Assembly (NCBI GenBank): GCA_964392445.1 | Contig: CAYMPD010000003.1 | Coordinates: 2,573-66,572, forward strand | Source of the DNA: an uncultured archaeon | GTDB lineage: Archaea; Aenigmatarchaeota; Aenigmatarchaeia; CG10238-14 | DNA length: 64,000 nucleotides | Reading direction: 5' to 3' | Shown: positions 1 through 64,000 of the stretch, piece after piece | How positions within the stretch are numbered: position 1 is the first letter of the stretch | How the letters are laid out: each line of letters begins with the position of its first letter | Translations under genes and position numbers: made by a program | The notes under the pieces: model-generated | Databases searched by the model: none | Told to the model about the DNA's origin: nothing | Seen by the model: the letters and a program-made list of their open reading frames with translations, nothing else

Positions 1-13
1 CCTGAGGTTCCCA

Positions 14-409
14 TTGGAAAATATAAATGAAAAATTCTGGGAAATGATGGATATACTCAAAAATAATGATACTGAACTCAGTGAAACTGAACTGGAAGAT
101 TTAGGAAAATTTTTAAAATTCGTTGATAAAGAACTGGAGAAAAAAGTTCTCAAGTTGAAAAATTTAGAAATTGAAAAGAAGAATCTAGAAAAAAGAGTTA
201 AAAAAATCAGTTTAAAGAATGACAAAATCCTTAGGGATATTAAAAAGGGGAGAGAAAAGATTGAAGAGGATATTAGACGATTAAAGAGACAACTAGAAAG
301 TTTAGAAGAAGAGAGAAATGTCCTTGAAAAAAAGGTAAAGAAGGGTATTAAGATTTTAGGTATCATGTTAAGTAAGGTATGTAAAAATAAGATAAGGATT
401 AAAAATTGA
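14..409 (+). CDS. hypothetical coiled-coil protein (K/E-rich)
   Basis: 131-aa ORF; highly charged heptad-like EK-rich sequence; no catalytic motif recognised. Confidence 0.4.
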   Translation: MENINEKFWEMMDILKNNDTELSETELEDLGKFLKFVDKELEKKVLKLKNLEIEKKNLEKRVKKISLKNDKILRDIKKGREKIEEDIRRLKRQLESLEEERNVLEKKVKKGIKILGIMLSKVCKNKIRIKN

Positions 410-424
410 GAGAAGAAAAAAGAC

Positions 425-610
425 TTGTGTAGAATATTTGAAGGATATATTAAATTGGGGAAAAAGGGTGTTGTTTATTTACCCTTCACTGAAAATAGTT
501 ATGATATAGCGGTTAGTCATGGTGCGTTACATCATATCCCCGAGGAACTTGAGAGAATTATAAAAACAGTTCAACAAAAAAGGGGTTCATCACATATAGG
601 AAGAATATAA
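425..610 (+). pseudogene. fragment of SAM-dependent methyltransferase (C-terminal half only)
   Basis: 61-aa ORF contains VVYLPFTENSYDIAVSHGALHHIPEE, typical post-motif-II segment of class I methyltransferases; no upstream GxGxG-bearing ORF in frame. Confidence 0.3.
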
Positions 611-708
611 AATAGTTAATTTTAATTGGTTAGAAAATTTATTAGACGATATAGGTAAGATCAGGAAATAACTTACATTTGCTCAAAAAAAATAAAAACT
701 TTGAGTAA

Positions 709-2073
709 CTATCCTGCACCAGAACTTCCTCCACCACCGCCTCCACCACCGCCACCCGAGAACCCTCCACCAGTTGAGGTAGAAAAATTGAAAGCACCTG
801 AGGTCACAGTCATAGAATGAATTGTACTTGAAAGATTATTGGAAAGAATTGGAAATTGTTGTGGGGAAATTGTCCCTTTCATTACTCCAGTGGTCCCATA
901 ATACCATCCAACTCCTGAAACAGACTGATTAGTTTTAACTGCAAAGTCTTTCAAATTTTCTAATAGTTTTTCTGCGATCCCTAGTACTACCGCATAAACC
1001 AAGTATCTATCCCAAAGTTGAAGTAAGGTTGTTGGTGCGTTTTCCATTTCTGAAAAGTGGGTTATGAATTTTTTGAACGCTTTCCATTTTTTAACCTGGA
1101 GTGTGGATTCGGGTGTTCTCTTTGATATCGAGCCTGAGAGAAAATAGAGTATTAACATCGCTGGAATATAGAGGAAAAATGAAAAAAATCCACCAAAAAT
1201 AAAACCTAAAATACCGAAAATTAGTAAGAATATTAGATATCTTTTTCTTGCCTTCTCACTTTCTTTCACATATATTTTGAAGTATTTTTTCTCGAACCAA
1301 GATTTAGCTGATTTCGTAAAACCTAATAATTTTTTCCTGAAACTGGTGTGTCTCTTAGTCCATGATCTTATTTGGTTGGTATCAACCGTCTTATTATTAT
1401 CCGAGATTTGGTGAAAAAATAATTTGAAAATTTTCCACTCGAATGGTGTTAATTTTTCCTTTAAGTTTTTATTCCGTCCTTTCTTAGTCAATTCAAATTT
1501 GTGTATAGTGTTTTCAAACATCAAGAATTTTTTCTTCTCTTCTTTAATTACTAAAAAGCCTCTTACAGCAAAATCAAACAATGTTGCCATCAGACCCTTA
1601 GCCGACATCTGTAAACTAGGACCAGGTTTATCTAAAACTCCTACTAATGACATTGGTGGTATGTCCATCGGGGGTTCGTGCTCATATATTCCTTGATAAT
1701 CGACCTTGGGTTCAACACCATATTTAGCGTAGAAGAAAATTAGAGTTGCTATCGGAATTCCTAGAAAAACAATATTACCAACTGCTGAAATTATAGCTAG
1801 AATTTTCAGTGTTTGAGGTGAATCTCCTTTGAAAATCTTTTCCTCTTCCTTCAGGATATCCTCATAATTCTTTTTTGATGTCATTTGAACTTCTGGGAAA
1901 ATATCTGGTTCTGTCAGCATTCTCATTTCTACAAAAGTATCCTTAGGAACATCTTCGACCATAAATCTTGCTGAGGAGTTTTCATTGAAAAAAACTAATT
2001 CTTGTCCTTTACCCTGCGTGTGAACAAAAACCTTGAATAAGTCATGTGATGATTGAGGGAGATTGATATTCAC
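709..2073 (-). CDS. DUF2207-like membrane protein, C-terminal portion (TM segments, Gly-rich tail)
   Basis: Continues the upstream ORF in the same frame (…LQ VNINLPQSS…); multiple TM helices; C-terminal GGGFSGGGGGGGGGGSSGAG tail typical of DUF2207/TPM-type membrane proteins. Confidence 0.6.
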   Translation of the reverse strand: MNINLPQSSHDLFKVFVHTQGKGQELVFFNENSSARFMVEDVPKDTFVEMRMLTEPDIFPEVQMTSKKNYEDILKEEEKIFKGDSPQTLKILAIISAVGNIVFLGIPIATLIFFYAKYGVEPKVDYQGIYEHEPPMDIPPMSLVGVLDKPGPSLQMSAKGLMATLFDFAVRGFLVIKEEKKKFLMFENTIHKFELTKKGRNKNLKEKLTPFEWKIFKLFFHQISDNNKTVDTNQIRSWTKRHTSFRKKLLGFTKSAKSWFEKKYFKIYVKESEKARKRYLIFLLIFGILGFIFGGFFSFFLYIPAMLILYFLSGSISKRTPESTLQVKKWKAFKKFITHFSEMENAPTTLLQLWDRYLVYAVVLGIAEKLLENLKDFAVKTNQSVSGVGWYYGTTGVMKGTISPQQFPILSNNLSSTIHSMTVTSGAFNFSTSTGGGFSGGGGGGGGGGSSGAG

Positions 2074-2115
2074 CTGCAGATAATCTATTCTTTCGTGTTC
2101 TTCCTCAATTAACTT

Positions 2116-2505
2116 TCAATAAAATTCTGAAACGTCTTCATACCTTTCAACCTCACCCTCTATGGTGTAAATTATCTTGAATTTTATGTTCTCATTATTA
2201 GCACTATAATCCCATCTGACTTTTGTGTGCCGTGAATCTTCTTCTATATCAAAAGGAATAGACTGACCTGATCTCATATCAACAACATCAATCACATTCA
2301 CGTCATCAGCACCTGCTTTTTTGAAGTCTATGAATGCCCATGAAAAAGAACCATCGAAATTATAATCCCTTGTTTGTTCTACTAAAGCTGTGCCGTTCTC
2401 GTAGAAATCTAGGTTCATAAGGATAGAATCGTAGTGATAAGATTTGGAAAAGGTTATTGGGATTAGCAATAGTAAAATTACTAGAATTAACAGGTATTTT
2501 TTCAT
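2116..2505 (-). CDS. DUF2207-like membrane protein, N-terminal portion (signal peptide + extracellular domain)
   Basis: Signal peptide MKKYLLILVILLLLIP; N-domain ending ...YEDVSEFY then TGA; same frame as 709..2073 (one protein interrupted by a single in-frame TGA at 2116-2118). Confidence 0.6.
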   Translation of the reverse strand: MKKYLLILVILLLLIPITFSKSYHYDSILMNLDFYENGTALVEQTRDYNFDGSFSWAFIDFKKAGADDVNVIDVVDMRSGQSIPFDIEEDSRHTKVRWDYSANNENIKFKIIYTIEGEVERYEDVSEFY

Positions 2506-2551
2506 AAGGATTATTTTGTTTTTGAAGTTAAATGAATTGTTTTTTTAATTA

Positions 2552-3079
2552 CTAGAATTCTTCTAAATATTTCTTAGCCAAAATTTCTAATACTCCTCCT
2601 TCCCATTCTCTAGTCTTGATCAATTTTTTGACACAACTCAACAATTGTTTACTATTTAACATTTTTTCTCTGTAGAGTTCTATCAAGACTGCAATTGATA
2701 TTTTTAATTTGATATCTTTTGAAATAGCAAAACCTTCTAATTCATAAGCTGCACTTACATCATCCATTATTAAAGTTTTAATCTCATTTTCAATACAACA
2801 AATAATACATTCGCTCTCGCCTTGATCAACATTTTTTGATAAAAGTTTTTCGGTTTTTTTCCTATTCTTAATTTTCACAACTTTTATTTTTCCCTTCTTA
2901 ATCAACCCTAAAATCCTTTTTGCTGATTTTCCTTCCTTATCTTGATATTTACCTAGTTCTTTCAATTCATTTTTCACAACTTCAGGTATTGTTATCTCAA
3001 GGATTTTCAAGGATTTCTTCAATATTCCTATTAATTCTAAAGAAACTAAAGATGAGGTATCCATAACTATTTTTGTCAT
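2552..3079 (-). CDS. PIN-domain protein (VapC-like toxin candidate)
   Basis: N-terminal IVMDTSSLV… PIN-like acidic residues; overlaps upstream RHH gene by 4 nt. Confidence 0.5.
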   Translation of the reverse strand: MTKIVMDTSSLVSLELIGILKKSLKILEITIPEVVKNELKELGKYQDKEGKSAKRILGLIKKGKIKVVKIKNRKKTEKLLSKNVDQGESECIICCIENEIKTLIMDDVSAAYELEGFAISKDIKLKISIAVLIELYREKMLNSKQLLSCVKKLIKTREWEGGVLEILAKKYLEEF

Positions 3080-3369
3080 TTCAAGCCTTCCTCAAAAGAT
3101 TTCTTTGCAACTTCAACAAAAAATGCAATTTTTCTAGCTTCTTCGTAACCAAGAATTTGTACCATCTGCTCAAAAGATATTTTTCCCGAAGCGAATTTTT
3201 TAGAAACGTTCTCTTTAACTTCTTTCATCTCTGTTTCATGTTGTATGTATCTGATTAAGGCTTCTCTAACTATGTTTGATTTAGTTTCTAGTTTTATCCT
3301 CTCGAGTGTTTCTATTTTTCCTTTGAGTTCTGGATCTATTCTAACCGTTAATAATTCGTCTCTTTTCAT
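3076..3369 (-). CDS. ribbon-helix-helix (CopG/VapB-like) DNA-binding protein
   Basis: N-terminal LTVRIDPELKGKIETL…SNIVREALIRYI matches RHH beta-strand/helix pattern; translationally coupled to PIN gene. Confidence 0.5.
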   Translation of the reverse strand: MKRDELLTVRIDPELKGKIETLERIKLETKSNIVREALIRYIQHETEMKEVKENVSKKFASGKISFEQMVQILGYEEARKIAFFVEVAKKSFEEGLK

Positions 3370-3475
3370 ATGTAATACATTGTAATACTAATATAAAAAG
3401 TTATCTTTTTTAGTTTTCCTATCAGTAAAATAAACTTTCTATTAATATCTAAAATTCCCAGATTAAATTGATAAC

Positions 3476-4429
3476 ATGAAAGGGAGGATTTTAGTAACGG
3501 GTGGTACTGGAGCTATTGGAAGAAATTTGGTTCCTTTACTTCGAGAAAAGTATGGTAAGGATAAAGTTATTGTTGGTTATAACAGACGTTTACCAAAAGG
3601 TACCCTAGCCGATGGACCAATGGTTCAGATCGATGTTACTGATAAAGAAAAATTACGAAAAATAATTACTGAAAACCAAGTTACCAGTATCTACCATCTC
3701 GCCGCATTGCTGTCGGTCGCAGCCGAAAAAAATCCTGAACTTGCTGAAAGGGTAAATATAGGAGGACTTCAAAATGTTCTTGATATAATTACAGAAAAAA
3801 CTAAAGAAGGTAATCCAATTAAAATTTTTTGGCCAAGTTCGATTGCAGTTTATGGAGAAGATTTACCTTCAGAAAATGTTCCCGAAGATGTTGTCCTAAA
3901 ACCTATCACTGTTTACGGGAAAGGGAAAGTTAAAGGTGAAAAATCGATTTTAAAATTCTGTAAAGATAATGACATTGATGCAAGAGTTATACGTTTTCCA
4001 GGTCTTAATGGCCCGGGTAAACCAGGCCCAGGTACAACTGAATATGCAATTGAAATGATACAATCTGCTGCTAAAAATAATACTTACAAAGTACCATTAA
4101 AAGAAAACACCAGATTACCAATGATGGATATGCGTGATGCTGTTCGTGGTATTATGAAATTAATGTCAGCACCTAAAAATAAAATAGAAGTTGGTAAAGC
4201 TTACAATATAGCAGCATTTAGTTTTTCTCCCAAAGAACTTTTTAAAAATATAAAGGACTTTAATCCATCTTTTACAATTGAGTACCAACCTGATGAGCTT
4301 AAGCAGAAGATTGCTGATTCTTGGCCTGATAGTATAGATGATTCCCGTGCTCGTGAAAATTGGGAATGGGAACCTAAAATATCCCTAAAAGAAATGGTAA
4401 GAAATATCTATGATTACTCTAGGGATTAA
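3476..4429 (+). CDS. NAD-dependent epimerase/dehydratase family protein (SDR-type, L-threonine dehydrogenase-like)
   Basis: N-terminal Rossmann motif VTGGTGAIGRNL; YHLAA region; about 317 aa. Confidence 0.7.
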   Translation: MKGRILVTGGTGAIGRNLVPLLREKYGKDKVIVGYNRRLPKGTLADGPMVQIDVTDKEKLRKIITENQVTSIYHLAALLSVAAEKNPELAERVNIGGLQNVLDIITEKTKEGNPIKIFWPSSIAVYGEDLPSENVPEDVVLKPITVYGKGKVKGEKSILKFCKDNDIDARVIRFPGLNGPGKPGPGTTEYAIEMIQSAAKNNTYKVPLKENTRLPMMDMRDAVRGIMKLMSAPKNKIEVGKAYNIAAFSFSPKELFKNIKDFNPSFTIEYQPDELKQKIADSWPDSIDDSRARENWEWEPKISLKEMVRNIYDYSRD

Positions 4430-4439
4430 GTCTTAGTTT

Positions 4440-5147
4440 CTAAGAATTCTTTTTTGATATGAAAATTTCCTTGAAAAACTCTTCCTGCTCAGTATTAACC
4501 TTACCCCTAGTAGCCAAGTAAAGAATAGGTAAAAAGGTCTTAACTATCTGATCTCTATCCCAATCTTTGACCAATTTCGAGAACTCAATTTTCTCGGAAC
4601 CAATTTCAAGCAGAAAAGTATCTATCTCGGCCATCAATAAATTAATCCTTTTTTCGATGTCTTCTTCCTTTACATCTATTTGTTCCCTTAATCTTCTTCT
4701 CAATCTCCTCTTTTTCGTCTTTCTTCTTTTTTGGACTTTGACTGCCTTTTTCAGTGCTCCAACTAAATCATCCAAAGTAACCTTTCGTTTAACTATTCTG
4801 ACTGGGGCTGGTTCTAATGCCATTTGGTGTAATCTTTCCTTTATTTCTTCAAAAGATGTTAAATCATCTTCTAATTCTTCAAATGTATACTCTCTGGGTT
4901 TTCGTCTGATAGTCGGCCAAACAATCTCTGTTTTCAACTTAAGAAGTATTGCGACGACAAGGACAACTTTCGCAGGTATTCTGAAATCCAACATCTCCAT
5001 CTCTTCAATGTATTCCAAGAATGAATCTGTTAGTTTGATAAGATCAACATCCCAAGGATCCAAATCTTCCATCGTAACTATGTAAGAGATTAAATCCTCC
5101 CAAGACTCTTGTTTTATTATTCTTTCAAGAAGTAATTTTTCCTCCAT
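4440..5147 (-). CDS. scpA: segregation and condensation protein A (kleisin ScpA)
   Basis: 235 aa; acidic N-terminus and C-terminal winged-helix-like region; immediately downstream of smc in same orientation. Confidence 0.7.
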   Translation of the reverse strand: MEEKLLLERIIKQESWEDLISYIVTMEDLDPWDVDLIKLTDSFLEYIEEMEMLDFRIPAKVVLVVAILLKLKTEIVWPTIRRKPREYTFEELEDDLTSFEEIKERLHQMALEPAPVRIVKRKVTLDDLVGALKKAVKVQKRRKTKKRRLRRRLREQIDVKEEDIEKRINLLMAEIDTFLLEIGSEKIEFSKLVKDWDRDQIVKTFLPILYLATRGKVNTEQEEFFKEIFISKKNS

Positions 5148-5148
5148 C

Positions 5149-7650
5149 CTAACCAGCCTTTGTTTGAGGTAATTCTAATCCTAATATCTTTGACTCCCCA
5201 TTTTCCATCGAAACACCATAGACTCTATCACCCTGTTTAATCGTGTAATCATTATGTGTGATAACCAAAAATTGTTCTTTTTGGGATAGTTTCTTGATTA
5301 GTTCTGTTATTTTTTTAGTGTTGACCTTATCCAAAGCAGCGTCAACCTCGTCCAGTATGTAAAACGGTGCAGGTTTGTATCTCTGTATCGCAAACAAGAA
5401 TGCTAAAGCCGTCAGTGTTTTTTCTCCACCTGACATTGCATCTATATTCAAAAGGTTCTTACCCCCAGGGCTTGCCTGAATCAATAAACCACTTTGGATA
5501 TCAATTTCATCCTCAAGTTGAAGTGAGGCTTCACCATTTGCTAATTTCTCGAAAATGTCCCTAAAATTCTTATCAACACTTCTTAAACATTCGTAGAAAA
5601 CTTCCTTTTTCTTCCCTTCTATTTTTTCGATCATCTCAATTATTGCGTCTCTTTCATCCCGAATAGCATCATACTTCTCCTTCAGTTTGTCGAACTCACC
5701 CTTGAACTCATCATATTCCTCAATCGCTTTCATGTTAACTAACCCCAAGGAGTTTAATTCGGAAGTTGTTTGATCTATTTTTTCTTCTAGTAAATCTATT
5801 TTCTCATCAATATATTCTGCTTCTTCATACCTATCAACTTCTAATTTCAAGGAAGACATCTCAGCCTCAGTTTTAGCACCTCTTATTTTGAGTTTATTCA
5901 CTCTATCCAAAGCCTTAGCCCGCTCATCGAACAGTTGATTCCTCTCTTGTTTCATTAATGTCAATTGCTCATCTATCTTACTTCTTTCCTGATCCAAATC
6001 CAGAACGCTCTCGCTCTCTTGCTCGTATTTTTTTCTTAGTTTATCTAATTTTTCATTTAATTGCCCTATTTCTATTCTCAGGAAATTTATCTCCTCATTC
6101 AAATCTTTCTTTACCTGCTCATATTCTTCCAACTCTATCTCCGAGGTATCTGTTCTTTTTTTGTGGTAATGTCCCCCTATCATTGCACCTGATGTTTCGG
6201 CTAGATCCCCGTCCAAAGTAACCATCCTCATTCTACCTATACCTAATTCCCTAGCAACACCAAGATTTTCAACAACAACTGTACTTCCGAAGATGTGTCT
6301 AACAGCAGCAGAGTGTTTTGGGTCATATTTTAGAAGGTTTGATAATAACCCGATAACCCCTGGTCTTTTGAGAAGAGTTTTTTGCCTGTCTCTTAGCCTC
6401 CTCGGCTTGATTTTGTTTAAAGGTAAGAATGTTGCTCTTCCAATCTTTTGTTTTTTAAGGAAATTTATACACTCAGCCGCGGTGTTGGTGTTACTAACAA
6501 CCACGTTTCTAAGCCTTGAACCAGCAGATACTTCCACGGCAGTCCTGTATTCTTTTGGGATTTTAATTATACTAGAGATAGTTCCATGAACCTGAGGATT
6601 TTCTAAATTTAGTACTGTTTTAACTGCTCTTGAATATGAGCCTGATCTTGTTTGAAGTGCTTTTAGTTTATCTATCATTTTAGTTATTCTTTCTATTTCT
6701 CTTTCATCCCCCTCTATTCGGTTCTTGTTTCTGATGATTTTGTTTTTGATATCTTCTATTTCCTGTTTTATTCCGGCTTCTTTTGATTGAATGAAAACTT
6801 TCTCCGTGATTTCTTGTCTTCTTTTCTCCTCTGCTTCTATTTTTTTCTCGAGTTCTTTGACATCATTTTCCAATTGTTTTATCTTTGCTTCATTTTCTTT
6901 TATCTGGTCATCAATGCTATCATACTTGTTCTGCTCCTCTTGGTATTTTTTGTGAGCCAATGAAGCGTTAAACCTCTTTAAGTCTTCAACTAAACCCTTG
7001 TATTTCAAAGCTGTGTTTCTGTCCTGTTCGAGTGTTTGCAATCTTTCCAATCTTTCGGTAAGAATTATCTCCACTTCTCGCATTTTTTCTCCAACAGTCT
7101 CAAGATTTCCCATCGCCTTTTCTTTTTTATCGTCGTAAAAGGATATGCCAGCAACTTGATCAAGTATTTCTCTTCTACCCTCAGGAGACATTTCAATCAC
7201 TTGTGTAACATCGCCTTGCATTATCATGTTGAAACCATCGGGATGTATTCTCGCAGCAGAAAGAGTTTCCAAGATTTTTTCTCGGGTTGTAGTCTTACCA
7301 TTCAACTTGTAAACACTACTTCCTTTTTTGTTGACTTTTCTGGTGACCGTTATTTCAGAATCTTCGAATGGGAAAACTTCATTGGAATTATCCAACCATA
7401 AAGTTACAGAACCTTGTTCGGCTGCAGGAATTTTTTTGTTACCATGGTAAATTAACTCGTGTAACCTGTCAGCCCGCATTGACTTGGTCGAGACGGTCCC
7501 TAGAACGAAAGAAACGGCATCTAACAAATTCGACTTCCCACTCCCGTTCGGACCAGCTACCACGTTAAACCCTTCAAAAAGCGGAATAGAGACTCTTTTC
7601 CTAAATGACTTGAATCCTTGCAGTGTTATTTTGTTTATCTTCGTACTCAT
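5149..7650 (-). CDS. smc: SMC chromosome segregation ATPase (short form, 833 aa)
   Basis: N-terminal Walker A FNVVAGPNGSGKSNLLDA; long coiled coils; central hinge (GRATFLPLNKIKP); C-terminal signature LSGGEKTLTALAFLFAIQ and Walker B ILDEVDAALD. Confidence 0.85.
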   Translation of the reverse strand: MSTKINKITLQGFKSFRKRVSIPLFEGFNVVAGPNGSGKSNLLDAVSFVLGTVSTKSMRADRLHELIYHGNKKIPAAEQGSVTLWLDNSNEVFPFEDSEITVTRKVNKKGSSVYKLNGKTTTREKILETLSAARIHPDGFNMIMQGDVTQVIEMSPEGRREILDQVAGISFYDDKKEKAMGNLETVGEKMREVEIILTERLERLQTLEQDRNTALKYKGLVEDLKRFNASLAHKKYQEEQNKYDSIDDQIKENEAKIKQLENDVKELEKKIEAEEKRRQEITEKVFIQSKEAGIKQEIEDIKNKIIRNKNRIEGDEREIERITKMIDKLKALQTRSGSYSRAVKTVLNLENPQVHGTISSIIKIPKEYRTAVEVSAGSRLRNVVVSNTNTAAECINFLKKQKIGRATFLPLNKIKPRRLRDRQKTLLKRPGVIGLLSNLLKYDPKHSAAVRHIFGSTVVVENLGVARELGIGRMRMVTLDGDLAETSGAMIGGHYHKKRTDTSEIELEEYEQVKKDLNEEINFLRIEIGQLNEKLDKLRKKYEQESESVLDLDQERSKIDEQLTLMKQERNQLFDERAKALDRVNKLKIRGAKTEAEMSSLKLEVDRYEEAEYIDEKIDLLEEKIDQTTSELNSLGLVNMKAIEEYDEFKGEFDKLKEKYDAIRDERDAIIEMIEKIEGKKKEVFYECLRSVDKNFRDIFEKLANGEASLQLEDEIDIQSGLLIQASPGGKNLLNIDAMSGGEKTLTALAFLFAIQRYKPAPFYILDEVDAALDKVNTKKITELIKKLSQKEQFLVITHNDYTIKQGDRVYGVSMENGESKILGLELPQTKAG

Positions 7651-7685
7651 TTACCCTCACAGAAGTTATAGTTAAAATCAAATAA

Positions 7686-8084
7686 ATGTTATTAGGAAGA
7701 AAAGAATATATTTTTCCAAAAATTCAAAGGATATGTATGGTGGATCAGTCATTAGTGATGTTATCAGATATATTGGGTTTATCTGCGAAGGAATTATTAT
7801 ATCCTCAAGTTGTACTTACCGTAATTCTACCCGTGGTTGCTAACCTTATCTGTTTTTATAGTCTTCATAGGGAATTAAGAGTCTTTGGAAGAGGTACTTT
7901 GAATGATTTTATAAGCATCGGACTTGCTGTGATATTTTCCTTTTTCGCAGTAAGGCTTGGTTTTGTGGGATATGGATTGGCATCTATTGGTATTAGTTTT
8001 GTTTATTTTAAGAATGACGTTACTAGGTTATTGGTTGTAATTTTTTTACTTGGATTTTATACTGGAGTTAGTTTTTTGATTTGA
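7686..8084 (+). CDS. hypothetical membrane protein
   Basis: 132 aa, about 4 predicted TM helices. Confidence 0.4.
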   Translation: MLLGRKEYIFPKIQRICMVDQSLVMLSDILGLSAKELLYPQVVLTVILPVVANLICFYSLHRELRVFGRGTLNDFISIGLAVIFSFFAVRLGFVGYGLASIGISFVYFKNDVTRLLVVIFLLGFYTGVSFLI

Positions 8085-8140
8085 GAAAATTAGGTATCAG
8101 CTGTCGCTGTTGTTCTCTGAGTACCTGTTGAAAGACCACC

Positions 8141-8722
8141 TCAAATAGCATCATAACCTTCCCTTATGTTGTTAACTACGTTGCTGAAGAATTTTGGATT
8201 TCTATGTAAGAAATACAAAGCTCCTGCTGCGGCTAGAGTTCCTACAACCGCTCTTCTAGTTCTCAATTCTTTGTTTCTATCACGTAAAGTATACTCATGC
8301 CATAAAGTAGTGGCATAATCCATGAGAGTTCTCTCTTCTTCTGCTCTTCTCTTTCTTTTATTTAATTTTCTTTGTTCAGAAAAAGCGTACCAGGGTGTGG
8401 TTTCTCTCAATATTTCTACCTTCCCTAACTCAGAAGTGTTTCTCTCATATAATTCATCCCATTTTTTTTGAGCTTCTTGATAAGTTTTTATAGCTTCGGG
8501 TATATCCCCGCCTTCCATATTGCCTTGTACTCTGTGTATTTCTTCCTGCATAAGAACATATTTAGGTAGCCTATGATCAGTCTCATACGCGATACCATAC
8601 AATTTGTTTCTTTCTCTCCTTTGATTAGACCTTTCAATGTAACCAGGGAAAAAAGAGTCTCTTAAATTCTGGACAGCTGCTTCTAAAGGATCTAAAAGAT
8701 CTGCAAGCGCTTCAACCATCAT
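8141..8722 (-). CDS. hypothetical protein
   Basis: 193-aa ORF with charged helical regions and C-terminal hydrophobic segment; no motif recognised. Confidence 0.4.
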   Translation of the reverse strand: MMVEALADLLDPLEAAVQNLRDSFFPGYIERSNQRRERNKLYGIAYETDHRLPKYVLMQEEIHRVQGNMEGGDIPEAIKTYQEAQKKWDELYERNTSELGKVEILRETTPWYAFSEQRKLNKRKRRAEEERTLMDYATTLWHEYTLRDRNKELRTRRAVVGTLAAAGALYFLHRNPKFFSNVVNNIREGYDAI

Positions 8723-8787
8723 TAATCACTAATTAGTAATACCTGCAGTTATATAAATAATTTTCTATTGTATAGAATATAGGTTTT

Positions 8788-9528
8788 TTACTGTCTTTCC
8801 ATCTGTTGAATGCTGGCCCTTACTTGATCTATCCTTGCCTTAACTTTATCTAAATTACTTTCTATTTTAGCTTTTTTTTCTGCATCATCGGTAGCTGATA
8901 ACTGTCTAAGCAATTGAGCTTCTGTAGCCATTAATTCCCTAAGTTGACGCTTATCTTGTTTTATAAGTTCCCATTTGGTCTCTGCAATTTGGGCTTCAGC
9001 TCCCATGCTTCCCCTAGCTTTGATGAACAAGAACCAAATACCCGTGAAAAATAGAAGTGCCCAAATACCAAAAGCGTATATAGGACCTATAGTAAAGATT
9101 ATTCCAACAAAATAACCGAAAATATGAACACGTCCAATAAAAATTATCATAAGAAAACTAAGAACCACGTTAATCCAATCCATTCCTCTACCAAATATTC
9201 TTAGTCTACTCATAAAACCGAAAGTAACTAAAAATACGGCTACAAATGGAACTAAAATGTCCATTAGGAATCTTGGTGGTCCCCAATTTCTCTCATAATA
9301 ATTGTCTCTTCCAAGTACTCTAAAATTAAATGCTCCGAAAAAATTCATGTTTTGTGTTGACTGAGGGAAACCAAGCCAATACAGGAAAAAGTTCACAAAA
9401 CAATCATATAACCCTCCATTACCTATCCCAGAACAGGCTGGAGTAAGAGGGAAAGGTGGTATAAGCTCAGCAAAAACCCAACTAAAACTAAGTAGAATAA
9501 CTAAAGTAGTGACAAATATCTTTTTCAT
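8788..9528 (-). CDS. membrane protein with C-terminal coiled coil
   Basis: Signal peptide, about 5 TM helices, then 80-aa coiled coil (…AEAQIAETKWELIKQDKRQLREL…). Confidence 0.45.
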   Translation of the reverse strand: MKKIFVTTLVILLSFSWVFAELIPPFPLTPACSGIGNGGLYDCFVNFFLYWLGFPQSTQNMNFFGAFNFRVLGRDNYYERNWGPPRFLMDILVPFVAVFLVTFGFMSRLRIFGRGMDWINVVLSFLMIIFIGRVHIFGYFVGIIFTIGPIYAFGIWALLFFTGIWFLFIKARGSMGAEAQIAETKWELIKQDKRQLRELMATEAQLLRQLSATDDAEKKAKIESNLDKVKARIDQVRASIQQMERQ

Positions 9529-9623
9529 CTACTCCACTGCTAATTAATTAGAATTCCCAATTATAAATTTGTTATTAATCGAATTTACAAAACTTAAAAT
9601 AAACACAAACCCAAAAATAACTT

Positions 9624-10226
9624 ATGAACCACAAGCAACTACTAATACCACTAATTCTTACACTGCTGCTAATAACACCTGTGTTTGCTGGTTACCTAGA
9701 CAACTGGTGGAGATGGCTTCATGTACCGTCAGAGTATGCTAAAGCACCCGATCTTCTTTACTTCCTTATGTTACCTTTCCTAGCCATCTGGGCGATAACC
9801 TGGGGACTGCTCACAAAAATAAAAATGTTTGAAAATACTCGAATCAACATGCTTCTTGCTCTTATCTTTGCCACCGCACTGATGTATTATGGATGGATGT
9901 TCAAAGTGGTTCATTTTCTTTTGAGTTTCGGTAGTGTTGTTGCGTTTATTGCGTTTATTGTGGTTTTTATCGTCGGGATAAAATTGTACTCCGAAGGAAA
10001 GATTAAAGGAGACTGGAAAGGATCTGCTCTGAAGGAATTGAGACAGAAAGAGAAAGAGTTAAAAGAGAAAAGAAGACTCCTGAAAGATTATCAGGGGGAT
10101 TTGAGGGGCGCGAGTAAAGAGACTAGGGATAAATTAACTCCAACAATAGATGATTTAAAAAATGAAATAAAAGAATTGGAACAAAGAATAGACACTTTAA
10201 GGGGAACTGTAGAAACAGATAAATAA
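9624..10226 (+). CDS. membrane protein with C-terminal coiled coil
   Basis: Signal peptide, about 4 TM helices, C-terminal coiled coil; same architecture as divergently transcribed 8788..9528. Confidence 0.45.
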   Translation: MNHKQLLIPLILTLLLITPVFAGYLDNWWRWLHVPSEYAKAPDLLYFLMLPFLAIWAITWGLLTKIKMFENTRINMLLALIFATALMYYGWMFKVVHFLLSFGSVVAFIAFIVVFIVGIKLYSEGKIKGDWKGSALKELRQKEKELKEKRRLLKDYQGDLRGASKETRDKLTPTIDDLKNEIKELEQRIDTLRGTVETDK

Positions 10227-10244
10227 CATCAATTTATTTAACTT

Positions 10245-10949
10245 TTGATTAGTAATTTTTGGTTGAGAGTTATGAGTATCTTCGATGGATTAACAGATAA
10301 TTTGTTTAGAAGAGTTCAACCAGAGGAATTAACTGATACCCAAGCTCAGCAAAGAGTAGAAGATACAGGAAGATCTGTTACCGAGAGAGTAGATGCTTTT
10401 GCAAGAAATTACCTTGCCCCTGACACTTATCAAAGATACAGGGATGGTTTAAGATCCTTAAGATATGATATCGAGAAGTTGCCTTCAAAAGTAGTCACAT
10501 TATATAACATGCTTACTGGTGAAGTTAAAAGATATTTTGAAGGTATTTTGGGTTTATATGACGAGGAAAGGAACAGAATTGGAGTGAATGAATATGTTGC
10601 AAAAGATCCAGAAAGTGAACAACTAGAACCTGTAATGGGTCATGAAGAAGTCCATCGTGCAACAAGAAACTGGTTAAGAGATTATTTTGATAGATTTGGT
10701 GAGAAAGCTAGAGGGGTTGTAGAAGGCTTTACAAGCTGGATTTCTCAGGAATTAGGTTATAATTCTAATGAATATCCGGGTCTTAAATATGCGGCTTATC
10801 AAACTCTGAGGAGATTAGGGGATAACGTATATGATGCTCTTTATAATGTGATTAATTTCAACATATATCCAGAAAGGGTTTTAGATACTTTTTACGACTC
10901 ATTAAGAGTTTTGGAACAAGAAAGATTGTTTTATACACCCGCGAATTGA
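10245..10949 (+). CDS. hypothetical protein with HExxH motif (possible zincin-like metallopeptidase)
   Basis: 234 aa; VMGHEEVHRATRNW contains HEEVH. Confidence 0.3.
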   Translation: MISNFWLRVMSIFDGLTDNLFRRVQPEELTDTQAQQRVEDTGRSVTERVDAFARNYLAPDTYQRYRDGLRSLRYDIEKLPSKVVTLYNMLTGEVKRYFEGILGLYDEERNRIGVNEYVAKDPESEQLEPVMGHEEVHRATRNWLRDYFDRFGEKARGVVEGFTSWISQELGYNSNEYPGLKYAAYQTLRRLGDNVYDALYNVINFNIYPERVLDTFYDSLRVLEQERLFYTPAN

Positions 10950-10956
10950 ACTAACC

Positions 10957-11349
10957 TTAACTTTTCTGATTTTCTCTTAACTTACCAACAACGTCATAAA
11001 TAGAAACTAATCCTGCATACTTTCCCTCGGCATCAACAACTGGCATAGATAGAAAGTGTTTATCGACCATAGTTTTAGAAACAATCTTTAAATCCTCTTC
11101 CAATTTCGCTGTGACAACTGGTGTACTCATTATCTCAGATACTCTGATCTCTGAGCAGTCTTTACCTGCAGCCACTACTTTTTCCAATATATCTCTTACA
11201 CTGACGATACCCACAGGAACTTGATTTTCTAATACTACAGTATGATTAAACTCGTAATTTCCTTTCATTTTCTGAGCCACACTAGAAATTTTATCTTCCT
11301 TTTCACATCTGGGATAGTCATCTGTTATATCGCAATCTTTTACCTTCAT
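10957..11349 (-). CDS. CBS domain pair protein
   Basis: 130 aa, two CBS-like repeats (…VSVRDILEKV…, …GLVSIYDVVGKL…). Confidence 0.65.
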   Translation of the reverse strand: MKVKDCDITDDYPRCEKEDKISSVAQKMKGNYEFNHTVVLENQVPVGIVSVRDILEKVVAAGKDCSEIRVSEIMSTPVVTAKLEEDLKIVSKTMVDKHFLSMPVVDAEGKYAGLVSIYDVVGKLRENQKS

Positions 11350-11402
11350 ACAAAAACTATTAAATTCATTTAAATTTAAGTTTAATTATTAAGGAGATTG
11401 TT

Positions 11403-11936
11403 ATGGCTCGCAGGAGAAGAGATAGAAAATCGTTGAGAGAACATTTGTCAAACGTAGTTAGGGATATTGTACCTTATGGAATAGATGTAGGTATCGGGAC
11501 CTTATATGAGAGCGTCGACTGGGCAGATGAAGCTATCGCTGATTTGATTTCGATTGCTAGTGGTGGTACCGGAGCCGTTCCTGCACAAGCTGCCGAAGAA
11601 GGTATTGATAATTTAGCAATTACATTCACGAATAGATTATATGACATAGCTGGAGATCTTTATCAAGCACTTGATTTAATGACACCAGAAGAGCGTAGGA
11701 CAAGAGATAGGGTGATAAGAGGGGCATCTTATACAGAGAGAGCACAAATAGGCCCAGCAGATGTAATCCCATCTTATATAGGCGCATCTGTAGGTTATTA
11801 CGGAATTAGAACGATAAGAGATACCAGGAAAGCGTTTGAGGATTTGGGATCATGGTTAAGGGAAAATGTGTATAAATTAAGAGAAGACCTAAAACAGAAA
11901 AGGTCTAAAAAAGATTTTTCATCATCTATGGCATAA
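11403..11936 (+). CDS. hypothetical protein (locally GC-richer)
   Basis: 177-aa ORF; composition differs from flanks; no motif recognised. Confidence 0.35.
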   Translation: MARRRRDRKSLREHLSNVVRDIVPYGIDVGIGTLYESVDWADEAIADLISIASGGTGAVPAQAAEEGIDNLAITFTNRLYDIAGDLYQALDLMTPEERRTRDRVIRGASYTERAQIGPADVIPSYIGASVGYYGIRTIRDTRKAFEDLGSWLRENVYKLREDLKQKRSKKDFSSSMA

Positions 11937-11943
11937 GCTTAAA

Positions 11944-12432
11944 CTACTTCTTCAAAACCAACCAAGCCCCAAAACACAGAAGTATGAAAGACAACACCAT
12001 CCCAGGTACATTAGTAGTCATTGGAACGATTACATGGACTGTTGTTTTTTGTGGAACCAGTGTGAAGTAAGTTAGTGAGGCTAGTGATAGGAATAGTAGG
12101 ACTGCTGTTGTAGTTACTTGTCTGGCACTTGTTGTTCTCGGTCTTCCTTGACCACCACTTAAACTTGAGGTGAGTTGTTCGTAAATTTCGACTGCATCGC
12201 GGATACCAGTAGCAGCAGCATAACCAGCTATTTTAAAGAGTTCTGACCTATATTTACTGATCGCTTCGAATCCTTCCTCTCTATATGCTGCCCATATTTC
12301 TTTCATTCTAGGCCCATACTTTTCTCCCAATTCCCCCGCCATACCATAGAGTGCAGAAGCTGCCATTATAACATAAGGTGCGTATTCTACCGCATAAGGC
12401 GCTAAACTTCCTAAAGCTGCTGGTAAAGGCAT
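11944..12432 (-). CDS. hypothetical protein with C-terminal TM helices
   Basis: 162-aa ORF, GC-richer, C-terminal hydrophobic segments. Confidence 0.35.
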   Translation of the reverse strand: MPLPAALGSLAPYAVEYAPYVIMAASALYGMAGELGEKYGPRMKEIWAAYREEGFEAISKYRSELFKIAGYAAATGIRDAVEIYEQLTSSLSGGQGRPRTTSARQVTTTAVLLFLSLASLTYFTLVPQKTTVHVIVPMTTNVPGMVLSFILLCFGAWLVLKK

Positions 12433-12480
12433 AAACTATTTTTAACTTTCTGTATTAAAAAGAGTGTCTAAACGATTTTA

Positions 12481-12723
12481 TTACCATGGGAGGACTGATA
12501 AAAGAAGACCGAACCCTATCATTCCGAATGCAATAACTTGTAAAAGCCATTTACTTGCAAGACCAGTAATTCCACAAATTATACCTGTAAAAAGTTTTGT
12601 AATTCCATGTTCAACCGAACTTCGGCAGATAGCACTTTCAATAGGAACTATCATAAAGGATAATAAAAGTAGGAACACACCTATCAACAAAACTGTCTGC
12701 CCGCTTTTTCCCATAATATTCAA
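12481..12723 (-). CDS. small membrane protein
   Basis: 80 aa, 3 predicted TM helices. Confidence 0.35.
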   Translation of the reverse strand: MNIMGKSGQTVLLIGVFLLLLSFMIVPIESAICRSSVEHGITKLFTGIICGITGLASKWLLQVIAFGMIGFGLLLSVLPW

Positions 12724-12761
12724 TATAAAATAATATTTTCGGATATATAAATTTATTAGAA

Positions 12762-14210
12762 TTATTCTACCTCTTCCCCAACAACCCTAATAACATCCTT
12801 AGGATCAACCTTACCCCTGATTTTAGCCATCACAAAACCGATAATCTTACCTTTAGGAGCATTTTTATTCTTATCAATAATCTTTTTTACCAGTTCTCTC
12901 AACTCATTCTCAGAAATATTTTCTATTCCTAATTTCTCAACACATTCCTTGACAGAAAGTTTTTCATTCTTCAGTTTAAGTCTGAGAACATCATCTATCG
13001 ACTCTTTCATGACTTCGCCCGCGGAAATTAATTCAAACAATTCCTCAAAATCTTTTTCCGTTAATTTATCAACATCCAAGCCTTCACTTTCCAAATAAAC
13101 CAAAGTATTCACAAAAACACTAGCAACCAACGTAGGATCAACATCTGATTCCTCAGCAAACTTCTCAAACCACTCACTGTAATCGGAATTAACAACCTGC
13201 TTAGCAAGATTCTTAGATAAACCTAAATCCTGATATTTCTTGATCCTCTCGCCAAAAGTCTCAGGAATATTCTTTTTAACTTCTTCTAGTAACTCATCAG
13301 TTTTAATCGGTATAACATCTGTTTCAGGATACATCCGTGAAGCCCCAGGCAATGGTCTTAGGAATTCAGTCGACCCATCTGGTAAAACTCGACGAACATC
13401 TCTAGAAACTTTCTTACCTTTTTTAATTATCTCCTGCTGCCTTTTAATCTCCTTTTCAATAACTGTTGGAATAAGTGATAAACTAGGAACATGTTTTCCT
13501 TCAACCCTATCCCCTCCTTTTATCGATATATTAACATCCTGACGGACTGAGCCTTCTCGAATCTTGGCTTTACCTGTACTTCTAATCATGTTTCCTATCT
13601 TCTTAGCAACCTCCCTCGCATGTTCTGATGAGACAATCCCTTTCCCTGTCCCTACTTCAACCTCAGGGGTACCCAATCTATCCAAACGGAAGGTAACAGA
13701 ATTCTTATCTTTTTTTATCAGTCTTCCCGAATCTTCTTCCAATGTCACTGCTTCTATTTCCACTTTCCCCTTATCAGTTTCTAGCCAACCATCCATCCCA
13801 ATTAACATAGTTCTTTGAAATCCTGAAGGTAAACTCCCGTCCACAATCGTCTTTCTCATAACTTGAATCTCATCAACGACCTCACAGTGAAGTAATTCTG
13901 CTATAGTAAGTACAACTTTCAACGCTTCCTGATTGACTCCGTGTGGGGGCTCTTCATCTATATCAACCAGACAATCACAATCCTCATAAACCTCATAAAT
14001 TATCTTCTTCCTTTTCTTCATCTCCTCTATCGCAGCAACATCTATCTCCCCAGTCTCCCCAGCAACCGGTATTTGATGCCTTTCAAGAATAAAGTCTGGC
14101 TCTTCTTTTGTTTTCAGTAGAGTAGGGCAGCTACAAAACAGCTTTTCACTTGTATCTAATTCATGATGTATTTCCAAACCTACTCTTAATCCGATTTTTT
14201 TGTAGTCCAT
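12762..14210 (-). CDS. gatE: Glu-tRNA(Gln) amidotransferase subunit E (GatE; GatB/E family)
   Basis: N-terminal GLEIHHELDT..KLFCSCPT GatB/E motif; adjacent to gatD (the archaeal partner), hence GatE rather than GatB. Confidence 0.75.
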   Translation of the reverse strand: MDYKKIGLRVGLEIHHELDTSEKLFCSCPTLLKTKEEPDFILERHQIPVAGETGEIDVAAIEEMKKRKKIIYEVYEDCDCLVDIDEEPPHGVNQEALKVVLTIAELLHCEVVDEIQVMRKTIVDGSLPSGFQRTMLIGMDGWLETDKGKVEIEAVTLEEDSGRLIKKDKNSVTFRLDRLGTPEVEVGTGKGIVSSEHAREVAKKIGNMIRSTGKAKIREGSVRQDVNISIKGGDRVEGKHVPSLSLIPTVIEKEIKRQQEIIKKGKKVSRDVRRVLPDGSTEFLRPLPGASRMYPETDVIPIKTDELLEEVKKNIPETFGERIKKYQDLGLSKNLAKQVVNSDYSEWFEKFAEESDVDPTLVASVFVNTLVYLESEGLDVDKLTEKDFEELFELISAGEVMKESIDDVLRLKLKNEKLSVKECVEKLGIENISENELRELVKKIIDKNKNAPKGKIIGFVMAKIRGKVDPKDVIRVVGEEVE

Positions 14211-14354
14211 ATTTAATCATCTTTTCATTCCAAGTAACCATTTTCATTCTTATTTTTTTATTTCTGTTTTAATTTTTAAAATATACGTTAATTATACATA
14301 ACGAATATGTGAATTTTTCGTTAATTAGGGTCAAGAGGATGATCCTCTTATTTA

Positions 14355-15728
14355 TCATTCATTTCTAACAACAGAGTCCAAAGGTGTCCTAGGGCTTATT
14401 TCATGAGCGTAAGGTTTTAACATCATCTCTTTGACCTCATCCGGTTTTGTAGTATGACCGAGGATCCAGGACAATTTCACAAGCGCAGTTTCAGTTAACA
14501 TATCTTCTAAATATATCACTCCAGCTTCACTAACAAGCCTCAAGTTCTTGTAAACATAAGGATGGACTCTTCCGAATATTGTTTGACTAGTCATAACTAA
14601 TGTCATGCCCTTATCAACCGCTTTCTTTATGTGACCTATCCAAGAAAATTTTTCTTCAAATTCACCCATCTCAGTTCCACTTTCTCCTGTAGGAACATGT
14701 CCTAATCCAGTTCCTTCTATAACCATGCCTTTGTAGCCTTTATCTATATACCATTCTAATATTGAAGGATCAGAATTTGGATAAATTTTTATTAAACCTA
14801 CTTTCGGTTCGAATTTATCATCAACCTCCACTTTTCTGTCTTGGAATTTAGTGTAATTAGTGTTCATTTTTTCTATTTTACCATTTTTCCATATCTTTGC
14901 TATGGGTTTAGCGTTAACAGGCTGAAAAGCATCCCTGCGTGAAGTATGGAATTTTCTTACTCGAGTACCCCTATTAACCAAACAGTAATTATCACTAGAT
15001 GTGCCGTGCATAATCACGCATACTTCACCTATATCTGAGTAACCCGTGAAGTGTGAAGCACATATTAAATTCAATGCGCCATCAAAACTTCCTCTATCCG
15101 GGGATCTCTGAGCCCCAACAAAGGCAACAGGTTTAGAAAGATTTTTTAACATAAATGACATAGCGGCAGCAGAATAATGAAGTGTATCTGTACCATGTGT
15201 AACTATAACACCACGTGAACCAGAATTGAGTTCCTCTGCTATTGAATTAGCCATTTTTTTCCAGTGTTTATATGTCATATCTTCACTTGCAAGCGTGAAA
15301 GGTCTTACTGTGTTTTTTAAATCTATTATTTTTCCTATTTCAGGAGTTGTACTTAGGATTTGTTCTGGGGAACGACACATATAAACACCACCGGTTTTGT
15401 AGTCCACATGAGTTCCGATTGTTCCACCTGTAGCGATGATTGAAACGTCTGGGAGTTTTTTCTCCCGTTTTATTTTTAGTTCAGGAACAACACCCAATTT
15501 AGGTCCTTCGCCAAGTTTTTTAATATTAATTTTTTTATCAAATTCTAATCCGATGTTATAGCCACTATCAAGTTTGATTATCATAGAATTAGGATCACCC
15601 ATCTCTATCCTGGGCATTAGTATACCTTCGTAACTTTCCTTATCTTTTACTACTTTGACTTTATTTCCCACTTCAATTCCTCTCTTTTTCAGGAGTTTCA
15701 TTATCTGCTTGGAATACATAATTATCAA
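14355..15728 (-). CDS. gatD: Glu-tRNA(Gln) amidotransferase subunit D (GatD, asparaginase-like)
   Basis: GatD-type N-domain followed by asparaginase fold (IIATGGTIG…, GVIVTHGTDTL). Confidence 0.8.
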   Translation of the reverse strand: MIIMYSKQIMKLLKKRGIEVGNKVKVVKDKESYEGILMPRIEMGDPNSMIIKLDSGYNIGLEFDKKINIKKLGEGPKLGVVPELKIKREKKLPDVSIIATGGTIGTHVDYKTGGVYMCRSPEQILSTTPEIGKIIDLKNTVRPFTLASEDMTYKHWKKMANSIAEELNSGSRGVIVTHGTDTLHYSAAAMSFMLKNLSKPVAFVGAQRSPDRGSFDGALNLICASHFTGYSDIGEVCVIMHGTSSDNYCLVNRGTRVRKFHTSRRDAFQPVNAKPIAKIWKNGKIEKMNTNYTKFQDRKVEVDDKFEPKVGLIKIYPNSDPSILEWYIDKGYKGMVIEGTGLGHVPTGESGTEMGEFEEKFSWIGHIKKAVDKGMTLVMTSQTIFGRVHPYVYKNLRLVSEAGVIYLEDMLTETALVKLSWILGHTTKPDEVKEMMLKPYAHEISPRTPLDSVVRNE

Positions 15729-15792
15729 GAATAATTTAAGATTACAAACTTAACTAAATTTCTGCTTGGGTACTTCAAAAAATAAATATTAT

Positions 15793-16089
15793 TTAACCTT
15801 CTCTTAAAGGAACTTTGTGAATCTTGGGCCTATAGTTTAGTATATCATCTAAAACCCTTTTCGGATCGCATTTTCCCACAATTTCAAGTCGAATTAAATC
15901 ACCCTCCTTTAAAGGCAAAAAGGATAGAACCCCAGAAAGATCCCGATCTCCGTATGAGGCCCTTATATCTACTTGATACCTTATTCTAGTGACTTTCAAC
16001 GCATTTACTATGGCAGCGGCAGGTCTACCATGCATATTTTTTGTAACTCTAAGGTGTGTTTCATAGGTTCCCATAAGCCTATAAATCAA
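15793..16089 (-). CDS. HPr-like phosphocarrier family protein
   Basis: HLRVTKNMHGRPAAAIVN resembles HPr GLHARPA active-site region; about 98 aa; …SGVLSFLPLKEGDLIRLEIVGKCDP… resembles HPr C-terminal half. Confidence 0.45.
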   Translation of the reverse strand: MIYRLMGTYETHLRVTKNMHGRPAAAIVNALKVTRIRYQVDIRASYGDRDLSGVLSFLPLKEGDLIRLEIVGKCDPKRVLDDILNYRPKIHKVPLREG

Positions 16090-16140
16090 TTGTTAATTTT
16101 AAATAATGATATCCTCTTGAGCTCAAAGGAACCAAAAACT

Positions 16141-16404
16141 TCAAAAAATAAAGTATCCAACACCAAACCCAACACCAATATAAACCCACATAAGAACAAT
16201 ACACATCACATATCCACCTACTATCATCCTACCTAACAAACCAAAAGAAAAACTCAGAAGTATATAATTTCCTGTTATACCTGCTATTAGTCCTCCCAGA
16301 AACCCGATAAACGCGTCTATCATCATTCGTGAAGCCCCGTGAAGTAAAGACTGAAAGATTATTCCTCCTAAAAACACTATTATTAGTAAGCCGAAATTAA
16401 CCAT
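16141..16404 (-). CDS. small membrane protein
   Basis: 87 aa, 3 TM helices. Confidence 0.4.
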   Translation of the reverse strand: MVNFGLLIIVFLGGIIFQSLLHGASRMMIDAFIGFLGGLIAGITGNYILLSFSFGLLGRMIVGGYVMCIVLMWVYIGVGFGVGYFIF

Positions 16405-16469
16405 GACTATTTTTTGTCTTGAAAGGTTATCAATTTTTCCAAAAAATTCAAGTGTAACTCATCATGAAA

Positions 16470-16585
16470 GTAAAATTGTAATTCACGTGACCCCCTCATT
16501 TCCAGTCGAGATTTCAGATATCACGGTGTTATATTCACGCATTTCACACCCCTTGGTTTCATGTCGAGATTACTTCACGTTAACC
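16470..16585. promoter_or_regulatory. cluster of three TTCACG motifs with two tandem ~40-bp units (TTCACG-n-CCCC-n-TTTC-n-GTCGAGATT)
   Basis: attcacgtgaccccctcatttccagtcgagattt … tattcacgcatttcacaccccttggtttcatgtcgagatta … cttcacgttaacc; lies upstream of minus-strand gene 16141..16404 and downstream of polB. Confidence 0.5.
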
Positions 16586-19291
16586 AGGAACAAACAACCT
16601 AGACTTCTTACTGCCATTCTTAAAAACAATCTCCCCTCCGCAAGAATTACATTTACCAGTTAAAGGAGGTCTTCTATAAACATTATTACAACTGTTGCAT
16701 ATGAAACCATCTATCTCCGAAACACTATCCTCAAAATCATCCTTCTGTTTATTATTTTTCATGGCTTCTAGTATACCAAGTTGTTTGCCTATACCCGTCA
16801 ACTCGGACTTACTGACCCTCAAAGCCTCAAAAACCCTTTCTAATGGGGGTAACAACTGACTTTCGATATAATATTTGGAATCTATTGGTATGCTATGTTC
16901 TTTAATGTAATCAGGGTCTTCTGCACGCTTGGATATCATCTGAACTCCTCTAACAATAACATAACCAACCCTATCACCTACACCTGGAGCAGAAGCTGGA
17001 TCCCTTTTCATCATTTTTTTAACTAATTCCACATGAGGCTGAACGCCCTTATACTTACTAGGAGATCTTGAGATGCTCTTGGTTATAACTAATTTTTCAA
17101 TTGGAATTTTACCCGATTTAAGGTCGTCAACAGTCTTTTTAACGAACTTTACTGCTTTCCTGACATCCTGTTCTTTAAGTATAATCTCGAGAACCTCTTT
17201 TAGTGTCTCAGAAACCAAATCACACCAGTCCCTCCTGACAGTTTCTATACCCTTAGTAAGAATACTCTCATCCCAACCATCAGCCATAGGTTCAAAGTTC
17301 CAAGCGGCATATCTTTTTTTGGCGAGTAGAAGAAGAACCTTAAAAATACTTTCAACCTTCATGTGAAGTACGTGATTTATTCCCTCGTTTATCGTCTCTG
17401 ATACCTCTTCCCCTACTTTAAAGGCTTCTTCTAGATCCTTTGTATCTAATTTAATCATTACGCTGTCCGTATCGCCATATATAACCTTATAATCAGTTTT
17501 TTTATGAACTATTTCCCTGCTTTTCTTAATCATATCCCTTCCAACACTCGTAATCCCACTCGCAATATCAATAACATAAAACCTCGCACGAATATAACCT
17601 GAATAACCGTAAAATGCATTAGCAACAGTCTTGAATGCATATTGTTTGGCATAGAGATAATTCTTCTTACTGTCAGTTTTCGCCTTCTTCATCTTTTTTT
17701 TAATTTTTCCCCTCGCATCCAGAAGATAATCTAAAACGTGTGGTAAAATTCCCTTCCTAACATCCCCAGTAACAAACCTAGAACCAAAAGGTGTCTCCTT
17801 GTATTCGATATCGTCTTTCTTCCCCCTCAGAAGCGTGGTTGGACAAATGTTAAAACTGATAACAATCGAAGGGTACATACTGTGAAAATCTAGATAAGTG
17901 GTACAAGTATCATGAAATCCAACATCCGGTTTTAGAACAAATGCTCCCTTCAAACCACTACTCCTTCTTTCAGCCTTTCTCCTAGATATCTCACGATTAT
18001 CCGGTCTACAAGGAATAATAAAATCCTTCTTGTTAAATTCTCTCAGAAGAATACTATCTATCCTTTCGGTTTCGCCCCTATACAGACAATCCTGAAGGGT
18101 TATTCCTGAAACTTTCGATATCTCTACAAACTTGTCCAACATACTTTTCTTAAACAATATCTTAAGAGGTAATTCAGCGTCCTTTCTACTGTAACTTAAC
18201 AATTTACCTAACTTATCACCATTATCATTCCAATAATCGGCTATCTCACTGTGTGCAACGTCAACCTTATCTTCACCTAAAACATTTTTTGATACGTCCC
18301 CCAAACCATATCTTTTCAGACCTTTGAACAAACCGAATTTGTTAGCGGCTTCTTTAACCAAACTATAAACATCTGCTGATACTCTCCCTGGTATTGTCAC
18401 TTTAGTTCTTCCCATAAATGTCGATGTCCGAATTGGTTTCTGATCACATCTACCTAATGTGTTGGGAACATTGTTCTCCTTTAATCTCGTATCAATATAT
18501 GGTAAATCGAAGTTATTGGTGTTATAACCTAGGATAATATCAGGATCGAATTGGTCAATAATTTTCACAAATTCCTCAAGCATTTCTTTCTCTGAATTAA
18601 AACTAACTATGTCGTCGTCATATTTCTTAATCTTCCTCGCGGCTAAAACTAGAGTGTTCCTGTTTTTGTACGAAGGAAAGAATGACATGCTTATGAGAAT
18701 AATTGGTTCTTTTTTTGGATTAGGTTCTGATCCACCGGTGAAATATGTTTCTATATCAAAACTTAGGTAATGGAATTTCATGTTTTCATCTTTGTCTATC
18801 TCTTTGAAACTTCTTGCCCTAAATTTTTTTGTTGTCTTCACGCTGTTTGTTTTTGTATAACTTCCTTCAACCTCATACCACTTCATCCCAAAAATGTTCA
18901 TATCAGCCATAAATCTGTACTTGAAAAGAATGTCAGCCTCAAATATTTCCTTTACGATTTTTTTTTCTTTTAAATTATCCCTGACTACTGGTGTTTTACT
19001 TGGATTGTTTAAAGTTAGTTTGAGAATTTTGGTTTTCTTCTCTTGGTATCCTATCGGAAGGAATTTTTTGACGTAACTCATCTTCACAACATACTGACTA
19101 AAGTTTTTCTTGGCATATTCCTTTACTTCATCGAATTTTTCCTCTTTTGGTAAAACGTAAAAATAAGGTTCAAAATCATCATAAAAAACACAGGTTGATT
19201 TTCCTTTATCAGTCCGCCCAAAGAGACGAATTATTGGTTTGTTGTTTACAAGAACATAATCCGAGTCGAGAACCTGAAATTTTATTTTCAT
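16580..19291 (-). CDS. polB: family B DNA polymerase
   Basis: Exo I FDIETY; motif A DFHSMYPSI; motif C YGDTDS; C-terminal Cys4 zinc finger; 903 aa. Confidence 0.95.
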   Translation of the reverse strand: MKIKFQVLDSDYVLVNNKPIIRLFGRTDKGKSTCVFYDDFEPYFYVLPKEEKFDEVKEYAKKNFSQYVVKMSYVKKFLPIGYQEKKTKILKLTLNNPSKTPVVRDNLKEKKIVKEIFEADILFKYRFMADMNIFGMKWYEVEGSYTKTNSVKTTKKFRARSFKEIDKDENMKFHYLSFDIETYFTGGSEPNPKKEPIILISMSFFPSYKNRNTLVLAARKIKKYDDDIVSFNSEKEMLEEFVKIIDQFDPDIILGYNTNNFDLPYIDTRLKENNVPNTLGRCDQKPIRTSTFMGRTKVTIPGRVSADVYSLVKEAANKFGLFKGLKRYGLGDVSKNVLGEDKVDVAHSEIADYWNDNGDKLGKLLSYSRKDAELPLKILFKKSMLDKFVEISKVSGITLQDCLYRGETERIDSILLREFNKKDFIIPCRPDNREISRRKAERRSSGLKGAFVLKPDVGFHDTCTTYLDFHSMYPSIVISFNICPTTLLRGKKDDIEYKETPFGSRFVTGDVRKGILPHVLDYLLDARGKIKKKMKKAKTDSKKNYLYAKQYAFKTVANAFYGYSGYIRARFYVIDIASGITSVGRDMIKKSREIVHKKTDYKVIYGDTDSVMIKLDTKDLEEAFKVGEEVSETINEGINHVLHMKVESIFKVLLLLAKKRYAAWNFEPMADGWDESILTKGIETVRRDWCDLVSETLKEVLEIILKEQDVRKAVKFVKKTVDDLKSGKIPIEKLVITKSISRSPSKYKGVQPHVELVKKMMKRDPASAPGVGDRVGYVIVRGVQMISKRAEDPDYIKEHSIPIDSKYYIESQLLPPLERVFEALRVSKSELTGIGKQLGILEAMKNNKQKDDFEDSVSEIDGFICNSCNNVYRRPPLTGKCNSCGGEIVFKNGSKKSRLFVPG

Positions 19292-19349
19292 GAGTGATTA
19301 TATAGGTGTTGAAGTTTTTATGCTATTGGGGAAGGTAAAAAAATGGTTT

Positions 19350-20384
19350 TTAAATACCCTTTTCTTCAATTTCTCTAGACTTCATGTTCACAATGAAATA
19401 TTTGTTTCTTTTGTTGTTTGAGATGATTGTGGTTCCATGATAATTCTTGTGGTAATTCTTCTCATTGGAAAACAATACTATATCTGGAATTTGTTCGAGG
19501 ACAAAATAACCAAGTAATCCTTCTTCTCTTATCAATCTCTTGTTCAGAGTTTGTTCCGTATTTACTTTCTTTGGTACTGTTAAAATTTTTATACCCCCTA
19601 CGTCAAACATAGAAGCGTTTTCGTCCTCTGATATCAAAAAAACATTATCAAATTCCTTTATGACCTCTTCATCCTCCCAACCACCGTAAATAAAAATAGG
19701 ATCGGTCTTCCTAGTTTTCTTTAAAATATCAATTAACTTCCCTTGTTTTTCTTCCTCAAGTGTTGATGGTTTGTAGAGATATATCAAGTTTACTTTTTTC
19801 TTTGTTTTTTTAATCTCCCTTGTCATAGATACTTCAGGATAAATGATTTTTTTGATGTAAATCTCTCCTTCTTTCCTTTCACATTTAATCCCAATTATAT
19901 CATCCAGTTCTATTTTATCCACTTCCTTTTTCAAGTCATCATCAAAAAAAATATTTGTTTCACCTGTCTCGTCTTCAACCACTAAATTATTCATGTTCTT
20001 TCTCCTGACCGACACTATCACCGAGAAATTGGTTGTTTTGGGTGTTATTTTATTAACAGAGATCATTTTTTTGAGTTGTGTGTTATTGAGTAATATTTCT
20101 TTTATTTTTGTATATATTTCTGAAAACTTTCTGGTGTAATCTTCTGTTTTTAATTTACCCTTCTCAAATGAGAATTCCCTGATCAACTCGACCTTGATTT
20201 TTTTATCTTTTTTTATGTCTTCCGATTTCTCCAAATGTTTTTTCGATACTATAAACGGTCTTGGGGTTAGGTTATGTACCAGAGAGAGATACTTTTCTGG
20301 GTTTTTGTTTACTATAGGCAAAGCTTCTTGGGACAACTGAAACCCATTATCCAGAAATAACTTAACTGTCTCTTCTTCTTTCAT
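19350..20384 (-). CDS. DP1-like (PolD small subunit / eukaryotic B-subunit-like) protein with apparently inactivated, truncated phosphoesterase domain
   Basis: N-terminal LFLDNGFQLSQEALPIV resembles DP1 N-domain; OB-fold segment FSVIVSVRRKNMNNLVVEDETGETNIFF; positions corresponding to PDE motifs (DxH, GD, GNHD) read LYKPST, IYGGWED, ISEDEN (catalytic residues absent). Confidence 0.45.
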   Translation of the reverse strand: MKEEETVKLFLDNGFQLSQEALPIVNKNPEKYLSLVHNLTPRPFIVSKKHLEKSEDIKKDKKIKVELIREFSFEKGKLKTEDYTRKFSEIYTKIKEILLNNTQLKKMISVNKITPKTTNFSVIVSVRRKNMNNLVVEDETGETNIFFDDDLKKEVDKIELDDIIGIKCERKEGEIYIKKIIYPEVSMTREIKKTKKKVNLIYLYKPSTLEEEKQGKLIDILKKTRKTDPIFIYGGWEDEEVIKEFDNVFLISEDENASMFDVGGIKILTVPKKVNTEQTLNKRLIREEGLLGYFVLEQIPDIVLFSNEKNYHKNYHGTTIISNNKRNKYFIVNMKSREIEEKGI

Positions 20385-21592
20385 TAAATCACTAGATTTT
20401 CCTCTAGAACCTTTTTGATTTTACTTTTAACATCATTCGCTACGCTGAGTTTTATATGTCTCGTCCTACCATATCGACCAAGAGAAACAACTTTGGCATT
20501 AATTATTCCGGTCATGTCCAATTCAGAAATCAAATCAGAAACTCTTCTTTGGGTTAAAGGACTCATACCCAGTTCATTACAATAATTCTCATAAACATCA
20601 TAAACATCCCCGGTTTGTATCTCCTCTCTTTTATCTTCAACCAAATTTATTATGGAATAGAGAACTATCTTACTTTGTTTTGGTAACGATTTCACTGATT
20701 CTAAAGTTCTATCATAATCTATTTTTCTAAGCGCGGCATCAACATGTTCCTCGGTGATTTTTTCATGTCTTTGTCTTTCAGCTAATTCACCCGCTACTCT
20801 CAACAGATCTAATGCCCTTCTCGCATCACCGTGTTCCTGTGCAGCCAGAGCAGAACATTTTGGTATAACCTCTTCTGATAAAACATCGCTACTAAAACCC
20901 ACTTGGCTTCTTTGTTTGAGTATCTCCTGTAACTCTAGAGCATTATATGGAGGGAATAATATTTCTTCCTCGCCCAAAGAACTCTTTACGCGAGGATCCA
21001 AAATATCAACAAAACTCAGATCGTTGGTAATACCTATAACAGATACACTTGCTTGTTGCAAGTCTTGATTTATCCTTGTGAAATTATAAAGAAAATCGTC
21101 GCTCATTTTCTTAACCAATGTATCTATCTCATCAAGTATTATCACAACGACCCAATTCCGAGAATCAAGTACACGGAAAAAAGTATTGTAAACCTGTTGT
21201 GTTGGTAATCCGGTTGAGGGAACTTCCTGTCCTAGGAGCCTACACAGCTCGGCCATTAACCTATATTCTGTATCAGCTGTTTTCTTCATCTTACAATTAA
21301 TATAAAGAATTTTTACTGGTGTTGTGCCTTGGTTTGACATCTTTTCTAGTTCCTGACCCACATATTTAGAAACTAATGTTTTCCCAGTTCCCGTTAGACC
21401 ATATATGAACACATTCGACGGTTTTGCTCCTTTAAGAGATGGGGCTAATATTGATGCTAAGTTGTTGATTTGTTTGTTTCTATGAGGAATGTCGTTTGGA
21501 GTAAAATGAGAATTTAATGCTTTTCTATCCTTGAAAACCGGGTTTGTTTTTTTGATGAAATCTTGAAAAATTAACTGTGCTTCGTTGTCCAT
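20384..21592 (-). CDS. orc1: Orc1/Cdc6 replication initiator
   Basis: Walker A IYGLTGTGKT; Walker B ILDEID; sensor/GDARRALDLLR; C-terminal winged helix; 402 aa. Confidence 0.9.
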   Translation of the reverse strand: MDNEAQLIFQDFIKKTNPVFKDRKALNSHFTPNDIPHRNKQINNLASILAPSLKGAKPSNVFIYGLTGTGKTLVSKYVGQELEKMSNQGTTPVKILYINCKMKKTADTEYRLMAELCRLLGQEVPSTGLPTQQVYNTFFRVLDSRNWVVVIILDEIDTLVKKMSDDFLYNFTRINQDLQQASVSVIGITNDLSFVDILDPRVKSSLGEEEILFPPYNALELQEILKQRSQVGFSSDVLSEEVIPKCSALAAQEHGDARRALDLLRVAGELAERQRHEKITEEHVDAALRKIDYDRTLESVKSLPKQSKIVLYSIINLVEDKREEIQTGDVYDVYENYCNELGMSPLTQRRVSDLISELDMTGIINAKVVSLGRYGRTRHIKLSVANDVKSKIKKVLEENLVI

Positions 21593-21844
21593 ACCACTAT
21601 ATATTCTCCTATTGAAATAAACCTTTTTCTATTGGAAAACATATAATCCCTCTCACCCCATGATTTCTTGTAGAAATGATATAATAAAATATATTAAAAG
21701 ATATAACAATGTTATAATGTATGTTATTTTGTTTAAACACGACTATATTTTTTCAAATAATTAAAACATAATTTCTTGATAAAACAACCAATTCCCCAGA
21801 GTTTAATTAGAAAATTCTCCACACGCAACCACAGGGTGAGTGAG
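21593..21844. other. candidate replication origin (AT-rich intergenic region upstream of orc1)
   Basis: 252-bp non-coding, very AT-rich core (about 21665-21800) flanked by inverted CTCACCC (about 21652) / GGGTGAG (about 21829) elements; ORB-like ttctattggaaaac at 21625; immediately 5' of orc1. Confidence 0.4.
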
Positions 21845-22546
21845 TTAATCACACAAATTCAAAATTCTCCCTCTAACTTCTTTACCTTGAATATTAACCA
21901 AACCAAAATAACCTTCAGGAAACTTACCAGCGTTCATAAGAAAAGTTTCACCTAAAGTACCAACACCCTTTGCTTCGTGAATATGTGCAGATAAAGCGAG
22001 AACAGGTTTCTTCTCTTCAACAAATTTCCTAACAACATGAGATCCCACATGGGCGCCTGCACGGATAATATCAACCTTGGTGTTGTATGGTGGGTTATGT
22101 GTTATTTGGATTTTATATTTCGAACCTTTAACTTGACTGTAAGCTTTTTCTAACCCTCTTTTTAATTCCTCCTCGGTTGGTTCAAATGGTGTTGCAAAAG
22201 GTGTTTTAGCCCCACCAAACCCATAGAAACCATAATCACCTATAACCTTACCTTTACCATGAATACTAATATCTTCATCTTCAATCATTTCAATTACTTC
22301 TTTAATATCGTTGTTCCCTGGTATCGCAAGAACCGGTTTTTCTAACATTTTTAATTCTTCTATTATTATTCCGGTTATATCCTCTTCCGTGAAACCTTTT
22401 GGTGTATTAATATCGGTAAAGTCGCCCATATAAACAACAACATCACACTTAAAACTCTCTAACTTCTCAAGATAACTAATCATATTTTCAATATCACCAT
22501 GATTATCACCCATTACCAACAAATCCATTACCATCACCTTACACAT
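21845..22546 (-). CDS. calcineurin-like metallophosphoesterase
   Basis: Motifs GDNHGD, GDFTD, GNND, HNPP, AHIHE. Confidence 0.7.
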   Translation of the reverse strand: MCKVMVMDLLVMGDNHGDIENMISYLEKLESFKCDVVVYMGDFTDINTPKGFTEEDITGIIIEELKMLEKPVLAIPGNNDIKEVIEMIEDEDISIHGKGKVIGDYGFYGFGGAKTPFATPFEPTEEELKRGLEKAYSQVKGSKYKIQITHNPPYNTKVDIIRAGAHVGSHVVRKFVEEKKPVLALSAHIHEAKGVGTLGETFLMNAGKFPEGYFGLVNIQGKEVRGRILNLCD

Positions 22547-22901
22547 TAATTATGAAAACCAAGTCCTTAAAACTAATACCATCTTTTTTAACATTTGTTT
22601 TTGGTATATCTTTAACCCCCAAGAACTTCCAGTTTTTATTTCTCCAAGCAAGAAAACCCATTGCTCCAGACATATCACACCAGTTTTTGAAATTTTTATA
22701 TTCCTTTTTTCCTAGTCTTGGTACTGTTTTCCAGGCTTTACATTCAAATGCCAAAACCCTACCTTTTTTGATTGCAACCACATCTGGGGTAGATATAGAA
22801 CCACCGGACCCAGCGGCTCTTATCATAGCGAAACCACACGACTCTAATTTTCTACATAATTCTCTTTCAGCCCTAGCTCCCTTATTGTATCTTTTGACCA
22901 T
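22539..22901 (-). CDS. hjc: Holliday junction resolvase Hjc
   Basis: KGARAERELCRKLESCGFAMIRAAGSGG…PDVVAIKKGRVLAFECK matches Hjc catalytic core (E, PD, ExK). Confidence 0.8.
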   Translation of the reverse strand: MVKRYNKGARAERELCRKLESCGFAMIRAAGSGGSISTPDVVAIKKGRVLAFECKAWKTVPRLGKKEYKNFKNWCDMSGAMGFLAWRNKNWKFLGVKDIPKTNVKKDGISFKDLVFIINV

Positions 22902-22959
22902 TATTTAACAACCTAGTAATTATTTTAAATCTATTCACATAAATTTAATCCAGGTAGTA

Positions 22960-23505
22960 ATGAAAACAGGAATCGAAATTAAAAATATAATGACTAAAAG
23001 AATAGTCACGGCTAAATATTCTGACACAGTTCAGGAAATAGCCAAAAAAATGGCTAAGAAAAGAGTAGGGTCAATAATAATAACCAAAAAAGACAGGCCT
23101 GTAGGTATAATAACAGAAACCGATATTAACAAAAGAATAGTTGCTAAAGCAAGGGACCCCAAAAAAACCAAAGCAGAAAATATAATGACTTCACCGATAG
23201 TTCACGTGAACCCAAAGGACGATGTTTCAGAAGTAGTTGAAAAAATGAAAAAACACAAGATAAGACGTTTTCCTGTCGTCAGAAGGGGGAAAATAGTCGG
23301 TATAGTCACAAACACAGACATAGCAAGAATATCACCAGAGATGATAGAGGTTTTGAACCTTAGATTAAAAATGAGAACAGTAGAACCCAGAATTGAGATG
23401 GGGATTACGGCTGGGATATGCGAAGAATGTGAAAATTATTCCCAAAACCTAATGTTCGTGAATAATCAGTGGGTTTGTGAACAATGCAGAGAGCAGAACA
23501 TTTAA
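22960..23505 (+). CDS. CBS-domain protein with C-terminal zinc ribbon
   Basis: Two CBS repeats then CEECENYSQN…CEQCREQ; ORF contains a GTTCACGTGAAC palindrome at about 23199. Confidence 0.6.
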   Translation: MKTGIEIKNIMTKRIVTAKYSDTVQEIAKKMAKKRVGSIIITKKDRPVGIITETDINKRIVAKARDPKKTKAENIMTSPIVHVNPKDDVSEVVEKMKKHKIRRFPVVRRGKIVGIVTNTDIARISPEMIEVLNLRLKMRTVEPRIEMGITAGICEECENYSQNLMFVNNQWVCEQCREQNI

Positions 23506-23529
23506 ATAGATTTTGATTAAATATAATAA

Positions 23530-23880
23530 TTGGTTTTAATGTTCACCTTTCATAATATCGAAAAATTGTTAGAGGATTTATTAGATTTCTCAGTAATTGT
23601 AGAGGGGAAAAGAGATAAATTAGCTTTAGAAAAGTTAGGTTTAACGGATATTTTTACTATTTCAGGAAAACCAATAGAAGAATTGGTTGAAGGTTTACCT
23701 AAAGACAGAAAATACATAATCCTGACAGATTTTGATAAAGAAGGTGAATTGTTAAAATCGGATATAAAGAGATTTATGTCTAAGAACGGGTTCCGGGTTA
23801 ATGATAGACTCAGAATTTCCGTTAAGAACTCTTTTGATATTATACAAATCGAGGAGTTGAAGAAAATTTCAAAAATAATG
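23530..23880 (+). CDS. small Toprim-domain protein
   Basis: VIVEGKRDKLALEKLG…ILTDFDKEGE Toprim motifs; true 3' end uncertain (ORF call runs into dnaG in another frame). Confidence 0.5.
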
Positions 23881-23884
23881 GAGG

Positions 23885-25027
23885 ATGATTATTATGGGAA
23901 AATTAGCACAATCAACTATAAAATATTTAATAGAAGCAAAGTTCTCCACAGACGGCGCGGTGGAGAAACCAGATGTGATAGGCGCGGTTTTTGGACAAAC
24001 TGAGGGTTTGCTAGGACAGGATTTGGATCTAAGAGAGCTACAAAAAACTGGAAGAATAGGAAGAATTGAGGTTTCTCTAAAAGGAAACAAAGGTAAAACG
24101 AAAGGAAAAATAACAATTCCTTCCAGTCTAGATGCGGCAGAAACGGCTTTAATAGCAGCAGCGATAGAAACGATTGAAAGGATAGGTCCTTGTGATTCTT
24201 ATATAAAACTAGTTTCTGTTAATGATATAAGATCAGTTAAACGTGATTATGTCGTTGGTAGGGCAAAGAGGATTTTGAAGAGATTAATAGAAGATGAAAT
24301 ACCAAATACAATGGAATTGACGGACAAAATAAAGGAATCAGTGAGGACGGCAGAAATAATAAAATATAAGGGATTACCAGCAGGACCAGACGTAATAGAT
24401 TCAGATGAGATAATAATTGTAGAAGGAAGGGCAGATGTTATAAATCTACTTAGAAATGGTGTTAAAAACGTAGTAGCAATGGGTGGGGCAACAATACCTC
24501 ATACAGTAGTAGACTTATCTAAGGAGAAAATGACCACAGTTTTCCTGGATGGGGACAGAGGAGGAGATTTAATACTAAAAGAACTTCTTCAACTAACAAC
24601 AATCGATCATGTTGCAAGGGCACCTCACGGAAAAGAAGTTGAGGAATTAACCAAAAAAGAACTTTTCAAGGCATTAAGAGAGAAAACGCCGATCGGGAAT
24701 GTGGAGAAAGAAAAGATAAAGGATTTAGATACAAAGACCAAAAAGAAACTCAGTAAAACTCTCGAAAAGATGATGGGAACAAGGGCAGCATACATATTCG
24801 ATGAGAAAGTTAAGTTAAAACAAAAAATTCCATTAAAACAATTCAATGAAAAGAACGAGAAGATAGAGAAAGCAGAAATAATTTTAGTGGACGCGAAAAT
24901 AGATGAGGATTTAGTGGCTATAGCAGAAGAAAAGAAGATTAAATATCTGATAGGGAAAGATAAAAAGGAAGAATTCAAAACAAAGTTCCTTAAAATATAC
25001 ACAAAAAATGATTTGGTCACTGAATAG
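23885..25027 (+). CDS. dnaG: archaeal DnaG primase (Toprim)
   Basis: IIVEGRADVINLLRNG…VFLDGDRGGDLI Toprim core; N-terminal archaeal DnaG region; 380 aa. Confidence 0.85.
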   Translation: MIIMGKLAQSTIKYLIEAKFSTDGAVEKPDVIGAVFGQTEGLLGQDLDLRELQKTGRIGRIEVSLKGNKGKTKGKITIPSSLDAAETALIAAAIETIERIGPCDSYIKLVSVNDIRSVKRDYVVGRAKRILKRLIEDEIPNTMELTDKIKESVRTAEIIKYKGLPAGPDVIDSDEIIIVEGRADVINLLRNGVKNVVAMGGATIPHTVVDLSKEKMTTVFLDGDRGGDLILKELLQLTTIDHVARAPHGKEVEELTKKELFKALREKTPIGNVEKEKIKDLDTKTKKKLSKTLEKMMGTRAAYIFDEKVKLKQKIPLKQFNEKNEKIEKAEIILVDAKIDEDLVAIAEEKKIKYLIGKDKKEEFKTKFLKIYTKNDLVTE

Positions 25028-25364
25028 AACTGGCTATTATTTCCATTTTTTCTTTATATTTTTCTGGTTTACCAGTTACTTCAACCTCTTGACCAGATTT
25101 AACTTCATCTATGTTTTTAATAGAATCTTTGAATACTACAATATCAATAGTTCCAGTATCATCTTGGATTTTTAAAAATATTGTTCCAGATTTTGAAACG
25201 GATTTTTGAACTATTTTACCAGTGATCTTCACATAATTGATTTTTTCGTTTATATCTTTTATTTTGAAATCTTTTGGTTTGAAAAATATTGTTGATAAAA
25301 ACATTAAAATAATTCCTGATATGACAGATATTAGGCAAATTTTAATCAATAAACTTTCTTTCAT
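25017..25364 (-). CDS. membrane-anchored OB-fold nucleic-acid-binding protein
   Basis: N-terminal TM helix then OB-fold-like VKITGKIVQKS…IFLKIQDDTGTIDIVVF…EVEVTGK. Confidence 0.5.
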   Translation of the reverse strand: MKESLLIKICLISVISGIILMFLSTIFFKPKDFKIKDINEKINYVKITGKIVQKSVSKSGTIFLKIQDDTGTIDIVVFKDSIKNIDEVKSGQEVEVTGKPEKYKEKMEIIASSIQ

Positions 25365-25903
25365 TTTTTCTTCAGCTCCACTTCATATAATGTTTCGTAT
25401 ATCGGACCTTTCCCAGTTAACGTGCTCTTCACGAGTGAAATTTTCTTCACGTGAAATGAACCCAATTTCACGTTACGATATTTTTTTATAAAATCATTAA
25501 GTGATTCTTTATTTGGAACGGCTTTAACTCTACATAATGTAATTTTAGATTTTTCGTGAAATTTACCACCAACCTCTTTCCCTACCCCTTTAACCAATCT
25601 TTTCAACTTCTCACTCTTCACGTTAATACCTATAATCTTCACGTAATTTTCATTTGGTATCAATTTTAGACCTTCTAACTTCACGTGAAATTCACTCGTA
25701 TTTTTTAGACATTCACGTAATTTCTTCTTAACTTCACGTAATTTATCTTCATTAATTTCACCCAGGAACGTTATTGTCACGTGAAGATTTTCTTTTTCAG
25801 TAAATTTACCTACTATATTAATCTTCGATATTTTCTTCTTAAAATCCTCTAAATCTTCTATTATAACCTCTGGTGGCCAAATACATGTGAATAGTCGAAC
25901 CAT
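25361..25903 (-). CDS. 2H phosphoesterase / LigT-like (2'-5' RNA ligase family) protein
   Basis: RLFTCIWPP…LHVTITFLGE first HxT/Sx motif; second motif position reads KITLCRV (His replaced by Lys); 180 aa; ORF carries about 10 TTCACG sites in different frames. Confidence 0.55.
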   Translation of the reverse strand: MVRLFTCIWPPEVIIEDLEDFKKKISKINIVGKFTEKENLHVTITFLGEINEDKLREVKKKLRECLKNTSEFHVKLEGLKLIPNENYVKIIGINVKSEKLKRLVKGVGKEVGGKFHEKSKITLCRVKAVPNKESLNDFIKKYRNVKLGSFHVKKISLVKSTLTGKGPIYETLYEVELKKK

Positions 25904-26015
25904 ACCTATATTTTATCTTCACGTAACTTAAATTTATCTTCACCCCTATGAAAAAGTTCACGTGAAATTAAACGTGAATTCACACAAACTTCACGAAAAA
26001 TATTTAACCTTCGTG
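25428..26015. promoter_or_regulatory. array of about 15 TTCACG / CGTGAA half-sites including 3 perfect TTCACGTGAA palindromes
   Basis: Sites at about 25428, 25445 (full), 25466, 25553, 25617, 25638, 25680 (full), 25712, 25733, 25777, 25917, 25957 (full), 25972, 25990, 26010; extended consensus cTTCACGTRAWT; densest in the 25904-26030 divergent intergenic region. Confidence 0.65.
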
Positions 26016-26030
26016 AAACATAAATGAAGT

Positions 26031-27119
26031 ATGAATGAAGGATATGAATATTACACAAAATTTGATTGGACACAAAATCCTTTCACACTTACAATATCAC
26101 CCAATTTAATGGTAGGGTATTCTTCACAAACAAAAAAATTACTTTCACACGTTTTTAATTCCCATAAGATGGCTATGGTTGTTGGTCATACAGGATCAGG
26201 AAAAACTACCCTCATGAACTGGTTAAGTGGGTACATAAACAATAATAAAAACTCGTTCGATTCTTATTATATCCCAAAATGTCCGAGGACAAAAAAAGAC
26301 CTTGTAGATATTTTTAAATTTTTGTTCGGTTACAACATAATCGATAGTTTCAGATTCAAGGATCTAAATACACAAAACCTTCCCAAGTTCTTAGTTAAAA
26401 AAACACGAAAAAATAAAGCTGTGGTTTTGGTTGATGAAGCACATGAAACATCACTAGAAGTTCTTGAGTGGCTGAGAACATTAAATGACATGGTCCCTAA
26501 TTTACTGATAATCTTTGCAGGGCTTCCAATATTTGAGAAAAAAATAGAAACAAAATTACCTACGTTATACATGAGAATAACCACAAAAACATACCTCGAA
26601 TCTCTTAATTATGTGGAGACAGAGTCATTGATAAGGAAAAGGATAGAGAACTCAGGAGGAGAAGGACTAAAACCTTTTACTTCTGATGCCGTTAAAAGAA
26701 TATTCGAGATATCGGGTGGATTCCCCCGTGAAGTAATAAAAATATGCGACAGACTTGTGGAGGCCGCCGCAGAAAAAAATATACCTACTATTAATGAAAC
26801 CTTTGTAAATGAGTCTTACACTACCAAAAAAAAGAAAAAGAAAATTTCGGTACCTAAACGTAAGAAAACCAAAATATCCCTTTCAGATAAACAAAGAAGA
26901 ATATTGGAAATAATAAATGAAAAATCTGAATTAACACCGGTTGATATTGCGGATGAGATGGAAACAGGCGACTATAAAAGTAAAAATAATGCAGTTCGCT
27001 CAATAAACAATATCTTGAGAAGATTGATGGAAGATGACCTAGTTAAAAGACAAAAATCGGGAAATACTTACATTTATTCACTCACCGGGAAGTCCAAGAG
27101 CGTTTTCGCCGAGGCATAA
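26031..27119 (+). CDS. AAA+ ATPase (Cdc6/ExeA-like, AAA_22 type) with C-terminal winged helix
   Basis: Walker A VVGHTGSGKTTL; Walker B VVLVDEAHE; GGFPREVIKICD resembles ExeA/Cdc6 sensor-2; C-terminal wHTH RILEIINEKSELTPVDIADEM. Confidence 0.55.
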   Translation: MNEGYEYYTKFDWTQNPFTLTISPNLMVGYSSQTKKLLSHVFNSHKMAMVVGHTGSGKTTLMNWLSGYINNNKNSFDSYYIPKCPRTKKDLVDIFKFLFGYNIIDSFRFKDLNTQNLPKFLVKKTRKNKAVVLVDEAHETSLEVLEWLRTLNDMVPNLLIIFAGLPIFEKKIETKLPTLYMRITTKTYLESLNYVETESLIRKRIENSGGEGLKPFTSDAVKRIFEISGGFPREVIKICDRLVEAAAEKNIPTINETFVNESYTTKKKKKKISVPKRKKTKISLSDKQRRILEIINEKSELTPVDIADEMETGDYKSKNNAVRSINNILRRLMEDDLVKRQKSGNTYIYSLTGKSKSVFAEA

Positions 27120-27150
27120 ATTTTATACCTTTCACAAACAAATTATTCTT

Positions 27151-27702
27151 ATGCGGATTTTATGTATTGTTGGTATGCCGGGCTCAGGTAAAACTATTGC
27201 GTCTGATAAGGCCAAACAACTTGGTTTACATACATTAACAGTTGATGAAATTATTTTAGAGGAGATACAAAGAAGAGGAATGATTCGCACAAGAAAGAAT
27301 GAGCGAAGAGTGGCTAATTACTTTCATGAAAATAAAAGAGAAATGATGAGGAGAATCGTAGATAAAATAACAAATGCGAAAAATCCAGATAAAATAGTTA
27401 TCGAAGGACTAAAATCCGTGGATCAGGTCAAATCTCTTCAGGAAAGGTTAAATGGGGATCAGATGCATATACTCGCTATACACTCTCCGCCCGAGATACG
27501 TTGGTCTAGAAGACAAAAATTAATAAAACATAAAACTCATGAGAACATAAAACAGGATGATAAGAATGATATCGAAGCTGGTTTACCGGAACTTATATCA
27601 ATGGCAGATCATATGGTGTTAAATAACGGTGATTTGTTAGGATTTAGACAAACAGTTAAAGATAAATTAATTGATATTCTTAATATAGATGTAAAGAGGT
27701 GA
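27151..27702 (+). CDS. P-loop nucleotide kinase family protein (dephospho-CoA kinase/NMP kinase-like)
   Basis: ILCIVGMPGSGKT P-loop at N-terminus; 183 aa. Confidence 0.5.
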   Translation: MRILCIVGMPGSGKTIASDKAKQLGLHTLTVDEIILEEIQRRGMIRTRKNERRVANYFHENKREMMRRIVDKITNAKNPDKIVIEGLKSVDQVKSLQERLNGDQMHILAIHSPPEIRWSRRQKLIKHKTHENIKQDDKNDIEAGLPELISMADHMVLNNGDLLGFRQTVKDKLIDILNIDVKR

Positions 27703-27706
27703 AATT

Positions 27707-27970
27707 ATGGCTGAAAATAGGGTAAGAGCAAAAAATGTTGTTGAAAAAGTAGTCATTAGCGAAGAAACAGGTAAAAAATTTGGAATGGTAAGTAATGTTG
27801 ACTTTATCACTGAGAGTGGTGAACTTCTAAATATAGTGGTCGACGGTGCAACAAAGTCTCTTAGGGAACTTAACCTCAAGACAGACGAGAAGGGAAGAAT
27901 TCTTGTTCCATTCAGTGCAGTAAAATCCATTGGAGATTTTGTAATAGTAAGTGAGAATGAATTGATTTAG
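27707..27970 (+). CDS. PRC-barrel domain protein
   Basis: 87 aa; GKKFGMVSNVDFITESGELLNIVV…ILVPFSAVKSIGDFVIV PRC-barrel pattern; paralog at 46397..46675. Confidence 0.55.
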   Translation: MAENRVRAKNVVEKVVISEETGKKFGMVSNVDFITESGELLNIVVDGATKSLRELNLKTDEKGRILVPFSAVKSIGDFVIVSENELI

Positions 27971-29028
27971 AAGTTTATTTTTTCATCTATCTTCAAATTC
28001 GGTGATCTATCTACTTTATCCAATTCTTTGACAAATTCATTTCTTTTACTTCTGTAATAAGCACAAACACCAATCATAGCAGCGTTATCAGTGCATAGTT
28101 CTTTGGATGGAGTTATTACTTTAACACCTAACTTTCTCATTGATTTTCTAAATCTTCTTCTTATGTAAATATTTGAAATCACACCACCACCTAGAATCAA
28201 TTGTTTAGGATTATATTCTTCAACCGCCTTTTCCACCTTCAGAATCAAGGAATCTGCTATTGTTTTTTGGAAGGATGCACAAAAATCTGGAACAATATCA
28301 CTAAAATCATCTCCATACTTTTTCTTGAGTTTCTTTATCTTAATGACACAAGCGGTCTTTAAACCAGAATAACTGAAATTATAATCCCTTCTTCTCACCA
28401 TTGGTATCGGGAGTTCAAATCTTTCTGGGTCACCTTTTTTCGCAAATTCTTCAATCACTGATCCACCAGGATAACCGAGCATTAATGGTCTAGCAACCTT
28501 ATCAAAGGCTTCTCCTACAGCATCATCCAAAGTTCTCCCGATCAGCTTGTATTTACCATGATCTTCCATCAGAACTATTTCTGTATGTCCGCCAGACACA
28601 AGAACACACATAATTGGAAATTTCAAATCATTTTTCAGATTACCGTAATAATTCCCTTTACTGTTCTTTGCGAGATTACTGTAAATATGTCCTTCCATGT
28701 GGTTGACGAGGATAAGAGGTTTATTGTATTTTTCTGATAATTCTTTAATTTTCTTTATCCCGACTTCAAGTGCAATAGCAAGCCCAGGACCAATAGTTAC
28801 TGTAAAAGCATCTAGGTCTTGGATACCAATTTTCGCTCTTTTCAAAGCCAATTCTATTACCGGTTCTATTCTTTCCTTATGCGCTCTTTTGGCTATTATT
28901 GGAACTACTCCTCGCCATTTTTTGTGAATATCAACTTGAGAAGAAACAATATTAGAAAGCACCCAATCGTTTTTGCAAACCGAGGCACTTGTTTCATCAC
29001 ATGAGGTATCTACTGCTAATATTTTCAT
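27967..29028 (-). CDS. tsaD: tRNA N6-adenosine threonylcarbamoyltransferase, bacterial TsaD-like
   Basis: MKILAVDTSCDETSASV start and VNHMEGH metal-binding motif match bacterial TsaD rather than archaeal Kae1; VSGGHTEIV; start chosen at the internal Met (ORF track extends 13 codons upstream). Confidence 0.75.
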   Translation of the reverse strand: MKILAVDTSCDETSASVCKNDWVLSNIVSSQVDIHKKWRGVVPIIAKRAHKERIEPVIELALKRAKIGIQDLDAFTVTIGPGLAIALEVGIKKIKELSEKYNKPLILVNHMEGHIYSNLAKNSKGNYYGNLKNDLKFPIMCVLVSGGHTEIVLMEDHGKYKLIGRTLDDAVGEAFDKVARPLMLGYPGGSVIEEFAKKGDPERFELPIPMVRRRDYNFSYSGLKTACVIKIKKLKKKYGDDFSDIVPDFCASFQKTIADSLILKVEKAVEEYNPKQLILGGGVISNIYIRRRFRKSMRKLGVKVITPSKELCTDNAAMIGVCAYYRSKRNEFVKELDKVDRSPNLKIDEKINF

Positions 29029-29029
29029 T

Positions 29030-29845
29030 TTAATCACTTGTTTTAGAAATGGTTGATAATCTTCCACCCGTCAGAATATTTGAGGACCAGTCTCGCTCTT
29101 TTCTAATCATTATTCTGAAACCTTTGTCGAGTATTTTTTTAGTGTATAAGTTCTTATCGAAGTCTTTAATTATCTTACTTATTTTGATTAATGAATCCAC
29201 GATCTCTTCCTGTTCACTATTTCCCTCAGCCTCAACTTTTATATGAATTGGCGCGAAACATTTAGGATCACTATTTTCTAAAATATAACAGCCTTCATAA
29301 CCCCCAATAATCCTGGATATAGTATCCTTAAGTCCAATTATTTCTTTTTGTGTGAATAGTAGGTTCTCATCGGGTTTAGCATCTTGGTGAAACGTTTCAT
29401 CATCTTTATACATCTTACTTGTTTCTACAACCCAAAGATGGAGGTATGCGACCGACATCACCACACAATGATTTTTATCACTTGGAGAAATCTTGTCTCT
29501 TAGTACATTAATGAACATTATAAGGTCATTCGAATCGAGATTATTTAATGTGGTTCTTATCATATCTCTGAGTAATTCTAATTGTTCTTCGTTTTCTGGA
29601 TCGAATTTAAGAAACGAGACTAATTTATGTTGTTTGAGAAAATAGTTGTTCGGGACTATTAAATCCGCTTTTGACTCCTCACCTTTAACTATTGAAGGCC
29701 TGTTGATGTTCGGGAATCCCGTGCAAATATTACCTTTGTACAATCCAGGAACTTCTTTATTTTTATACTGATAATCCCAAAAAGCTTTTTCAGCTGGTCC
29801 TAAGGATATTCCTAAGTTCTCGTAAAAATCTTCTATTTCTCTCAC
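29030..29845 (-). CDS. hypothetical protein in t6A gene cluster
   Basis: 271 aa, between tsaC-tsaE fusion and tsaD with 4-nt overlaps on both sides; no motif recognised. Confidence 0.4.
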   Translation of the reverse strand: MREIEDFYENLGISLGPAEKAFWDYQYKNKEVPGLYKGNICTGFPNINRPSIVKGEESKADLIVPNNYFLKQHKLVSFLKFDPENEEQLELLRDMIRTTLNNLDSNDLIMFINVLRDKISPSDKNHCVVMSVAYLHLWVVETSKMYKDDETFHQDAKPDENLLFTQKEIIGLKDTISRIIGGYEGCYILENSDPKCFAPIHIKVEAEGNSEQEEIVDSLIKISKIIKDFDKNLYTKKILDKGFRIMIRKERDWSSNILTGGRLSTISKTSD

Positions 29846-30918
29846 AATATCTCCTCGCTATATTCTATTCTCCTAACATTATCTTTTTTCTGATAATAAA
29901 ACTTAATCCAGATTAGATTGTAAGAATTTTTTAGTTCCTTTAATTTTTTAGACATCTTTTCAGCCCATTCTATCGCTATTATATTTGAACCTTTAATCAT
30001 ATTTTCAAAGCCTAATTCTACAAATTCTTCTTTTGGATCAAACATTCTATAAGTATCAACATGGAAAAACTTACCATCATTCCTTTTCAAATTGTATTCT
30101 CTTACTAAAACAAATGTAGGTGAAAGAATGGTTTCATCTATACTTAGAGCTTCTGCTAATCCCTTTGTGAAAACAGTCTTACCCGTGCCTAGTTCTCCTT
30201 GGAGTGCAAATAATATAGGTTTATCGTCATTTTTTTTCTCTTCCATGAGCCTTTTTGCTAGTTCACGTGTTCCACGTTCGGAATGTGAAGTAAATACCTC
30301 AGGTGATTTTAGGTTCACATCACCTTCACGCAGGATTTTAGGTTCGTTTAATGTAGTGTTAATGACAGTTGAAGGTTTGTTTTTGGGAAGTTCGCCCGCA
30401 TCTATGATTAGATCTATTAGATTTTGTTGTTTTTTGGATATATTATCAAGAATATCTTTGATCGTGTAGGGAGTTTTTTTGTAGGACATATTTGCCGAAG
30501 TAGCAGTGATAGGCTTTCCAAATTCTTTGATTATTCTTAGAACTAAATCATATTTCGGTATTCTTACTCCTAGTGTCCCATCTTCCCCCTCAACCTTATC
30601 CGCTAATTTATGCTTGCCTCGAGAAACCACTGTCATTGGGCCAGGTAAATAATTATCATAGATATTCTCTGAAGTCTCATTCAATTCTACATATTTTCTT
30701 GCCATTTTTTTACTATCTACAGCCACTGATAGCGCTTTACCAAATCTTTTCGATTTGTAGTCAAGGAGTTTATTCACGGATTTCTGGTTTGTAACATCTG
30801 CACCTATACCATAACAAGTTTCGGTCGGATAAACAACTAAACCGTCCGATCTTAGAATATTAACTGCTAAATCTATAACCTCTTTTTCATTATTTGACGT
30901 TAATTTCAATATTTTCAT
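29842..30918 (-). CDS. TsaC(YrdC/Sua5)–TsaE fusion protein
   Basis: N-terminal YrdC fold (VVYPTETCYGIGAD); C-terminal TsaE/YjeE P-loop domain (LQGELGTGKTVFTKGL, ILSPTFVLVREY, FFHVDTYRM, IEWAEK). Confidence 0.7.
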   Translation of the reverse strand: MKILKLTSNNEKEVIDLAVNILRSDGLVVYPTETCYGIGADVTNQKSVNKLLDYKSKRFGKALSVAVDSKKMARKYVELNETSENIYDNYLPGPMTVVSRGKHKLADKVEGEDGTLGVRIPKYDLVLRIIKEFGKPITATSANMSYKKTPYTIKDILDNISKKQQNLIDLIIDAGELPKNKPSTVINTTLNEPKILREGDVNLKSPEVFTSHSERGTRELAKRLMEEKKNDDKPILFALQGELGTGKTVFTKGLAEALSIDETILSPTFVLVREYNLKRNDGKFFHVDTYRMFDPKEEFVELGFENMIKGSNIIAIEWAEKMSKKLKELKNSYNLIWIKFYYQKKDNVRRIEYSEEIL

Positions 30919-30939
30919 TCACATAACCTCAGAAACAAT

Positions 30940-31266
30940 TCATTTACCGAATATTTCTTTATCCAGTCTATTGGATAAATAACTTTTTTTGATTAACTCA
31001 TCCATTGATAGTTTTTCTAAACCTTTTTTCAACCGAATTAAGTAAACTTGAAGACGGAAGGATTCGAAGCTAGAACCTTCTTTAACATCTAATAGACTAT
31101 CTAGGCGTTTAATAGAGCGGGAAACAGCCATAGGATAAATATTGAGAGTTCTAGATATTTCTCTGACAGTTAATCTAGCTTCTGGTGTTTTTGAAACTTC
31201 TTTTAGCAATTTTAGTACCATTAAATCATATTTTCTTTGTTTTTTAGAGACTTTTTTCTTTGTCAT
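30940..31266 (-). CDS. winged-helix transcriptional regulator
   Basis: 108 aa; HTH ARLTVREISRTLNIYPMAVSRSIKRLDS. Confidence 0.5.
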   Translation of the reverse strand: MTKKKVSKKQRKYDLMVLKLLKEVSKTPEARLTVREISRTLNIYPMAVSRSIKRLDSLLDVKEGSSFESFRLQVYLIRLKKGLEKLSMDELIKKSYLSNRLDKEIFGK

Positions 31267-31412
31267 AAAGAACCCTCACTTATGTTCAAGTTACACCTGT
31301 AACATATTGAAATTAGTCGTTAAACTTTAAATAACCACTATTCTTTTGATTCGGATTTAAAGTTCCAATAAAACTTAAAAACATCAATTGTTAATAATAC
31401 GTAAGTGTTCTT

Positions 31413-31955
31413 ATGAGCAGATGCCAACTATGTAACCGTAAGTTAAATAAGAGATGGAATTACTGTCCAAGGTGTGGGGCCGAAGTAAACAAAAAAATCA
31501 ATGTGTTCAATCTACTTCGAAGACAGATGGATATTTTGCGGGGATTAATGTTCAATGATGAATTTCAAGAGGGTGGGAACCAAAAACCTAAATCGGGCAT
31601 AACTATCCGTATAGATTCTAGAGGATCACATCAACCTCATGTACGAGTTTTCCCTGGAAATCCAAAATCAAAACCTAAAAAACCCAAAAGACCCAAGTTA
31701 AGAAAATTCTCAGGTAACATCATTGAACCAAAAGTCGAGAAAAAAAGATTGGCAGACCAACTAGTCTTCACAATACCATTACCAAATGTTAAATCCGAGA
31801 AGAATGTTGAGTTAAGTCGTTTACACAATTCTATTGAACTTAGAGCATTTGCTGGTGATAAGGGTTATTTCAAAATTCTGAATGTTCCTAGAAATCATAG
31901 ATTGGTTGATAAGAGTTTGGATGATGGGACGCTGAGTTTGAAGTTTAGTATTTAA
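31413..31955 (+). CDS. zinc-ribbon protein with Hsp20/alpha-crystallin-like C-terminal domain
   Basis: N-terminal CQLCNRKLNKRWNYCPRCGAEV; C-terminal …VDKSLDDGTLSLKFSI resembles sHSP C-terminus. Confidence 0.45.
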   Translation: MSRCQLCNRKLNKRWNYCPRCGAEVNKKINVFNLLRRQMDILRGLMFNDEFQEGGNQKPKSGITIRIDSRGSHQPHVRVFPGNPKSKPKKPKRPKLRKFSGNIIEPKVEKKRLADQLVFTIPLPNVKSEKNVELSRLHNSIELRAFAGDKGYFKILNVPRNHRLVDKSLDDGTLSLKFSI

Positions 31956-31989
31956 TCAATCTTATAACTATAAGTCACGAATTTATTTT

Positions 31990-32868
31990 ATGGTAACCGA
32001 ACTTCAGATAGCATTAATTTCTGGTATATCTGCAATGGTAGGTTGGGGGTTAGCAGATTTCTTTACCAAAAAGACGGTTGATAAAATTGATGATTTTAGA
32101 ACATATTTTTGGACGAACATTATTGGAATGATACCTTTAGTAGCCTATTTAATATTTAATTTTCAAATCCCAGACTTGAATCTTCTTACAGTTCTATATG
32201 TTTTATTACTTAGTTTTTTACCGACTTTTGGTATACTTTTGTATTTCCGAGGACTGAGTAAAGGGAAAGCTAGTGTTATATCCCCAGTTTACTCTACTTA
32301 TGCCGCTTTTGCAGTTTTAATATCTTTTCTGATTTTTAATGAAGCTATTGTTGGTATAACTTGGCTGGGATTGGGGATAATTTTTCTTGGGACTCTTTTA
32401 GCCTCATTCGATTATAACGAATTCAAAAAAATAGACTTCGAAGCTAGAGATCTAACTAAGGGAGTCAAAGAAACTTTGATAGCTGCACTAATAATTGGTA
32501 TTTATTTTCCCCTTTGGGATCAGTTCTTAGCCAATGATGGTTGGGGTTTCTTTCTTCTTCTAACTTACGTATTCCCTGTTTTCATATTGTTAAGTTTTTC
32601 TAAACTCAAGAAAAAGAAAATTAGAGTCAAAAATAAATCTCTTTGGAAGTGGTTATTAATTATTGGTATCCTTAACACAGTCGCATTCCTTTTTTTGATA
32701 TGGGGGTTTGAGAAAACAAAATTCACAAGTATTATATCTGTCATCTCCGCAACATCACCAATCATAACTATCTCACTTGCTAGAATATTCTTGAAAGAAG
32801 AGATATCACTCACTCAAAAAATAGGAATAGTATTAGTTCTCGTTGGTTTAGTAATAATATCAATTTAA
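31990..32868 (+). CDS. EamA/DMT-family transporter
   Basis: 292 aa, about 10 TM helices arranged as two 5-TM halves. Confidence 0.6.
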   Translation: MVTELQIALISGISAMVGWGLADFFTKKTVDKIDDFRTYFWTNIIGMIPLVAYLIFNFQIPDLNLLTVLYVLLLSFLPTFGILLYFRGLSKGKASVISPVYSTYAAFAVLISFLIFNEAIVGITWLGLGIIFLGTLLASFDYNEFKKIDFEARDLTKGVKETLIAALIIGIYFPLWDQFLANDGWGFFLLLTYVFPVFILLSFSKLKKKKIRVKNKSLWKWLLIIGILNTVAFLFLIWGFEKTKFTSIISVISATSPIITISLARIFLKEEISLTQKIGIVLVLVGLVIISI

Positions 32869-32904
32869 CCCTAACCAATTAATTCTTCCGATAGTAATCT
32901 AAAT

Positions 32905-35094
32905 GTGAATAAAATGAAAATAGACTCACTCCAAAAATATGATATACCAAACGAATTTATCGAGAAGTTCAAAGAACAAGGAATTGAAAAATTATATGAG
33001 CCACAAAAAAAATCACTGAAAAAAGGTTTGTTAGATTTCAAAAATCAAATAATCGCAGCACCAACAGCTTCAGGAAAAACACTCATCGCAACATTAGCAG
33101 CGATAAAAAAAATGAAAAAAGAGAGATCAAAAGTAATTTATCTAGTTCCACTTATTGCTTTGGCCGGTGAGAAATGGAATTACTACAGAGAATTGTTCAA
33201 GGGAACTGGGTTTCGAGTTGCCATATCTACAGGTGATCTTGACTCTACCAGTGATTGGTTAGCTAATTACGATTTAATCATCATGACCACCGAGAAATGC
33301 GATTCTTTGATGCGGCATGGTGCTAGGTGGATTAATAATGTGGGACTGATTATTGCTGACGAAATTCATTTGCTTAACGATTCTTCACGTGGCCCAACAC
33401 TTGAAATTACTTTAACAAGACTTCGTGAGACTGTTCCTAATGCTCAGATTCTTGGACTATCAGCAACTATCTCCAATGTTGATGAAATATCAGAATGGTT
33501 GGAAGCTGTGTCTGTGAAATCGGATTTTCGTCCGGTTGAACTACATGAAGGGGTATACTTTGACAACAAAATCCAGTTTTTTGGAAGGGATGATTACGAA
33601 CTTAAAGAAAGTTTGCCGCCTGAAAAAGCGATACTTGACAACACTGTGAACTTAAGGAAGCAGTCCTTATATTTTCTTTCAACACGGAGAAACACTGAAT
33701 CCCTTGCGAGAAGGTTGGGTAACTTTAACAAAAAATTATTGAAGAAAAATGAGAAGGAACAATTGGAAAAATTATCTGAGGAAATTTTAAATGTACTCGA
33801 AAAACCGACAAGACAGTGTAAAAAGTTAGCAAGATATATCAAAAATGGAATCGCTTTTCATCATGCTGGAATTCTAAATCGGCAGAAGTCTTTGATAGAG
33901 GATAATTTCCGAAAAGGTTTAATCAGATCAATCTGTGCTACTCCAACCTTGGCAATGGGAGTTTCGCTTCCGGCATTTCGCGTAATAATCCGAGATATTC
34001 AAAGATATTATTCTGGTCACGGGATGAAATACATACCTATTATTGAATACAAACAGTTTGCTGGGCGCGCAGGTAGACCAGAGTATGATGAATTTGGAGA
34101 ATCAATATTGGTTGCAAAAAGTGAAACCGATGCCCATAGACTTACTGAGACTTATATTTTTGGTGAACCCGAGGACGTTTATTCCAAACTTTCACTTGAA
34201 CCGATTCTTCGTATGCATACTCTTGCTCTTATAGCCTCAGGTTTTATCGACTCCAGAGAGGGACTAATGGAATTTTTTGAAAAAACTTTTTATGCTTACC
34301 AGTATGGCGAGATGACTGATATAGAACTCATATTAGATAAAATTCTAGAATTACTCTTCAAGTTTAAATTCCTTCAGCAAAAGAAAGACAAAATCGTCCC
34401 GACAAGAATTGGTAAGAGAGTATCAGAATTATACTTGGATCCAATAACTGCTCACCATTTCATAAAATCCCTTAGAAAAGCCAATGAGTCCACATCTTTA
34501 TTCTCTTTCATCCATACCATGGCTAACACACTAGAAATGAGGCCTTTACTTAGAATCAGAAAAAAAGATTATGATGAGATAAATGATAAAATAGTGAGCT
34601 CAGTTTTCTTGGAAAAAATACCCGAAGAGTGGGATTTGGAATATGATACTTTTATGAAAAGTGTTAAGACATCAATGTTATTCGAATTGTGGATTAACGA
34701 GGAAACCGAAGATAAAATACTTTCGAAGTTTCGAGTAGCACCAGGAGACTTATATTACAAACTGAAGAATGCTGATTGGTTGCTTTACTCTTTGAATGAA
34801 CTAACTTTGTTGTTGGGAAAGAAAAAAGTACTTGGTAAGATTCGGAAGTTGAGGGTGAGGATGAAGTATGGGGTAAGAGAGGAATTATTACCTTTGGTTA
34901 GACTCAAGAAAATAGGTAGAGTTAGGGCGAGGAGATTATATGACCATAATCTCAAATCAGTATCGGATTTAAGAAAAATACCTTTATCAAGTCTTTCAAA
35001 AATTATAGGACCTAAAATTGCTAACTCAATTAAAAAACAGTTGGGGGAAGATCATAAGGAGATTAAAGAACAAAAACAATTGACTTTGGGGTAA
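32905..35094 (+). CDS. hel308: Hel308/Ski2-type DNA helicase
   Basis: Walker A APTASGKTL; DEIH box ADEIHLLND; superfamily-2 helicase motifs; 729 aa with C-terminal HhH-like domain. Confidence 0.85.
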   Translation: MNKMKIDSLQKYDIPNEFIEKFKEQGIEKLYEPQKKSLKKGLLDFKNQIIAAPTASGKTLIATLAAIKKMKKERSKVIYLVPLIALAGEKWNYYRELFKGTGFRVAISTGDLDSTSDWLANYDLIIMTTEKCDSLMRHGARWINNVGLIIADEIHLLNDSSRGPTLEITLTRLRETVPNAQILGLSATISNVDEISEWLEAVSVKSDFRPVELHEGVYFDNKIQFFGRDDYELKESLPPEKAILDNTVNLRKQSLYFLSTRRNTESLARRLGNFNKKLLKKNEKEQLEKLSEEILNVLEKPTRQCKKLARYIKNGIAFHHAGILNRQKSLIEDNFRKGLIRSICATPTLAMGVSLPAFRVIIRDIQRYYSGHGMKYIPIIEYKQFAGRAGRPEYDEFGESILVAKSETDAHRLTETYIFGEPEDVYSKLSLEPILRMHTLALIASGFIDSREGLMEFFEKTFYAYQYGEMTDIELILDKILELLFKFKFLQQKKDKIVPTRIGKRVSELYLDPITAHHFIKSLRKANESTSLFSFIHTMANTLEMRPLLRIRKKDYDEINDKIVSSVFLEKIPEEWDLEYDTFMKSVKTSMLFELWINEETEDKILSKFRVAPGDLYYKLKNADWLLYSLNELTLLLGKKKVLGKIRKLRVRMKYGVREELLPLVRLKKIGRVRARRLYDHNLKSVSDLRKIPLSSLSKIIGPKIANSIKKQLGEDHKEIKEQKQLTLG

Positions 35095-35161
35095 TGGGCT
35101 AATTTGGCTATACTTCGAGCTTCGGGGGTTCGCGATCTGGGTTCAAATCCCAGTTACCCCA
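35088..35161 (+). tRNA. tRNA-like gene, possible tRNA-Pro(CGG) with aberrant D-arm
   Basis: Perfect 7-bp acceptor stem (ggggtaa/ttacccc); T-arm ctggg-ttcaaat-cccag; anticodon arm cgagc-ttcgggg-gttcg (anticodon CGG); D-stem forms only 2 pairs; 5' end overlaps hel308 stop codon. Confidence 0.45.
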
Positions 35162-35363
35162 CTAGAATAAAACCTACCTAAAAATACGAAAAAAAGAAAA
35201 AATCAACTTAAAGCAAAAATTGCCATACTAACAATACCAATACAACAACTAAAACAACCCAAACAATTTTGTTCTTGAGTAGTCCTTTGAAATCCATATC
35301 TACACCTTAATATCTTATTTTCGTTTCCCAGTTTATAACCTTGCTGTTACCCGAGAGAAGTAG

Positions 35364-35936
35364 TTATTTTCTACCAAAACTCAACCATCCCGTGTGCATC
35401 AAACCTTGACTCTTCGGTCGGGTAAAACCATATTCACTTTGCCATTCACGGATGATGTTCTCAATACATTGGATATTCTTAAAACCCACTCTTTTCATTG
35501 CTTCTAAAACTTCTTCTACTTGTTCCACATATGGTGAATAAACAACTAACCATCCACCTTTCTTCAACTTCTTGTAACCATCAGGAATAACCTTCTCACA
35601 GTTTTTCATGTCCAAAGTGATTAGATCCAAATTATCCTCATCAATACCTTTGAGTATATCCTTGTTCTTGACTTCAATGTTCTTTAACCCAGATTTCTCT
35701 ATATTCTTCTCCACGACTTTAGCGAACTGTTTCCTCTTCTCGTAGGTTACAACTTTACCATTAGGACAGTACCAGGCTAGAAATATTGCTAAGAAACCAG
35801 ATCCTGATCCTGCGTCAACTATTTTTGAATCTGTTGGTATTCCTGTTTTGGTTAGGATCATCGAAGCGTCTTCAGGCATGACTATTTGTGGGACTCGCTT
35901 GAGTTTATTTAGGATATCGTTAAGATTTTTCTCCAT
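35364..35936 (-). CDS. trmI: tRNA (adenine-N1)-methyltransferase TrmI/Gcd14-like
   Basis: SAM motif IVDAGSGSGFL; TrmI-like core; 190 aa (short N-terminus). Confidence 0.6.
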   Translation of the reverse strand: MEKNLNDILNKLKRVPQIVMPEDASMILTKTGIPTDSKIVDAGSGSGFLAIFLAWYCPNGKVVTYEKRKQFAKVVEKNIEKSGLKNIEVKNKDILKGIDEDNLDLITLDMKNCEKVIPDGYKKLKKGGWLVVYSPYVEQVEEVLEAMKRVGFKNIQCIENIIREWQSEYGFTRPKSQGLMHTGWLSFGRK

Positions 35937-35976
35937 GTTAACACTTTTTAGAAATACTTGTAGAGATTTAAATAAA

Positions 35977-36870
35977 TCACATATTCCTCAATCTTTCAAT
36001 ACGTTCATCAATAGGTGGATGTGTGGAAAAGAGGTTACTAGTTTTAAAATTACCAAATGGATTAGCAATAAACAATGGTGCAGCAGCTTTATTCACCCTC
36101 ATTTTACCTTTATTATGTTTCTTTATCTTTTCTAGTGCCGAGGCAAGACCCTCAGGATACCTTGTCAAAAATCCTCCGCTCGAATCTGCCAAATACTCCC
36201 TTTTTCTGGAAATAGCCAACTGAACAAGCTTAACAAATATTGGAGCGAGAATAGAGAAAACAAGACCAAGAATTAAGAGTACACCCCCTCCTTTTTTCCG
36301 ATCCCTATCTCTTCCACCACTAAACCACATACTTCTCCTAAAAACATGAGCAACAATAACTACCATCCCAACCATAACCGCAACTAATGTGGCAAAACGA
36401 ACATCATAATTCTTAATATGGGACATTTCATGAGCAATAACACCTTCCAGCTCTGCTCTGTCAAGAAGTTCAATCATACCTGTAGTAACACAAATAATCC
36501 CCTTTTCAGGATTCCTGCCCGTCGCAAAAGCATTAATTTCAGGAGAATCTATCACATAAATCCTTGGCGTAGGTATGCCCGCGGCTATTGCTAACTCCTC
36601 AACAACATTAACCAAGTATCTATGTTCCTTCTTGGTCGCAGGACGTGCATTGACCGACGCCAAAACCATCTTATCACTGTAATAGTATGAGAAAAACGTG
36701 AAAAGTATCGAAAATATACCTGCAATGATCACGAAACTATATGCTAATGATGGATTGTATATCTGTCCGATGGTATAACCAATAAAAATAAGGGAAAGAA
36801 AAACAACTAACATCAATCCTACGGACTTAATCTTATTTCTGGTTATCTCGTCTTGTATGTTTCTTTTCAT
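35977..36870 (-). CDS. htpX: HtpX-type M48 zinc metalloprotease
   Basis: HEMSHIKNYD (HExxH) between TM helices; N-terminal TM pair. Confidence 0.8.
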   Translation of the reverse strand: MKRNIQDEITRNKIKSVGLMLVVFLSLIFIGYTIGQIYNPSLAYSFVIIAGIFSILFTFFSYYYSDKMVLASVNARPATKKEHRYLVNVVEELAIAAGIPTPRIYVIDSPEINAFATGRNPEKGIICVTTGMIELLDRAELEGVIAHEMSHIKNYDVRFATLVAVMVGMVVIVAHVFRRSMWFSGGRDRDRKKGGGVLLILGLVFSILAPIFVKLVQLAISRKREYLADSSGGFLTRYPEGLASALEKIKKHNKGKMRVNKAAAPLFIANPFGNFKTSNLFSTHPPIDERIERLRNM

Positions 36871-36878
36871 CTAACCAA

Positions 36879-37421
36879 CTAAAAATCAACTTTAACTGGT
36901 TTTCTCTCTGTGGCTTCTATTTCTAAGTGTTTTTTCTTACCTTTTCCTAACAGACCCGCAAAAATTACTCCTGGAAAAGTTGTAACTAGATTATTGTAGG
37001 TCAAAATTGAGTCATTGTAAAATTGTCTGGCATAAGCGATCTTATTTTCAACCGCTGACAACTCCTCCTGAAGCATCATGAAATTTTCATTTGCTCTCAA
37101 TTTTGGATAATTTTCTGCAAGTGCGAAGATTGTTTTTAGTGCCCCTGCCATCTGATTATTTGCTTTCACTTTTTCTTCATCACTCCCCGCTTTCATCATT
37201 TTCTGCCTTGCTGTTGTAACTGCCTTTATTGCGTCTTTTTCGTGTTTCATGTAACCTTTTACTGTTTCAACCAAATTTGGAACTAGATCAACTCTTTTTT
37301 TCAGTTGTACGTCTATCTGTGACCAAGCATTGTCCACTCTATTCCCAAGTATAATTATCCTGTTGGCATAGTAAACTACCACTATAACAACCAAGACAAC
37401 CAGCCCTATTAACCAAAGCAT
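36879..37421 (-). CDS. lemA: LemA family protein
   Basis: N-terminal TM helix then LemA-like helical domain (…NAWSQIDVQLKKRVDLVPNLVETVKGY…). Confidence 0.7.
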   Translation of the reverse strand: MLWLIGLVVLVVIVVVYYANRIIILGNRVDNAWSQIDVQLKKRVDLVPNLVETVKGYMKHEKDAIKAVTTARQKMMKAGSDEEKVKANNQMAGALKTIFALAENYPKLRANENFMMLQEELSAVENKIAYARQFYNDSILTYNNLVTTFPGVIFAGLLGKGKKKHLEIEATERKPVKVDF

Positions 37422-37554
37422 GTTTTATCACACCCTCTTAATTATAACTAATTGATTTAATAAGTATATTAAGAATTGTTTTTTGTTCTTATTTTGAGTT
37501 TTCGTCCCTATAGGATATGCCGTAGGCAGAAGTTTAAAAATTTTACTTGTTCCT

Positions 37555-38145
37555 CTAATTCCCACTATCAACCAAAAACTCATCAGGTTTATAATCGAAC
37601 TTTTTCTCTCCCCTTTCCTTCATTATCTCTCTAGCGAGCAACCAATAAAGAAGAGCAATAGATTTTCTACCTTTATTATTAGAAGGAATAACCAATTCAA
37701 TGTTCTTAGTACTGTTAAAAGTATCACAAAAAGCAACAATTGGTATTCTTGAATTAACAGCTTCTTTCACCGACTGTCTGTCAGATAAAGGATCCGTGAC
37801 TAAAATCACATCAGGTTCTAAGAAATTATTATAATTAGGGTTTGTTAAGGTTCCAGGCATAAATCTGCCAACAATAGTCTCAGCACCGATTATCTCTGCA
37901 AACCTTTTAACAGCTTTATGGGCATTAGTTTTCTTCCCAACAACAAGTATTTTGTCATGTCTTGCGAGAAACTTTGCTGCAATCCCAACTCTTTTGTCAA
38001 CTAATTTAAGATTAAGAACAGATAATCCATCCCCCCTAACCTTGTAAATGAACTTTTTCATACTAGCAGTTTTCGACTTCATCCCTATATGGGTTCCTGC
38101 GGATAGATAATCCTCTTTGGGTATAAGAAACTTCTCTTCGGCCAT
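37555..38145 (-). CDS. rps2: 30S ribosomal protein S2 (uS2)
   Basis: LSAGTHIGMKSK…; archaeal uS2 length and pattern. Confidence 0.85.
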   Translation of the reverse strand: MAEEKFLIPKEDYLSAGTHIGMKSKTASMKKFIYKVRGDGLSVLNLKLVDKRVGIAAKFLARHDKILVVGKKTNAHKAVKRFAEIIGAETIVGRFMPGTLTNPNYNNFLEPDVILVTDPLSDRQSVKEAVNSRIPIVAFCDTFNSTKNIELVIPSNNKGRKSIALLYWLLAREIMKERGEKKFDYKPDEFLVDSGN

Positions 38146-38149
38146 TCAA

Positions 38150-38953
38150 TCAACCTATATACTTTAACTCCTCTCCACCTGCTTCCTTTGGTACTTTTTC
38201 TGCAAGCATCTGTGATAATGCTTTTGATTGTACTTTTTGTATCTTTTTCATGAACTTTTTCATCTCTTTTATTTTATCTTGCAACTCTTCCATATTAATT
38301 TCAATATTTAATATCTTCAGTAAAACTTTTAAGATTACCTCTGCAGTCTTTGGATCTGGAATTTCTGGCATTCCTGCGGTTTGACCGAGTAAACATAAAC
38401 CTTCCATGTCTCTATAACGCCCTAAACCCAAAAATAAACCAGAGGCACCAATTATCGTTCCTACTTTACTTCCAGCATCAAAATCTATATCATGCCCTTT
38501 GTATTTTTCAATAACCTTTGGATCACTCACAGCTCCAATAACCTTTGGTTTCTCATCTAAGTCCTGAACGCTTAGGCCGGCTGTGGTGATTAAGTCCTTA
38601 ACACCCAATTCTTCCAAAAAGTCCAGTACAGTCTCCACAATATCATAATGTCCTATCGGGTCCACGCTTTGACTATCACCGATTAGGAATATAATATCTC
38701 TTCCATCCGGCTTCTCGTTTTTCCAATAGTAAAATTCATTTTTAAGTACATGAACGGCTGAGCTTTGGTGTATAAGCACAAAAGGCATAAAGTGAGAAGA
38801 CATTAATTCCGCAAACTTCTCCGCACCTAACTCTTCAAGTAAGTACCCAACCGCTATTCTACCAACGTTTCCAACACCTGGTAGACCCTCGATAAAAATT
38901 GGGTCATTCAATTCTGGTAATTCTTTTAAAACTTTAATCTTTGCTCCTTCCAT
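38150..38953 (-). CDS. PAC2 (proteasome assembly chaperone 2) family protein
   Basis: PIFIEGLPGVGNVGRIAVGYL motif. Confidence 0.6.
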   Translation of the reverse strand: MEGAKIKVLKELPELNDPIFIEGLPGVGNVGRIAVGYLLEELGAEKFAELMSSHFMPFVLIHQSSAVHVLKNEFYYWKNEKPDGRDIIFLIGDSQSVDPIGHYDIVETVLDFLEELGVKDLITTAGLSVQDLDEKPKVIGAVSDPKVIEKYKGHDIDFDAGSKVGTIIGASGLFLGLGRYRDMEGLCLLGQTAGMPEIPDPKTAEVILKVLLKILNIEINMEELQDKIKEMKKFMKKIQKVQSKALSQMLAEKVPKEAGGEELKYIG

Positions 38954-38955
38954 TC

Positions 38956-39726
38956 TTATCCTCCTCCTATTTTGTAGCTTGCAGCACCATCTTTTATTTT
39001 TGATATTTCTTTTTCAAGATTTTTCCTAAATTTCTTCTCTGCTTTTTTAGGGTCTTTTGTGGTTATTTGTATGCTATATTTTGGTGCACTAATATATTTT
39101 ATCTCCCATTTATATTTGTCATTTAAACTATTAAGGAATTCCTTTACTCTGTCAACCCCATTCCCAGTGAAAAATTTGAGATTAAGTGCGGCTTTTATTT
39201 CAACCTCTTTCTTTTGAATTTTATCCTTTGCTATTTCTGCCATTATTTTTACGTACTTTTCATCAATACCTCTCCTGACCAATTGATCAGGGTCTTCTAA
39301 GGATAAACTGAAAGCGTTGAACATGTCGCCAAAAGTATCTTGGATATCATAACCTATTTTTTCGTAGGCCTCTTCAAGTGACAATTTCAATTCTTTTGCC
39401 ATAAACTCAAGCATCTTTTCAGCTCTTTCCTCTTGTTTGTATTCTTGAAGTTTTCTTTCTTTACTTTTTTTAGAAACTCTTTTAAGACTGAGGTTAATAT
39501 ACCCTTTTCCTTCATCTACTCGGGTTACTTTTGCGATGTAGTCTTTCCCCGTTTTAACAAAGTTTCTGATATCTCTAACCCACCTTCCAGAGACTTCTGA
39601 TACATGTATCATACCTTCTTTTCCAGGGTATTCCTTCAACCGACACAAAGCCGAGTAAGGGGTGATATTTTTAACAGTAACTAAAACTACTTCTCCTTCT
39701 GAGGGAAACCCTTTTCGTTTGACCAT
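38956..39726 (-). CDS. eif2a: translation initiation factor 2 alpha subunit (aIF2-alpha)
   Basis: N-terminal S1 domain (EGEVVLVTVKNITPYSALCRL…GMIHVSEVS); 256 aa. Confidence 0.85.
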   Translation of the reverse strand: MVKRKGFPSEGEVVLVTVKNITPYSALCRLKEYPGKEGMIHVSEVSGRWVRDIRNFVKTGKDYIAKVTRVDEGKGYINLSLKRVSKKSKERKLQEYKQEERAEKMLEFMAKELKLSLEEAYEKIGYDIQDTFGDMFNAFSLSLEDPDQLVRRGIDEKYVKIMAEIAKDKIQKKEVEIKAALNLKFFTGNGVDRVKEFLNSLNDKYKWEIKYISAPKYSIQITTKDPKKAEKKFRKNLEKEISKIKDGAASYKIGGG

Positions 39727-40006
39727 ATTATCTACAATAAGTGGGAATTAAAACTTTAAAAGGATTAATGATGTGAGAAATCAGATTACGTTGACTATTA
39801 TGAACTCGTAGATTATCCAACCAATGACTAGGATGAACGCCAATTGCAGGATTATTTTTGGTAGCTTCATTATTAGTATAAAATTGAATGGAATAAAATG
39901 AATTTATGTGGAGGAGTTGAGAAATTTATTTAAAAATGTGGACTTGGTTTGGATTTTTGATAGATAAAATAGTAAAGGACTTGGTTTTTAATTTTGTTTG
40001 GGTTTA

Positions 40007-40176
40007 TTACTTACAAATTGCTGGAGGATTATATGACTGTCCTGTATACCCTTGAATAAAACCAGTTACCCCGCAATAACCCCATGTCACTATATTTTGG
40101 AGTGGTTTACCTCGAAGAACACCGATCAAACCTATTACCAAATAGATTACAACCAAAATTAGAGCTAACTTCATTA
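40007..40176 (-). CDS. small membrane protein (below ORF-track size cutoff)
   Basis: Hand-translated MKKLMKLALILVVIYLVIGLIGVLRGKPLQNIVTWGYCGV… about 56 aa. Confidence 0.25.
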
Positions 40177-40243
40177 ATTTTTTCATAAGATAATATTGAA
40201 TTTTGCCGATAAAAACTTACTAAAACTTGATGAAGAAGAACCA

Positions 40244-40349
40244 TGCAGGGGGTGAGATTCGAACTCACGAACCGACTAACGGACAGAGTCCTAAGCATCG
40301 CAAACCTTTTCGATTTCCTGCGCCTTTGACCAGACTTGGCGACCCCTGC
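40244..40349 (-). tRNA. tRNA-Leu(TAG) with about 20-nt intron at a non-canonical position (anticodon stem)
   Basis: Acceptor gcagggg/cccctgc; class-II D-arm GCCAAGTCTGGTCAAAGGC; anticodon loop CTTAGGA; long variable arm; T-arm gtgag-ttcgaat-ctcac; 106 nt total, 86 nt after removing AAATCGAAAAGGTTTGCGAT. Confidence 0.7.
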
Positions 40350-41051
40350 TTATAATTTCAAAGATACAAATGGAAATGTATTTTTAAATCTATTTGCATC
40401 CTCCTCTTTCCCAATTATCACATCAAAGATGGGTTTTTTAGATACGTTGTGCTTCCAGCTAGATGTAAATGGAGAAATATTAAATCTATTTAATGCTTTT
40501 TTGATATCAGAGGAGAGAGCTTCACTTGAAGACGTGAATGAAATTCTACCGTTCTTATTCCCTCCATCGGCTAAGAAAAGACCAGACAGGAAGAATTTCA
40601 AACAACCCATGTTCTTCTTTATATAATCTGGGATTTTTACTTTATCGCTTTTTTTACCACATGGTATCTCGAAAATTTTGTTGAATAAGGTCCAAACAGC
40701 TTTATTATCAAACTCAATTTTCCATCTAATTTTCCTATTCTCTCTTGTGTCTAGTTTTTTCTTTAGTTTAAGATCAAGTTTGAAAGTTTTATTAAATTTT
40801 AACATCACAAGTTTCATCAATCCTCTATTGGCCATTTCTATAGTTATTCTAAATCTACCATCCTTTGTTAAATGACCATCTCCGATAATGATTCCGGAAA
40901 GAAAGGACAAATCAGGAGTTACATTTATAGGTATTTCTCTAATATTTTTACCCCAGAAATTTGATTTACACCAAATTTTTTCCGAATTTTTCTTAACAAC
41001 TGCTATTCTAGTATCCTTTTCTATTTCTTTGACAAATTCGTTGAAATTCAT
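40350..41051 (-). CDS. LAGLIDADG homing endonuclease (two-motif, single chain)
   Basis: LSGIIIGDGHL and LSGLFLADGG motifs; stop codon abuts the 5' end of tRNA-Leu. Confidence 0.7.
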   Translation of the reverse strand: MNFNEFVKEIEKDTRIAVVKKNSEKIWCKSNFWGKNIREIPINVTPDLSFLSGIIIGDGHLTKDGRFRITIEMANRGLMKLVMLKFNKTFKLDLKLKKKLDTRENRKIRWKIEFDNKAVWTLFNKIFEIPCGKKSDKVKIPDYIKKNMGCLKFFLSGLFLADGGNKNGRISFTSSSEALSSDIKKALNRFNISPFTSSWKHNVSKKPIFDVIIGKEEDANRFKNTFPFVSLKL

Positions 41052-41257
41052 TTATATAACCTTTAAATTATTTTTATAATATCTTCAATCATAACTAATT
41101 TTAAACCTATTTTTCTTCTTCAATTTCTATCTTTACCCTTTATATAATGGTTTTCTTGGACTTTAAATTAAGATCTATTTTTAATAAAATCAAAAAGCCT
41201 AAAACCATCTTCAGACACATTTTTTCCACTTTTTGAGGCATAAATATTAAAACTTAA

Positions 41258-41842
41258 TTGTATAATCTATTAATATATATTAGTAACTGCGTTCGAGTGA
41301 TAAAAATGAGACCAAGAATTACAAGAAAGCACAGAAAATCATTTGTTCTGGCAGCAATAACTCTTTTAATTAGTCTACTCGCCGCGCTATTTTTTCGTAA
41401 CATACTCATTTTTTTCTTACTCATAGGTTTTAACGCCTTACTGAATCTTTACCAAGCATCAACAGGTTTACCATTTGACATGACACCTACAATACCACTG
41501 GTTGTTATATTTTCGATGAAATTTGGATTTTGGTTTGGGCTTATTTTCTTGTTCCTGAGTTCTATCATTCCCACTATCATTGTTTCAGCATTAACTACGC
41601 CCAATGTTTTTTTCTCTTTGTTCGTTGGTTTATTGATAGGTTACTTATCAACGGCAGGATTAACTGATAATGCTTTTGTTTATGGGCTGATTTTGATTGT
41701 GTTTGAAGGACTGATTGGTCTAGTTATTGCTAGTCTTGCTTCTGTTGAGACTATGCCTCCGTTTTTTGTATTTTTGGCTTCGGGTGTGAACTTGTTTTAC
41801 TTTGTTATATTTTATAATTTTCTGAGTTATATTTTACTTTGA
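41258..41842 (+). CDS. hypothetical polytopic membrane protein
   Basis: 194 aa, about 6 TM helices. Confidence 0.45.
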   Translation: MYNLLIYISNCVRVIKMRPRITRKHRKSFVLAAITLLISLLAALFFRNILIFFLLIGFNALLNLYQASTGLPFDMTPTIPLVVIFSMKFGFWFGLIFLFLSSIIPTIIVSALTTPNVFFSLFVGLLIGYLSTAGLTDNAFVYGLILIVFEGLIGLVIASLASVETMPPFFVFLASGVNLFYFVIFYNFLSYILL

Positions 41843-41861
41843 GTTGTTTTTAGGAATTAAG

Positions 41862-41949
41862 TGCTCCCGACGGGATTCGAACCCGTGTCCTCGGCTATCT
41901 TCCAGAAGTCGAAAGGCCGATATCCTTGGCCGGACTAGACTACGGGAGC
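41862..41949 (-). tRNA. tRNA-Glu(TTC) with 13-nt intron
   Basis: Acceptor gctcccg/cgggagc; anticodon stem tcggc/gccga; loop CTTTCGA; intron ACTTCTGGAAGAT (internal cttc/gaag helix); T-arm acggg-ttcgaat-cccgt; 88 nt. Confidence 0.7.
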
Positions 41950-41954
41950 TTGAG

Positions 41955-42043
41955 TGGGCCGAACAGGATTTGAACCTGTGATTTCTGCCATTTTGATTCG
42001 AAAATCGTCAAGGCAGCGTCTTAACCAACTGGACCATCGGCCC
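41955..42043 (-). tRNA. tRNA-Val(GAC) with 15-nt intron
   Basis: Acceptor gggccga/tcggccc; anticodon stem ctgcc/ggcag; loop TTGACGA; 15-nt insert; T-arm acagg-ttcaaat-cctgt; 89 nt. Confidence 0.7.
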
Positions 42044-42075
42044 TTGCTAACTAATAATGACAATAATAATTTAAA

Positions 42076-42088
42076 TTCGTTTATGACG
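42076..42088. repeat. attL-like direct repeat: 13-bp copy of tRNA-Ser 3' end (ACGCTGAGGGTGG)
   Basis: Identical to 46225..46237, which spans T-stem/acceptor/discriminator of tRNA-Ser; followed by 11-bp terminal inverted repeat TTAAGTATAAC at 42099..42109. Confidence 0.7.
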
Positions 42089-42510
42089 CTGAGGGTGGAA
42101 TAGAAAGCTTAAGTATAACCCAAGTGGCTGACTAGTGCCATTATAGCTACCTGTGCTTATATAGTTTTTTACTATTTATGATTTTAGTGTAAGGTGCGGT
42201 TTTGATGGTAAAACTACAATAAGTAAAAAATAGATACTCAATTACAATTCCAAAGGAGTATGTTAAACTCAAGAAATGGGAGAAAGGACAGGAGCTAGTT
42301 GTAGGTTTAATGGGGACTGTGATAGATGTAAACTGTGAGTTAGAGAACATCTAGTTAGTAAAAAAATGGAAATAAAGAATAAAGTTACGCATTGAAATCC
42401 ACTAAAAAAGGAGTTGTTTCTTTGTAATACAGGCAATTCCTATAAGTATCAGATATTTAAAATTATTTATCATAATTGAATCAGACAGGATTTAATGATT
42501 CATCGATAAG

Positions 42511-43806
42511 ATGATAATGATTCAAATGCAAAATCAAATCCCCTATCAGGAAGTAGAAGAATGTAGAGTATGTGGGGGTACGGATTTCACACCATATCTG
42601 GATTTAGGAGAAATGCCTTTGGTTAATAGACTTTTAACAGACCCAAACGATCCTGATCCAAAATTTCCTTTAGAAGTACTCTACTGTAATGATTGTTCAA
42701 ATTCTCAGTTAAGTGTAGTAGTAGACCCATCCATTCTTTTCAGAGATTATGTATATCGTTCCTCAATGTCACAAACTTATATGGATCATTGTGCCCGTAT
42801 GGCTCGATTATCAGAAAGGGAATTGGATATGTCAGAGGGCGATCTTGTAGTAGATATAGCGTCTAATGATGGAGCTCTTCTTCAACAATTTAAACCATAT
42901 AATGTTAGAGTACTCGGGATTGACCCAGCAACTAATCTTGCTAAAATTGCGACTGAAGAAGGAATACCGACAATCGCAGAATTTTGGCCGGGTGATTTAC
43001 CAGAAAGAATAATTGAAGAGTATGGTCCAGCTAAAATAATTACTGCAACTAATGTATTTGCTCATGTGGGTGATATCCAAGGATTTGCAAGGGGGGTTTA
43101 TGATCTACTTGATGAAGAGGGAACCTTTATGGTTGAATTTCCATATATGGTAGATTTGATTCAAAATGGTTGTTTTGATACAATTTATCATGAACATCTA
43201 TCATATTTTTTAGTTTCTCCCCTAGTAGAACTTTTTAGAAGAGTTGGTTTAGATATAGCTCGGGTCGATAGATTACCAATACATGGTGGGAGCGTAAGAC
43301 TTTATGTAAGAAAAGACGGTTCTATAGAAACTTCTGTGGAAGAAAATCTTTTAATGGAGGAGGAAATGGGATACCATGATATTAGTAGATATTTAGGATT
43401 TGCAGAAAAAACAGATGAAGTTAGAGAAGATTTATTAGATCTACTAGAACAAAAACAGACTAGGGGAGAAAGTGTGGCAGCTTTTGGCGCAGCTGCCAAG
43501 GGGACTATTTTATTAAATTATTGTGATATTGGACCAGAAATCATTCCGTATATTGTAGATGATACACCTGAAAAACAAGGAAAATATATACCTGGGATGC
43601 ATATACCTGTGGTCTCTAGAGATAGATTGACCAGATCAATACCTGATAATCTCTTAATCTTACCATGGAACTTTTTAACAGAAATTCTATCAAATACAGC
43701 ATCTTTTAGATCTACAGGGGGTTCGTATATAGCTGCTATACCTCGTGTCCGTGTAATAAAACCTGAGAGAATCAAAACGGATAGAGTACCTGTAGCCCAG
43801 ATTTAA
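42511..43806 (+). CDS. sugar C-methyltransferase-like SAM-dependent methyltransferase (TylC3/TcaB9-like architecture)
   Basis: N-terminal Cys4 zinc-binding region (CRVCGG…CNDCSNSQL); central SAM-binding fold (VVDIASNDGAL); C-methyltransferase-like C-terminus; 431 aa. Confidence 0.55.
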   Translation: MIMIQMQNQIPYQEVEECRVCGGTDFTPYLDLGEMPLVNRLLTDPNDPDPKFPLEVLYCNDCSNSQLSVVVDPSILFRDYVYRSSMSQTYMDHCARMARLSERELDMSEGDLVVDIASNDGALLQQFKPYNVRVLGIDPATNLAKIATEEGIPTIAEFWPGDLPERIIEEYGPAKIITATNVFAHVGDIQGFARGVYDLLDEEGTFMVEFPYMVDLIQNGCFDTIYHEHLSYFLVSPLVELFRRVGLDIARVDRLPIHGGSVRLYVRKDGSIETSVEENLLMEEEMGYHDISRYLGFAEKTDEVREDLLDLLEQKQTRGESVAAFGAAAKGTILLNYCDIGPEIIPYIVDDTPEKQGKYIPGMHIPVVSRDRLTRSIPDNLLILPWNFLTEILSNTASFRSTGGSYIAAIPRVRVIKPERIKTDRVPVAQI

Positions 43807-44119
43807 TGAATTATTAGTAAAAAATCTCCCGAACCATCAATAACTAAACTTAACACTGTAATTATTTACACCCATGACTCCCGCATACACGCACATCCCT
43901 CTTGTCCAAAACAACTCACACGTTCTAAATTAATCCTTCCCGCTTCGCAGTAACTCTTATTATGGACCTTCCGTGTGTGTCCTCCCAGAGGTGATGTGCT
44001 ATGCAAAGTGTAAATAGAACTGTTAGAAGAGTTAATGAAGAGCTGTTTGGTTTCGGAGATTTCTGGGTTGATAGAGATTGAGAGGTCTCCTTGCTTTATA
44101 TTCTCCTATTCAGATACTT

Positions 44120-44500
44120 TTATGCCAATATTTCAACGACTCTCTCACAAGAACTTTTATAAAAAATATGTTCGTATCCAGAAAAAGATTCTTCACGAAT
44201 CTCATCTAAGTGTGAGCTTAATCTACCTGTAATACCTATCATTGTAGGGAGAGTTGCATAATGTCTTCTCGCCACTTCTAAAACATCTTGTGGTCCATTA
44301 CTTCTATACCTCCTTGCTCCTTTTCTTGAGAGGCCACTAATCCCAGCATCCACTATGATAGCATCATATGAACTCTCAAAAATTCTATCTCTAGCTTGAG
44401 TAGCATTATGAGCTACATCAACTTCGTATCCTCTACGAGATAAAAATCCTCCATAACCGTCTCTGAAAGAATGATCATCTTCTACTAACAAAATTTTCAT
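44120..44500 (-). CDS. CheY-like response-regulator receiver domain protein (stand-alone REC)
   Basis: MKILLVEDDHSFRDGYGGFLSRRGYEVDVAHNATQARDRI…YDAIIVDAGISG; start moved to the internal Met. Confidence 0.55.
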   Translation of the reverse strand: MKILLVEDDHSFRDGYGGFLSRRGYEVDVAHNATQARDRIFESSYDAIIVDAGISGLSRKGARRYRSNGPQDVLEVARRHYATLPTMIGITGRLSSHLDEIREESFSGYEHIFYKSSCERVVEILA

Positions 44501-44809
44501 AACTAAAACTAGATGGTTAGATATAAAAAAGTGATTTTCTCTGCCCATGATAACTAGGTCTTCTACCATGCAAACAGTCGAATTAAACCCGATTATGCAA
44601 GTCATGTTCTCCCGAGGAATAGTATCGCTTGTATCTACGGGTTATTAGTAGTAGCTTTCATTCTCCTGACATCCCATTTCGGTTTAAAGACGACGAAATG
44701 TACTAGAACCTATCACGTCCTTTACTGGTTGCTTGCTAGCGTGTTCTTGATTAACTTTGTTAGGGAGTTGATTTTGTTTTGAATGGGTTGAGAAAGTCTT
44801 ATTTAATAA

Positions 44810-45115
44810 CTATCCTGTTGTAACATACCTCATAGCTGGTCTCTCAACTCTTTCTATATAACCCCTGTGCTCTCTTCGTAATGCAAGACTAATTTCGTCT
44901 TCTTGGTCCACTGGGACTCTAACTCTGTATGTTCGACTAAGTGCTCTTACTCGTGGGTCTTGAAAACCTTCTGCTAATTCAAACGGGCGGTCATATTCAA
45001 ATCCTGTAAGTATTTCTTGAATTTGAGTTTCTTCGGTACCTTCAACAAAAGTAACCAGCAATCTTCCAGAAGAAGTAACAGGCCTACCTTGGTCATCAGT
45101 ATCCCGATCAATCAT
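44810..45115 (-). CDS. hypothetical protein (element cargo)
   Basis: 101-aa ORF, GC-richer; no motif recognised. Confidence 0.35.
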   Translation of the reverse strand: MIDRDTDDQGRPVTSSGRLLVTFVEGTEETQIQEILTGFEYDRPFELAEGFQDPRVRALSRTYRVRVPVDQEDEISLALRREHRGYIERVERPAMRYVTTG

Positions 45116-45239
45116 AGTATATTATTAAGTAAGAACATTATTAATATCGACTTTTATACTTCGTAGAAATTAAAAACCCAAAAGTCCTAAATTTGGAATT
45201 CAATTTTTCTATTTGAGATGAAAGATTAGAGATAAAAGA

Positions 45240-45611
45240 TTGCATGTCCAACTAATTAATATGACTGGAGGAGTTGGAGAAGAACCCCTTGGAACTGAAA
45301 GTGCAAATATAGTCCGAGTAACGGAAAAATGGCAAACTGATGAAAAGGGAGATAGATACTCTGATACTTCCGCTTTTTATCAATTCGCTCAAGGCGATGG
45401 TTATGGTAACAATCATAGCGATCCCTTTACGGCATTGAATTATGCACTACTTAACGCAGAAACAAATAGGAAAGGACGGGTCCCAGAATCTATCAAAGCT
45501 ATAATTGAATTATTACCTGTAAGTAGAAGACTTAGACCCGCGATGGAAATAAGACTTGAAGAGCACGCTAGATCGCTAGGAGTTCCAGTTGATGTTAAAT
45601 ACATAAGGTAA
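45240..45611 (+). CDS. hypothetical protein (element cargo)
   Basis: 123-aa ORF; no motif recognised. Confidence 0.35.
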   Translation: MHVQLINMTGGVGEEPLGTESANIVRVTEKWQTDEKGDRYSDTSAFYQFAQGDGYGNNHSDPFTALNYALLNAETNRKGRVPESIKAIIELLPVSRRLRPAMEIRLEEHARSLGVPVDVKYIR

Positions 45612-45744
45612 TCTTGTGTAAATATTCGCTAAAACATAAGCCTATTTCAAGTATCCTAGGATATATTAACTCATTCACTAACACCGAAATTTTTTCTATT
45701 TACACCAAAAATAACTATAATAAATTCAGTTGGCATTACTATCC

Positions 45745-46077
45745 TCACAATATTTCTTTCAAGGCCCCCTGACTTCTTAACCTATCTCTCATAGTAGTAT
45801 AAATCTCATCTATTGTTATCTGCCTCTCTGCTTCAGTTCTAGGAAAATATAGTATATTTCCATCTGGATCTAGTTCCATCAGATAAATAGAACCTGAAGT
45901 GAATTTGGAATCTCCCGTCAAAAATGTAAATCGCCATCTATAACCACGTTCTTCTGATTCCCAATCCCATGCCCAATCATTTGCTTTCTTAATACAAGCT
46001 CTAGGATCCACTTCCCGACTTACTCTTCTATATGCACTATTAGCTTCTCTTTTTACTTCATCCAAATCGTATGGCAT
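45745..46077 (-). CDS. hypothetical protein (element cargo)
   Basis: 110-aa ORF; no motif recognised. Confidence 0.35.
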   Translation of the reverse strand: MPYDLDEVKREANSAYRRVSREVDPRACIKKANDWAWDWESEERGYRWRFTFLTGDSKFTSGSIYLMELDPDGNILYFPRTEAERQITIDEIYTTMRDRLRSQGALKEIL

Positions 46078-46225
46078 GAAATAAATATGAGGGTGAAATT
46101 TAAATAATCAATTATACCCCTAAAAGACCGAGTTAATCCCAGATTCCTATCTTATCTCCCGCTCGCCTTATACTTGAACTCACATCCCCGTCAAAGACCC
46201 CTCCAAAGTTATACTTAAACTCTAA

Positions 46226-46308
46226 CGCTGAGGGTGGGATTTGAACCCACAAGCCACAAGGGCGCTAGTTTAGCAGACTAGTGCGATACCAGATTACGCG
46301 ACCTCAGC
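46226..46308 (-). tRNA. tRNA-Ser(GCT)
   Basis: Acceptor gctgagg/cctcagc; class-II D-arm; anticodon stem ctagt/actag; loop CTGCTAA; 14-nt variable arm; T-arm gtggg-ttcaaat-cccac; 83 nt; its 3' end forms the attR-like repeat. Confidence 0.8.
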
Positions 46309-46396
46309 ACACACCATAGTTCACAGTTAAATTATTAATCTATTAAAACTTAATAAATTCAATAGTCTATAATTATTGTTAAGGAGGTTAAAAAAT

Positions 46397-46675
46397 ATGC
46401 CAATTACAGTAAAAGATATTTCCGATATGTTTAGTAAAGATGTCTTCACAGACAAAGGATTTTATTGCGGGAAAGTTTCTGATATAGAATTCGACCTTTC
46501 CAGATTCAAAGTAAGATCTGTAATTATAGAAGCAGCGAAAGGAACCTTTCTTGGTAAAATAGTTGGTGGAAAAAAAGGAATAATCGTTCCCTACCAAATG
46601 GTTCAATCGATCGGCGACATAGTTATAATCAAACACATAAGCACACCAATTCCAGAGGAAGGAGAAGCACAGTGA
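46397..46675 (+). CDS. PRC-barrel domain protein
   Basis: Start placed at ATG after GGAGG-like spacer (ttaaggaggttaaaaaatATG); GFYCGKVSDIEFDL…KKGIIVPYQMVQSIGDIVII PRC-barrel pattern. Confidence 0.55.
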   Translation: MPITVKDISDMFSKDVFTDKGFYCGKVSDIEFDLSRFKVRSVIIEAAKGTFLGKIVGGKKGIIVPYQMVQSIGDIVIIKHISTPIPEEGEAQ

Positions 46676-46935
46676 AATTACCAAAAAAAACTAAGGAAAT
46701 GTCATGGACTCGTGTTGGAAATGCTTATGTTCTTGTAGATCCTGAGACCAAAAAGAATGTCACAATCGATCCTATTGCTTTTATGGTTTGGGTCCAATGT
46801 GATGGAGAAACTAATCTTGAAAGTATGACTGATGTTTTTTCTGTTGATGGTAATAGGGATATAGTTATGGCCGCTTTGAAAGGGATACTCGAGAAACTTG
46901 AAGATTCTGGGTTAATTGAGTGGAAAGATAATTAG
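46672..46935 (+). CDS. PqqD-family (RiPP recognition element-like) small protein
   Basis: SWTRVGNAYVLVDPETKKNVTIDPIAFMVWVQCDGETNLESM…ALKGILEKLEDSGLI matches PqqD pattern; 4-nt overlap with PRC-barrel gene. Confidence 0.5.
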   Translation: MKLPKKTKEMSWTRVGNAYVLVDPETKKNVTIDPIAFMVWVQCDGETNLESMTDVFSVDGNRDIVMAALKGILEKLEDSGLIEWKDN

Positions 46936-46949
46936 GAAATAATTAATAT

Positions 46950-47333
46950 CTACTTAGGACTTTCTAATGTTCTAGTACCTTCTATCTCATAATACATTAT
47001 CTCTTGTCCAGAATCCAATTTACCTTTCATGCTTTTGGGTATATCCAATTCAAATGTCGAATAGTCAGTCAGATCCATCAACTGGACCTTATCTCCAACT
47101 ATCGCAAGAACTTGTGCTTGTTTTTTGTTAAGAATAGGAACTGGTACTTTAGCATCTGCCGGTTTAATTATACTTCTTCTTCTATTATCAAACATTCCCA
47201 TCCCTTCAACTCTAGCCTTAGCAGCACCATGTTTACCAGATTTAGATATATTCACAGCAACTACCTTACAGGGAACATCATCAATAAGTACAAACCCACC
47301 TTTCTTTAAATTTTTAATTACAGTATCTGCCAT
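46950..47333 (-). CDS. eif5a: translation initiation factor 5A (aIF-5A)
   Basis: Hypusine-loop motif SKSGKHGAAK; 127 aa. Confidence 0.85.
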   Translation of the reverse strand: MADTVIKNLKKGGFVLIDDVPCKVVAVNISKSGKHGAAKARVEGMGMFDNRRRSIIKPADAKVPVPILNKKQAQVLAIVGDKVQLMDLTDYSTFELDIPKSMKGKLDSGQEIMYYEIEGTRTLESPK

Positions 47334-47355
47334 TTATTCACCTTCAAAAAAGTAA

Positions 47356-47565
47356 TTATCGGCAAGCGATCTTAATATCACTTGCTTTAACAGTGACTCT
47401 GCCTGCATGATGTGAAGCCGCTACAGCATCCACCGCTATCGCATCTGCCGCATCTAAAACAGCATCTTTAAGCGCATTTACAGCCGACTCAGAAACCCTC
47501 TCAGCTCCAGCTTTTCTTGCTATCCTTTCTAAGGGAGCAAGCGGAAAATCTCTTACCATTAACAC
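47356..47565 (-). CDS. archaeal histone (HMf-like)
   Basis: FPLAPLERIARKAGAERVSESAVNALKD…HAGRVTVKASDIKIAC, classic archaeal histone fold, 69 aa. Confidence 0.85.
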   Translation of the reverse strand: MLMVRDFPLAPLERIARKAGAERVSESAVNALKDAVLDAADAIAVDAVAASHHAGRVTVKASDIKIACR

Positions 47566-47773
47566 ACCTCCATATTCTAAATAAACTTATCTTGTAGATT
47601 ATTTAAGCATTTGCCAAAAGGGACCATTTTAGTCTTTATTCACAATACAGGAAAGATTTAAAAACATGTAAAATAAAAAAGAAATCCGATTATTAATAAC
47701 AAAATTTTATTAGGTTTAAATACTTGAACCGAAAACTTTAAATACTTTATTATATTTACTTATAAGTGATTAT

Positions 47774-48724
47774 ATGGCAGACGAAAAAGGAAAAAAGAAG
47801 GCTATGTCAGGTAAGAAATGCCCTGAATGCGGCGGAACTGTATTTGTTGAAGATAAAAATCGTGGAGAAACTGTTTGTGCCAAATGTGGATTAGTGTTAA
47901 AAGAAGATTTTATTGATAGAGGCCAAGAATGGAGAGCTTTTGATTCTGAGCAAGCTTCAAAGCGTGCAAGAGGAGGAGCACCATTAACTTACACAAAACA
48001 TGATAAAGGATTAACCACAGAGATAGGGAAGGGTTTAGGTGAATTGTACAAGGTACCTGGAAAGAAAAGGGCCCAGTATTACAGGCTTAAAAAATGGCAC
48101 AAAAGATTAATCGAGTCAAAGGATAGAAACTTATCATTTGCTCTTTCAGAACTTCAAAGAATAATTTCATTTCTAAATTTACCAAAATCAGTTCATGAAA
48201 AAGTTGGTAGATATTATGAGGAAGCAGTCGATAAAGGGCTTGTAAGAGGAAGATCAATCGAGTCAGTTATCGCGGCTTTGGTCTATGCTGTTTCAAGGCA
48301 ATTTGAGACCCCAAGAACGTTGGACGAAATTGCAGAGGCATCTGGACTAGAGAAAAGAGATATAGGAAGAACTTACAGATACATAGCAAGACAATTGGGA
48401 ATAAGAATTTTACCTGCGGATCCAAAGAACTATGTTCCAAGGTTCTGTTCAATGCTCAATTTAAGTGATAAAGTTCAAGCAGGTGCGATTGAAATTCTAA
48501 GGAAAGCGAAGAAATTACAGATTACAAGCGGGAAAGGTCCGACAGGGGTTGCTGCAGCCGCTATTTACATCTCTTGCGTGCTAAACGGAGAGAAGAGGAC
48601 TCAAAGAGAGGTAGCATCGGTTGTTAATGTCACTGAGGTCACAATCCGTAACAGATACAAGGAATTAGTCGAAAAACTTGGATTAGAGAAAGATGTAGAG
48701 GAAAAGATAAAAGAAGAGAGCTAA
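47774..48724 (+). CDS. tfb: transcription initiation factor TFB
   Basis: N-terminal zinc ribbon CPECGG…CAKCG; B-reader; two cyclin-like repeats; 316 aa. Confidence 0.9.
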   Translation: MADEKGKKKAMSGKKCPECGGTVFVEDKNRGETVCAKCGLVLKEDFIDRGQEWRAFDSEQASKRARGGAPLTYTKHDKGLTTEIGKGLGELYKVPGKKRAQYYRLKKWHKRLIESKDRNLSFALSELQRIISFLNLPKSVHEKVGRYYEEAVDKGLVRGRSIESVIAALVYAVSRQFETPRTLDEIAEASGLEKRDIGRTYRYIARQLGIRILPADPKNYVPRFCSMLNLSDKVQAGAIEILRKAKKLQITSGKGPTGVAAAAIYISCVLNGEKRTQREVASVVNVTEVTIRNRYKELVEKLGLEKDVEEKIKEES

Positions 48725-48884
48725 TTTAAGGAAAATATAACTTTTCCTGCCCTTTTGATTTAAAAATTTTTTTCCATCGTTTGTAATTCCCCATGTAACT
48801 TTTTTACTTTTTACTTTCAGTAGTAGATAGGATTTATGACTAGAAATAAAGACTCTAATAACGTAAAAAAATCAAGTTGAGGAT

Positions 48885-49277
48885 TCAGAGGTTAAAATAA
48901 TTTTTAATTAATCCTCTTAAGGTTTCTAAGCCATCGAAATCATCGCTTTCCATCTTTAAAAATTCCTCAGGAGTTACCCACCTATATCTAAAAATATTTT
49001 CCTCTTCGTCGGGATTTTGATTAATATCGATTTCTTCTGTTAATGGTTTACAGTGATAAGTTATACAGACAACTTGATCTCCATCAGATCTAAAGAAATA
49101 CCAAGTCCCGATGATTTTTTCTATTTTTACATCAAGATAGACCTCTTCTTTGATTTCTTTAATTAAATTTTCTTGAGGAGATAAACCATATTCTATCCTC
49201 CCACCAGGCAGGTCCAAATATTCTTTTCCCTGAAATCTCTGTTTAATAACTAGGAATTTACCATCTTTTACGATCAA
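48885..49277 (-). CDS. NUDIX hydrolase
   Basis: Nudix box GGRIEYGLSPQENLIKEIKEEVYL. Confidence 0.7.
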   Translation of the reverse strand: MIVKDGKFLVIKQRFQGKEYLDLPGGRIEYGLSPQENLIKEIKEEVYLDVKIEKIIGTWYFFRSDGDQVVCITYHCKPLTEEIDINQNPDEEENIFRYRWVTPEEFLKMESDDFDGLETLRGLIKNYFNL

Positions 49278-49311
49278 TCCTTTTGTTGCACATTGTACTT
49301 TTGGTATAATA

Positions 49312-49836
49312 TCATCTCAATAACTTTTCCTCATACTCCTCCAACCAATCAATCTCCCCAACCTCATAACCTTCAGTACCACCAGTAATTATTCCAACAA
49401 TTTCATCAACAAAGTCTCCTTCACTAGTATCCACTTCATAAACTTGATCATTTTTCTCAACGGCTTCAGAAGTTATAACACCAAGTATCTCCGCATCCAG
49501 ATTCTCTTTGACTTTTTCGGGTTTATCTGGATATCTTTTTTTCAACCTTTTTTCGAGGACATTGGGATTACATCTTAGAACGATAACAACATCGCAATCA
49601 ACCTCATGAGCAGTATGACCTTCGATTATAACATCTTCTTCAACATTAGCAAGATGGTCGTTGATTTTTACCATGTCTAATATTTTTGCTTTCCTCTCGG
49701 TATCTTCACCCAAGTAAGCATCCAGTTCTTCCGCAGCATCATTAAGACCGATTAATTTCCAACCCAGTATCTTTGAAAGTTTTTTTGAGATTGTTGTTTT
49801 TCCTGTCCCAGGTGTTCCGGTTATACATAGTTTCAT
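49312..49836 (-). CDS. adenylate kinase 6 / Fap7-like P-loop kinase
   Basis: MKLCITGTPGTGKTTISKKL P-loop at N-terminus; 174 aa. Confidence 0.6.
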   Translation of the reverse strand: MKLCITGTPGTGKTTISKKLSKILGWKLIGLNDAAEELDAYLGEDTERKAKILDMVKINDHLANVEEDVIIEGHTAHEVDCDVVIVLRCNPNVLEKRLKKRYPDKPEKVKENLDAEILGVITSEAVEKNDQVYEVDTSEGDFVDEIVGIITGGTEGYEVGEIDWLEEYEEKLLR

Positions 49837-49894
49837 AATAAGACATTATCTTTTTGTTTTAAATATCTAAATTCAAAGATTATTATGTGATTCA

Positions 49895-50839
49895 ATGGAA
49901 CTTCAAATATGGACAGAAAAATACAGGCCGCACAGTTTAGAAGATTTAATCAATCAAAAACATGCAGTCGGCCGATTAAAAGCGTTTGTTAAAGATAAAT
50001 CAATTCCTCACATGCTATTTGCAGGTCCCCCAGGAACGGGTAAAACTGCATCTGCTATTGCTGTTGCGAAGGACTTATTTGGCAAAAATTGGAGAAATAA
50101 TTTTCAAGAGACCAATGCGAGTGATAGCAGAGGGATAGATGTCGTGAGGACAAGAATAAAGAACTTTGCGAGGGTTAAACCCTTAAATGCCCCATTCAAA
50201 ATTGTATTTCTGGACGAAAGTGATGCATTAACATCAGCAGCTCAACATGCTTTAAGAAGAACAATAGAACGTTATTCGACAGTTTGCCGTTTCATTTTAT
50301 CATGTAATTATTCCTCAAAGATTATTTCAGCTTTGCAGTCAAGGTGCGTGGTTTTCCGATTTACTAATTTATCAAAAGATGACGTTTTTGAGTATATGAA
50401 AAGGATAATTAAGGGAGAAAAATTGGATGTTGACAAGTCGGCATTAGAAGCGATTTACGAATTGAGTGAGGGAGATCTAAGAAAAGCCACGAACATTCTT
50501 CAAGCATCCTCTTCTCTTGGAGAAAAAATAACCGCAGATGTGATTTATAATGTCACAAGCCAGGCCAGACCTCAGGACGTAAAAGAAATGATGGGATTTA
50601 TTTTAAAGAAAGATTTCAAGTCGACAAGGAAAAAGTTGCATGATATGATCATCAAACAAGGTCTAGCCGGTCAGGATGTGATTAAGGCTTGCCATAAAGA
50701 GATATTTAATTTGGACATTCCCGACAAGAAAAAGCTGGAGATGATAAGATATGTGGGAGAATACGATTTCAGGATTTCTGAGGGAGGAGATCCATTGATA
50801 CAATTAGAATCCATGTTAGCACAGATGATGATAGAATAA
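49895..50839 (+). CDS. rfcS: replication factor C small subunit
   Basis: WTEKYRP, FAGPPGTGKT, DESD, SRC motifs; 314 aa. Confidence 0.9.
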   Translation: MELQIWTEKYRPHSLEDLINQKHAVGRLKAFVKDKSIPHMLFAGPPGTGKTASAIAVAKDLFGKNWRNNFQETNASDSRGIDVVRTRIKNFARVKPLNAPFKIVFLDESDALTSAAQHALRRTIERYSTVCRFILSCNYSSKIISALQSRCVVFRFTNLSKDDVFEYMKRIIKGEKLDVDKSALEAIYELSEGDLRKATNILQASSSLGEKITADVIYNVTSQARPQDVKEMMGFILKKDFKSTRKKLHDMIIKQGLAGQDVIKACHKEIFNLDIPDKKKLEMIRYVGEYDFRISEGGDPLIQLESMLAQMMIE

Positions 50840-50894
50840 ATTGGGTTTTCTTTAATCTAATATAAATTTTAAGTTTCAGATAAATAGTGTTAAC

Positions 50895-52040
50895 ATGAAT
50901 TGGACAGATAAGTACTCACCAAAAAAAGTTTCAGAAGTTGTGGGTCAAAATAAACCCGTAAATAAATTTCTAAGATGGTATCAAAATTGGAAACCCGGGA
51001 AAAAAGCGGCTCTACTTGTTGGGAATCCCGGTGTTGGTAAAACTTCTTTGGTTGAGGCTCTTGGGAATGAGAGAAATCTTGAGATAATAGAATTAAATGC
51101 TTCTGACTATAGAACTGCGTCCCAAATAAAAGAGGTCATGGGACAATCCGTAAAACAACATTCACTTTTCAAAAAAGGTAAGATTTTTCTTATTGACGAA
51201 GTAGATGGTTTATCGGGGAGGAAAGATAGAGGCGGAACAGGAGAAATGAAAAAAATAATAGAAGAATCCCATTTTCCGGTTGTTCTAACTGCTAATGATC
51301 AATGGAGTAGAAAGATGTCGAGACTTAAATCGAGTTGCACACTTATCAAATTCGGTAAAGTTCATTTCTGGAGAATGGTTAAGAGGTTGGAAAAAATTTG
51401 TGAGGAAGAGGGCATTAAATGTGGTAAAAAAGTGATAAAACAGATAGCAAAGAGATCAGAGGGTGATATGAGGTCAGCTATAAATGACTTGGAAACGTTG
51501 TCAAGAGGAAAAAAAGTAATAAAAGTCAGTGACCTTGAAAATCTAAGTTACAGACAAAGAGACGAAAATATTTTTGATACTTTGAAAATAATCTTTAAAA
51601 CTAATTCTTTGGTTGCTGCAAGGAGATCCATTGATGATGTGGGTAAAGACCCCGACGAAATCTTTTGGTGGATAGAGCAGAACATTGTTAATGAGTATGA
51701 GAAACCCAAAGAGATAGCGGAAGCTTATGAGATGTTAGCAATAGCAAATATGTTTCGAAGTAGAATAAGGAGGAGACAGTACTGGAAATTACTGAAGTAC
51801 ATGATCGATTTTATGACCGGTGGCGTGGCCCTATCAAAGGATGAAATGTACAGGAAATTTTCAAGATACCAATATCCAGACAAGATAAAATACTTGGGAA
51901 GAACAAAAGCAAAACGAAGAAAAGAGAACGAACAACTATTAGAATTATCAGAAAAATTACATTGTTCAACTCAGAAAATCAAACAAGAGTTCTTACCTTA
52001 TTTCAGCTTAGGGGAATTGATTCGGAAAAGCCAGTACTAA
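50895..52040 (+). CDS. rfcL: replication factor C large subunit (short form)
   Basis: WTDKYSP, VGNPGVGKTS, IDEVDGL; C-terminal QEFLPYF PIP-like tail; 381 aa. Confidence 0.8.
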   Translation: MNWTDKYSPKKVSEVVGQNKPVNKFLRWYQNWKPGKKAALLVGNPGVGKTSLVEALGNERNLEIIELNASDYRTASQIKEVMGQSVKQHSLFKKGKIFLIDEVDGLSGRKDRGGTGEMKKIIEESHFPVVLTANDQWSRKMSRLKSSCTLIKFGKVHFWRMVKRLEKICEEEGIKCGKKVIKQIAKRSEGDMRSAINDLETLSRGKKVIKVSDLENLSYRQRDENIFDTLKIIFKTNSLVAARRSIDDVGKDPDEIFWWIEQNIVNEYEKPKEIAEAYEMLAIANMFRSRIRRRQYWKLLKYMIDFMTGGVALSKDEMYRKFSRYQYPDKIKYLGRTKAKRRKENEQLLELSEKLHCSTQKIKQEFLPYFSLGELIRKSQY

Positions 52041-52404
52041 GTGTGTATTTCTCAGACATCAAACTTATGTTGAATGTTGCAAGTGGTACCCCTAGATCAA
52101 CAGTGTAGTTAAAAGCAAGTCTATAACCTCTATCAGCAGCTATTTCCTCAACAAAATCTGAGTATGTAGATAAACGGGTTTGAATGTTTGTCACGTTACT
52201 TATTTGAACAGTTTTGTTGGCTTTATCCACAATATTCTCGAACATGAAAACCTCTGCACCTGATACCGCTTCTGAAGTGTCGATAAAGGAATGTTGACTG
52301 ATGTACTTACTAAGTGTGAAAAAAACCCCGACTATAATTACCGCGGTTAAGATAAAGAACTGAGCCTTTTTACTTGACAAATTGTGCATGTGGTACATCC
52401 CCAA
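52003..52404 (-). CDS. hypothetical protein with N-terminal TM helix
   Basis: 133-aa ORF; start probably at an internal Met to reduce overlap. Confidence 0.35.
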   Translation of the reverse strand: MGMYHMHNLSSKKAQFFILTAVIIVGVFFTLSKYISQHSFIDTSEAVSGAEVFMFENIVDKANKTVQISNVTNIQTRLSTYSDFVEEIAADRGYRLAFNYTVDLGVPLATFNISLMSEKYTLSTGFSESIPLS

Positions 52405-52684
52405 TTAAAATAACGTTTTTCTGTGTAATAAACTTTTTTTTCAACGCTAATTTTACTATTTTTTCTCCGACGATGTTTCCTATTGTACAATTTTTCATGA
52501 GAATGAGGATTTTCTCCTCCCCACACTCTTTTTTTCCATAAAATTTCTCGTCCACTCTGAATACAGGGTCTTCTCTCAATACTTTCCCGACTAGTTCTTT
52601 ATCACACACACCTAGAACTAACTCATACTTTTCCGAACGACTTCTATGGGTTTTGTAGCAAAACATCTCATTCTTCAACATCAA
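52370..52684 (-). CDS. hypothetical small protein (archaeal conserved-family-like)
   Basis: 104-aa ORF; …CDKELVGKVLRED…NIVGEKIVKLA…IGDVPHAQFV; start likely at an internal Met. Confidence 0.35.
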   Translation of the reverse strand: MMLKNEMFCYKTHRSRSEKYELVLGVCDKELVGKVLREDPVFRVDEKFYGKKECGEEKILILMKNCTIGNIVGEKIVKLALKKKFITQKNVILIGDVPHAQFVK

Positions 52685-53021
52685 ATTTATGGTCTAAATC
52701 CCTCATTAAGGAATCACAGTCTAGTTTGATTTTTTGCAATGCTAGAACAATTCTTTCCTTTTCTTTCTTGAGTTCTTCAATATCCTCGTACTTTTGGATT
52801 GCTTGTCTGAACATTGGAAGACCTATAGTTGTGTAAGGACTCTTGTTCATTTCTTGACTTACACTCGCACACATCTCTCCTAACCATATGTTCATCTGTT
52901 CCTTGACCTGCCTTCTCACTAATTTGTGCTCATCAAGATTATCTTTGATAACTCTTACAATTGGTGCTAAAGGAAATGGTAATTCAACTTCTTCCTCTTC
53001 TTGTTTTTTTTCTTCTGCCAA
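52668..53021 (-). CDS. divergent histone-fold protein with acidic N-terminal and coiled-coil C-terminal extensions
   Basis: LPFPLAPIVRVIKDNLDEHKLVRRQVKEQMNIWLGEMCASVSQEM aligns by eye to HMf [23 protein letters not shown]…. Confidence 0.45.
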   Translation of the reverse strand: MAEEKKQEEEEVELPFPLAPIVRVIKDNLDEHKLVRRQVKEQMNIWLGEMCASVSQEMNKSPYTTIGLPMFRQAIQKYEDIEELKKEKERIVLALQKIKLDCDSLMRDLDHKFDVEE

Positions 53022-53418
53022 AGTATCACCTCGAATTTAACTTACATAAATTTGGTTTTTTAGATATTTAATTATTGTTAGAATGGTTTTTGTTGAATTT
53101 TTTGAGTGCTTTCCCCATCATTCGTTCCTTCTAGTCACTCATACTCGCTATTATCCATCCCCGCTTAAAATTCTATTTTATCCATTCTACTCTATAATAT
53201 TTTGTAATGTTTATGTAGCAGCGCCAAAATTTAGTACATCTTCTTCCGAAAATGGTTCTCCTTTTCTATCATTTTTAACATAAGATACAACCATGCATAT
53301 TCAACCTCATAGGTTCTTATGTAACAATTACAAATAATACTCTATTTTCTCTTCTGCCAGTCCCCATTAACTAAACTCACCGAATATTTTACCATTTTCC
53401 CACTCTATTTTTCATTTC

Positions 53419-53685
53419 TCACCACCTAAGATAATCCTTAATTTTATCGAGCAGCCCTTCTCTTCTCTCACGAGCACCACTAATTAATCTAGCATTGTAA
53501 AAACCACCGTTTCCCCCCTCTCGATACCTGGTTATCTTAACCATCACCTCATCGCCCACATCGAGACGACCAAAAACACCACCGCTAACATAAATCTCAT
53601 TCCCTTCATATGTGGCAATCGGAAGATGGAAATCTTCGCCAAATCTTTCTATACGGACAGTAACCTGTTCACCAACCTTCATCAT
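53419..53685 (-). CDS. TRAM-domain protein
   Basis: GEQVTVRIERFGEDFHLPIATYEGNEIYVSGGVFGRLDVGDEVMVKITRY, OB-like TRAM pattern. Confidence 0.5.
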   Translation of the reverse strand: MMKVGEQVTVRIERFGEDFHLPIATYEGNEIYVSGGVFGRLDVGDEVMVKITRYREGGNGGFYNARLISGARERREGLLDKIKDYLRW

Positions 53686-53970
53686 TTTTCACCTCCTTGG
53701 TTTGGATTATTTTAATTATTAATGGATATTGGGCAGATTAATTTTTTAAATGTCAATCCTCATATTCTACAATCGAAAATAGAAAATTTCCTTCTACCAA
53801 ATATAAGAGTCTTATTTACATCAACTATGGATATCCACCTTCATAGTACTCTTATCATTATTGGGGATTCAATCACTACAAAACTAAAAAAATTACCTAG
53901 TTAGTAGAAAGAAGAACTATTTCTTTAACTACCAGAAAAATTAAACACATTAACACCCAATTAACTACAC

Positions 53971-55197
53971 ATGAAATCCATATGTTTACCATGCAAGGGA
54001 AGGAACTGGTGTGGTGTTTCCAGATGCCCTGTCTTAGACAGTATGCGAGCGAAAATTAAACTTAAAGAAACAATCAAAAAACCAGAGATATTTGGTTCTA
54101 GCCCCCCAGCAACATTCATCGGTAGATTTGGTTATCCTAAAGTCAATGTAGGAATATTATTACCGTCAGAAAGAGGGGATACAAAATTAATGAACTCACC
54201 AAGAGACTGGCATAAAAACAGGATAGACATAGGTCAGGTGTTGGAATTCCGGGCATCTTTGATCAATTCCCGACAGAAAAACATTGTCGATGCGACAAAA
54301 CCAGGCAGATTTTTGGATACTGTTCAAGAGGTTGCTTTATCGTCAAAACCAGTCGACACCGAGGTTATTCTTAGGAAGATTCCCAAGTTCTCAATGAGTT
54401 TTAATTTTAATGCTTCACCCTTTGGACCTTCTGGAGATGTAAAAAAAGCGATGTTAACCGAGAACCCGAGTGTTGATAAAAGAGTCGATTATATTACTTC
54501 CGATGTTGATTTTAAAGCTACTAAGGCGATGGTCGACTTGTATGACCACGGTCAGGATGTTTATGATTTGTCGAGATTGTTGTCGGTTGGGCTTTTAGGA
54601 TTGAAAAAACAAAGGAAACTGGTCCCGACAAGATGGTCTATTACAGCCGCTGATTCGATTATTGCTGAAAATCTTCTGAAAGAGGTTAAGGATTATCCTG
54701 TGATCAATGACTATCTTCTGTTTGAGTCGAATTATATTGGTAATTACTTCGAGGTCTTGTTAATGCCTTATTCCTGGATGTTTGAACAGGTTGAAATGGC
54801 TGTTCCTGGGGGTTTATGGTCGAGAGGACTGAAAGAACCCAATGTTATCAGTGATCATGAATTCTATTGGGGAAGGAAAAAGTATGCTAAGAATGTTGCT
54901 GGTGCTTATTACTCGGGAAAGTTGGCGGTTTTGGAGTACTTGAAAAAAATTAAAAGACAGGCGACTGTTTTAATAGTCCGTGAGATAAGACCAGAATATT
55001 TCTCGGAAGTGGGTGTTTGGAAGGTTAGAGAAGCTATCCGTGAAGCCATGACCAAAAAACCCCTGAAGTTCGAGTCTTTGGAGTATGCGTTGAAGAGGAT
55101 TAATATCATGTTAGAGATTCATAGTGATACTTGGTCGAAAAAGAGTAAGATTTTGGATAATTTAAGAAATCAGAGAAGGATAGTGGATTATTTTTGA
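53971..55197 (+). CDS. NreA-like archaeal DNA-repair-associated protein with C-terminal PIP box
   Basis: 408 aa; N-terminal Cys cluster (CLPCKGRNWCGVSRC); C-terminal QRRIVDYF matches Qxx[ILM]xx[FY][FY]; size/architecture reminiscent of NreA (DUF650/651). Confidence 0.4.
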   Translation: MKSICLPCKGRNWCGVSRCPVLDSMRAKIKLKETIKKPEIFGSSPPATFIGRFGYPKVNVGILLPSERGDTKLMNSPRDWHKNRIDIGQVLEFRASLINSRQKNIVDATKPGRFLDTVQEVALSSKPVDTEVILRKIPKFSMSFNFNASPFGPSGDVKKAMLTENPSVDKRVDYITSDVDFKATKAMVDLYDHGQDVYDLSRLLSVGLLGLKKQRKLVPTRWSITAADSIIAENLLKEVKDYPVINDYLLFESNYIGNYFEVLLMPYSWMFEQVEMAVPGGLWSRGLKEPNVISDHEFYWGRKKYAKNVAGAYYSGKLAVLEYLKKIKRQATVLIVREIRPEYFSEVGVWKVREAIREAMTKKPLKFESLEYALKRINIMLEIHSDTWSKKSKILDNLRNQRRIVDYF

Positions 55198-55210
55198 AAT
55201 TTGATTATTT

Positions 55211-55699
55211 TTAGACTATCCTTTCAGAAGGAATATCAAGAATTTCGCTCATTATCTGATCAGCAAATAAATCGTTCATTATACCAAGTTTACCCCCATT
55301 TTCAAGGTATAACTTAACTATTTTGGAAGATTTCCTAGCTCTTCTGTCAGCTTTATTAAAACTCCTCCTAAATCGGGAAGAAAAAGGCTGAAGATACGTC
55401 CTATCAATAAAATCTAACCCGGTCCTTGTGGTTCTTGTTAGCCTTTTTATCTGGGGTTCGTAATGATAACGATAATGTTCACATGCAATAAGTATACCAC
55501 CGCTTAAGTGAAGTCTTAGAAAATTTAACAAAGGGTTTACATCCACGCTCCCAGGATTACCACACATTGAAAGGTACCTGAATTGGTATTTTCCATCCCT
55601 AGATTGTATTGCAAGTGCATGTTGGTAAAGTCTTATTCTCTTTCCATTGAATCCAACATTTCTTCCTGAATCGTCTAAAAAATATAGATGAGTTATCAT
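55211..55699 (-). CDS. hypothetical protein (GC-richer block)
   Basis: 162-aa ORF, Arg-rich; no motif recognised. Confidence 0.35.
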   Translation of the reverse strand: MITHLYFLDDSGRNVGFNGKRIRLYQHALAIQSRDGKYQFRYLSMCGNPGSVDVNPLLNFLRLHLSGGILIACEHYRYHYEPQIKRLTRTTRTGLDFIDRTYLQPFSSRFRRSFNKADRRARKSSKIVKLYLENGGKLGIMNDLFADQIMSEILDIPSERIV

Positions 55700-55953
55700 C
55701 CACTCACTCGTTTCATTCCATTTCTTCTACCTGTTAACATATCAGGTCTCTGTTCTAAACGGGGACCAGTTTCTCCATCGGGTAAATATGTTCCTGATAC
55801 ATATCCAGAGCAATTAACTGGACATTTTCGATTAGTTTGACGTTTACAATTCCTACCATACCGAATACAATCATAATGATACATATTACTCATATTTACC
55901 AACAAAAAAATTTCTATTACATTTTTTTCACAAATAAATCTCTCAAAAACCAA
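55696..55953 (-). CDS. hypothetical Cys-rich small protein
   Basis: 85-aa ORF with multiple Cys (CxxxxC patterns). Confidence 0.3.
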   Translation of the reverse strand: MVFERFICEKNVIEIFLLVNMSNMYHYDCIRYGRNCKRQTNRKCPVNCSGYVSGTYLPDGETGPRLEQRPDMLTGRRNGMKRVSG

Positions 55954-55999
55954 TAATTAATTTGGTTTCAGAGAACAGATTGTAAAATTTTCTCCTGAC

Positions 56000-56275
56000 T
56001 TAAGGTAACCTTAATTCCATAGAATGAGTACCGAGACCATTTGGTCGCATCATTCTTCTTAAATCTGGCAAGTTTTCTGGGAAATTACCATCAAAGCAAA
56101 TTGAAAAATGTTCTCTCACATAACCTTTCAAATCTCCCCAAGGTTTTATTACCATTGCTGAAGTTGAGCCATAAGAAGTTGACCAAAGAGTGACATTTCC
56201 ATCCCTCTCTATAGAAAGATGATATCTATAATTTCCTAATCTCCATTGTTCTAAGCCGTACGCTTCCTTGAACAT
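56000..56275 (-). CDS. hypothetical protein
   Basis: 91-aa ORF; no motif recognised. Confidence 0.3.
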   Translation of the reverse strand: MFKEAYGLEQWRLGNYRYHLSIERDGNVTLWSTSYGSTSAMVIKPWGDLKGYVREHFSICFDGNFPENLPDLRRMMRPNGLGTHSMELRLP

Positions 56276-56396
56276 TACTAAAATAATAGGAATAGTTGAT
56301 TATTAAAAATAACGGTGTTTTGTGGATATTTTTACCGAGGAATTGAGTCATATTAATTCTTAAAAACTCCCGCGAAAATAATTATGGAGTGATAGT

Positions 56397-56603
56397 ATGG
56401 CAAAAACGAAAAGACTTTATCGGTCAGGTAAAAACAAAATAATAGCCGGAGTTTGTGGTGGTATTGGAGAATATTTCAACGTAGATCCAGTGATAATAAG
56501 GCTCGTGTGGATTTTGTTCTCATTAGCTTATGGCTCTGGAATATTGGCCTACATTATTGCTTGGATAATAATTCCTAAAAACCCTAAACATGATTGGGGT
56601 TAA
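56397..56603 (+). CDS. PspC-domain small membrane protein
   Basis: KIIAGVCGGIGEYFNVDPVIIRLVWIL, PspC motif followed by a TM helix. Confidence 0.65.
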   Translation: MAKTKRLYRSGKNKIIAGVCGGIGEYFNVDPVIIRLVWILFSLAYGSGILAYIIAWIIIPKNPKHDWG

Positions 56604-56616
56604 GGTGTTGGAGTAA

Positions 56617-56820
56617 ATGTTAGAGCAAATAACCTATTACCGGATCTTGGGATTACCACTGATAGTTTACCTGGGAATTCTAACTTTACTGTCGGCCTTA
56701 GCAACCGCATATACGGGTTACAAAAGAAAACCGATTAATGTGCATATGAACTTGGCTAGAATTACCATAACATTAGCTTTGGTGCATGGCTTGTTAGGTT
56801 TGTTGGTTTATTTAGGTTAG
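56617..56820 (+). CDS. small membrane protein (2 TM)
   Basis: 67 aa, two hydrophobic helices. Confidence 0.35.
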   Translation: MLEQITYYRILGLPLIVYLGILTLLSALATAYTGYKRKPINVHMNLARITITLALVHGLLGLLVYLG

Positions 56821-56861
56821 TTTACAGTTTAGCCTATTTTAATCGTAAATTATTTTTTTCT

Positions 56862-57491
56862 TTAGAATTTTCTCTTGGAAAATATCTTGAAAATTAATAT
56901 ACCAGCGGTTGTTGATAATGAGATTATCAAAACAACAAAAGCGTATATCATTAAAGTCATGTTTCGTGATATTTCTGGGTTTGTTAATAGAGGATTTAGA
57001 CCTTTAATAAATACTACTAGAACACACATCATCAAAAAGACCAAAAGTCCATTAGTTAGTAAAATCGGTTTCATGCTTTTCTTCTCTTCTTTCAAAACCA
57101 TCCGGTAAATGTAGGACGCCATCCTTGGTTCGTTTGAGACTATATCTGTCTCGGTAACTATTCCAGCTAGTTTTCCTTTATCTAAAACTGGAAGTTTTTT
57201 GATGTGTTCTTTCTTCATTATTTTACAAGCTTTATCTAAACTGCTTTTAGCATCAATAGTTATTACATTCTCCGACATTATATTGGAGATATTGGTTTTG
57301 GTTGTACTCTTTCCTGGAGAGACAACTTTTCTAATTACATCTCTTTCTGTGATTATTCCTGCTAGTTTCTCGCCCTTCATTATTATCAGGGATCCTATGT
57401 CATTCTTTTTCATTACCATTGAAGCCTTTTTCACACTGGTATCAGGAGATACAGTGATCACAGATTTTGTCATCACATCTTTTACAATCAT
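56862..57491 (-). CDS. CBS-domain pair protein with C-terminal TM anchor
   Basis: Two CBS repeats (…ITERDVIRKVV…, …GIVTETDIVSN…) then 2 TM helices. Confidence 0.6.
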   Translation of the reverse strand: MIVKDVMTKSVITVSPDTSVKKASMVMKKNDIGSLIIMKGEKLAGIITERDVIRKVVSPGKSTTKTNISNIMSENVITIDAKSSLDKACKIMKKEHIKKLPVLDKGKLAGIVTETDIVSNEPRMASYIYRMVLKEEKKSMKPILLTNGLLVFLMMCVLVVFIKGLNPLLTNPEISRNMTLMIYAFVVLIISLSTTAGILIFKIFSKRKF

Positions 57492-57771
57492 GACTATTTT
57501 TTTTGTTTTTAGAATTTAAAAATGAAAGCAGATTTTAAGATAAGTAGTACTGAGGCTTTCTTTGATTTTTTAGTCCGTGGAGTTTCGAATATTATTTTTG
57601 AAAAGTTCAGAAAAACACTCACGAGTATTTGGATATAAGGGTTACTAAAAAATTCTTGGCATCGTTGAACCAAACTGGAATTAAGATTCATTAAGGAAGA
57701 GAAATGTTGTACGTTGTCTTGGTACTTCCTTTAGTAGTTAATAAACAGAAAATGAATATTTAATTGTTTCT

Positions 57772-58014
57772 TTATAAACCATATCTCCTAAAAAAGTCAG
57801 AGTCCTCGACGAGTTCCCGTTCTAATTCTATCTCGAAATCAGAATCTCCTTGCATTGTTAATAAATAGCTAGAATTCACTTCTTCTGTCCTTTTCGGAAG
57901 ATCGAGAACTTCATAAAGGACATCTACAGATATTTCTGAGTACCCAGGTGGTTGTCTTACACATTCAAGTGAAGTCCGTCTACAGTAAAGGGGTTCTCCG
58001 TCCATATTTTTCAC
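57772..58014 (-). CDS. hypothetical acidic small protein
   Basis: 80-aa ORF; its upstream region carries repeat copy A. Confidence 0.3.
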   Translation of the reverse strand: MKNMDGEPLYCRRTSLECVRQPPGYSEISVDVLYEVLDLPKRTEEVNSSYLLTMQGDSDFEIELERELVEDSDFFRRYGL

Positions 58015-58084
58015 TTAATATTCTTTCTAATCTGTTAATTATTAATAGTTTAACCTTTACTCGAGCTTCCATCCTAGAACTTAC

Positions 58085-58137
58085 CTTGTCAAAGTTTGGT
58101 TCTGATATTACTTAGATCTAATCCTTGGTTTTTGAGT
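58085..58137. repeat. about 53-bp direct repeat copy A (Fic-flanking)
   Basis: cttgtcaaagtttggttctgatattacttagatctaatccttggtttttgagt; 47/53 identical to copy B. Confidence 0.8.
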
Positions 58138-58149
58138 AGCTAGAAAATC

Positions 58150-59130
58150 CTAGATATAATCAACTTCTTTGATATATTTCACAATAAGTTTTACAAAAGG
58201 TTTTAGATTACCTTCATTCGCTTTGTTTAGAGCTAAAAAATACCTTCTTTTATCCCTATTTTTGATATCGATCATCGGATAACCCTTCTTCTTCAGAATA
58301 AAATTTAGTATTAGTCTTCCTGTTCTACCATTACCATCTATAAAGGGATGAATGTTTTCGAAAACAGAGTGAAAATATGCTGCTACAACAACTGGATGAT
58401 ATTTGCTTTTATTGTAACCATACCATCTCATTAGTTTTGTGAATTCTTCGTTGACTTTATCTGGTTTAGGTGGGATTACGTTTGATCCAGCGATGAAAAC
58501 TTGGACATCTCTGAAAACCCCTGCTTTTTCTTTGAGTATATTATGCATAAGTTTCTTATGGATATTTAAAATGAATTTCCTTGTGAGATTACCTTTATAA
58601 TTTATCATGTAGTCAAATGCATCTTTGTGGTTCTTAATCCAATCTATTTCCCAAAGTTCTTTTCCTTTTGGTGTGGTATTTTCGAATAACACTAATTTTG
58701 TCTCAATTAGATTTAATGTAGAACCTTCTATTGCGTTTGTGTTGTAGGTGAATTTTGTTAGGAACCATTCATAGTATTTTTCCCACCCAGCTTTTCCAAG
58801 TTTTTTAAGGTATTTGGAGTATTCTTTTTTAATTTCTTCTAATTTTCCAAGTTCTTTCTGTTTTAAGATACCCATCAAAGGATCGTTTGATTTGAGGAAG
58901 TTAGTGACTTTATTTTGGAGTTTTTTCTTGTTCTTTTTTGTTAATTTTTTTATTTCTTTCTCAGTTTTCTCGCCCTTTCCAAGATAAACTCTGATCTTCT
59001 TCCATTTTTTCCCATTTCTTATATTTTCAGTTAAATAGTGGTACTTATTCCCTTTTTTTTCAATAACCTCGTGATACATAATAATAGTTTGGGCACACTT
59101 ATTTAAATAATTATCATCAATTGTGCACAA
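58150..59130 (-). CDS. Fic/Doc family protein with intramolecular inhibitory motif
   Basis: Fic motif HPFIDGNGRTGRL; upstream TNAIEG matches (S/T)xxxE(G/N) inhibitory helix motif; 326 aa. Confidence 0.8.
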   Translation of the reverse strand: MCTIDDNYLNKCAQTIIMYHEVIEKKGNKYHYLTENIRNGKKWKKIRVYLGKGEKTEKEIKKLTKKNKKKLQNKVTNFLKSNDPLMGILKQKELGKLEEIKKEYSKYLKKLGKAGWEKYYEWFLTKFTYNTNAIEGSTLNLIETKLVLFENTTPKGKELWEIDWIKNHKDAFDYMINYKGNLTRKFILNIHKKLMHNILKEKAGVFRDVQVFIAGSNVIPPKPDKVNEEFTKLMRWYGYNKSKYHPVVVAAYFHSVFENIHPFIDGNGRTGRLILNFILKKKGYPMIDIKNRDKRRYFLALNKANEGNLKPFVKLIVKYIKEVDYI

Positions 59131-59180
59131 ACTAATGCTTCATATCTTTTAGTCAATTAAACAATTTTTACCATAATCGA

Positions 59181-59234
59181 CTCGTCAAAGTTTGGTCTCG
59201 ATATTACTTAGATCTAATCCTTGTTGTTTGAGTC
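59181..59234. repeat. about 53-bp direct repeat copy B (Fic-flanking)
   Basis: ctcgtcaaagtttggtctcgatattacttagatctaatccttgttgtttgagt. Confidence 0.8.
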
Positions 59235-59358
59235 TTAGGATAAAAAATTATTGGTATGGTACGTCAAGGGGGTTTAAGGAAAAGGAAATTATATTACCAA
59301 TTTTAATTCCTTTGAAGGAAAGTTAAATATTTAAATATTTTCACCTATTATAATAGAT

Positions 59359-59631
59359 ATGGAAATTGATAAAAAGGATGAGAAAAAATCAAAAATGGAA
59401 AACAGTGAAAGTTCGAGGGAGAGATTTAAAAGACTTGCGATGGCCAGAACTAATACTGTACTTAAAAAATTAGATGTTCTTGGAAATTGTGCAAATCGAT
59501 ATGTTTATGAATACACCCAAGAAGATATACAAAAAATTTTCGATACTATTAATAAAAAGATAAAAGAAACGAAATTACTTTTTGATTCTGGTTTGGTGTC
59601 TAAGAAAAGGGAGGTTGAGTTTAAACTCTAG
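59359..59631 (+). CDS. hypothetical small protein
   Basis: 90-aa ORF, first gene of plus-strand cluster. Confidence 0.35.
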   Translation: MEIDKKDEKKSKMENSESSRERFKRLAMARTNTVLKKLDVLGNCANRYVYEYTQEDIQKIFDTINKKIKETKLLFDSGLVSKKREVEFKL

Positions 59632-59641
59632 GTTGATCAAT

Positions 59642-60223
59642 ATGGGAGATAGAATTGATTTTAGTAAGCAAAATTTATGGAGACTCCCCGATGATATTAA
59701 AAAACGTGTAGTTAAGCATAAGACCCCATCTTCAAAAGAGGAGGGTGAAATAAGTAAATGGATCGCAATAGCCTTAGCTAGATTAGATACCCATGATGAA
59801 ATGAGAGACATTGCAAAACAAATCCATCCTTCTACTGAATATAAACCTTTTAATAAAGCTATCACGGCTTACAAAAAGACTTCTGAAGATACCAAAAAAG
59901 ATGTAAGGGAAGGAAAAATTCCTATAATGAGATTAATAAGAAATGGAACTGAAAATAAAAGAATATCAAAAGAGGATCAAGAGAATTGGATTTTATATAA
60001 GAACGCGAAAAAGGTACAGGATCAATTGAATTTATTTTATAAAAATTTGAAAGTTTTTTTAGATGGGACACCCGAAGATAGAAAATATCTTAAAGAGTTT
60101 CTGAAACCTCAAAAAATCCATTATATAGCTTCTTTGTTATCCTGTATAAGGAATGAGGAACTTCTGAAATCTTTTAAAAAGCAACAGGGAATTAAATCTT
60201 TAGAGGAATTTAGGGGTGAGTAA
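59642..60223 (+). CDS. hypothetical protein (start moved to MGDRIDF…)
   Basis: About 193 aa; stop 2 nt before the GHKL ATPase gene start (coupled). Confidence 0.4.
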   Translation: MGDRIDFSKQNLWRLPDDIKKRVVKHKTPSSKEEGEISKWIAIALARLDTHDEMRDIAKQIHPSTEYKPFNKAITAYKKTSEDTKKDVREGKIPIMRLIRNGTENKRISKEDQENWILYKNAKKVQDQLNLFYKNLKVFLDGTPEDRKYLKEFLKPQKIHYIASLLSCIRNEELLKSFKKQQGIKSLEEFRGE

Positions 60224-60225
60224 AA

Positions 60226-61995
60226 ATGAGTAAAGAGTATCTCGGAAAATTGAAAATTCCCGAGGATCAAATGGATTGGGTTATAAGTCAACTGGGAAAA
60301 ACTTTCAGATATCCTTTTCATGCTTTTAGGCAATATATTGATAATGCAAAAGATTCTGTTAAAATAAGAAAAATGTACGATAATTCTTTTTCTGAAGAAG
60401 AAAAATTAATAAAAATAGAACTCATGCGTAGTAAGAATAGGGATGAAAGAAAAATAAGAATTGTGGATTTCGGGACTGGTATTACACCTAAAGAGGCTGT
60501 GTGGGAAACTCCTCAAGGAGATATAATAAGGGATGAAAAAGGAGAGAAGATTCCTTACATAAATAGTTTTAGATACATGAAAAATAATGTTGCAAATTCT
60601 GTTAAGAGGGCTCAAAAAGAAGTTACAGGAGAAAAAGCTGTAGGAATGTTGGCTTTCCTAAAATTAAATTGCAAAAAATTAAAATTCATAAGTAAAGTTT
60701 CCTCAACAGGGGAAACATATACTTATAGTATTAACGAAAATCTCGAGTGCCATTGGGAAAGGGGCGGGGATAAAAAATTCAAAGAGTCAGGGACTGAAGT
60801 TATTTTAGAAGGGATGCACGGTAAAACATTTGAAAATTATTTTAATCCTCGTAGGTTAAAACTAAATTTACGTAAAATATATCACCAGGATCTCTTGAGA
60901 GACATTATTAAAATTTCAGTAGAATATATAATCGCTGATAAAAAAGTAAAAGGAAGAGGAAGGAAGAGAGAGAGCCCTTTTTTTGAGATAAAACCAATGA
61001 AAATCACGGGTGAGCAGTTTGAGCCAACACAAATTAAGACAAAAACAGGAAAACTTGTAAGTATCAATTTAAAATTAACGGATAAACCAAGGAAAGATCC
61101 TTTCATAAGAATCAATAATAGAGGTACTGGGGGGGTTCCAGCTGAAACAGTCTTTTATAACCCAATTTGGGAGAATGAATATACCCAAGGTTTTATTGAT
61201 GTTGATTTTCTAAATTTTGCAGGTCATGACAAGAGCAGTTTTGAACAGGATAAAACTTTGGAAGAATTGGAAAATGCATTAGAAGAAAAAGTAGTCCCAA
61301 AACTTGCTGAAAATATCAGTGAAATAAAGAAGAGAAAGTCTCAAAGAAATATAATGGATACAATAGAAATTCTGAAGGTAGCCCTTTCTAGAACTATTAA
61401 AAATTTAGACATTCGGATAGAAGGTACGGTCGAGAGAACAAAAACATGTCCTCAATGTGGGAAAAAATTATCTTATAATCATAAGTTTTGTCCTGATTGC
61501 GGTTATGAATTCCCTCGAGCGACTAAACATTGTAGATTTTGTGACGAAGAAATACCTTCCAATGCTAAAACTTGCCCTAAGTGTGGTAAAAATCTGATAG
61601 AAAAAATAAAATGTAAATATTGTGGTGAATTAATACCAGAATTAAGTAGAGTCTGTCCAGAATGTGGAGAAAGGTTAAGATCTAAAAGAAAGGAACCGAA
61701 GGGCAAGACACCAGATATATTTCCTCAACCTTTAGGTCCAGAAGGTCCCCGAAGTGCTATTGATAAAGAAAATGGGCATCTAAGGGTTATTCAGATAAAC
61801 CAGGATCACAGTGATTATCAAAGGGCTCTAGAAGAGGGTTATGATAAGCTTTATATGTCCATTCTGACCTCCAAAGAAATTGCAAAATTTATGTATGGAG
61901 AGGAGAAATCTGATTATACGGAGGATCTTTTGGAAATATTTTTAGAGATATTTAATGAGTTAATAACTATAAAATCAATAGACTATAGAGAGTGA
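60226..61995 (+). CDS. MORC-like GHKL-family ATPase with four C-terminal zinc ribbons
   Basis: Bergerat-fold motifs: N-box FRQYIDNAKDS, G1 IVDFGTGI, G2 GEKAVGMLAF; C-terminal CPQCG…CPDCG, CRFCD…CPKCG, CKYCG…CPECG (4 CxxC pairs). Confidence 0.6.
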   Translation: MSKEYLGKLKIPEDQMDWVISQLGKTFRYPFHAFRQYIDNAKDSVKIRKMYDNSFSEEEKLIKIELMRSKNRDERKIRIVDFGTGITPKEAVWETPQGDIIRDEKGEKIPYINSFRYMKNNVANSVKRAQKEVTGEKAVGMLAFLKLNCKKLKFISKVSSTGETYTYSINENLECHWERGGDKKFKESGTEVILEGMHGKTFENYFNPRRLKLNLRKIYHQDLLRDIIKISVEYIIADKKVKGRGRKRESPFFEIKPMKITGEQFEPTQIKTKTGKLVSINLKLTDKPRKDPFIRINNRGTGGVPAETVFYNPIWENEYTQGFIDVDFLNFAGHDKSSFEQDKTLEELENALEEKVVPKLAENISEIKKRKSQRNIMDTIEILKVALSRTIKNLDIRIEGTVERTKTCPQCGKKLSYNHKFCPDCGYEFPRATKHCRFCDEEIPSNAKTCPKCGKNLIEKIKCKYCGELIPELSRVCPECGERLRSKRKEPKGKTPDIFPQPLGPEGPRSAIDKENGHLRVIQINQDHSDYQRALEEGYDKLYMSILTSKEIAKFMYGEEKSDYTEDLLEIFLEIFNELITIKSIDYRE

Positions 61996-62141
61996 TGCTG
62001 TATATCTTCATTAATACTATTAATTATTTTGATAGAGTAATTTATTTCCCCTCCCCTCTAATCCCTTTTAATAACTTTCTGTAATATCAACCCGAATTAA
62101 ATTACCGATCTTTTTATCTCCACACCCGAATTAATTAACTA

Positions 62142-62720
62142 ATGAAAGATGTTAATCCGTTTAAAATTGAAGAAAAAATGGTATTAGAAATTATTCGTGA
62201 TTCTTCTAAACATATGAAGGGACTGATGAAATACCTTCAAGAGATAGATGTGGATTTGAAAAGTAAGTTGAAATCAGAGATATTTAGTAAGCTCGTGGAA
62301 ATAAACAGTGCAAAAATATTTTCTAAATATCTAGGATATGAAGTCATAGCTGCAAAATCTGACAGGGACCCAGACCTATACTTTACCAAATTAGAAAAGC
62401 CTCTGGAGGTGAAAATTACAGTCACGAAAGGTACTTGGACGGGGGGCGAATTCAGTAAAAGAACTTCTCATTATTTACTTATTTCCCGTAGTCGTAATTT
62501 TGATAAATTTTTTGTAACTTTAGTTTTTTTGAAAGAGGATGAATGGGAATCCAGTATGGAAAAAGGATATAATTTCTATGGGCCACGTCTCTCTAAAAAA
62601 TATCTATATGGTAAAGATGAAAAAATTATCTTCCTGGGGGGTTTAGTAAAAGAGGAAAATAGGAAAACTCCTACATTGATTAGGGAGAGTATAAATTCTA
62701 AAAACCTATCCGAATTTTAG
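62142..62720 (+). CDS. PD-(D/E)xK nuclease-fold protein (restriction endonuclease candidate)
   Basis: GYEV…DPDLYFTKLEKPLEVKITV gives E…PD…ExK spacing; tail-to-tail with methyltransferase gene. Confidence 0.45.
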   Translation: MKDVNPFKIEEKMVLEIIRDSSKHMKGLMKYLQEIDVDLKSKLKSEIFSKLVEINSAKIFSKYLGYEVIAAKSDRDPDLYFTKLEKPLEVKITVTKGTWTGGEFSKRTSHYLLISRSRNFDKFFVTLVFLKEDEWESSMEKGYNFYGPRLSKKYLYGKDEKIIFLGGLVKEENRKTPTLIRESINSKNLSEF

Positions 62721-62724
62721 ACAC

Positions 62725-64000
62725 CTATTTCTCAAAAATTAGTACACTCTCCTTTTTAATATTCCCATAACTCGTCTTTTGCAACTCTCTTCTTATCAAC
62801 TTATCTTGCTTGAATCCCAAGTTCTTCCCAATATCAGCCAACACCTTACTATTTGGTATTTCCACAAAGTCTCCATTTACTTTGAAATGATTATTTCCTA
62901 TAATAACCGCAGCTTTACTACCTTTTTTCATAACCCTTTTCATCTCCTTAAACGAATAGAACATATCTATGAAGAATTTGTAAACCCTCAAAGCCGCATT
63001 TTTCCTTCCATTGTTAAGAAGTAATTCAACGTATTTATGAGCTAATTTTGATATTTTGAGTGGATCTTTTTCTTCATCCTCAATCATTTCCAGTAATTCT
63101 TCCTTGTCATAATTTATCCTAGGATTACCCATCATATTCTGTTCCAGATCCTCCTTGGAATCTACGAGTTTTAACATTCTCAATTGAGGATAGTCATTTT
63201 TAATATAATCCAAAGCCGTTGAATAAGGTGGAGAATTTACAATGCCATTAATTTGTCCAGGATTAATCACATCCATAGCTCTGGTGTCAGTACAGTGAGT
63301 TTCTGAAGCACCGGGTTTTATTTTCAGTAAATCATTTAATTCATGGAAAAGGAATAATCTCAAATAGATATCATTTAAACGATCTTCAAAAACACTATAA
63401 AACTCATTCTTAGTTCTTCTAGCCACATCGCTTATTGAACCAGATAAAGCTAATAAAAAGAACTCCTTAATTGGACCTTCTTTCATTTTTTTAATCAATT
63501 CTCTTGCTATTATAATCTTTTTTACAACATCTACACTATTCCTAAACTTTGCAAAGTCCGTAACATCCTTATATAATTCTTCAGCCTCTTTTTCGACTTC
63601 CTCAAACTCAATTCCATTGTTCCCTAGAGTTTCTTGTCCCCTTACGTTGGTCTCAAATATTTTTATCTTCCTTTTCAATTCAACTAAATACTCATCAATA
63701 TTTTTTTTCAATTCTTTTGGTTCAATTTTTAGAGAATTACATTTCACATTAGACATCAAAACCGATAAAGGGTTTATTTCGACTCCTCTACTATCCAATT
63801 CAATATGTGATGCTTCTAGAAGTAAAGTACCACTACCTGCGAAATTATCTAATACTACACCTTCACTCTTAGGATAAACATAATTCAATAACGCACGTAC
63901 CATTTTTGGATGGAACTTTCCCTTGTAAGGATGAATGTAGTGATTAAGATATAATGAAGGCTCTTCGCGAATAGCAAAATAGTCTTCTAGTCTTTTCCCT
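62725..64000 (-). CDS. DNA methyltransferase (N6-adenine/N4-cytosine type), 5'-partial: reading frame continues past window end
   Basis: Motif I VLDNFAGSGTLLLEA; motif IV NSPPYS; hand translation shows no stop upstream of the listed Met through position 64000. Confidence 0.7.
   Translation of the reverse strand, partial: GKRLEDYFAIREEPSLYLNHYIHPYKGKFHPKMVRALLNYVYPKSEGVVLDNFAGSGTLLLEASHIELDSRGVEINPLSVLMSNVKCNSLKIEPKELKKNIDEYLVELKRKIKIFETNVRGQETLGNNGIEFEEVEKEAEELYKDVTDFAKFRNSVDVVKKIIIARELIKKMKEGPIKEFFLLALSGSISDVARRTKNEFYSVFEDRLNDIYLRLFLFHELNDLLKIKPGASETHCTDTRAMDVINPGQINGIVNSPPYSTALDYIKNDYPQLRMLKLVDSKEDLEQNMMGNPRINYDKEELLEMIEDEEKDPLKISKLAHKYVELLLNNGRKNAALRVYKFFIDMFYSFKEMKRVMKKGSKAAVIIGNNHFKVNGDFVEIPNSKVLADIGKNLGFKQDKLIRRELQKTSYGNIKKESVLIFEK

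Follow-up and report, generated by a model that had tools for sequence, protein, structure and literature searches.

The question raised by this locus is what a relative of DP1, the small subunit of PolD, might do between genes for a replication initiator and a family-B DNA polymerase once its active site has been lost. The gene lies in a 64,000-nucleotide stretch of DNA, here called the window, and the lineage is Aenigmatarchaeota. It occupies positions 19350..20384 on the minus strand and encodes 344 amino acids plus a stop codon, as an initial sequence-only reading of the DNA had stated. Upstream of it is an orc1/cdc6 initiator gene (20384..21592, minus strand) whose 402-amino-acid product matched NF001625 with 536 bits, above the cut-off, as well as Pfam Cdc6_C and Cdc6_lid. 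The ATG of the DP1-like gene and the TAA stop codon of orc1 overlap by one base (TAATG), so the overlap that had been claimed can be read directly in the sequence. Downstream is a gene for a 903-amino-acid family-B polymerase (PolB) of the "B6-aenigma1" type (16580..19291, minus strand; Pfam DNA_pol_B, E = 1e-118; exo1, E = 2e-39). The distance to polB had been given as 59 bp, but the spacer is 58 nt long (19292..19349, minus strand); it holds a TATA-like element, ctatataa, that may act as a promoter.

Sequence and profile searches showed that the similarity of the protein to DP1 is far beyond chance. Chains of Pyrococcus abyssi DP1 were the sole phmmer matches in the PDB (E = 4e-6, residues 31-194), and a family profile of 18 members matched DP1 in the PDB with an E value of 4.6e-12. 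The profile match consisted of two stretches, one over the OB fold and a second, weak one over the motif V region, in which family positions 281-340 were aligned with residues 427-491 of Thermococcus kodakarensis DP1 (the LKxRH...PD...GHxH region). The NCBIfam model for the PolD small subunit, NF003120, matched residues 56-197 (E = 1.5e-8). Homology was also traced through P0166, a more canonical family member of 466 amino acids, which was found by the profile of the window family (E = 3.5e-33) and which matches P. abyssi DP1 from end to end (E = 2.5e-70) with all five motifs visible. The search against DNA_pol_E_B and DP1 profiles proposed in the sequence-only reading thus gave significant matches to the DP1 profiles but not to Pfam DNA_pol_E_B. 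In the Pfam scan of the DP1-like protein, neither DNA_pol_E_B nor Metallophos was significant and the OB-fold match was sub-threshold; the 17-18 closest homologues likewise had no significant DNA_pol_E_B or Metallophos match. Pfam by itself would therefore wrongly refute homology to DP1.

The predicted structure leads to the same family. An AlphaFold2 model computed on the family alignment was confident (pLDDT 89.6, pTM 0.76), and Foldseek placed P. abyssi DP1 first among its matches (E = 9e-18), with the B-subunits of Pol epsilon, delta, zeta and alpha ranking next. The features by which the DP1/B-subunit superfamily is recognized are present: a single chain in which an OB fold precedes a calcineurin-like phosphoesterase fold, significant sequence similarity to DP1 profiles and, at the level of the fold, an N-terminal AAA+-lid-like helical domain like DP1N and the N-domains of the Pol alpha and epsilon B-subunits. 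The N-terminal domain comprises residues 1-60 (20205..20384, minus strand), and its fold matches include 7e15, the DP1N-Gins51 structure of T. kodakarensis. A profile of this domain found only chance ankyrin and sestrin matches among PDB sequences, so that the relationship to DP1N is detectable at the fold level alone. The OB-fold domain (residues about 113-186; 19827..20048, minus strand; AlphaFold2 strands at 119-181; Pfam tRNA_anti-codon OB, E = 1.5e-4) aligned to the OB fold of DP1. It contains VVEDETGETNIFF at residues 135-147, a segment that extends across two strands of the model and that phmmer aligned to FEVEDKTGIVKVFL of P. abyssi DP1. Both the N-terminal helical segment and the OB-fold signature of the sequence-only reading were thus recovered. 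That the protein acts alone through this OB fold, as an RPA-like single-stranded DNA-binding protein, carries next to no probability.

The remainder of the protein, residues 195-344 (19353..19802, minus strand), is a compact phosphodiesterase (PDE)-like domain whose fold is complete to the C-terminus. Motif positions were taken from a bridging alignment that runs through P0166 and several intermediate members to P. abyssi DP1. The position of motif I (SDxH) is taken by Y204-K205 followed by a four-residue gap, and that of motif II (GD) by G234-G235, after which a loop of about 20 residues (VVDGIG...) is deleted. Motif III (GNHD) is deleted together with about 30 residues that follow it. V270/P271-K272 stand in place of the HG of motif IV, N281-K282-R283-L284 in place of the conserved LKxRH and S306-N307-E308-K309 in place of the GHxH of motif V. 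Motifs I-V canonically supply seven metal ligands, none of which remains, and the motif set of an active, canonical DP1 (DxH, GD, GNHD/E, H, GHxH) is absent. The loss of the catalytic Asp and His residues had been asserted from inspection of the sequence, and none of them is present in the alignment. The three segments named as substitutions, LYKPST (203-208), IYGGWEDEE (232-240) and ISEDENAS (251-258), all exist, and the first two occupy the positions of motifs I and II; SEDENAS, however, pairs with the strand after motif III, which is itself deleted rather than substituted. Intact motifs after proper alignment would have spoken against the reading, but four of the motifs (I, II, IV and V) carry substitutions and III is missing. 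The protein is thus, on the evidence of its sequence, a catalytically dead homologue of DP1.

The domain was also said to be truncated after about motif IV, which is not the case. The position of motif V is present, and the PD element before it, the LKxRH helix, the YxG strand after motif V and the terminal beta-strands of the DP1 fold are kept. The domain is about 120 residues shorter than that of DP1 because of internal deletions, namely the loop after motif II, motif III with about 30 residues and a C-terminal loop, and this compacted fold is about as large as MJ0936 or Vps29.

Retention of nuclease or phosphoesterase activity through non-canonical residues would be consistent with purifying selection on the PDE-like domain (dN/dS 0.127 against the closest relative, L023) and with the invariant polar residues R283, D301, N314, Y315 and R337. 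The conserved PD, NYKG and LKxR elements, however, are also conserved in canonical DP1, where they lie outside the active site. With the seven ligands absent and motif III deleted, with the same fold serving as a scaffold in eukaryotic B-subunits and Vps29, and with 91 of 149 aligned family representatives lacking any motif, such activity is highly improbable. The motif-less representatives include the window protein and its entire clade; a single motif was found in 40 others, two in 5 and three in 2.

Loss of the active site has not been accompanied by loss of constraint. Compared with L023 (84% amino acid identity), the whole DP1-like gene had a dN/dS of 0.105 at a dS of about 0.8; the value for the N-domain and OB fold was 0.087, against 0.056 for the 3' end of orc1. 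An alignment of 18 sequences contained 27 invariant positions, which cluster in the N-domain, on the OB strands and in the C-terminal third. The low dN/dS and the invariant positions indicate a functional protein under purifying selection. At a limit of E <= 1e-30, an exhaustive profile search of 1.84 billion representatives detected 156 clusters (at 50% identity), nearly all of them of 310-413 amino acids. The DP1-like gene evolves faster than its neighbors, with identities across loci of 25-50% compared to 55-78% for Orc1 and 45-74% for PolB. This rate, together with the loss of the catalytic motifs and about 120 residues, is what would be expected of a functionless DP1 relic that decays after the loss of DP2. 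That explanation is effectively refuted by the dN/dS, the intact frame, the length conserved in more than 150 clusters, the high-confidence predicted fold and the conserved gene order.

The polymerase encoded downstream appears to be the partner of this protein. The ExoI-III and polymerase A-C motifs of PolB are intact (FDIET, NFDLPY, YSRKD, DFHSMYPS, KTVANAFYG and YGDTDS), and with its exonuclease motifs intact PolB is able to proofread by itself. In the PDB it was matched best by catalytic subunits of Pol delta, the human one with 393 bits and another with 370 bits, which scored marginally above Thermococcales PolB (about 360 bits). The C-terminal module of PolB (residues 859-903; 16583..16717, minus strand) is a single C4 zinc ribbon, C865-x2-C868-x12-C881-x2-C884, that resembles the C-terminal zinc finger of DP2. 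The NCBIfam DP2 models NF003103 and NF011302 matched PolB residues 863-890 (E = 1.2e-5) with their C-terminal zinc-finger region. The C4 motif is kept in all 13 related PolBs, and each of 14 PolB tails has one such motif. Directly upstream of the zinc module is QLGILEAM (residues 837-844; 16760..16783, minus strand), a putative PIP box. Thermococcales PolB has its C-terminal Q-x-G-L box at the corresponding position, which is also where the phmmer alignments stop. The C-terminus beyond the putative PIP box consists of the zinc ribbon alone, about 45 residues, without the helical bundle of DP2 and of the C-terminal domains (CTDs) of eukaryotic polymerases.

Pairs of this kind have been described. 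Archaeal PolB group B6 was defined by Kazlauskas, Krupovic, Guglielmini, Forterre and Venclovas (2020, NAR 48:10142, PMC7544198), who described a "B6-aenigma1" PolB of Aenigmarchaeota with one C-terminal zinc motif, closest to zfIII of DP2, that co-occurs with an inactive DP1 in the absence of DP2. They proposed that acquisition of a proofreading PolB with a CTD made the inactivation of DP1 affordable, as a model for the origin of eukaryotic B-subunits. The window protein has the attributes of their inactive-DP1 group, an origin in Aenigmatarchaeota and a co-occurring PolB with one zfIII-like zinc motif, and nothing essential separates it from their "Aenigma_GB_GCA_002789635-like" inactive DP1 with "B6-aenigma1" PolB: the lineage, the inactive DP1 and the zfIII-like single-zinc PolB are the same. 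A later study combined AlphaFold 3 with yeast two-hybrid experiments and found that DP1 binds PolB-DP2CTD in Aenigmatarchaeota, with a pair other than that of the window (Nat Ecol Evol 2025;9:2333, PMC12680538). The same study described the Aenigmatarchaeota PolB CTD as "degenerate", shorter and with a different predicted structure, reassigned "B6-aenigma2" to Baldrarchaeia contamination and placed the more eukaryote-like version in Baldrarchaeia, not in Aenigmatarchaeota. The arrangement of a dead DP1 with a B6 PolB is therefore already known (PMC7544198, PMC12680538), and both papers report Aenigmatarchaeota to lack DP2. No DP2 was found within the window: no open reading frame is longer than 903 amino acids and none of the ten largest others has a DP2 domain. 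The largest other open reading frames encode SMC, a Hel308-like helicase, GatE/GatD, Nre and an RFC-like ATPase.

The window protein differs from canonical DP1 (P. abyssi 5IHE/6T8H; T. kodakarensis 6KNB) in its missing catalytic motifs, its shorter PDE domain, a sequence identity of 15-19%, a score of 33.6 bits with the PolD small-subunit model that is far under the equivalog cut-off of 671, and a partner that is a family-B polymerase rather than DP2. In contrast to Pol delta p50/Pol31, Pol alpha p70/Pol12 and Pol epsilon p59/Dpb2, which have 430-600 amino acids, it has 344. The CTD of eukaryotic catalytic subunits bears CysA and CysB on a helical bundle, whereas the window PolB has one C4 motif and no bundle. 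In its probable function the protein resembles a B-subunit, yet it does not belong to the eukaryotic families. Vps29 and MJ0936/YfcE have no specific sequence relationship to it; they offer an analogy for a dead PDE domain as a docking platform, not family membership.

Binding of the DP1-like protein to the PolB CTD is supported by its adjacency to a PolB with a DP2-like ribbon and, by analogy, by the two-hybrid result from other Aenigmatarchaeota. The ribbon-only CTD of the window PolB, together with the "degenerate" label and different predicted structure reported in PMC12680538, suggests that the docking mode may differ from that in PolD.

Gene order ties the DP1-like gene to polB and to the initiator. 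The sequence-only reading had described an orc1 - DP1-like - polB cluster and proposed a survey of related archaea, in which the order proved to be conserved. A first comparison found the ORB-like region, orc1, the DP1-like gene and polB complete in 13 of 17 related loci. A Metallophos gene, orc1, the DP1-like gene and polB were all present in 11 of 15 loci (L001-L015), and the order recurs down to 26% identity of the DP1-like protein. Two further loci, L003 and L013, lie at a contig end and retain orc1, the DP1-like gene and polB; L012 and L014 gave no match to orc1. The gap between the DP1-like gene and polB is 1-90 nt in nearly all loci. Of 12 genome loci with a relative, 9 are titled as Aenigmarchaeota or Aenigmatarchaeota MAGs, two belong to unclassified archaea and one to a "Planctomycetota" contig that is probably mis-binned.

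The 252 bp upstream of orc1 (21593..21844, no strand assigned) are AT-rich (73%), with ORB-like elements in the form of an TTTCYAAWAGAAA dyad and GAAATCATGGGGTG and with direct repeats at 21626-21647 and 21664-21685. Relatives share both elements, which are otherwise rare in the window. In 10 relatives the dyad is placed about 40 nt ahead of orc1, and the two strands of the whole window together contain only 10 matches to it. The region is probably an Orc1-binding or origin region. Across it is a conserved 233-amino-acid Metallophos gene that forms an operon with hjc. This gene was considered as the "missing" nuclease domain of DP1 and rejected: its Metallophos match is intact, but its relatives are of the aq_1956/YfcE type and no evidence ties it to DP1.

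Thermococcales, Halobacteriales and Methanosarcinales share a conserved linkage of cdc6/orc1 to DP1 beside oriC, and it was proposed that Cdc6 recruits PolD via DP1 (Berthon et al., 2008, PMC2643942). The claim that the arrangement is not the textbook archaeal one therefore holds for PolB in the place of DP2, which is unusual, but not for the adjacency of orc1 and DP1, which is classical. These observations bear on whether the main role of the DP1-like protein might be at oriC with Orc1, where it would bring in or load the polymerase or some other factor, rather than that of a constitutive polymerase subunit. Such a role would account for the translationally coupled orc1 - DP1-like pair with its overlapping stop and start codons, and it would agree with the ORB-like elements, with the published linkage and recruitment proposal and with one relative (L020) in which orc1 is followed by the canonical-like DP1 P0166 and then NAC, without an adjoining polymerase gene. 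A role at the origin is, however, compatible with that of a subunit and does not exclude it. Another relative (L021) keeps the DP1-PolB pair without an adjacent orc1, polB follows the DP1-like gene closely in nearly all loci, and yeast two-hybrid showed binding of DP1 to the PolB CTD (PMC12680538). A main role at the origin is thus unlikely.

Very probably, the family-B replicative polymerase has two subunits, and the DP1-like protein is the second, non-catalytic one. The proposal that a dead DP1 homologue acts as a B-subunit-like partner of PolB is thereby upheld by homology, the lost active site, the DP2-like ribbon of PolB, synteny and the published two-hybrid binding. The protein would have descended from the PolD small subunit DP1 and would have kept its three-part architecture of AAA+-lid-like N-domain, OB fold and phosphodiesterase fold. 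Having lost every metal-binding and catalytic residue, it cannot proofread, and proofreading would fall to the intact 3'-5' exonuclease of the PolB encoded directly downstream. The dead PDE-like and OB domains may form a dock for the zinc ribbon of PolB, which would be the remnant of the C-terminal zinc finger of DP2. The conserved N-domain may tether the polymerase to other replisome components, much as DP1N was reported to bind Gins51C in T. kodakarensis (PMC9023282). We infer both how the ribbon docks and what the N-domain does from the structures of PolD and eukaryotic holoenzymes. Co-transcription with orc1 beside the ORB-bearing region would couple expression of the subunit to that of the initiator.

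How PolB came to stand beside DP1 may be approached from gene order and from relatives that keep their motifs. Replacement of DP2 in situ within an orc1-DP1-DP2 operon is plausible from the gene order of Thermococcales (PMC2643942). Since L020 has no polymerase gene between DP1 and NAC, polB may equally well have been inserted beside DP1. Motifs I, II, IV and V persist in eleven of the 149 surveyed representatives, together with a variant motif III (GNTD, GDHD or GExD). The loci of four of the eleven were looked up (P0038/L019, P0061/L021, P0045/L022 and P0058/L018), and in all four the motif-retaining DP1 gene is directly upstream of a gene for a B6-type PolB that is 51-54% identical to that of the window; the complete PolBs of L019 and L021 bear the same single zinc ribbon. 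In a neighbor-joining tree, which is crude, rooted on P0166 and without support values, the motif-retaining members were scattered among motif-less ones, with about 10 Fitch changes. This scatter, with a B6 PolB beside each of the four that were looked up, suggests that PolB was captured before DP1 was inactivated and that decay was repeated. We tentatively propose, as a scenario that may well prove wrong, that PolB replaced DP2 first and that inactivation of DP1 followed in many independent events; in some living lineages the holoenzyme may contain two proofreading nucleases.

A PolB that carries a metal module at its C-terminus and is paired with a dead B-subunit derived from DP1 parallels, in a prokaryote, the design of eukaryotic replicative polymerases, and so the arrangement bears on the origin of Pol alpha, delta and epsilon from PolD and PolB. 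This significance has been recognized and partly tested already (PMC7544198, PMC12680538), and the window adds a clean, complete example in an origin-proximal operon. Perhaps new, in a modest way, are the ORB-orc1-DP1-like-polB order, the compaction of the PDE domain by deletions and the motif-retaining relatives in the operon, none of which is mentioned in the main texts of the two papers. Matched active-looking and dead DP1 partners of one type of PolB could serve for experimental comparison. The family survey hints at a gradual and repeated loss of the active site; if true, nature would here have rerun the step from which the eukaryotic B-subunits arose.

The DP1-like protein (DP1L), a catalytically dead relative of the PolD small subunit, and polB are separated by a spacer of 58 nt (window 19292-19349), in which the sequence ctatataa lies about 15 nt 5' of the polB ATG. 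This element could be an internal archaeal promoter that would give rise to a near-leaderless polB transcript, and the co-transcription of polB with orc1 and DP1L may therefore not be strict. A PIP-like box, QLGILEAM (window 16760-16783, minus strand), was detected at residues 837-844 of PolB and reads QxGLF[DE]x[ML] in the relatives. In Thermococcales PolB, the C-terminal box that binds PCNA is found at this position; in the window protein, the box is internal because the zinc module comes after it.

Pfam Metallophos matches were obtained for four short DP1 relatives of 384-398 aa (P0038, P0061, P0045, and P0058, from the related loci L019, L021, L022, and L018, respectively), all of which have kept phosphodiesterase motifs I, II, IV, and V. 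Their genes are immediately 5' of a PolB of the B6 type with a single zinc ribbon, and these proteins may be intermediates with two proofreading nucleases. In a more distant Aenigmatarchaeota locus (L017, 6651-10571), the PolB frame is 1307 aa long, about 400 aa above the others, and its tblastn match was interrupted; this frame may contain an intein or another insertion. The DP1-like gene of the same locus has diverged strongly, with 22% identity across the OB fold.

The upstream side of orc1 contains an AT-rich region (window 21593-21844; 73% AT) with direct repeats at 21626-21647 and 21664-21685 and two ORB-like elements, a dyad (TTTCYAAWAGAAA) and a G-string element (GAAATCATGGGGTG). The dyad was found about 40 nt 5' of orc1 in 10 related loci, and the region probably serves as an Orc1 box or as a replication origin. 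Next to it on the minus strand (window 21845-22901), hjc, which encodes a 120-aa Holliday-junction resolvase, overlaps by 8 nt a gene for a 233-aa metallophosphoesterase. The latter protein has intact Metallophos matches and weak similarity to aq_1956/YfcE, and no evidence for kinship of this window protein with DP1 was found. A Metallophos match was present upstream of orc1 or DP1L in 14 related loci, with Hjc detected alongside in five. Two DnaG-like Toprim open reading frames (157 and 380 aa) are encoded on the plus strand at 23530-25027 and overlap each other by about 119 nt. Two Toprim genes are likewise side by side in the relatives L004 and L021, which suggests conservation of an archaeal DnaG that is either split or paired.

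In the related locus L021 (6543-7984), orc1 is missing between Metallophos and DP1 and is replaced by three small open reading frames (125, 197, and 71 aa) that are winged-helix-like in appearance, while the DP1-polB pair is kept. The 5.3-kb contig QNBZ01000113.1 (L007) contains an archaeal Metallophos-orc1-DP1L-polB cluster in a metagenome-assembled genome labeled "Planctomycetota bacterium"; it almost certainly comes from Aenigmatarchaeota and was mis-binned. The order in L004 is orc1-DP1L-polB-NAC. L020 has the order orc1-DP1-NAC, in which DP1 and NAC have no polymerase gene between them, and its DP1 (P0166, 466 aa) is canonical-like (E-value of 2.5e-70 to Pyrococcus abyssi DP1). The orders in L020 vs. 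L004 bear on the question of whether polB was inserted beside DP1 or replaced DP2 in situ.

Follow-up and report, generated by a model that had tools for sequence, protein, structure and literature searches.

In the DnaA-box systems (the low-affinity arrays of oriC, the dnaA promoter and datA), short asymmetric sites are recognized by an AAA+ protein whose DNA-binding domain is separate; arrays in an 11-bp register guide the oligomer, and sites occur both in the promoter of the protein's gene and in a distinct cluster of high density. Auxiliary intragenic operators are represented by lacO2 in lacZ and galOI in galE, one per system, where they aid the promoter-proximal sites. In Pyrococcus, a cluster of initiator-binding repeats was found inside the coding gene dp1 (PMC1904270), and Orc1-2 of Saccharolobus/Sulfolobus islandicus is an Orc1-type AAA+/ISM/wH transcription regulator (PMC6061795, PMC9738581).

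The locus described here lies in a 64-kb stretch of DNA (the window, whose numbering is used throughout) and is a dense array of the heptamer CTTCAC(G/A) in and beside the 127-bp spacer between two divergent genes, one for a LigT-like protein and the other for an AAA+ ATPase. It resembles the ORB and mini-ORB clusters (Pyrococcus dp1; the 13-bp mini-ORBs of Methanothermobacter) in that many short repeats lie by an AAA+/wH gene in an island of replication genes, that repeats can sit in a coding gene and that cooperative binding is expected. It differs from them in the 7-bp unit, which has neither a C/G-string nor the TTCC..GGAA dyad, and in its setting: the adjacent protein is of the ExeA/AAA_22 type, the real Orc1, the ORBs and the AT-rich stretch are 4-9 kb away, and no unwinding element stands beside the array. 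Compared with the DnaA systems, the protein family, the domain order and the motif are different, the host is archaeal and possesses a canonical Orc1, and a link to initiation would be conjectural. With plasmid iterons and their Rep proteins, the locus shares phased direct repeats by the gene of the presumed binder and inverted copies over that gene's putative promoter. Iterons, however, are 17-22 bp long and served by WH-WH Rep proteins, whereas here a 7-bp unit accompanies an AAA+ ATPase, and the locus is chromosomal, syntenic across a phylum-level clade and free of plasmid or mobile-element genes. The bacterial parS site TGTTTCACGTGAAACA has the same central 10 bp, TTCACGTGAA, and is likewise origin-near and partly intragenic, but at this locus its outer bases are missing, the heptamers are monomeric, no ParB is evident, and 15 sites occur in 650 bp instead of a few dispersed ones. 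As proposed here, the ATPase would act like Orc1-2, an initiator-fold AAA+/wH protein working at promoters through a short motif and not as an initiator; unlike Orc1-2, a true Orc1/Cdc6 with a dispersed DNA-damage regulon, it belongs to another sequence family and the sites are dense at its own gene. As with lacO2 and galOI, candidate regulator sites would lie in coding DNA downstream of the regulated promoter, but up to ten of them share a gene of 180 codons, whose codon choice and amino acids have visibly accommodated them.

The array and its repeated unit

The two genes and the parts of the array between and within them are as follows.

25361..25903, minus strand: LigT/ThpR-like 2H-phosphoesterase gene, 180 aa, carrying the intragenic sites (TIGR02258, PF02834)
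26031..27119, plus strand: AAA+ ATPase gene, ExeA/AAA_22 type with a C-terminal winged helix, candidate heptamer binder
25428..25785, unstranded: intragenic part of the array, ten sites in the LigT coding sequence (from sequence and motif counts)
25428, 25467, 25617, 25638, 25712 and 25733, plus strand: intragenic TTCACG
25446 and 25680: intragenic palindromes TTCACGTGAA
25555 and 25780: intragenic CGTGAA (minus orientation)
25917..26029, unstranded: putative intergenic operator block, read from the sequence
25917-25923, 25938-25943 and 25957-25966: left units of the block (CTTCACG, CTTCAC and the palindrome)
25973-25978, 25979-25984, 25989-25995 and 26012-26017: right units of the block (CGTGAA, TTCACA, CTTCACG and CGTGAA)
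26024-26029: degenerate unit ATGAAG of the block

Counted on both strands, TTCACG occurs 49 times in the whole window against 17.1 +/- 4.0 expected from shuffles, and 18 of the 49 matches fall in 25428-26017, where about 0.18 would be expected per 670 bp. Since three palindromes are counted twice, the 18 matches are 15 distinct sites, which bears out the sequence-only reading of this DNA in its claims of at least 15 TTCACG/CGTGAA half-sites in about 650 bp and of less than one such 6-mer expected by chance. The three perfect 10-bp palindromes that it placed in the array were also found; with a fourth copy at 23201 (the others being at 25446, 25680 and 25957), TTCACGTGAA is present four times in the window (0.05 expected from shuffles). 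Twelve half-site matches, or ten sites in different frames, lie in the LigT ORF. The spacer had been credited with six sites; there are six matches in it, but these amount to five distinct sites. The same reading had described palindromic sites with an extended consensus; the repetition stands and the unit does not: what is repeated is the heptamer CTTCAC(G/A), and the 10-bp palindrome is merely one arrangement of heptamers. CTTCACG itself is found 21 times in the window (3.2 expected), nine of these within the array.

The heptamers are phased. Spacings between copies in the same orientation peak at 11, 21-22, 30-33, 42 and 52-53 bp, and those between convergent copies at 9, 27, 38, 48-49 and 59-60 bp. 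Units of 28 nt with the bipartite form TTCACGTwA-N12-CTTCAC begin at 25615 and 25710, and the third copy is the region of the LigT TATA-like box. TRF detected just a 2.2-copy 21-bp period in the region and a repeat search returned nothing longer than the 28-nt pair; the array is thus not a classical tandem repeat. An Rfam scan of the region gave no RNA family, and the pattern of sites holds no pointer to a role at the RNA level. Scans for sigma-70 promoters and terminators, models that are not applicable to an archaeon, gave nothing over shuffles.

Sites within the LigT gene and their conservation

The ORF that had been called LigT-like matches TIGR02258 over its full length (residues 2-177 of 180; 4.9e-34, 117.8 bits, cut-off 65.7) and PF02834 with 4.6e-22. 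Of the catalytic motifs the first, LHVT, is present and the second reads K-I-T-L, so that the protein lacks the pair of HxT/Sx motifs; in an alignment of 58 orthologues, the second motif is K-x-T-L in all those of the clade and H-x-T-x in distant ones. Intragenic sites are read as FHVK (TTT-CAC-GTG-AAA), LRE (TTA-CGT-GAA), NVK and YVK. When the protein was back-translated with the codon usage of the window, 1.06 +/- 0.99 half-sites were obtained (at most 6 in 20,000 trials) against the 12 observed, so the signal is at the DNA level and not a peptide repeat, as had been argued from the about ten sites in different frames. Several sites do fall on recurring peptides (FHVK twice, LRE twice), as a compositional or coding artefact, be it a repeated peptide or codon bias, would have it. 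This explanation is practically excluded by the shuffles and by synonymous resampling, which over 39 loci gave 17.5 expected matches against 96 observed, and sites lie in three frames as well as in non-coding DNA; the artefact is refuted by the resampling of LigT and of the 39 loci together with arrays that are wholly intergenic in the related loci L074, L086 and L087.

Comparison of LigT orthologues, which the sequence-only reading had put forward as a check, shows the same selection codon by codon. At two non-catalytic positions, all of the about 25 [F/I]HV(K/N) tetrapeptides are written TTT/ATT-CAC-GTG-AAx, although CAC has just 30% and GTG 14% of its codon family; in orthologues without the motif there, the residues become FNLK or FSVK. 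About 15 of the 39 lineages have at most one site inside LigT, and the intragenic extension is therefore not essential to the system.

Related loci were collected by a metagenome scan with a sub-alignment of the ATPase C-terminal part, which gave 80 loci. A metagenome scan with the single ATPase protein gave no matches, an exact-protein look-up of the window's ATPase returned no record, and a contig scan with the full ATPase alignment, dominated by the P-loop, gave three loci, two of them bacterial and ExeA-like. The LigT(-)/ATPase(+) pair with local motif enrichment recurs in about 62 non-redundant loci (synteny in about 65). Across loci, motif density reaches a maximum of 7.4/kb in the interval -500..0, over a background of 0.3-0.5/kb. 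Most lineages have their sites limited to a single promoter region, and positions -585, -351 and -255 from the ATPase ATG are common to L001, L002, L004 and L069. The 522-bp spacer of L074 holds 19 TTCAC cores. In L086 and L087, a gene is inserted between LigT and the ATPase gene, and 16-20 cores lie directly 5' of the ATPase gene with none beside LigT; hence the sites stay with the ATPase gene and not with LigT. Arrays of 15-20 sites far exceed the needs of a simple operator, which speaks against the repression model preferred below.

Distant relatives would represent the ancestral state, an intergenic array of about 20 sites over 500 bp upstream of the ATPase gene. In the compact genome studied here, the spacer would have shrunk to 127 bp and the extra sites moved into the LigT coding sequence, written in by choice of rare codons and by tolerated amino-acid changes (FHVK, LRE, NVK). 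The overlap of sites and LigT code is thus probably due to spacer loss in a streamlined genome. The array having spread into the neighbouring gene, the same DNA would be at once enzyme code and candidate binding platform, and the intragenic sites would serve as auxiliary or nucleating sites.

The adjacent ATPase and the two promoters

The ATPase has Walker A (GHTGSGKTT), Walker B (VDEAHE) and GGFPRE motifs and a Lys-rich flexible linker before the winged helix (residues about 282-362). Pfam matches were AAA_22 (1.3e-11), Penicillinase_R (7.7e-07) and, below cut-off, ORC-CDC6-like (E = 0.006); the best NCBIfam match, TIGR03015 (PEP-CTERM-associated ATPase), scored 85.7 bits against a cut-off of 324.5. 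The fold consists of a Cdc6/Orc1/MuB/TnsC-like AAA+ base, a lid and a tethered C-terminal winged helix. Family matches and fold comparison agree with the initial description of a Cdc6/ExeA-like AAA+ protein with a C-terminal winged helix. Membership of the Orc1/Cdc6 family was considered and rejected, the Cdc6_lid and Cdc6_C models having failed, and a PDB sequence search was uninformative except for the winged helix of BlaI. The winged helix is the best-conserved part of the C-terminal half, and its recognition helix is invariant wherever the motif occurs, in proteins that are 39-41% identical overall.

Two TATA-like boxes lie in the spacer.

25996..26007, plus strand: TATA-like box AAAAATATTTAA of the putative ATPase promoter, about 30 nt 5' of the ATG, read from the sequence
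25925..25936, minus strand: TATA-like box TAAATTTAAGTT of the putative LigT promoter, about 22-33 nt 5' of the LigT ATG

The former has CTTCACG on one side, at the BRE position, and CGTGAA on the other, at -19 to -14; the latter is bracketed by the heptamers at 25917-25923 and 25938-25943. The sequence (A/C)TATTTAT is conserved across loci at the ATPase TATA-like position, as is the pattern TTCACGnaACTTAAAtnTAtCTTCAC at the LigT promoter in relatives. The layout TTCACG-(TATA-like)-CGTGAA is kept in about 60 related spacers or lineages, across clades, and in most lineages TTCACG-N16(TATA-like)-CGTGAA stands 5' of the ATPase ATG at the presumed promoter. At both putative promoters the geometry, which is conserved, would suit a TATA/BRE-occluding repressor, with TATA boxes and transcription starts here and throughout predicted from sequence only.

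The preferred explanation, given a somewhat better than even chance, is that of a conserved cis-acting heptamer array which is read by the adjacent ATPase, an oligomer of which represses both divergent promoters. Each CTTCAC(G/A) would probably be read by one winged-helix domain of the ATPase (26031-27119), which is the probable binder as judged by adjacency, synteny and co-conservation. Since the copies keep helical register and share one face of the DNA, ATPases on neighbouring sites could join via their AAA+ modules into a cooperative oligomer, probably in an ATP-dependent manner. For either divergent gene, the TATA-like box in the spacer has one site at the BRE position and another between TATA and start codon; the assembled complex should therefore silence the LigT/OB-fold operon and, by autoregulation, the ATPase gene itself. 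Orc1-2 and the dp1 repeats are precedents for such a regulator and for such sites in coding DNA. That the array exists, is under selection, phased and conserved, and is linked to the ATPase gene is shown by the data above, while its binder, the oligomer and the repression are proposals.

Sites elsewhere in the window and rival readings

The motif had been said to recur outside the array, and such copies were located at 33384 and at the following places.

16482..16579, plus strand: three TTCACG half-sites (16482, 16534, 16574) just 3' of the PolB stop
23201..23210, unstranded: isolated palindrome GTTCACGTGAAC inside a CBS-domain gene (22960-23505)
30262..30330, unstranded: two phased heptamer pairs at the Sua5-TsaE domain junction

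L001 (3254) and L002 (1720) have the CBS-gene palindrome in the corresponding position, and the gene has three half-sites where synonymous resampling gives 0.29. The Sua5-TsaE pairs are convergent and 27 bp apart (30262/30289) or direct and 11 bp apart (30314/30325); the equivalent site in L001, L002, L004, L093 and L094 is CGTGAAGgtgaCGTGAA, which codes for L-R-E-G-D-V with the rare Arg codon CGT. The PolB-distal half-sites are interleaved with two canonical ORB-like boxes (16491-16513 and 16549-16571), and this ORB and heptamer composite is present in 7/7 genomes, each ORB being preceded by (gtga)aCTTCAyrTGA. Judged by these motifs, a small local regulon exists, made up of Sua5-TsaE, the CBS gene and the ORB flanks.

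The true Orc1 is encoded at 20384-21592 (NF001625, 536 bits), and the ORB pattern CCCCN{2,5}TTTCNNGTNGA matches only at 16491, 16549 and 21656, with no match in 25380-26030. The most AT-rich 60 bp of the window (GC 0.12) lie upstream of orc1, together with ORBs, whereas in the spacer GC falls no lower than 0.28 over 60 bp (22nd percentile of the window), so there is no exceptional AT-rich unwinding element by the array. About the 16.5-kb ORB pair, TTCACG is in minus orientation in 10/12 cases to the left and in plus orientation in 18/29 to the right, a count confounded by gene orientation. A 344-aa ORF (19350-20384) had been taken for the small subunit of PolD and was dropped as such, Pfam giving only a weak OB-fold match.

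The sequence-only reading had listed iteron-like sites for the adjacent wHTH ATPase, an operator array for a palindrome-binding regulator with a regulon, and a second origin or partition site as candidate roles. Comparative evidence favours iteron-like or operator sites for the ATPase, and the other readings came out weaker. An origin-related array, in which the ATPase would be a lineage-specific non-Orc1 initiator-like protein or co-initiator, the array a second origin or a titration/control locus in the manner of datA and the dnaA promoter, and the same protein would dock beside Orc1 at ORB+CTTCAC composites, is considered rather unlikely. The Cdc6/Orc1-like fold with its C-terminal winged helix, the position of the array by the ATPase gene, as ORBs adjoin orc genes, and an island of replication genes around it (PolB, orc1, Hjc, DnaG-like Toprim genes and an OB-fold gene) agree with it, as do the heptamers flanking both PolB-distal ORBs in 7/7 genomes and the repeat-filled spacers of about 500 bp in L074, L086 and L087, where opposed blocks of repeats surround AT-richer DNA. 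The 11-bp phasing would also recall the arrays of low-affinity DnaA boxes in E. coli oriC, and the Pyrococcus ORB cluster within dp1 is bound by Cdc6 (PMC1904270). However, the second-origin reading is weakened by the canonical ORBs and the most AT-rich stretch being at orc1/PolB and not at the array; moreover, the ATPase is ExeA/AAA_22 and not Orc1/Cdc6 by sequence, the orc1-proximal ORB module is free of heptamers, and cumulative GC skew does not change course at 25-26 kb or show an informative turning point in the window. Taking one base out of the ORB dyad gives a sequence like the heptamer (TTTCACGT-GAAAT against TTTCTTGTAGAAAT); given this likeness and the flanking of the PolB-distal ORBs, canonical Orc1 or an origin function could be involved, a point against the preferred explanation. 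That the heptamers are mini-ORB-like sites of canonical Orc1/Cdc6 and the array an outlying oriC cluster, as in dp1 of Thermococcales, is nevertheless improbable. TTTCACGTGAAAT does resemble the local dyad TTTC-NN-GT-N-GA-AAT less one base, heptamers abut ORBs, the array is only 4.3 kb from orc1 in most genomes, and the Pyrococcus case shows that ORB and mini-ORB clusters bound by Cdc6 can lie within a coding gene (PMC1904270). Against this, the array is kept at the ATPase gene in genomes that have no orc1 within 6-10 kb of it (L074, L086, L012, L013 and L089), heptamers are absent from the orc1 promoter as well as from its ORB module, and the unit is a 7-bp direct repeat of 11-bp period with no C/G-string, unlike ORBs.

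The array could instead be an operator set for another factor, either the 108-aa wHTH protein (30940-31266) or one encoded elsewhere, with LigT-OB, the ATPase operon and Sua5-TsaE/TsaD as its regulon. The sites bracketing TATA-like boxes, the further phased pairs in Sua5-TsaE and the CBS gene, and the synteny of the wHTH gene in many loci would fit; this is doubtful all the same, since on rearrangement the array follows the ATPase gene specifically, the region upstream of the wHTH gene (31267-31412) is without the motif, and conservation in the C-terminal half of the ATPase is highest in its winged helix. Of the proposed palindrome-binding regulator and its regulon, the local regulon is retained; the 30940 promoter lacks the motif. 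That the array is a partition site comparable to a centromere, as parS is in bacteria, is very improbable. For it speak the identity of the 10-bp core TTCACGTGAA with the parS centre, literature matches to this string that are almost all ParB/parS, and the near-origin, partly intragenic position often seen for parS. Against it, no site of the array is within three mismatches of the 16-bp parS TGTTNCACGTGAAACA, and the site grammar is monomeric and repetitive. The heptamers are direct repeats of 11-bp period with inverted pairs 27/38/49 bp apart and not a dimer palindrome, ParA and ParB are absent among about 20 annotated neighbouring genes, and most lineages have sites at a single promoter region alone.

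On the preferred explanation, repression by the adjacent ATPase, CTTCACG in an 11-bp register is a concrete candidate DNA target for an uncharacterised AAA+/winged-helix family that is syntenic and conserved across a DPANN lineage and has a Cdc6-like fold yet an ExeA-like sequence. The LigT gene would be a clear natural case of overlapping codes, with about ten candidate protein-binding sites on 180 codons and an accommodation measurable at the codon and amino-acid level. As the heptamer abuts canonical ORBs, origin biology may also involve the factor. It is a speculative and unlikely further idea that Aenigmarchaeota and related DPANN have a second origin-associated AAA+/wH protein outside Orc1/Cdc6, docking at CTTCAC beside Orc1 on composite ORBs and buffered by the array at its own gene, which, if true, would amount to DnaA/datA-style initiator titration in an archaeon, or that the array is a second origin with a non-Orc initiator. 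To our knowledge, DPANN archaea are almost uncharted as regards replication control, and the locus may offer an entry point to it.

Density, conservation and spacing of the motif

The 10-bp palindrome TTCACGTGAA occurs four times in the window (25446, 25680, 25957 and 23201), with 0.05 expected; its half-site TTCACG is found 49 times on both strands (17.1 expected) and the heptamer CTTCACG 21 times (3.2 expected). The sequence-only reading had described a dense half-site array in a LigT-like ORF and the divergent promoter next to it, and this was borne out: 25428-26017 holds 18 TTCACG matches, forming 15 distinct sites, where about 0.18 are expected. Ten sites (12 matches) lie in several reading frames of the LigT ORF (25361-25903, minus strand), a full-length match to the LigT/ThpR equivalog TIGR02258 (4.9e-34), as the reading had proposed. 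Five sites (six matches) occupy the 127-bp spacer 5' of the divergent gene at 26031, which encodes an AAA+/winged-helix ATPase.

This ATPase has its nearest homologues, at up to 96% identity and then at 74-75%, in Candidatus Aenigmarchaeota MAGs and metagenomes, and the gene order of the window agrees with that of such contigs. The array is set in a replication/translation gene island.

Members of the gene island
GatE and GatD
16580-19291, PolB
19350-20384, uncharacterised 344-aa ORF between PolB and orc1
20384-21592, canonical Orc1/Cdc6 (NF001625, 536 bits)
Metallophosphatase, Hjc and a CBS protein
Two Toprim/DnaG-like genes and an OB-fold protein
LigT, then divergently the ATPase, an AAA_17/18 kinase-like protein and a PRC-barrel protein
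TsaD and a Sua5-TsaE fusion

The 344-aa ORF keeps its position in relatives and matches no Pfam family except weakly an OB-fold. The Toprim-domain ORFs (23530-24003, 157 aa; 23885-25027, 380 aa) overlap by 119 bp, a pair conserved in relatives that may represent a DnaG-like primase in split or frameshifted form. Elsewhere in the window, Rfam gives two adjoining tRNAs (41862-41949 and 41955-42043), of which ARAGORN reports the first only; an ARAGORN tRNA-Pro at 35088-35162 is absent from Rfam at the gathering threshold, and two ARAGORN tRNAs are 85-89 nt long.

The comparison with relatives that had been called for was made on 95 related loci, with densities counted on 62 non-redundant ones, and over these 62 both the array and the LigT/ATPase pair are conserved. 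The divergent pair persists down to 37% ATPase identity, usually with orc1 about 3.7 kb upstream. TTCACG density is 7.4/kb in the first 500 bp upstream of the ATPase ATG, 2.7/kb in the next 500 bp and 0.3-0.5/kb, the expected level, farther out. In the aligned spacers a TATA-like box, (A/C)TATTTAT, is preceded by CTTCAC(G/A) in one to three direct copies, and between this box and the ATPase ATG the motif stands once or twice in inverted orientation; the TATA-like box of LigT is surrounded by the mirror arrangement, TTCACGnaACTTAAAtnTAtCTTCAC. Three direct copies stand at exact 11-bp spacing in several clades. Pooled spacings form a helical ladder, with peaks at 11, 21-22, 30-33, 42 and 52-53 bp for same-orientation pairs and at 9 (the palindrome), 27, 38, 48-49 and 59-60 bp for convergent pairs. 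This conserved grammar and ladder indicate that the binding unit is the heptamer, read by a monomer, with the copies on one helix face.

Sites within coding sequences and beyond the array

The LigT protein was back-translated 20,000 times with codon frequencies taken from the remaining 62 genes of the window, which gave 1.06 ± 0.99 half-sites (maximum 6), against 12 observed. The sites use rare codons (CAC, 30% of His; GTG, 14% of Val; CGT, 8% of Arg). The motif is thus selected at the DNA level and, as its differing frames also show, is not a repeated peptide. A compositional artefact, the outcome that would have undone the sequence-only reading, is excluded by this excess.

Across 39 loci the LigT coding sequence holds 96 half-sites (17.5 by synonymous resampling), distributed unevenly: they abound in the clade of the window (61-100% identity) and in a few others, and some 15 loci have one or none. 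At two non-catalytic LigT positions all of the roughly 25 [F/I]HV(K/N) tetrapeptides are palindrome-encoded, and orthologues without the motif there carry FNLK, FNVK or FSVK instead, an indication that the DNA site determined which amino acid was used. The window is the most extreme locus, having ten intragenic sites and a spacer of 127 bp; this is most simply explained if an intergenic ancestral array was squeezed into the adjoining gene as the spacer shrank. The second catalytic HxTx of LigT (around KSKITLCRVK) reads K-x-T-L in every clade orthologue (ATPase identity at least 51%), where distant relatives have H-x-T-x; LigT activity may be changed or lost, and this could have made overprinting easier.

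Outside the array the window has five phased heptamer pairs where 0.6 would be expected; every one falls at 16-31 kb, and they point to a small local regulon.

Phased pairs outside the array, the CBS palindrome counted among the five
16333/16343, direct pair 10 bp apart, in an 87-aa ORF adjoining the module of origin recognition boxes (ORBs)
23201, palindrome in the CBS gene, conserved in related loci L001 and L002
+92/+113, pair inside the ATPase gene
30262-30330, two pairs at the Sua5-TsaE junction (gene 29842-30918)
Sua5-TsaE pair in related loci: L001 9562/9573, L002 8836/8847, L004 13471/13482, L093 12124/12137, L094 12115/12128

In relatives the end of the Sua5 domain carries a CGTGAAG-N4-6-CGTGAA pair, 11-13 bp apart, encoding L-R-E-G-D-V; the direct pair 30314/30325 occupies this position, which in relatives is conserved as CGTGAAGgtgaCGTGAA, with LREGDV using the rare CGT codon. 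A TsaE/TsaD promoter would fall at this position in genomes that have Sua5 and TsaE as two genes. GatD (14355-15728) has four minus-strand half-sites (14938, 15045, 15214 and 15294) and no others, with 0.21 expected by synonymous resampling.

Candidate binder and the origin question

From its distribution among relatives, the array goes with the ATPase gene and not with LigT or orc1. Locus L074 (38% identity, 522-bp spacer) has 19 intergenic TTCAC cores, some in runs at 11-bp period, and no orc1 within 6 kb. L086 and L087 have a small gene separating LigT from the ATPase; the 560 bp that immediately precede the ATPase contain 16 and 20 cores, and LigT has none beside it. The inserted gene (L086 4597-4905, also in L087) encodes 102 aa of winged-helix-like appearance. 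L089 retains the promoter sites with neither orc1 nor PolB in the vicinity. Binding by canonical Orc1 is therefore improbable. The putative recognition helix of the ATPase, (H/N)A(I/V)RS(I/V)NNIL(K/R)RL, does not vary among proteins that share only 39-41% identity overall, paralleling the invariance of the heptamer; that another transcription factor binds the array is judged just as improbable as Orc1.

The window has three canonical ORB-like boxes (CCCC-N3-4-TTTC-NN-GT-N-GA; 0.08 expected; compare P. furiosus ORB1, CCCCCCAGAGTTTCATTTCCACTGGAA, PMC1904270): two immediately 3' of PolB, at 16491 and 16549, and one 5' of orc1, at 21656. A pattern search found none in the array, which also has no AT-rich stretch comparable to 21678-21737 upstream of orc1, the window's most AT-rich 60 bp (GC 0.12). 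The primary origin is therefore probably at orc1/PolB (16491-16571 and 21656-21790), where the PolB/344-aa ORF/orc1 block is flanked by two ORB modules, as the orc1 block is in Thermococcales (PMC1904270). In 7/7 genomes (gtga)aCTTCAyrTGA precedes each PolB-distal ORB, and in 6/7 the PolB stop codon lies within or across a TTCACG, so an origin-associated role is possible for the heptamer-binding factor; given the array's want of ORBs and of such an AT-rich stretch, origin control or a second origin served by the ATPase and its sites is rather unlikely. A parS-like centromere, matching only in a 10-bp core, is very improbable.

A further palindrome, TATAACA-N-TGTTATA (atatcacggtgttata / atataacaatgttataa), lies between or beside the ORBs of both modules (16516-16532 and 21708-21724) and is conserved in L001, L004, L090, L091 and L095; L094 has a different one, atcgatgt...acatcgat, at that position. 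Left of the 16.5-kb ORB pair (2231-16344) 10/12 TTCACG are on the minus strand and to the right (16482-55039) 18/29 on the plus strand, which could reflect replication-related polarity or gene orientation.

Among the roles listed by the sequence-only reading, iteron-like or operator sites for the adjacent ATPase are best supported, by linkage, phasing and grammar, and the partition site is very unlikely. In the best-supported mechanism, the ATPase would bind the phased array cooperatively, oligomerise and repress by occluding BRE/TATA and the start region at each of the two divergent promoters, leading to its autoregulation and to co-regulation of the LigT-OB operon; intragenic copies would be auxiliary or nucleating sites.

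A literature search found nothing tying this motif to archaea and nothing on this ATPase family in archaea. In kind, the locus resembles known initiator, iteron and operator arrays; it is set apart by its protein family, by the grammar of the heptamers, by the composite ORB flank and by how far coding sequence has been overprinted.

Follow-up and report, generated by a model that had tools for sequence, protein, structure and literature searches.

The minus strand of the window (the whole 64-kb stretch of DNA analysed here) carries three tightly coupled open reading frames, in the order tsaC–tsaE fusion, a gene for a 271-aa protein, and tsaD. The fusion gene (29842..30918) encodes a protein of 358 aa in which a YrdC-type TsaC domain (aa 21-199; 30322..30858) is followed by a YjeE-type TsaE P-loop domain (aa 212-339; 29902..30285), the middle gene (29030..29845) encodes an orphan, and the last gene (27967..29028) encodes a bacterial-type TsaD of 353 aa. 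The first-pass annotation had described the middle gene as translationally coupled on both sides, and both junctions bear this out: the fusion gene and the middle gene share a GTGA start/stop overlap (29842..29845) with GAGGAG upstream, and the stop codon of the middle gene (TAA, 29032-29030) is followed after one base by the ATG of tsaD at 29028 (TAA-A-ATG, 29026..29032). This ATG (MKILAVDTSC...), rather than an upstream GTG at 29067, is the real start of tsaD, because homologues are 352-353 aa long and the N-terminus of E. coli TsaD agrees with it. We identify the three genes as a t6A operon because the domains pass curated cut-offs, the catalytic motifs are intact, and the junctions are coupled. 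Few tRNA modifications are universal; t6A is among them, and the textbook split of its accessory proteins assigns TsaB and TsaE to bacteria and KEOPS to archaea and eukaryotes.

Both halves of the fusion protein are clear at the domain level. Pfam assigns Sua5_yciO_yrdC (PF01300, E 1e-45) and TsaE (PF02367, E 4e-30), and the curated models TIGR00057 for the TsaC domain (172.9, cut-off 123.2) and TIGR00150 for TsaE (88.1, cut-off 60.1) are passed; the motifs on which the fusion had first been proposed (Walker A GELGTGKT, SPTFVLVREY, HVDTYRM, and IEWAE) are all present in the translation, and the C-terminal domain, whose match to TsaE profiles had been named as a point to check, passes both TIGR00150 and PF02367. 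Against PDB chains, the TsaE domain matches 5np9, 1htw, and 6n9a_E (E 1e-11 to 1e-16), and the TsaC domain matches MTH1692 best (103 bits), along with Sua5/TsaC enzymes. Pfam finds PF01300 and PF02367 only, with no SUA5 domain after the TsaC domain; the TsaE domain stands where the SUA5 domain would be, which makes this a single-domain-type TsaC. The same two-domain architecture occurs in more than 120 homologous clusters.

The transferase had been called a bacterial TsaD as opposed to an archaeal Kae1, and every comparison agrees. It passes the bacterial equivalog TIGR03723 (367.6 bits, cut-off 296.1) and fails both the archaeal Kae1 model TIGR03722 (174.4 bits, cut-off 375) and the Kae1-Bud32 fusion model (162.1, cut-off 447), and among PDB chains bacterial TsaDs score 211-244 bits, Kae1 95-133, and Qri7 105; the assignment thus rests on HMM cut-offs and the ranking of PDB scores, the TsaD tree described below having no Kae1 outgroup. 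Identity to E. coli TsaD is 37% with the catalytic motifs aligned: HMEGH, at the metal site, aligns with H111/H115 and CTDNAAMI with D300. The protein presumably acts as a threonylcarbamoyl transferase on tRNA A37, and the window itself encodes a tRNA of substrate type, tRNA-Ser GCU with U36-A37-A38. Compared with the bacterial TsaB-TsaC-TsaD-TsaE system of E. coli, B. subtilis, and T. maritima, the locus has homologues of TsaC, TsaD, and TsaE above equivalog cut-offs, shares the Walker A, SPTF, HxxxH, and C-terminal Asp motifs, and presumably shares the chemistry through threonylcarbamoyl-AMP (TC-AMP). It differs in its archaeal host, in the joining of TsaC and TsaE into one polypeptide, in that TsaB was not detected, and in the additional gene between tsaCE and tsaD, whose product has a predicted HIT-like fold.

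The presence of a bacterial-type module in an archaeal genome, the central proposal of the first-pass annotation, could reflect an assembly or binning artefact in which a bacterial fragment was joined to an archaeal contig, and the closest relatives of the TsaD outside its own clade are indeed bacterial. However, the contig carries archaeal markers on both sides of the cluster (GatD/GatE, PolB, Orc1/Cdc6, DnaG, Hel308, aIF2-alpha, TFB, the small and large RFC subunits, and NreA), of which DnaG and Hel308 stand within 3-4 kb of it on either side; GC content stays even throughout the region; and the same gene order recurs in the independent JGI assemblies L002 and L003, with another context in L001. 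We therefore regard an artefact as scarcely credible: because the contig is clearly archaeal and its synteny recurs independently, the host is a genuine archaeon, an Aenigmarchaeota-like member of the DPANN, and the cluster is not chimeric.

In an archaeon the expected route to t6A37 is KEOPS (Kae1-Bud32-Cgi121-Pcc1/Pcc2), which yields the same end product with a different transferase (the protein here scores 174 bits against a Kae1 cut-off of 375) and unrelated accessory proteins; its ATPase, Bud32, is regarded as a functional analogue of TsaE. Bud32, Cgi121, Pcc1, and Kae1 are all missing from the 47 ORFs scanned in the 64-kb window, and tblastn with TsaD as the query turned up no further TsaD/Kae1-family gene there; KEOPS is likewise missing from the cassette flanks seen in relatives (±6-10 kb). 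One reading of the locus is that it is auxiliary or a relic, with t6A still made by KEOPS from genes located elsewhere. The visible part of the genome amounts to only about 64 kb, some MAGs of Aenigmarchaeota, Diapherotrites, and Woesearchaeota are reported to have Pcc1 homologues, and a survey finds KEOPS subunits conserved in all archaeal phyla (PMC10989989). Against such a role, the catalytic motifs are all intact, clear purifying selection acts on the genes in many different lineages, no KEOPS gene lies among the ORFs scanned, and one would not expect two redundant t6A systems in the strongly reduced genomes of DPANN. We consider a relic or auxiliary module unlikely, though it deserves to be kept in mind, and prefer a working operon.

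Within DPANN, the TsaCE-TsaD cassette is found widely, on contigs named as Aenigmarchaeota, Diapherotrites, and unclassified 'archaeon', and in some of these (L006 and L007, named Diapherotrites, and L008, archaeal by a Dph6 equivalog) it consists of the fusion gene and tsaD only. It also occurs on bacterial contigs, probably of CPR type, with TsaDs that group with CPR-named sequences: L013, with a bacterial TrpRS, RicT, and an M23 endopeptidase, carries the TsaC–TsaE fusion, and L005, with bacterial TyrRS and MnmA, carries the fusion together with the middle gene, which is also found on L011, labelled Saccharibacteria. The TsaDs closest to ours outside its own clade bear Parcubacteria, Patescibacteria, or Microgenomates names (55-59% identity, compared with 37% for E. 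coli), and in a neighbor-joining tree (100 bootstraps, no Kae1 outgroup) the window's clade, with 86% support, falls inside a CPR and DPANN radiation from which E. coli is distant. TsaDs linked to the middle gene split into two supported clades, one at 86% (75% when L019 is included) and one at 92%. Because the nearest TsaD relatives are Patescibacteria (CPR)-named and the fused cassette lies on bacterial contigs, inter-domain transfer involving CPR-like bacteria appears likely from these sequence comparisons; any such transfer would be old, since the GC content of the cassette equals that of the host, and the backbone support of the tree (19-38%) does not fix the number or direction of transfers. 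The horizontal acquisition first suggested for this genome thus holds as likely, given the CPR-named relatives and the bacterial contigs; it is not an isolated event, the cassette being widespread in DPANN. The opposite history, in which DPANN had a TsaD/TsaE-type system from the start or passed it on to CPR, would accord with the unresolved deep branching among CPR and DPANN TsaDs, the great frequency of the fusion in DPANN, and the archaeal best PDB match of the TsaC domain (MTH1692). It is at odds with a TsaD that passes the bacterial equivalog and lies far from Kae1, and with a TsaE that nearly all bacteria have and that other archaea are reported to lack (PMC4615747); this distribution of TsaE makes a bacterial source the more parsimonious choice, and we judge a DPANN origin improbable.

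The first-pass annotation had called the 271-aa protein unannotatable, and at the level of sequence it is: there is no Pfam or NCBIfam match, none of the 13 family members has a Pfam match at E<=10, including to the HIT-clan models (HIT, GalP_UDP_transf, DUF4931, and DcpS), and a PDB profile search returned only noise. The family comprises about 13 sequences, and a scan of a genome collection with its profile recovered just two species representatives; a protein of 2655 aa (P0256), whose repeats gave seven weak matches to this profile, was treated as spurious. An AlphaFold2 model from nine close sequences was poor (pLDDT 60.6) and was set aside, and a good one (pLDDT 89.6, pTM 0.90) was obtained once four divergent members had joined the alignment. 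The top Foldseek matches of this model in the PDB are 6k5z, 4qvu, 1hxp, 1gup, and 1st0; ranks 1-7 and 13 are all HIT-superfamily proteins (probability 0.77-0.99; ranks 8-12, <=0.13), of the GalT, DUF4931, and DcpS types, with E-values of 3e-3 to 2e-2 and TM-scores of 0.3-0.5, and the best BFVD match is a viral DcpS (probability 0.96). We conclude with moderate confidence from the model that the protein has a HIT alpha+beta fold, predicted as two HIT-like half-domains in tandem as in the GalT branch, DUF4931 (PDB 4qvu), and DcpS, in a chain much shorter than GalT.

The HIT triad reads H-phi-H-phi-H-phi-phi, and the GalT motif H-x-H-x-Q. In the 271-aa protein, a histidine that is invariant in the family (His136, 13/13 sequences; codon 29438..29440) is placed on the final strand of the first half-domain, in the context phi-H-phi-x-phi-phi (Y134-L-H136-L-W138-V-V), and we propose that it corresponds to the nucleophilic His in the middle of the HIT motif; the flanking triad histidines are Tyr and Trp, so that the central His alone is kept, in an alignment to the motif that is not significant. 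An N-terminal x-N-I...A-D-L-I-V-P-[NK] likewise resembles the HIT signature F-x-D-I...H-x-L-V-I-P-K. Profile comparisons (hhalign) of the family with E. coli TsaB, GalT, HinT, and a DPANN HIT protein gave nothing significant; with HinT and the DPANN HIT protein there are weak collinear matches over the HIT signature regions, and the best local match to the latter, also not statistically significant, sets YLHLWVV on HAHFHVV. A set of polar residues is invariant or nearly so in the family. In divergent members, Asp replaces His201 of the second half; with only the central triad His kept and His201 variable, catalysis by the protein is uncertain. HIT enzymes act on nucleotide alpha-phosphate conjugates, acyl-adenylates included, and TC-AMP is an unstable acyl-adenylate. 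The genomic association of a HIT-like protein with t6A genes is new: at identities of 29-75%, the middle gene immediately precedes tsaD in all eight contexts and immediately follows tsaCE in all six where this is visible, and it occupies this position in both domains. Binding of tRNA by the middle protein was set aside as a function, its pI ranging from 5.0 to 9.1 across the family.

Could this protein instead stand in for TsaB, as had first been suggested? TsaB (YeaZ) has a two-lobed ASKHA fold with a GPGxxTGxR helical-bundle motif. Substitution by homology is not borne out: the 271-aa protein gives no TsaB/PF00814 signal (TIGR03725 in NCBIfam; Pfam at E<=10 across 13 members), hhalign of its family against E. 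coli TsaB gives a probability of 0.2%, its predicted fold is HIT-like and not ASKHA (AlphaFold2, Foldseek), and two-gene cassettes do without it. A non-homologous structural replacement, which would bind and stabilize TsaD and complete the docking surface for TsaE with no role for a nucleotide pocket, is more difficult to dismiss. Neither TsaB nor a second PF00814 paralogue was found in the window (64 kb) or any cassette flank (±6-10 kb in relatives), the middle gene is tightly coupled to tsaD, and its product changes more rapidly than the partner proteins, a frequent trait of adaptor subunits. Yet the protein lacks any TsaB similarity along with the ASKHA fold, equally divergent DPANN and bacterial cassettes have neither the middle gene nor a TsaB nearby, and the invariant His/Arg/Tyr/Trp/Asp set within a predicted HIT-like fold would suggest a ligand site over a mere interface. 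We think a purely structural substitute unlikely and favor an accessory subunit that, judging from the model, may bind TC-AMP. With no TsaB seen, TsaD is probably a homodimer like Qri7, or else the partner of the 271-aa protein. Other systems are, like this cassette, apparently TsaB-free, namely the mitochondrial pair of Sua5/YRDC and a Qri7/OSGEPL1 homodimer and that of Mycoplasma haemofelis and M. suis, which lack TsaB and TsaE; in these the transferase appears to act as a homodimer. Here, by contrast, TsaE is kept as part of the TsaC polypeptide, with a fourth protein present in some lineages.

Taken together, the evidence makes it reasonably probable that the locus is a working t6A37 operon of bacterial ancestry in a DPANN archaeon, with a HIT-like accessory subunit that binds adenylate and an old, CPR-involving transfer behind it. 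TsaC would make TC-AMP from Thr, bicarbonate, and ATP. In bacteria, TsaE docks on TsaD in an ATP-dependent manner; with TsaC tethered to TsaE, docking would bring TsaC to the active site of TsaD, and because of this tether the labile TC-AMP could be handed over during the 'reset' step of TsaE. ATP hydrolysis would then free TsaCE, and a tRNA such as the window's tRNA-Ser GCU would bind and be modified. The 271-aa protein would be a lineage-restricted subunit whose HIT-type pocket (the invariant His136 together with Arg244 and Arg248) binds the adenylate, either TC-AMP or AMP, and which may stabilize the intermediate, pass it on, or proofread it. The cassette itself would have entered archaea by old inter-domain transfer in which CPR-like bacteria took part.

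In the searchable literature we found no description of a natural TsaC–TsaE fusion, of a DPANN or CPR genome with bacterial t6A genes, or of a t6A-linked HIT protein. The fusion speaks for a physical link between TC-AMP synthesis and the TsaE reset cycle. A YrdC-like adenylate-forming module is likewise coupled to transferase machinery in TobZ, HypF, and TsaN (TsaD-TsaC-SUA5-TcdA), where coupling limits loss of the labile adenylate; in those proteins, however, it is fused to a Kae1/TsaD-like domain, and here to the regulatory ATPase TsaE. The HIT-like partner is a concrete candidate for handling the unstable adenylate, and if it does bind TC-AMP, it would be the first member of the HIT family with a dedicated role in a tRNA modification, and would offer a natural explanation of how the labile adenylate gets from TsaC to TsaD. 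More tentatively, many DPANN and some CPR could make t6A without TsaB or KEOPS, using TsaC–TsaE and TsaD, with some adding a HIT-fold subunit that binds TC-AMP and carries or proofreads it; we offer this generalization as possible, with considerable doubt. Reviews state that TsaE and TsaB are without archaeal homologues (PMC4615747), which an archaeal TsaCE–TsaD cassette this widespread contradicts; the cassette also matters for deep phylogenies with DPANN in them that rely on Kae1/TsaD (COG0533) as a universal marker inherited vertically. Upstream of the three genes and co-oriented with them, a gene for a winged-helix protein of 108 aa (30940..31266, minus strand; Pfam HTH_24, E 2.7e-7) ends 21 nt before tsaC–tsaE. 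No such gene was seen upstream of the cassette in L001, L004, or L005; at the syntenic L002 locus its homologue overlaps the TsaCE start, and it is possible that the HTH_24 gene is the first gene, or a regulator, of the t6A operon.

The cassette lies on the minus strand within positions 27967-30918, its three open reading frames running from tsaCE through a middle gene to tsaD. The tsaCE gene (29842-30918) encodes 358 aa in two domains, a Sua5/YciO/YrdC domain at residues 21-199 (E 1e-45) and a TsaE domain at residues 212-339 (E 4e-30), and its product exceeds the NCBIfam equivalog cut-offs both for threonylcarbamoyl-AMP (TC-AMP) synthase (TIGR00057, 172.9 bits against 123.2) and for TsaE (TIGR00150, 88.1 bits against 60.1), which bears out the TsaC-TsaE fusion proposed in the first-pass annotation. 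That annotation also took TsaD to be of the bacterial type rather than archaeal Kae1, and here too the profiles agree: the 353-aa product (start ATG at 29028; homologues have 352-353 aa) passes the bacterial TsaD equivalog TIGR03723 (367.6 bits against 296.1) but fails the archaeal Kae1 model (174.4 against 375) and the Kae1-Bud32 model (162.1 against 447), and among PDB chains it scores 211-244 bits with bacterial TsaD (Aquifex, Thermotoga, Salmonella, and E. coli), compared with 95-133 bits for Kae1 and 105 bits for Qri7. It shares 37% identity with the E. coli protein, and HMEGH and CTDNAAMI line up in the alignment. The middle gene is translationally coupled on both sides, as had been suggested, through a GTGA start/stop overlap with tsaCE at 29845-29842, preceded by GAGGAG, and a TAA-A-ATG junction with tsaD at 29032-29026. 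The gap between tsaCE and the small wHTH gene upstream of it (30940-31266) is 21 nt; at the syntenic locus L002 the two genes overlap.

A chimeric assembly is very unlikely to be the source of the cluster because its surroundings are archaeal and its arrangement recurs. The window encodes GatD/GatE, PolB, Orc1/Cdc6, aIF2-alpha, TFB, small and large RFC subunits, NreA, archaeal DnaG (23885-25027), and Hel308 (32905-35094), GC content is flat across the cluster at about 0.34, and the closest named homologues come from Candidatus Aenigmarchaeota. The gene order from LemA/HtpX to DnaG is repeated in two independent JGI assemblies (L002 and L003), and an NCBI MAG titled 'uncultured archaeon' (L001, identical to L010) carries the three-gene cassette in other surroundings. 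The archaeal TsaCE-TsaD cassette contradicts a published statement that archaea lack homologues of TsaE and TsaB (PMC4615747), and a published survey describes KEOPS as conserved throughout archaea (PMC10989989). Annotation pipelines already label the cassette proteins TsaD or 'threonylcarbamoyl-AMP synthase', and in the literature searched we found no description of a natural TsaC-TsaE fusion, of bacterial-type t6A genes in DPANN, or of a HIT-like partner of t6A genes; the finding is a variant of a known t6A system with one component not recognised before.

The TsaC+TsaE architecture is present in more than 120 protein clusters (50% identity or above), and all of the named ones are archaeal (Aenigmarchaeota, Diapherotrites, or 'archaeon'). 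In four loci tsaD directly follows the fusion, without the middle gene: L006 and L007, named Diapherotrites, and L008 and L009, the former archaeal by its Dph6 equivalog. The fusion also adjoins tsaD on contigs carrying bacterial genes, L013 with bacterial TrpRS, RicT/YaaT, and an M23 DD-endopeptidase, and L005 (GC 0.5) with bacterial TyrRS, MnmA, and the HIT-like gene as well, and therefore the cassette is common to both domains. The three-gene form appears again on L011 (CAZKVS010000064.1), binned as 'Candidatus Saccharibacteria', a label that is weak on a contig of 2963 bp. Beyond its own clade, the window TsaD has relatives at 55-59% identity that are named Parcubacteria, Patescibacteria, Microgenomates, or 'bacterium', one of them (L012) among plainly bacterial genes, PolA, FtsH, and DivIC included. 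In a neighbor-joining tree with 100 bootstraps, the Aenigmarchaeota-like TsaDs form a clade with 86% support (75% with L019 added), L006 and L008 group at 100%, the TsaDs with bacterial names and context at 98%, and those of L004, L005, L011, and L013 with a Parcubacteria-named TsaD at 92%; E. coli is distant and the backbone is without resolution. On the simplest reading, the cassette passed long ago between the two domains, CPR-like bacteria on one side and DPANN archaea on the other, in one or more events and most likely in the direction from bacteria to archaea; TsaE is near-universal in bacteria and reported missing from archaea (PMC4615747). The horizontal acquisition first suggested is likely, favored by the bacterial-type TsaD and its CPR-named relatives, but it is no isolated case, the cassette being widespread in DPANN.

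The 271-aa product of the middle gene (29030-29845) has no sequence match in Pfam, NCBIfam, or PDB. Its family comprises 9 clusters at 90% identity; an exhaustive profile search of 1.84 billion proteins returned just 7 true representatives, and 2 of 185,579 species genomes encode one. The gene stands immediately upstream of tsaD in all eight contexts and immediately downstream of tsaCE in all six where that side is visible, a position kept even at 29% identity and on bacterial contigs, and the protein diverges faster than its neighbors, falling to 29% identity where TsaD holds 50%. A confident AlphaFold model (pLDDT 89.6, pTM 0.90), built on an alignment of 13 sequences, points with good probability to a HIT-type fold. 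In Foldseek searches of PDB, ranks 1-7 and 13 all belong to the HIT superfamily with probabilities of 0.77-0.99, comprising GalT-type uridylyltransferases (6k5z, 6k9z, 1hxp, and 1gup), DUF4931 (4qvu), and DcpS (1st0), while ranks 8-12 have probabilities of 0.13 or below; the best match in the independent BFVD library is a viral DcpS (probability 0.96). E-values are modest (3e-3 to 2e-2), with TM-scores of 0.3-0.5. Sequence features appear to agree with this fold: residues 45-67 (x-N-I...A-D-L-I-V-P-[NK]) are collinear with F-R-D-I...H-I-L-I-I-P-N of HinT, and the invariant Y134-L-H136-L-W138-V-V aligns, without significance, to HAHFHVV of a DPANN HIT protein, the middle family keeping just the central histidine. 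E19, D61, N113, K118, R244, and R248 are likewise polar and fully or almost fully conserved. Separately, a canonical HIT protein (PF01230/DcpS_C) is encoded in L006 (8921-9373, minus strand) two genes downstream of tsaD on the opposite strand, which may be coincidence, and in a 2655-aa giant protein (P0256) positions 167-216 of the middle-family profile match weakly seven times over (E 2.7e-7), probably for compositional reasons.

To the observed gene content, fusion, coupling, and conserved neighborhood we add a proposal for how the products would act. TsaC would make TC-AMP. In its ATP state the fused TsaE domain would dock on TsaD, as TsaE does in bacteria during the TsaBDE cycle (PMC9654439). 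Docking would place TsaC beside the TsaD active site, allowing the labile adenylate to be handed over, and ATP hydrolysis would then release TsaCE, freeing the way for tRNA binding. TsaD probably forms a homodimer like Qri7, since there is no TsaB or second PF00814 paralogue in the window or near any cassette. The middle protein had been suggested as a TsaB substitute, a role that homology does not support, as it bears no resemblance to TsaB (hhalign probability 0.2%); nor is it a universal replacement, because two-gene cassettes exist without it. The substrates of HIT proteins are nucleotide alpha-phosphate conjugates, acyl-adenylates included, and TC-AMP is such a compound; for this reason, the middle protein may instead be an accessory adenylate-binding subunit, a carrier or proofreader of TC-AMP.

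Several other features of the window were observed. Long open reading frames of up to 589 aa (709-2073, 8141-10949, 42511-43806, 60226-61995, and 62725-63903) have no Pfam or NCBIfam match; such frames are typical of DPANN genomes. A 157-aa frame (23530-24003, plus strand) overlaps the start of DnaG on the same strand by about 120 nt, and the same overlap is called in L002 (11826-13311), where the small product has a weak Toprim match; the pair may represent a DnaG that has been split or frameshifted, or else the small frame may encode a second protein of the Toprim type. A minus-strand replication block (16580-21592) holds, in this order, PolB, a 344-aa protein that weakly matches the small subunit of PolD, and Orc1/Cdc6, and a replication origin may lie nearby. 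A tRNA-Pro(CGG) called by ARAGORN (35088-35162, plus strand) overlaps the end of the Hel308 frame by 7 nt and is absent from Rfam results at the gathering threshold. Two adjacent tRNA genes (41861-42043, minus strand), both detected by Rfam, are longer than usual at 88-89 nt and look as if they contain introns; ARAGORN called only Arg-TCG, missing the one at 41955-42043, and a LAGLIDADG-domain frame (40350-41051, minus strand) lies just downstream. The SMC protein (5149-7650, minus strand), adjoined by ScpA (4440-5147, minus strand), is just 833 aa long against a typical length of about 1170, and three separate segments of it match the model, pointing to a coiled coil of reduced length.

Follow-up and report, generated by a model that had tools for sequence, protein, structure and literature searches.

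How does a block of foreign-looking genes come to lie exactly at the 3' end of an intact tRNA gene, and which enzyme might have placed it there? This question is raised by a locus of an Aenigmarchaeota (DPANN) genome, i.e., of a tiny archaeon, in which a cleanly delimited 4.1-kb block of foreign-looking genes is located at the 3' end of the tRNA-Ser gene. The analysis covers 64 kb from one MAG contig, in the following called the window, and compares it with contigs and loci of related Aenigmarchaeota (labelled L001 etc.), 22 related loci being used for the comparison of motifs. The block is an ordinary kind of small genomic islet in a lineage that was little studied so far. Its features are listed in Table 1.

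Table 1. Features of the islet and its chromosomal neighborhood (window coordinates).
Feature	Position	Strand	Details
tRNA-Val(GAC)	41955-42043	-	left chromosomal neighbor; 15-nt intron; Rfam 57.5 bits
Ancestral tRNA-Ser/tRNA-Val spacer	42044-42085		now cut off from tRNA-Ser by the islet
Left direct repeat (attL core)	42086-42098		displaced copy of the tRNA-Ser 3' end
Inserted islet body	42099-46224		4,126 bp; absent from five empty-site relatives
Left arm of 11-nt perfect inverted repeat	42109-42119	+	TTAAGTATAAC; 10 nt inside left direct repeat
Patch resembling tRNA-Ser D/anticodon-arm region	42127-42141		13/15 identical to 46273-46287
Possible AbrB/MazE-type small regulator pseudogene	42205-42354	+	in-frame TAA at codon 6
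Sugar-nucleotide C-methyltransferase-like gene	42511-43806	+	431 aa; Methyltransf_14 E = 1.4e-51; Methyltransf_13 E = 8.7e-17
Stand-alone CheY-like receiver	44120-44500	-	126 aa from ATG at 44500; Response_reg E = 1.2e-7, N-terminal half only
101-aa ORF, small rare protein family	44810-45115	-	predicted ferredoxin-like fold; pLDDT 72.6
116-aa orphan ORF	45261-45611	+	no homologue besides itself; no Pfam/NCBIfam match
110-aa orphan ORF adjoining right end	45745-46077	-	no homologue besides itself
Third motif copy	46167-46181	-	CTTATACTTGAACTC (GAGTTCAAGTATAAG on - strand); 41 bp from right arm
Right arm	46208-46218	-	GTTATACTTAA on + strand; 6 nt inside right direct repeat
Right direct repeat (attR core)	46225-46237		final 12 nt of functional tRNA-Ser plus 1 nt downstream
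tRNA-Ser(GCU), target gene	46226-46308	-	intact; ARAGORN; Rfam 59.1 bits

Insertion at the 3' end of tRNA-Ser

In five related Aenigmarchaeota contigs (L001, L016, L018, L020, L021) the site is empty, i.e., tRNA-Ser, a 43-bp spacer and tRNA-Val follow each other and each contig holds a single copy of the 13-mer ACGCTGAGGGTGG. In the three of these contigs that extend far enough (L001, L018, L020), tRNA-Glu comes next after tRNA-Val. Both junctions of the window align to this single empty site. The left repeat occupies the position held by the tRNA-Ser 3' end in the empty-site relatives, and positions 42044-42101 align contiguously with the spacer and the tRNA-Ser 3' end of L018, L001, L020, L021 and L016. 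The spacer left beside tRNA-Val shows an identity of 97.6% with the spacer of L006/L007 and of 79-86% with those at the empty sites. As the relatives' 43-bp spacer matches the DNA beside the left 13-mer, the 4,126 bp between the repeats are an insertion, which is lineage-specific and left the tRNA intact. The original prediction of an integration at this tRNA 3' end had named the comparison with empty sites as a test that might refute it, and the comparison favored the insertion.

The 13-mer is present in exactly two copies in the window, both in the same orientation, with about 1e-4 chance matches expected from base composition; allowing up to one mismatch, 0 matches were obtained in 100/100 dinucleotide shuffles. 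Its earlier description as a pair, with one copy being the tRNA-Ser 3' end, was confirmed and the right copy was correctly placed, whereas the left copy had been assigned to 42076-42088 and is shifted by 10 positions. The identity of 13/13 spans the tRNA nucleotides up to the discriminator plus one nucleotide, and the tRNA-Ser sequence is 85/85 identical to the orthologues of L006, L007 and L018. Integration into a tRNA gene is classically recognized by these two features, a direct repeat that equals the tRNA 3' end and a tRNA unchanged (100% identity) relative to the orthologues. For Thaumarchaeota, att sites with a median of 17 bp and a minimum of 8 bp were reported, a range with which the 13-bp core is compatible (PMC6563490).

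The four nucleotides of the islet abutting the tRNA (TCTA) are identical to the spacer end of L018, the spacer of its own lineage ending in TATG. Such a match would be expected if the element brought its own copy of the site and, with a chance probability of about 0.01, it hints weakly in this direction. Other relatives carry unrelated fillings of 135, 143, 425 and 1,028 bp in the same gap without the 13-mer repeat, showing that not every insertion between tRNA-Ser and tRNA-Val leaves this repeat behind. The gap downstream of tRNA-Ser is a recurrent variable spot among the relatives. The tRNA-Val orthologues of L001, L003 and L006 are free of an intron.

Inverted repeats and end motifs

Inside the direct repeats, the islet carries a perfect inverted repeat of 11 nt; in the reconstructed attachment site (attP, see below), its arms enclose the core with 29 bp between them. 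When 40-nt segments are drawn at random from the window, two of them share an inverted match of 11 nt or more with a frequency of about 8e-4. This repeat had been predicted with the correct right arm, whereas the left arm had been set to 42099-42109 and is likewise off by 10. When gaps are allowed, the match of the left arm extends outward (TAGAAAGC-); with one 2-nt gap, 2 nt remain between TAGAAAGCTTAAGTATAAC and the left direct repeat, and none between TAGAGTTTAAGTATAAC and the right one. The terminal nucleotides of this extended repeat are unlike (AATAGA vs. TAGAGT) and its best-conserved part is internal. Moreover, a third copy of the motif, missing from the original prediction, is found in direct orientation relative to the right arm. 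With up to two mismatches the motif occurs at four places in the 64 kb, i.e., the three copies at the islet ends and 7665-7679, and no copy was found in the 22 related loci. Searches for the combined pattern gave 0 exact matches for the right arm plus 13-mer (attR-type pattern) in metagenome_contigs and 0 exact matches for the 13-mer plus left arm (attL/attP-type pattern) in viral_contigs.

The segment 42099-42158, directly inside the left repeat, shows a weak collinear similarity to the tRNA-Ser body (local alignment p ~0.024; anchored global alignment p ~0.008), so that the left junction looks like a decayed copy of tRNA-Ser. This resemblance is suggestive only, and Rfam recognized no tRNA in the segment even at E <= 1.

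Cargo genes and composition

The predicted cargo was found as described, comprising the C-methyltransferase, the stand-alone receiver and three ORFs without Pfam match. The closest full-length homologues of the C-methyltransferase are only ~53% identical, one partial protein reaching 66% over 71% of the query, and its named homologues are bacterial and archaeal. In the database version the gene starts two codons further on. The longest ORF of the receiver reaches 44605, and in NCBIfam the receiver matches best to two-component response regulators of bacteria, e.g., QseB, PmrA and VanR-B. The 101-aa ORF has five homologues in 1.84 billion representatives, which are located beside a GT2 glycosyltransferase or in a stretch without called mobile-element genes, and its structure model gave no PDB match at E <= 0.001. 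The structure model of the 110-aa orphan is of low confidence (pLDDT 54). The possible regulator pseudogene matches MazE_antitoxin in Pfam weakly (E = 0.12). No mobile-element hallmark and no viral or plasmid relatives were found for the cargo genes, which counts against an integrative element.

The islet had been described as visibly GC-richer than its surroundings. This did not hold for total GC, which amounts to 36.1% compared to 34.6% in the window, 21.5% of equal-sized windows being as GC-rich or richer. However, the five islet ORFs combine a low GC3 (0.20-0.24 vs. 0.30 +/- 0.04 in the host; Mann-Whitney p = 1.8e-4) with a high GC1+2 (0.42-0.51 vs. 0.37 +/- 0.04; p = 5e-4), and it is this combination that makes the islet look foreign in composition. 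ORFs of at least 100 aa make up 68% of the islet compared to 80% of the remaining window, and two of its non-coding stretches have a GC content of 0.38-0.39, the highest host intergenic segment having 0.368. This low coding density, the GC-high non-coding stretches and the possible AbrB-like ORF with its in-frame stop are signs of decay.

Absence of a recombinase gene and comparison with known elements

The islet encodes no recombinase. As originally predicted, neither an integrase nor a transposase was detected in a six-frame Pfam scan of 42099-46224, and scans of the islet ORFs against Pfam, PHROGs and NCBIfam revealed no integrase; none of the ORFs encodes a recombinase, replication or transfer function. 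Furthermore, integrase, transposase, Cas1 and PolB are absent from 20 other ORFs of the window, and at 19 loci with this tRNA-Ser no integrase-like ORF was seen by inspection beside the tRNA, nor any copy of the motif. The window and the 22 related loci contain neither a second copy of the islet nor a cognate autonomous element sharing its att site, and no circular form was detected.

Tyrosine-recombinase elements at the 3' parts of tRNA genes occur also in Sulfolobus and Thermococcales, and archaeal elements integrated in tRNA genes were catalogued in Thaumarchaeota (PMC6563490). Like such elements, the islet adjoins the 3' end of a tRNA, is bordered by a direct repeat of tRNA sequence, has left the tRNA restored, and has a short core (13 bp compared to the thaumarchaeal median of 17) and a cargo of mostly unknown function. 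It differs in being very small (4.1 kb) and in its perfect 11-nt arms, which enclose the core with 29 bp between them; moreover, an integrase gene is missing even as a fragment, as are genes for replication, virions or conjugation.

Integrases of the SSV type split their own gene upon integration, and elements of this type resemble the islet in residing in an archaeal tRNA gene apparently without an intact integrase gene. A partitioned integrase was rejected, as no int(N) or int(C) halves lie beside the repeats and the six frames show no integrase homology in Pfam; the terminal non-coding stretches (412 and 147 bp) are too short for such halves.

In Streptococcus and other Firmicutes, cis-mobilizable elements (CIMEs) are bordered by attL and attR, carry no genes for recombination or transfer and are mobilized once a related ICE integrates alongside. 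The islet, too, is bounded by attL and attR, its repeats are intact and att-like, and it carries accessory cargo only, with no genes for integration, recombination or transfer; a cognate integrase provided by another element might, in principle, excise it. Unlike CIMEs, it resides in an archaeal host, shows no sign of accretion or tandem arrays and has no cognate autonomous element in the loci compared. The term CIME is used in PMC5704250, PMC7563491 and PMC6323972. Casposons and their remnants (solo-TIRs) are known at tRNA-Leu in Methanosarcina (PMC4779613); they resemble the islet in targeting a tRNA 3' end and in the short direct repeat (14 compared to 13 bp) adjoining inverted repeats, whereas the islet has neither Cas1 nor PolB, is present in a single copy and has the perfect part of its inverted repeat in a non-terminal position.

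Proposed mechanism and alternatives

We consider it probable, with some reservation, that a site-specific recombinase integrated a circular element at the 13-bp core and that the islet is now defective or non-autonomous, resembling a CIME. We infer that recombination took place between the 3' end of chromosomal tRNA-Ser(GCU) and the attachment site that a circular DNA element itself carried. The attP of this element would have approximated GTTATACTTAA-ACTCTA-ACGCTGAGGGTGG-AATAGAAAGC-TTAAGTATAAC, a reconstructed palindrome-like sequence of 51 bp with its center within the 13-bp identity. Strand exchange within the core, most likely by a tyrosine-type recombinase, would have separated tRNA-Ser by 4,126 bp from the 43-bp spacer that leads to tRNA-Val, rebuilding the tRNA exactly and leaving the displaced 13-bp copy beside the spacer. 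The 11-nt arms flanking the core and the extra copy beyond the right arm are probable binding sites of the recombinase or of an accessory protein. This mechanism is favored by the perfect inverted repeat around the core (p ~8e-4) and by the third motif copy near one end. However, typical core sites of tyrosine recombinases have an arm spacing of 6-8 bp, and the much wider 29 bp count against this type of enzyme. The present islet would be either a derivative that became defective by loss of its integrase or a non-autonomous element served by an integrase in trans, and by itself it would be immobile. That it is a still-functional non-autonomous DPANN integrative element, a "mini-island" and archaeal counterpart of the bacterial CIMEs served by an integrase elsewhere in the genome or in a host or symbiont partner, is possible and we hold it only tentatively; an integrase acting in trans would account for perfect repeats alongside the missing recombinase.

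An unlikely and weaker rival to site-specific integration is a non-autonomous transposon-type element, casposon-derived or with other TIRs, in which the 13-bp repeat would be a target-site duplication (TSD) arising from staggered cuts at the tRNA-Ser 3' end, and the inverted repeats would be terminal inverted repeats (TIRs) bound by a transposase or casposase with its gene elsewhere. The gapped inverted repeat, reaching to within 2 and 0 nt of the direct repeats, suits this reading, as do casposons inserting at tRNA 3' ends with 14-bp TSDs (PMC4779613), and multiple copies of a binding site at one end also occur in transposon ends. Against it stand the absence of Cas1, PolB and transposase from the islet and the tested window ORFs, the failure of the ends to recur in the window and the 22 related loci, and the divergence of the terminal nucleotides in a repeat that is best conserved internally. 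Moreover, the islet-side TCTA, equal to the spacer end of another lineage, fits better to an att site carried by the element. Somewhat less probable still is a Campbell-type recombination by the host without a dedicated integrase, between tRNA-Ser and a diverged tRNA-Ser-like segment on an incoming circle via 13-16 bp of shared 3' sequence. It would need no integrase, in agreement with the searches, and would explain the weak collinearity of the 60 nt inside the left repeat with the tRNA-Ser body, which includes the 42127-42141 patch; yet 13-16 bp are a very short tract for recombination between homologous sequences, the resemblance to tRNA-Ser is weak with no tRNA seen by Rfam, and the significant 11-nt inverted repeat and the third copy are left unexplained.

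It is very improbable that there was no insertion at all, i.e., that the 4.1-kb arrangement is ancestral and was lost in the relatives, or that the contig was mis-assembled at the tRNA. The tRNA-Ser/tRNA-Val gap does vary among the relatives (43, 135, 143, 425 and 1,028 bp), the source is a MAG contig, and an independent assembly (L009) covers the islet interior only at 44382-45434 and not the junctions. Nevertheless, the same 43-bp spacer is common to five relatives, distant ones included, and if independent precise deletions had left a single 13-mer each time, this would itself point to site-specific excision. Assemblers work with k-mers much longer than a repeat of 13 bp, and the flanks on both sides are syntenic with the relatives.

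Significance

Catalogues of mobile elements hardly cover the DPANN archaea so far. The locus represents a case of horizontal gene gain at an Aenigmarchaeota tRNA gene in which the boundaries are exact, the empty site is known and candidate arms for recombinase binding are present. The acquired sugar C-methyltransferase may change the surface glycans. Should the att sites have remained active, the locus would be a documented archaeal case of islands that have no integrase and are mobilized in trans.

Insertion at the tRNA-Ser 3′ End

The genes flanking the island are archaeal (aIF5A, histone, TFB and aIF2-alpha), and a search with aIF5A identified two MAGs of Aenigmarchaeota (DPANN) with 81-87% identity. 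Further relatives were gathered from the TFB 90% cluster and by scanning for the 3′ half of tRNA-Ser. Five of these contigs (L001, L016, L018, L020 and L021) contain tRNA-Ser, exactly 43 bp and tRNA-Val with only one copy of the 13-mer, and tRNA-Glu comes next in those that reach far enough (L001, L018 and L020). Window positions 42044-42101, i.e., the spacer, the left 13-mer and 3 nt, form one contiguous blastn alignment with the spacer and tRNA 3′ end of these empty sites, and positions 46221-46309 align to the relatives' tRNA and 4 nt. As both junctions map to a single site in the relatives, the DNA between the direct repeats is an insertion at the tRNA-Ser 3′ end, which supports the original prediction, for which this very comparison had been proposed as the decisive check. 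The tRNA-Ser is identical (85/85) to that of the empty-site contig L018 and of two other relatives, L006 and L007, showing that the insertion left the tRNA gene intact.

Repeats and a Putative Attachment Site

There are exactly two copies of the 13-mer ACGCTGAGGGTGG in the window (Table). The right copy consists of the last 12 nt of tRNA-Ser(GCU) and one downstream nucleotide, and the left copy lies 42 bp away from the intron-bearing tRNA-Val(GAC). About 1e-4 occurrences are expected by chance as estimated from base composition, and none of 100 dinucleotide-preserving shuffles gave any match with up to one mismatch. Inside the direct repeats lies an inverted repeat, and an inverted match of this length is found between two random 40-nt segments of the window at a frequency of ~8e-4. 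When two or fewer mismatches are allowed, the 15-nt motif occurs at only four sites in 64 kb, namely the three copies at the island ends and positions 7665-7679. Both repeats had been predicted and are present, only the left direct repeat and the left arm of the inverted repeat had each been placed 10 nt too far to the left. Exact patterns combining att core and inverted repeat had no match in metagenome and viral collections. A palindrome-only pattern had one viral match (L025), which was judged to be due to chance, as it shows no tRNA and its nucleotide sequence looks like coding DNA by eye.

Table. Positions of features in and around the island and in the remainder of the window.
Feature	Position	Strand	Remarks
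tRNA-Leu(TAG)	~40243-40348	-	Intron ~20 nt; missed by ARAGORN and Rfam
LAGLIDADG homing-endonuclease-like ORF	40350-41051	-	Free-standing; Pfam LAGLIDADG_3, E = 2e-14
tRNA-Glu(TTC)	41862-41949	-	Intron 13 nt; ARAGORN miscall Arg(tcg)
tRNA-Val(GAC)	41955-42043	-	Rfam; intron 15 nt
Left direct repeat	42086-42098	+	
Insert	42099-46224		4,126 bp
Inverted repeat, left arm TTAAGTATAAC	42109-42119		10 nt inside left direct repeat
AbrB/MazE-like match	42205-42354		Pfam, weak (E = 0.12); frame interrupted by TAA at codon 6
Non-coding stretches	43807-44119; 44606-44809		GC 0.38-0.39
C-rich non-coding segment	43862-44004		Long-range hairpin
Third motif copy	46167-46181		Same orientation as right arm, 41 bp from it
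Inverted repeat, right arm GTTATACTTAA	46208-46218		6 nt inside right direct repeat
Right direct repeat	46225-46237	+	
tRNA-Ser(GCU)	46226-46308	-	Rfam
Low-GC region	58000-64000		GC 0.30-0.32
Fic/DOC protein	58150-59130		Within low-GC region
Zinc-ribbon/HATPase-like protein	60226-61995		589 aa; within low-GC region
ORF, partial match to DNA-methylase family N6_N4_Mtase	62725-63903		Sub-threshold

Joining the ends of the insert would generate a putative attP of the form GTTATACTTAA-ACTCTA-ACGCTGAGGGTGG-AATAGAAAGC-TTAAGTATAAC, a 51-bp palindrome-like site with its centre of symmetry inside the 13-bp identity and an additional inner TCTA/TAGA pair flanking the core. This layout matches the one expected for binding of a dimeric site-specific recombinase, as judged from sequence. 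The predicted empty attB junction would read spacer ...CGTTTATG-ACGCTGAGGGTGG-GATTTGAACC and the junction on the circular element ...GTTATACTTAAACTCTA-ACGCTGAGGGTGG-AATAGAAAGCTTAAGTATAAC... For integrated elements of Thaumarchaeota a median att core of 17 bp and a minimum of 8 bp were reported (PMC6563490), a range in which the 13-bp core of the island is normal. Moreover, over the 60 nt that follow the left repeat inwards, a weak similarity runs collinear with the tRNA-Ser body (p ~0.01-0.02), which may suggest a relic of a tRNA-like attP sequence or a trace of a homology-driven crossover.

Gene Content and Composition

The island was predicted to carry a sugar C-methyltransferase, a receiver and three unassigned ORFs, and Pfam returned the same set: a sugar C-methyltransferase of 431 aa, matched by Methyltransf_13 and Methyltransf_14, a receiver domain of 126 aa counted from the ATG at 44500, and ORFs of 101, 116/123 and 110 aa with no Pfam match. 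The family of the methyltransferase is very large; named relatives are found in both bacteria and archaea, and the closest full-length relatives are only ~53% identical. Neither the 110-aa nor the 116-aa ORF has a homologue among 5.8 billion proteins, and the structure model of the former was unusable (pLDDT 54). For the 101-aa ORF five distant homologues were found among 1.84 billion representatives; of the two looked up, one adjoins a GT2 glycosyltransferase and the other lies in a stretch without called mobile-element genes. The model of this family suggests a generic ferredoxin-like fold, for which a PDB search gave no informative match. A viral origin was rejected, as the five ORFs matched, if any, unknown-function families in PHROGs, the three small ORFs had no relatives in IMG/VR and the island DNA gave no blastn match in phage and plasmid collections.

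A six-frame translation of the entire insert searched against Pfam revealed no remnant of an integrase, resolvase, transposase or Cas1, which bears out the predicted lack of a recombinase gene and led to the rejection of a hidden integrase or transposase pseudogene in the island; the one additional signal was the weak AbrB/MazE-like match (Table). Furthermore, 20 additional ORFs scanned across the window contained no recombinase or integrase. At a permissive threshold, Rfam reported across the island just the three tRNAs above threshold; a sub-threshold match to Plastid-ycf2 (34.7 bits compared to a gathering score of 65.7) lies on the strand opposite tRNA-Val.

The insert had been described as visibly GC-richer than its surroundings. 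This argument fails, and overall GC was rejected as a sign of foreignness: the insert has 36.1% GC compared to 34.6% for the window, and 21.5% of equal-sized windows equal or exceed it. The codon positions, the share of DNA in ORFs and the non-coding stretches, taken together, make the insert look foreign and partly degraded. In all five island ORFs GC3 is low (0.20-0.24; host 0.30 +/- 0.04; p = 1.8e-4) and GC1+2 is high (0.42-0.51; host 0.37 +/- 0.04; p = 5e-4). ORFs of at least 100 aa cover 68% of the insert and 80% of the rest of the window, and two non-coding stretches exceed every host intergenic segment in GC and are read as probable decayed coding sequence. The relatively GC-rich hairpin segment (z ~-2.7 on both strands) has no Rfam match and may represent either a small RNA or dead coding DNA.

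A Variable Site in Related Archaea

In other relatives the gap downstream of tRNA-Ser has unrelated fillings, none with a second 13-mer. It measures 135 bp (L002), 143 bp (L014, L019), 425 bp (L006 and L007, including a 99-aa ORF) or 1,028 bp (L003, including a patatin gene). In the closest relative, L006 (positions 8096-8478), and in L007 the filling of 383 bp with its orphan ORF sits exactly at the boundary of spacer and tRNA-Ser, contains no 13-mer, and its flanks have just the 7-nt repeat TAAATTC in common; having no sequence similarity to the island, it was rejected as a deletion derivative. In L017, a contig from a different archaeon, the tRNA-Ser 3′ end and upstream AAAAT are imperfectly duplicated in direct orientation (1857-1882 and 1993-2015, ~110 bp between), possibly as a scar from a separate integration or excision event at this target; its tRNA-Ser seems intron-bearing by eye, and ARAGORN called no tRNA on the contig. 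The varied fillings and the L017 duplication point to this gap as a recurrent hotspot. Among the loci examined, the repeat architecture of the island is unique. In L005 the block tRNA-Ser-PRC-PqqD-aIF5A-histone is inverted in comparison with L003 (8559-9895; L003 8443-9811), with one breakpoint at the tRNA-Ser 3′ end, adjoining the patatin gene.

Other Features in the Window

Three tRNAs near the island carry short introns (Table), and their orthologues in the close relatives L001, L003 and L006 are intronless. The stop codon of the LAGLIDADG ORF immediately abuts the 5′ end of tRNA-Leu, and no such ORF is found at the corresponding place in L006. An unscanned ORF in L017 (238-948) appears similar by eye (GDGS motif) and adjoins an apparent intron-bearing tRNA uncalled by ARAGORN. 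Several ORFs in the low-GC region have no Pfam match, and this part of the window may represent a further accessory or defence locus.

Origin of the Island

An ancestral 4.1-kb arrangement is unlikely because the same 43-bp spacer is common to five relatives, including distant ones. An assembly chimera at the junctions is unlikely because the 13-bp repeat is far below assembler k-mer size; independent assembly covers the island interior only, where positions 44382-45434 are 100% identical to a 1,053-bp contig of SRR7048227 (L009).

We lean towards insertion by a site-specific recombinase. A non-autonomous TIR/TSD element such as a casposon derivative has to be considered since the inverted repeat, with a 2-nt gap, extends nearly to the direct repeats, and casposons insert at tRNA 3′ ends, where they generate duplications of 14 bp (PMC4779613), similar in target and size to those of the island. 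However, we regard it as improbable: no Cas1, PolB or transposase was found in the island or the window ORFs scanned, no other copy of the island ends in the window or in 22 related loci, and the terminal nucleotides of the two ends are mismatched. As one small point, the 4 nt of the island abutting the tRNA read TCTA, as does the spacer end of L018, and the spacer end of its own lineage reads TATG; this would favour a core brought in by the element over one made by target-site duplication. If a site-specific recombinase acted, the signs of decay slightly favour a defective remnant. The intact repeats (13/13 and 11/11) would fit either a recent arrival or sites still in use, and the two fates originally proposed, remnant and mobilization in trans, lie close in probability.

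Structurally, the closest category is that of tRNA-integrated genomic islands, with which the insert has the empty site and the tRNA-derived repeats in common. Bacterial cis-mobilizable elements are flanked by att sites and have no integrase. They are the closest functional category, as the island is likewise att-flanked and devoid of recombination genes; however, no cognate integrase was found among the window ORFs scanned. The island is thus a known kind of element in a poorly explored phylum, of interest mainly as a clean example and a possible handle on the mobile elements of DPANN archaea.
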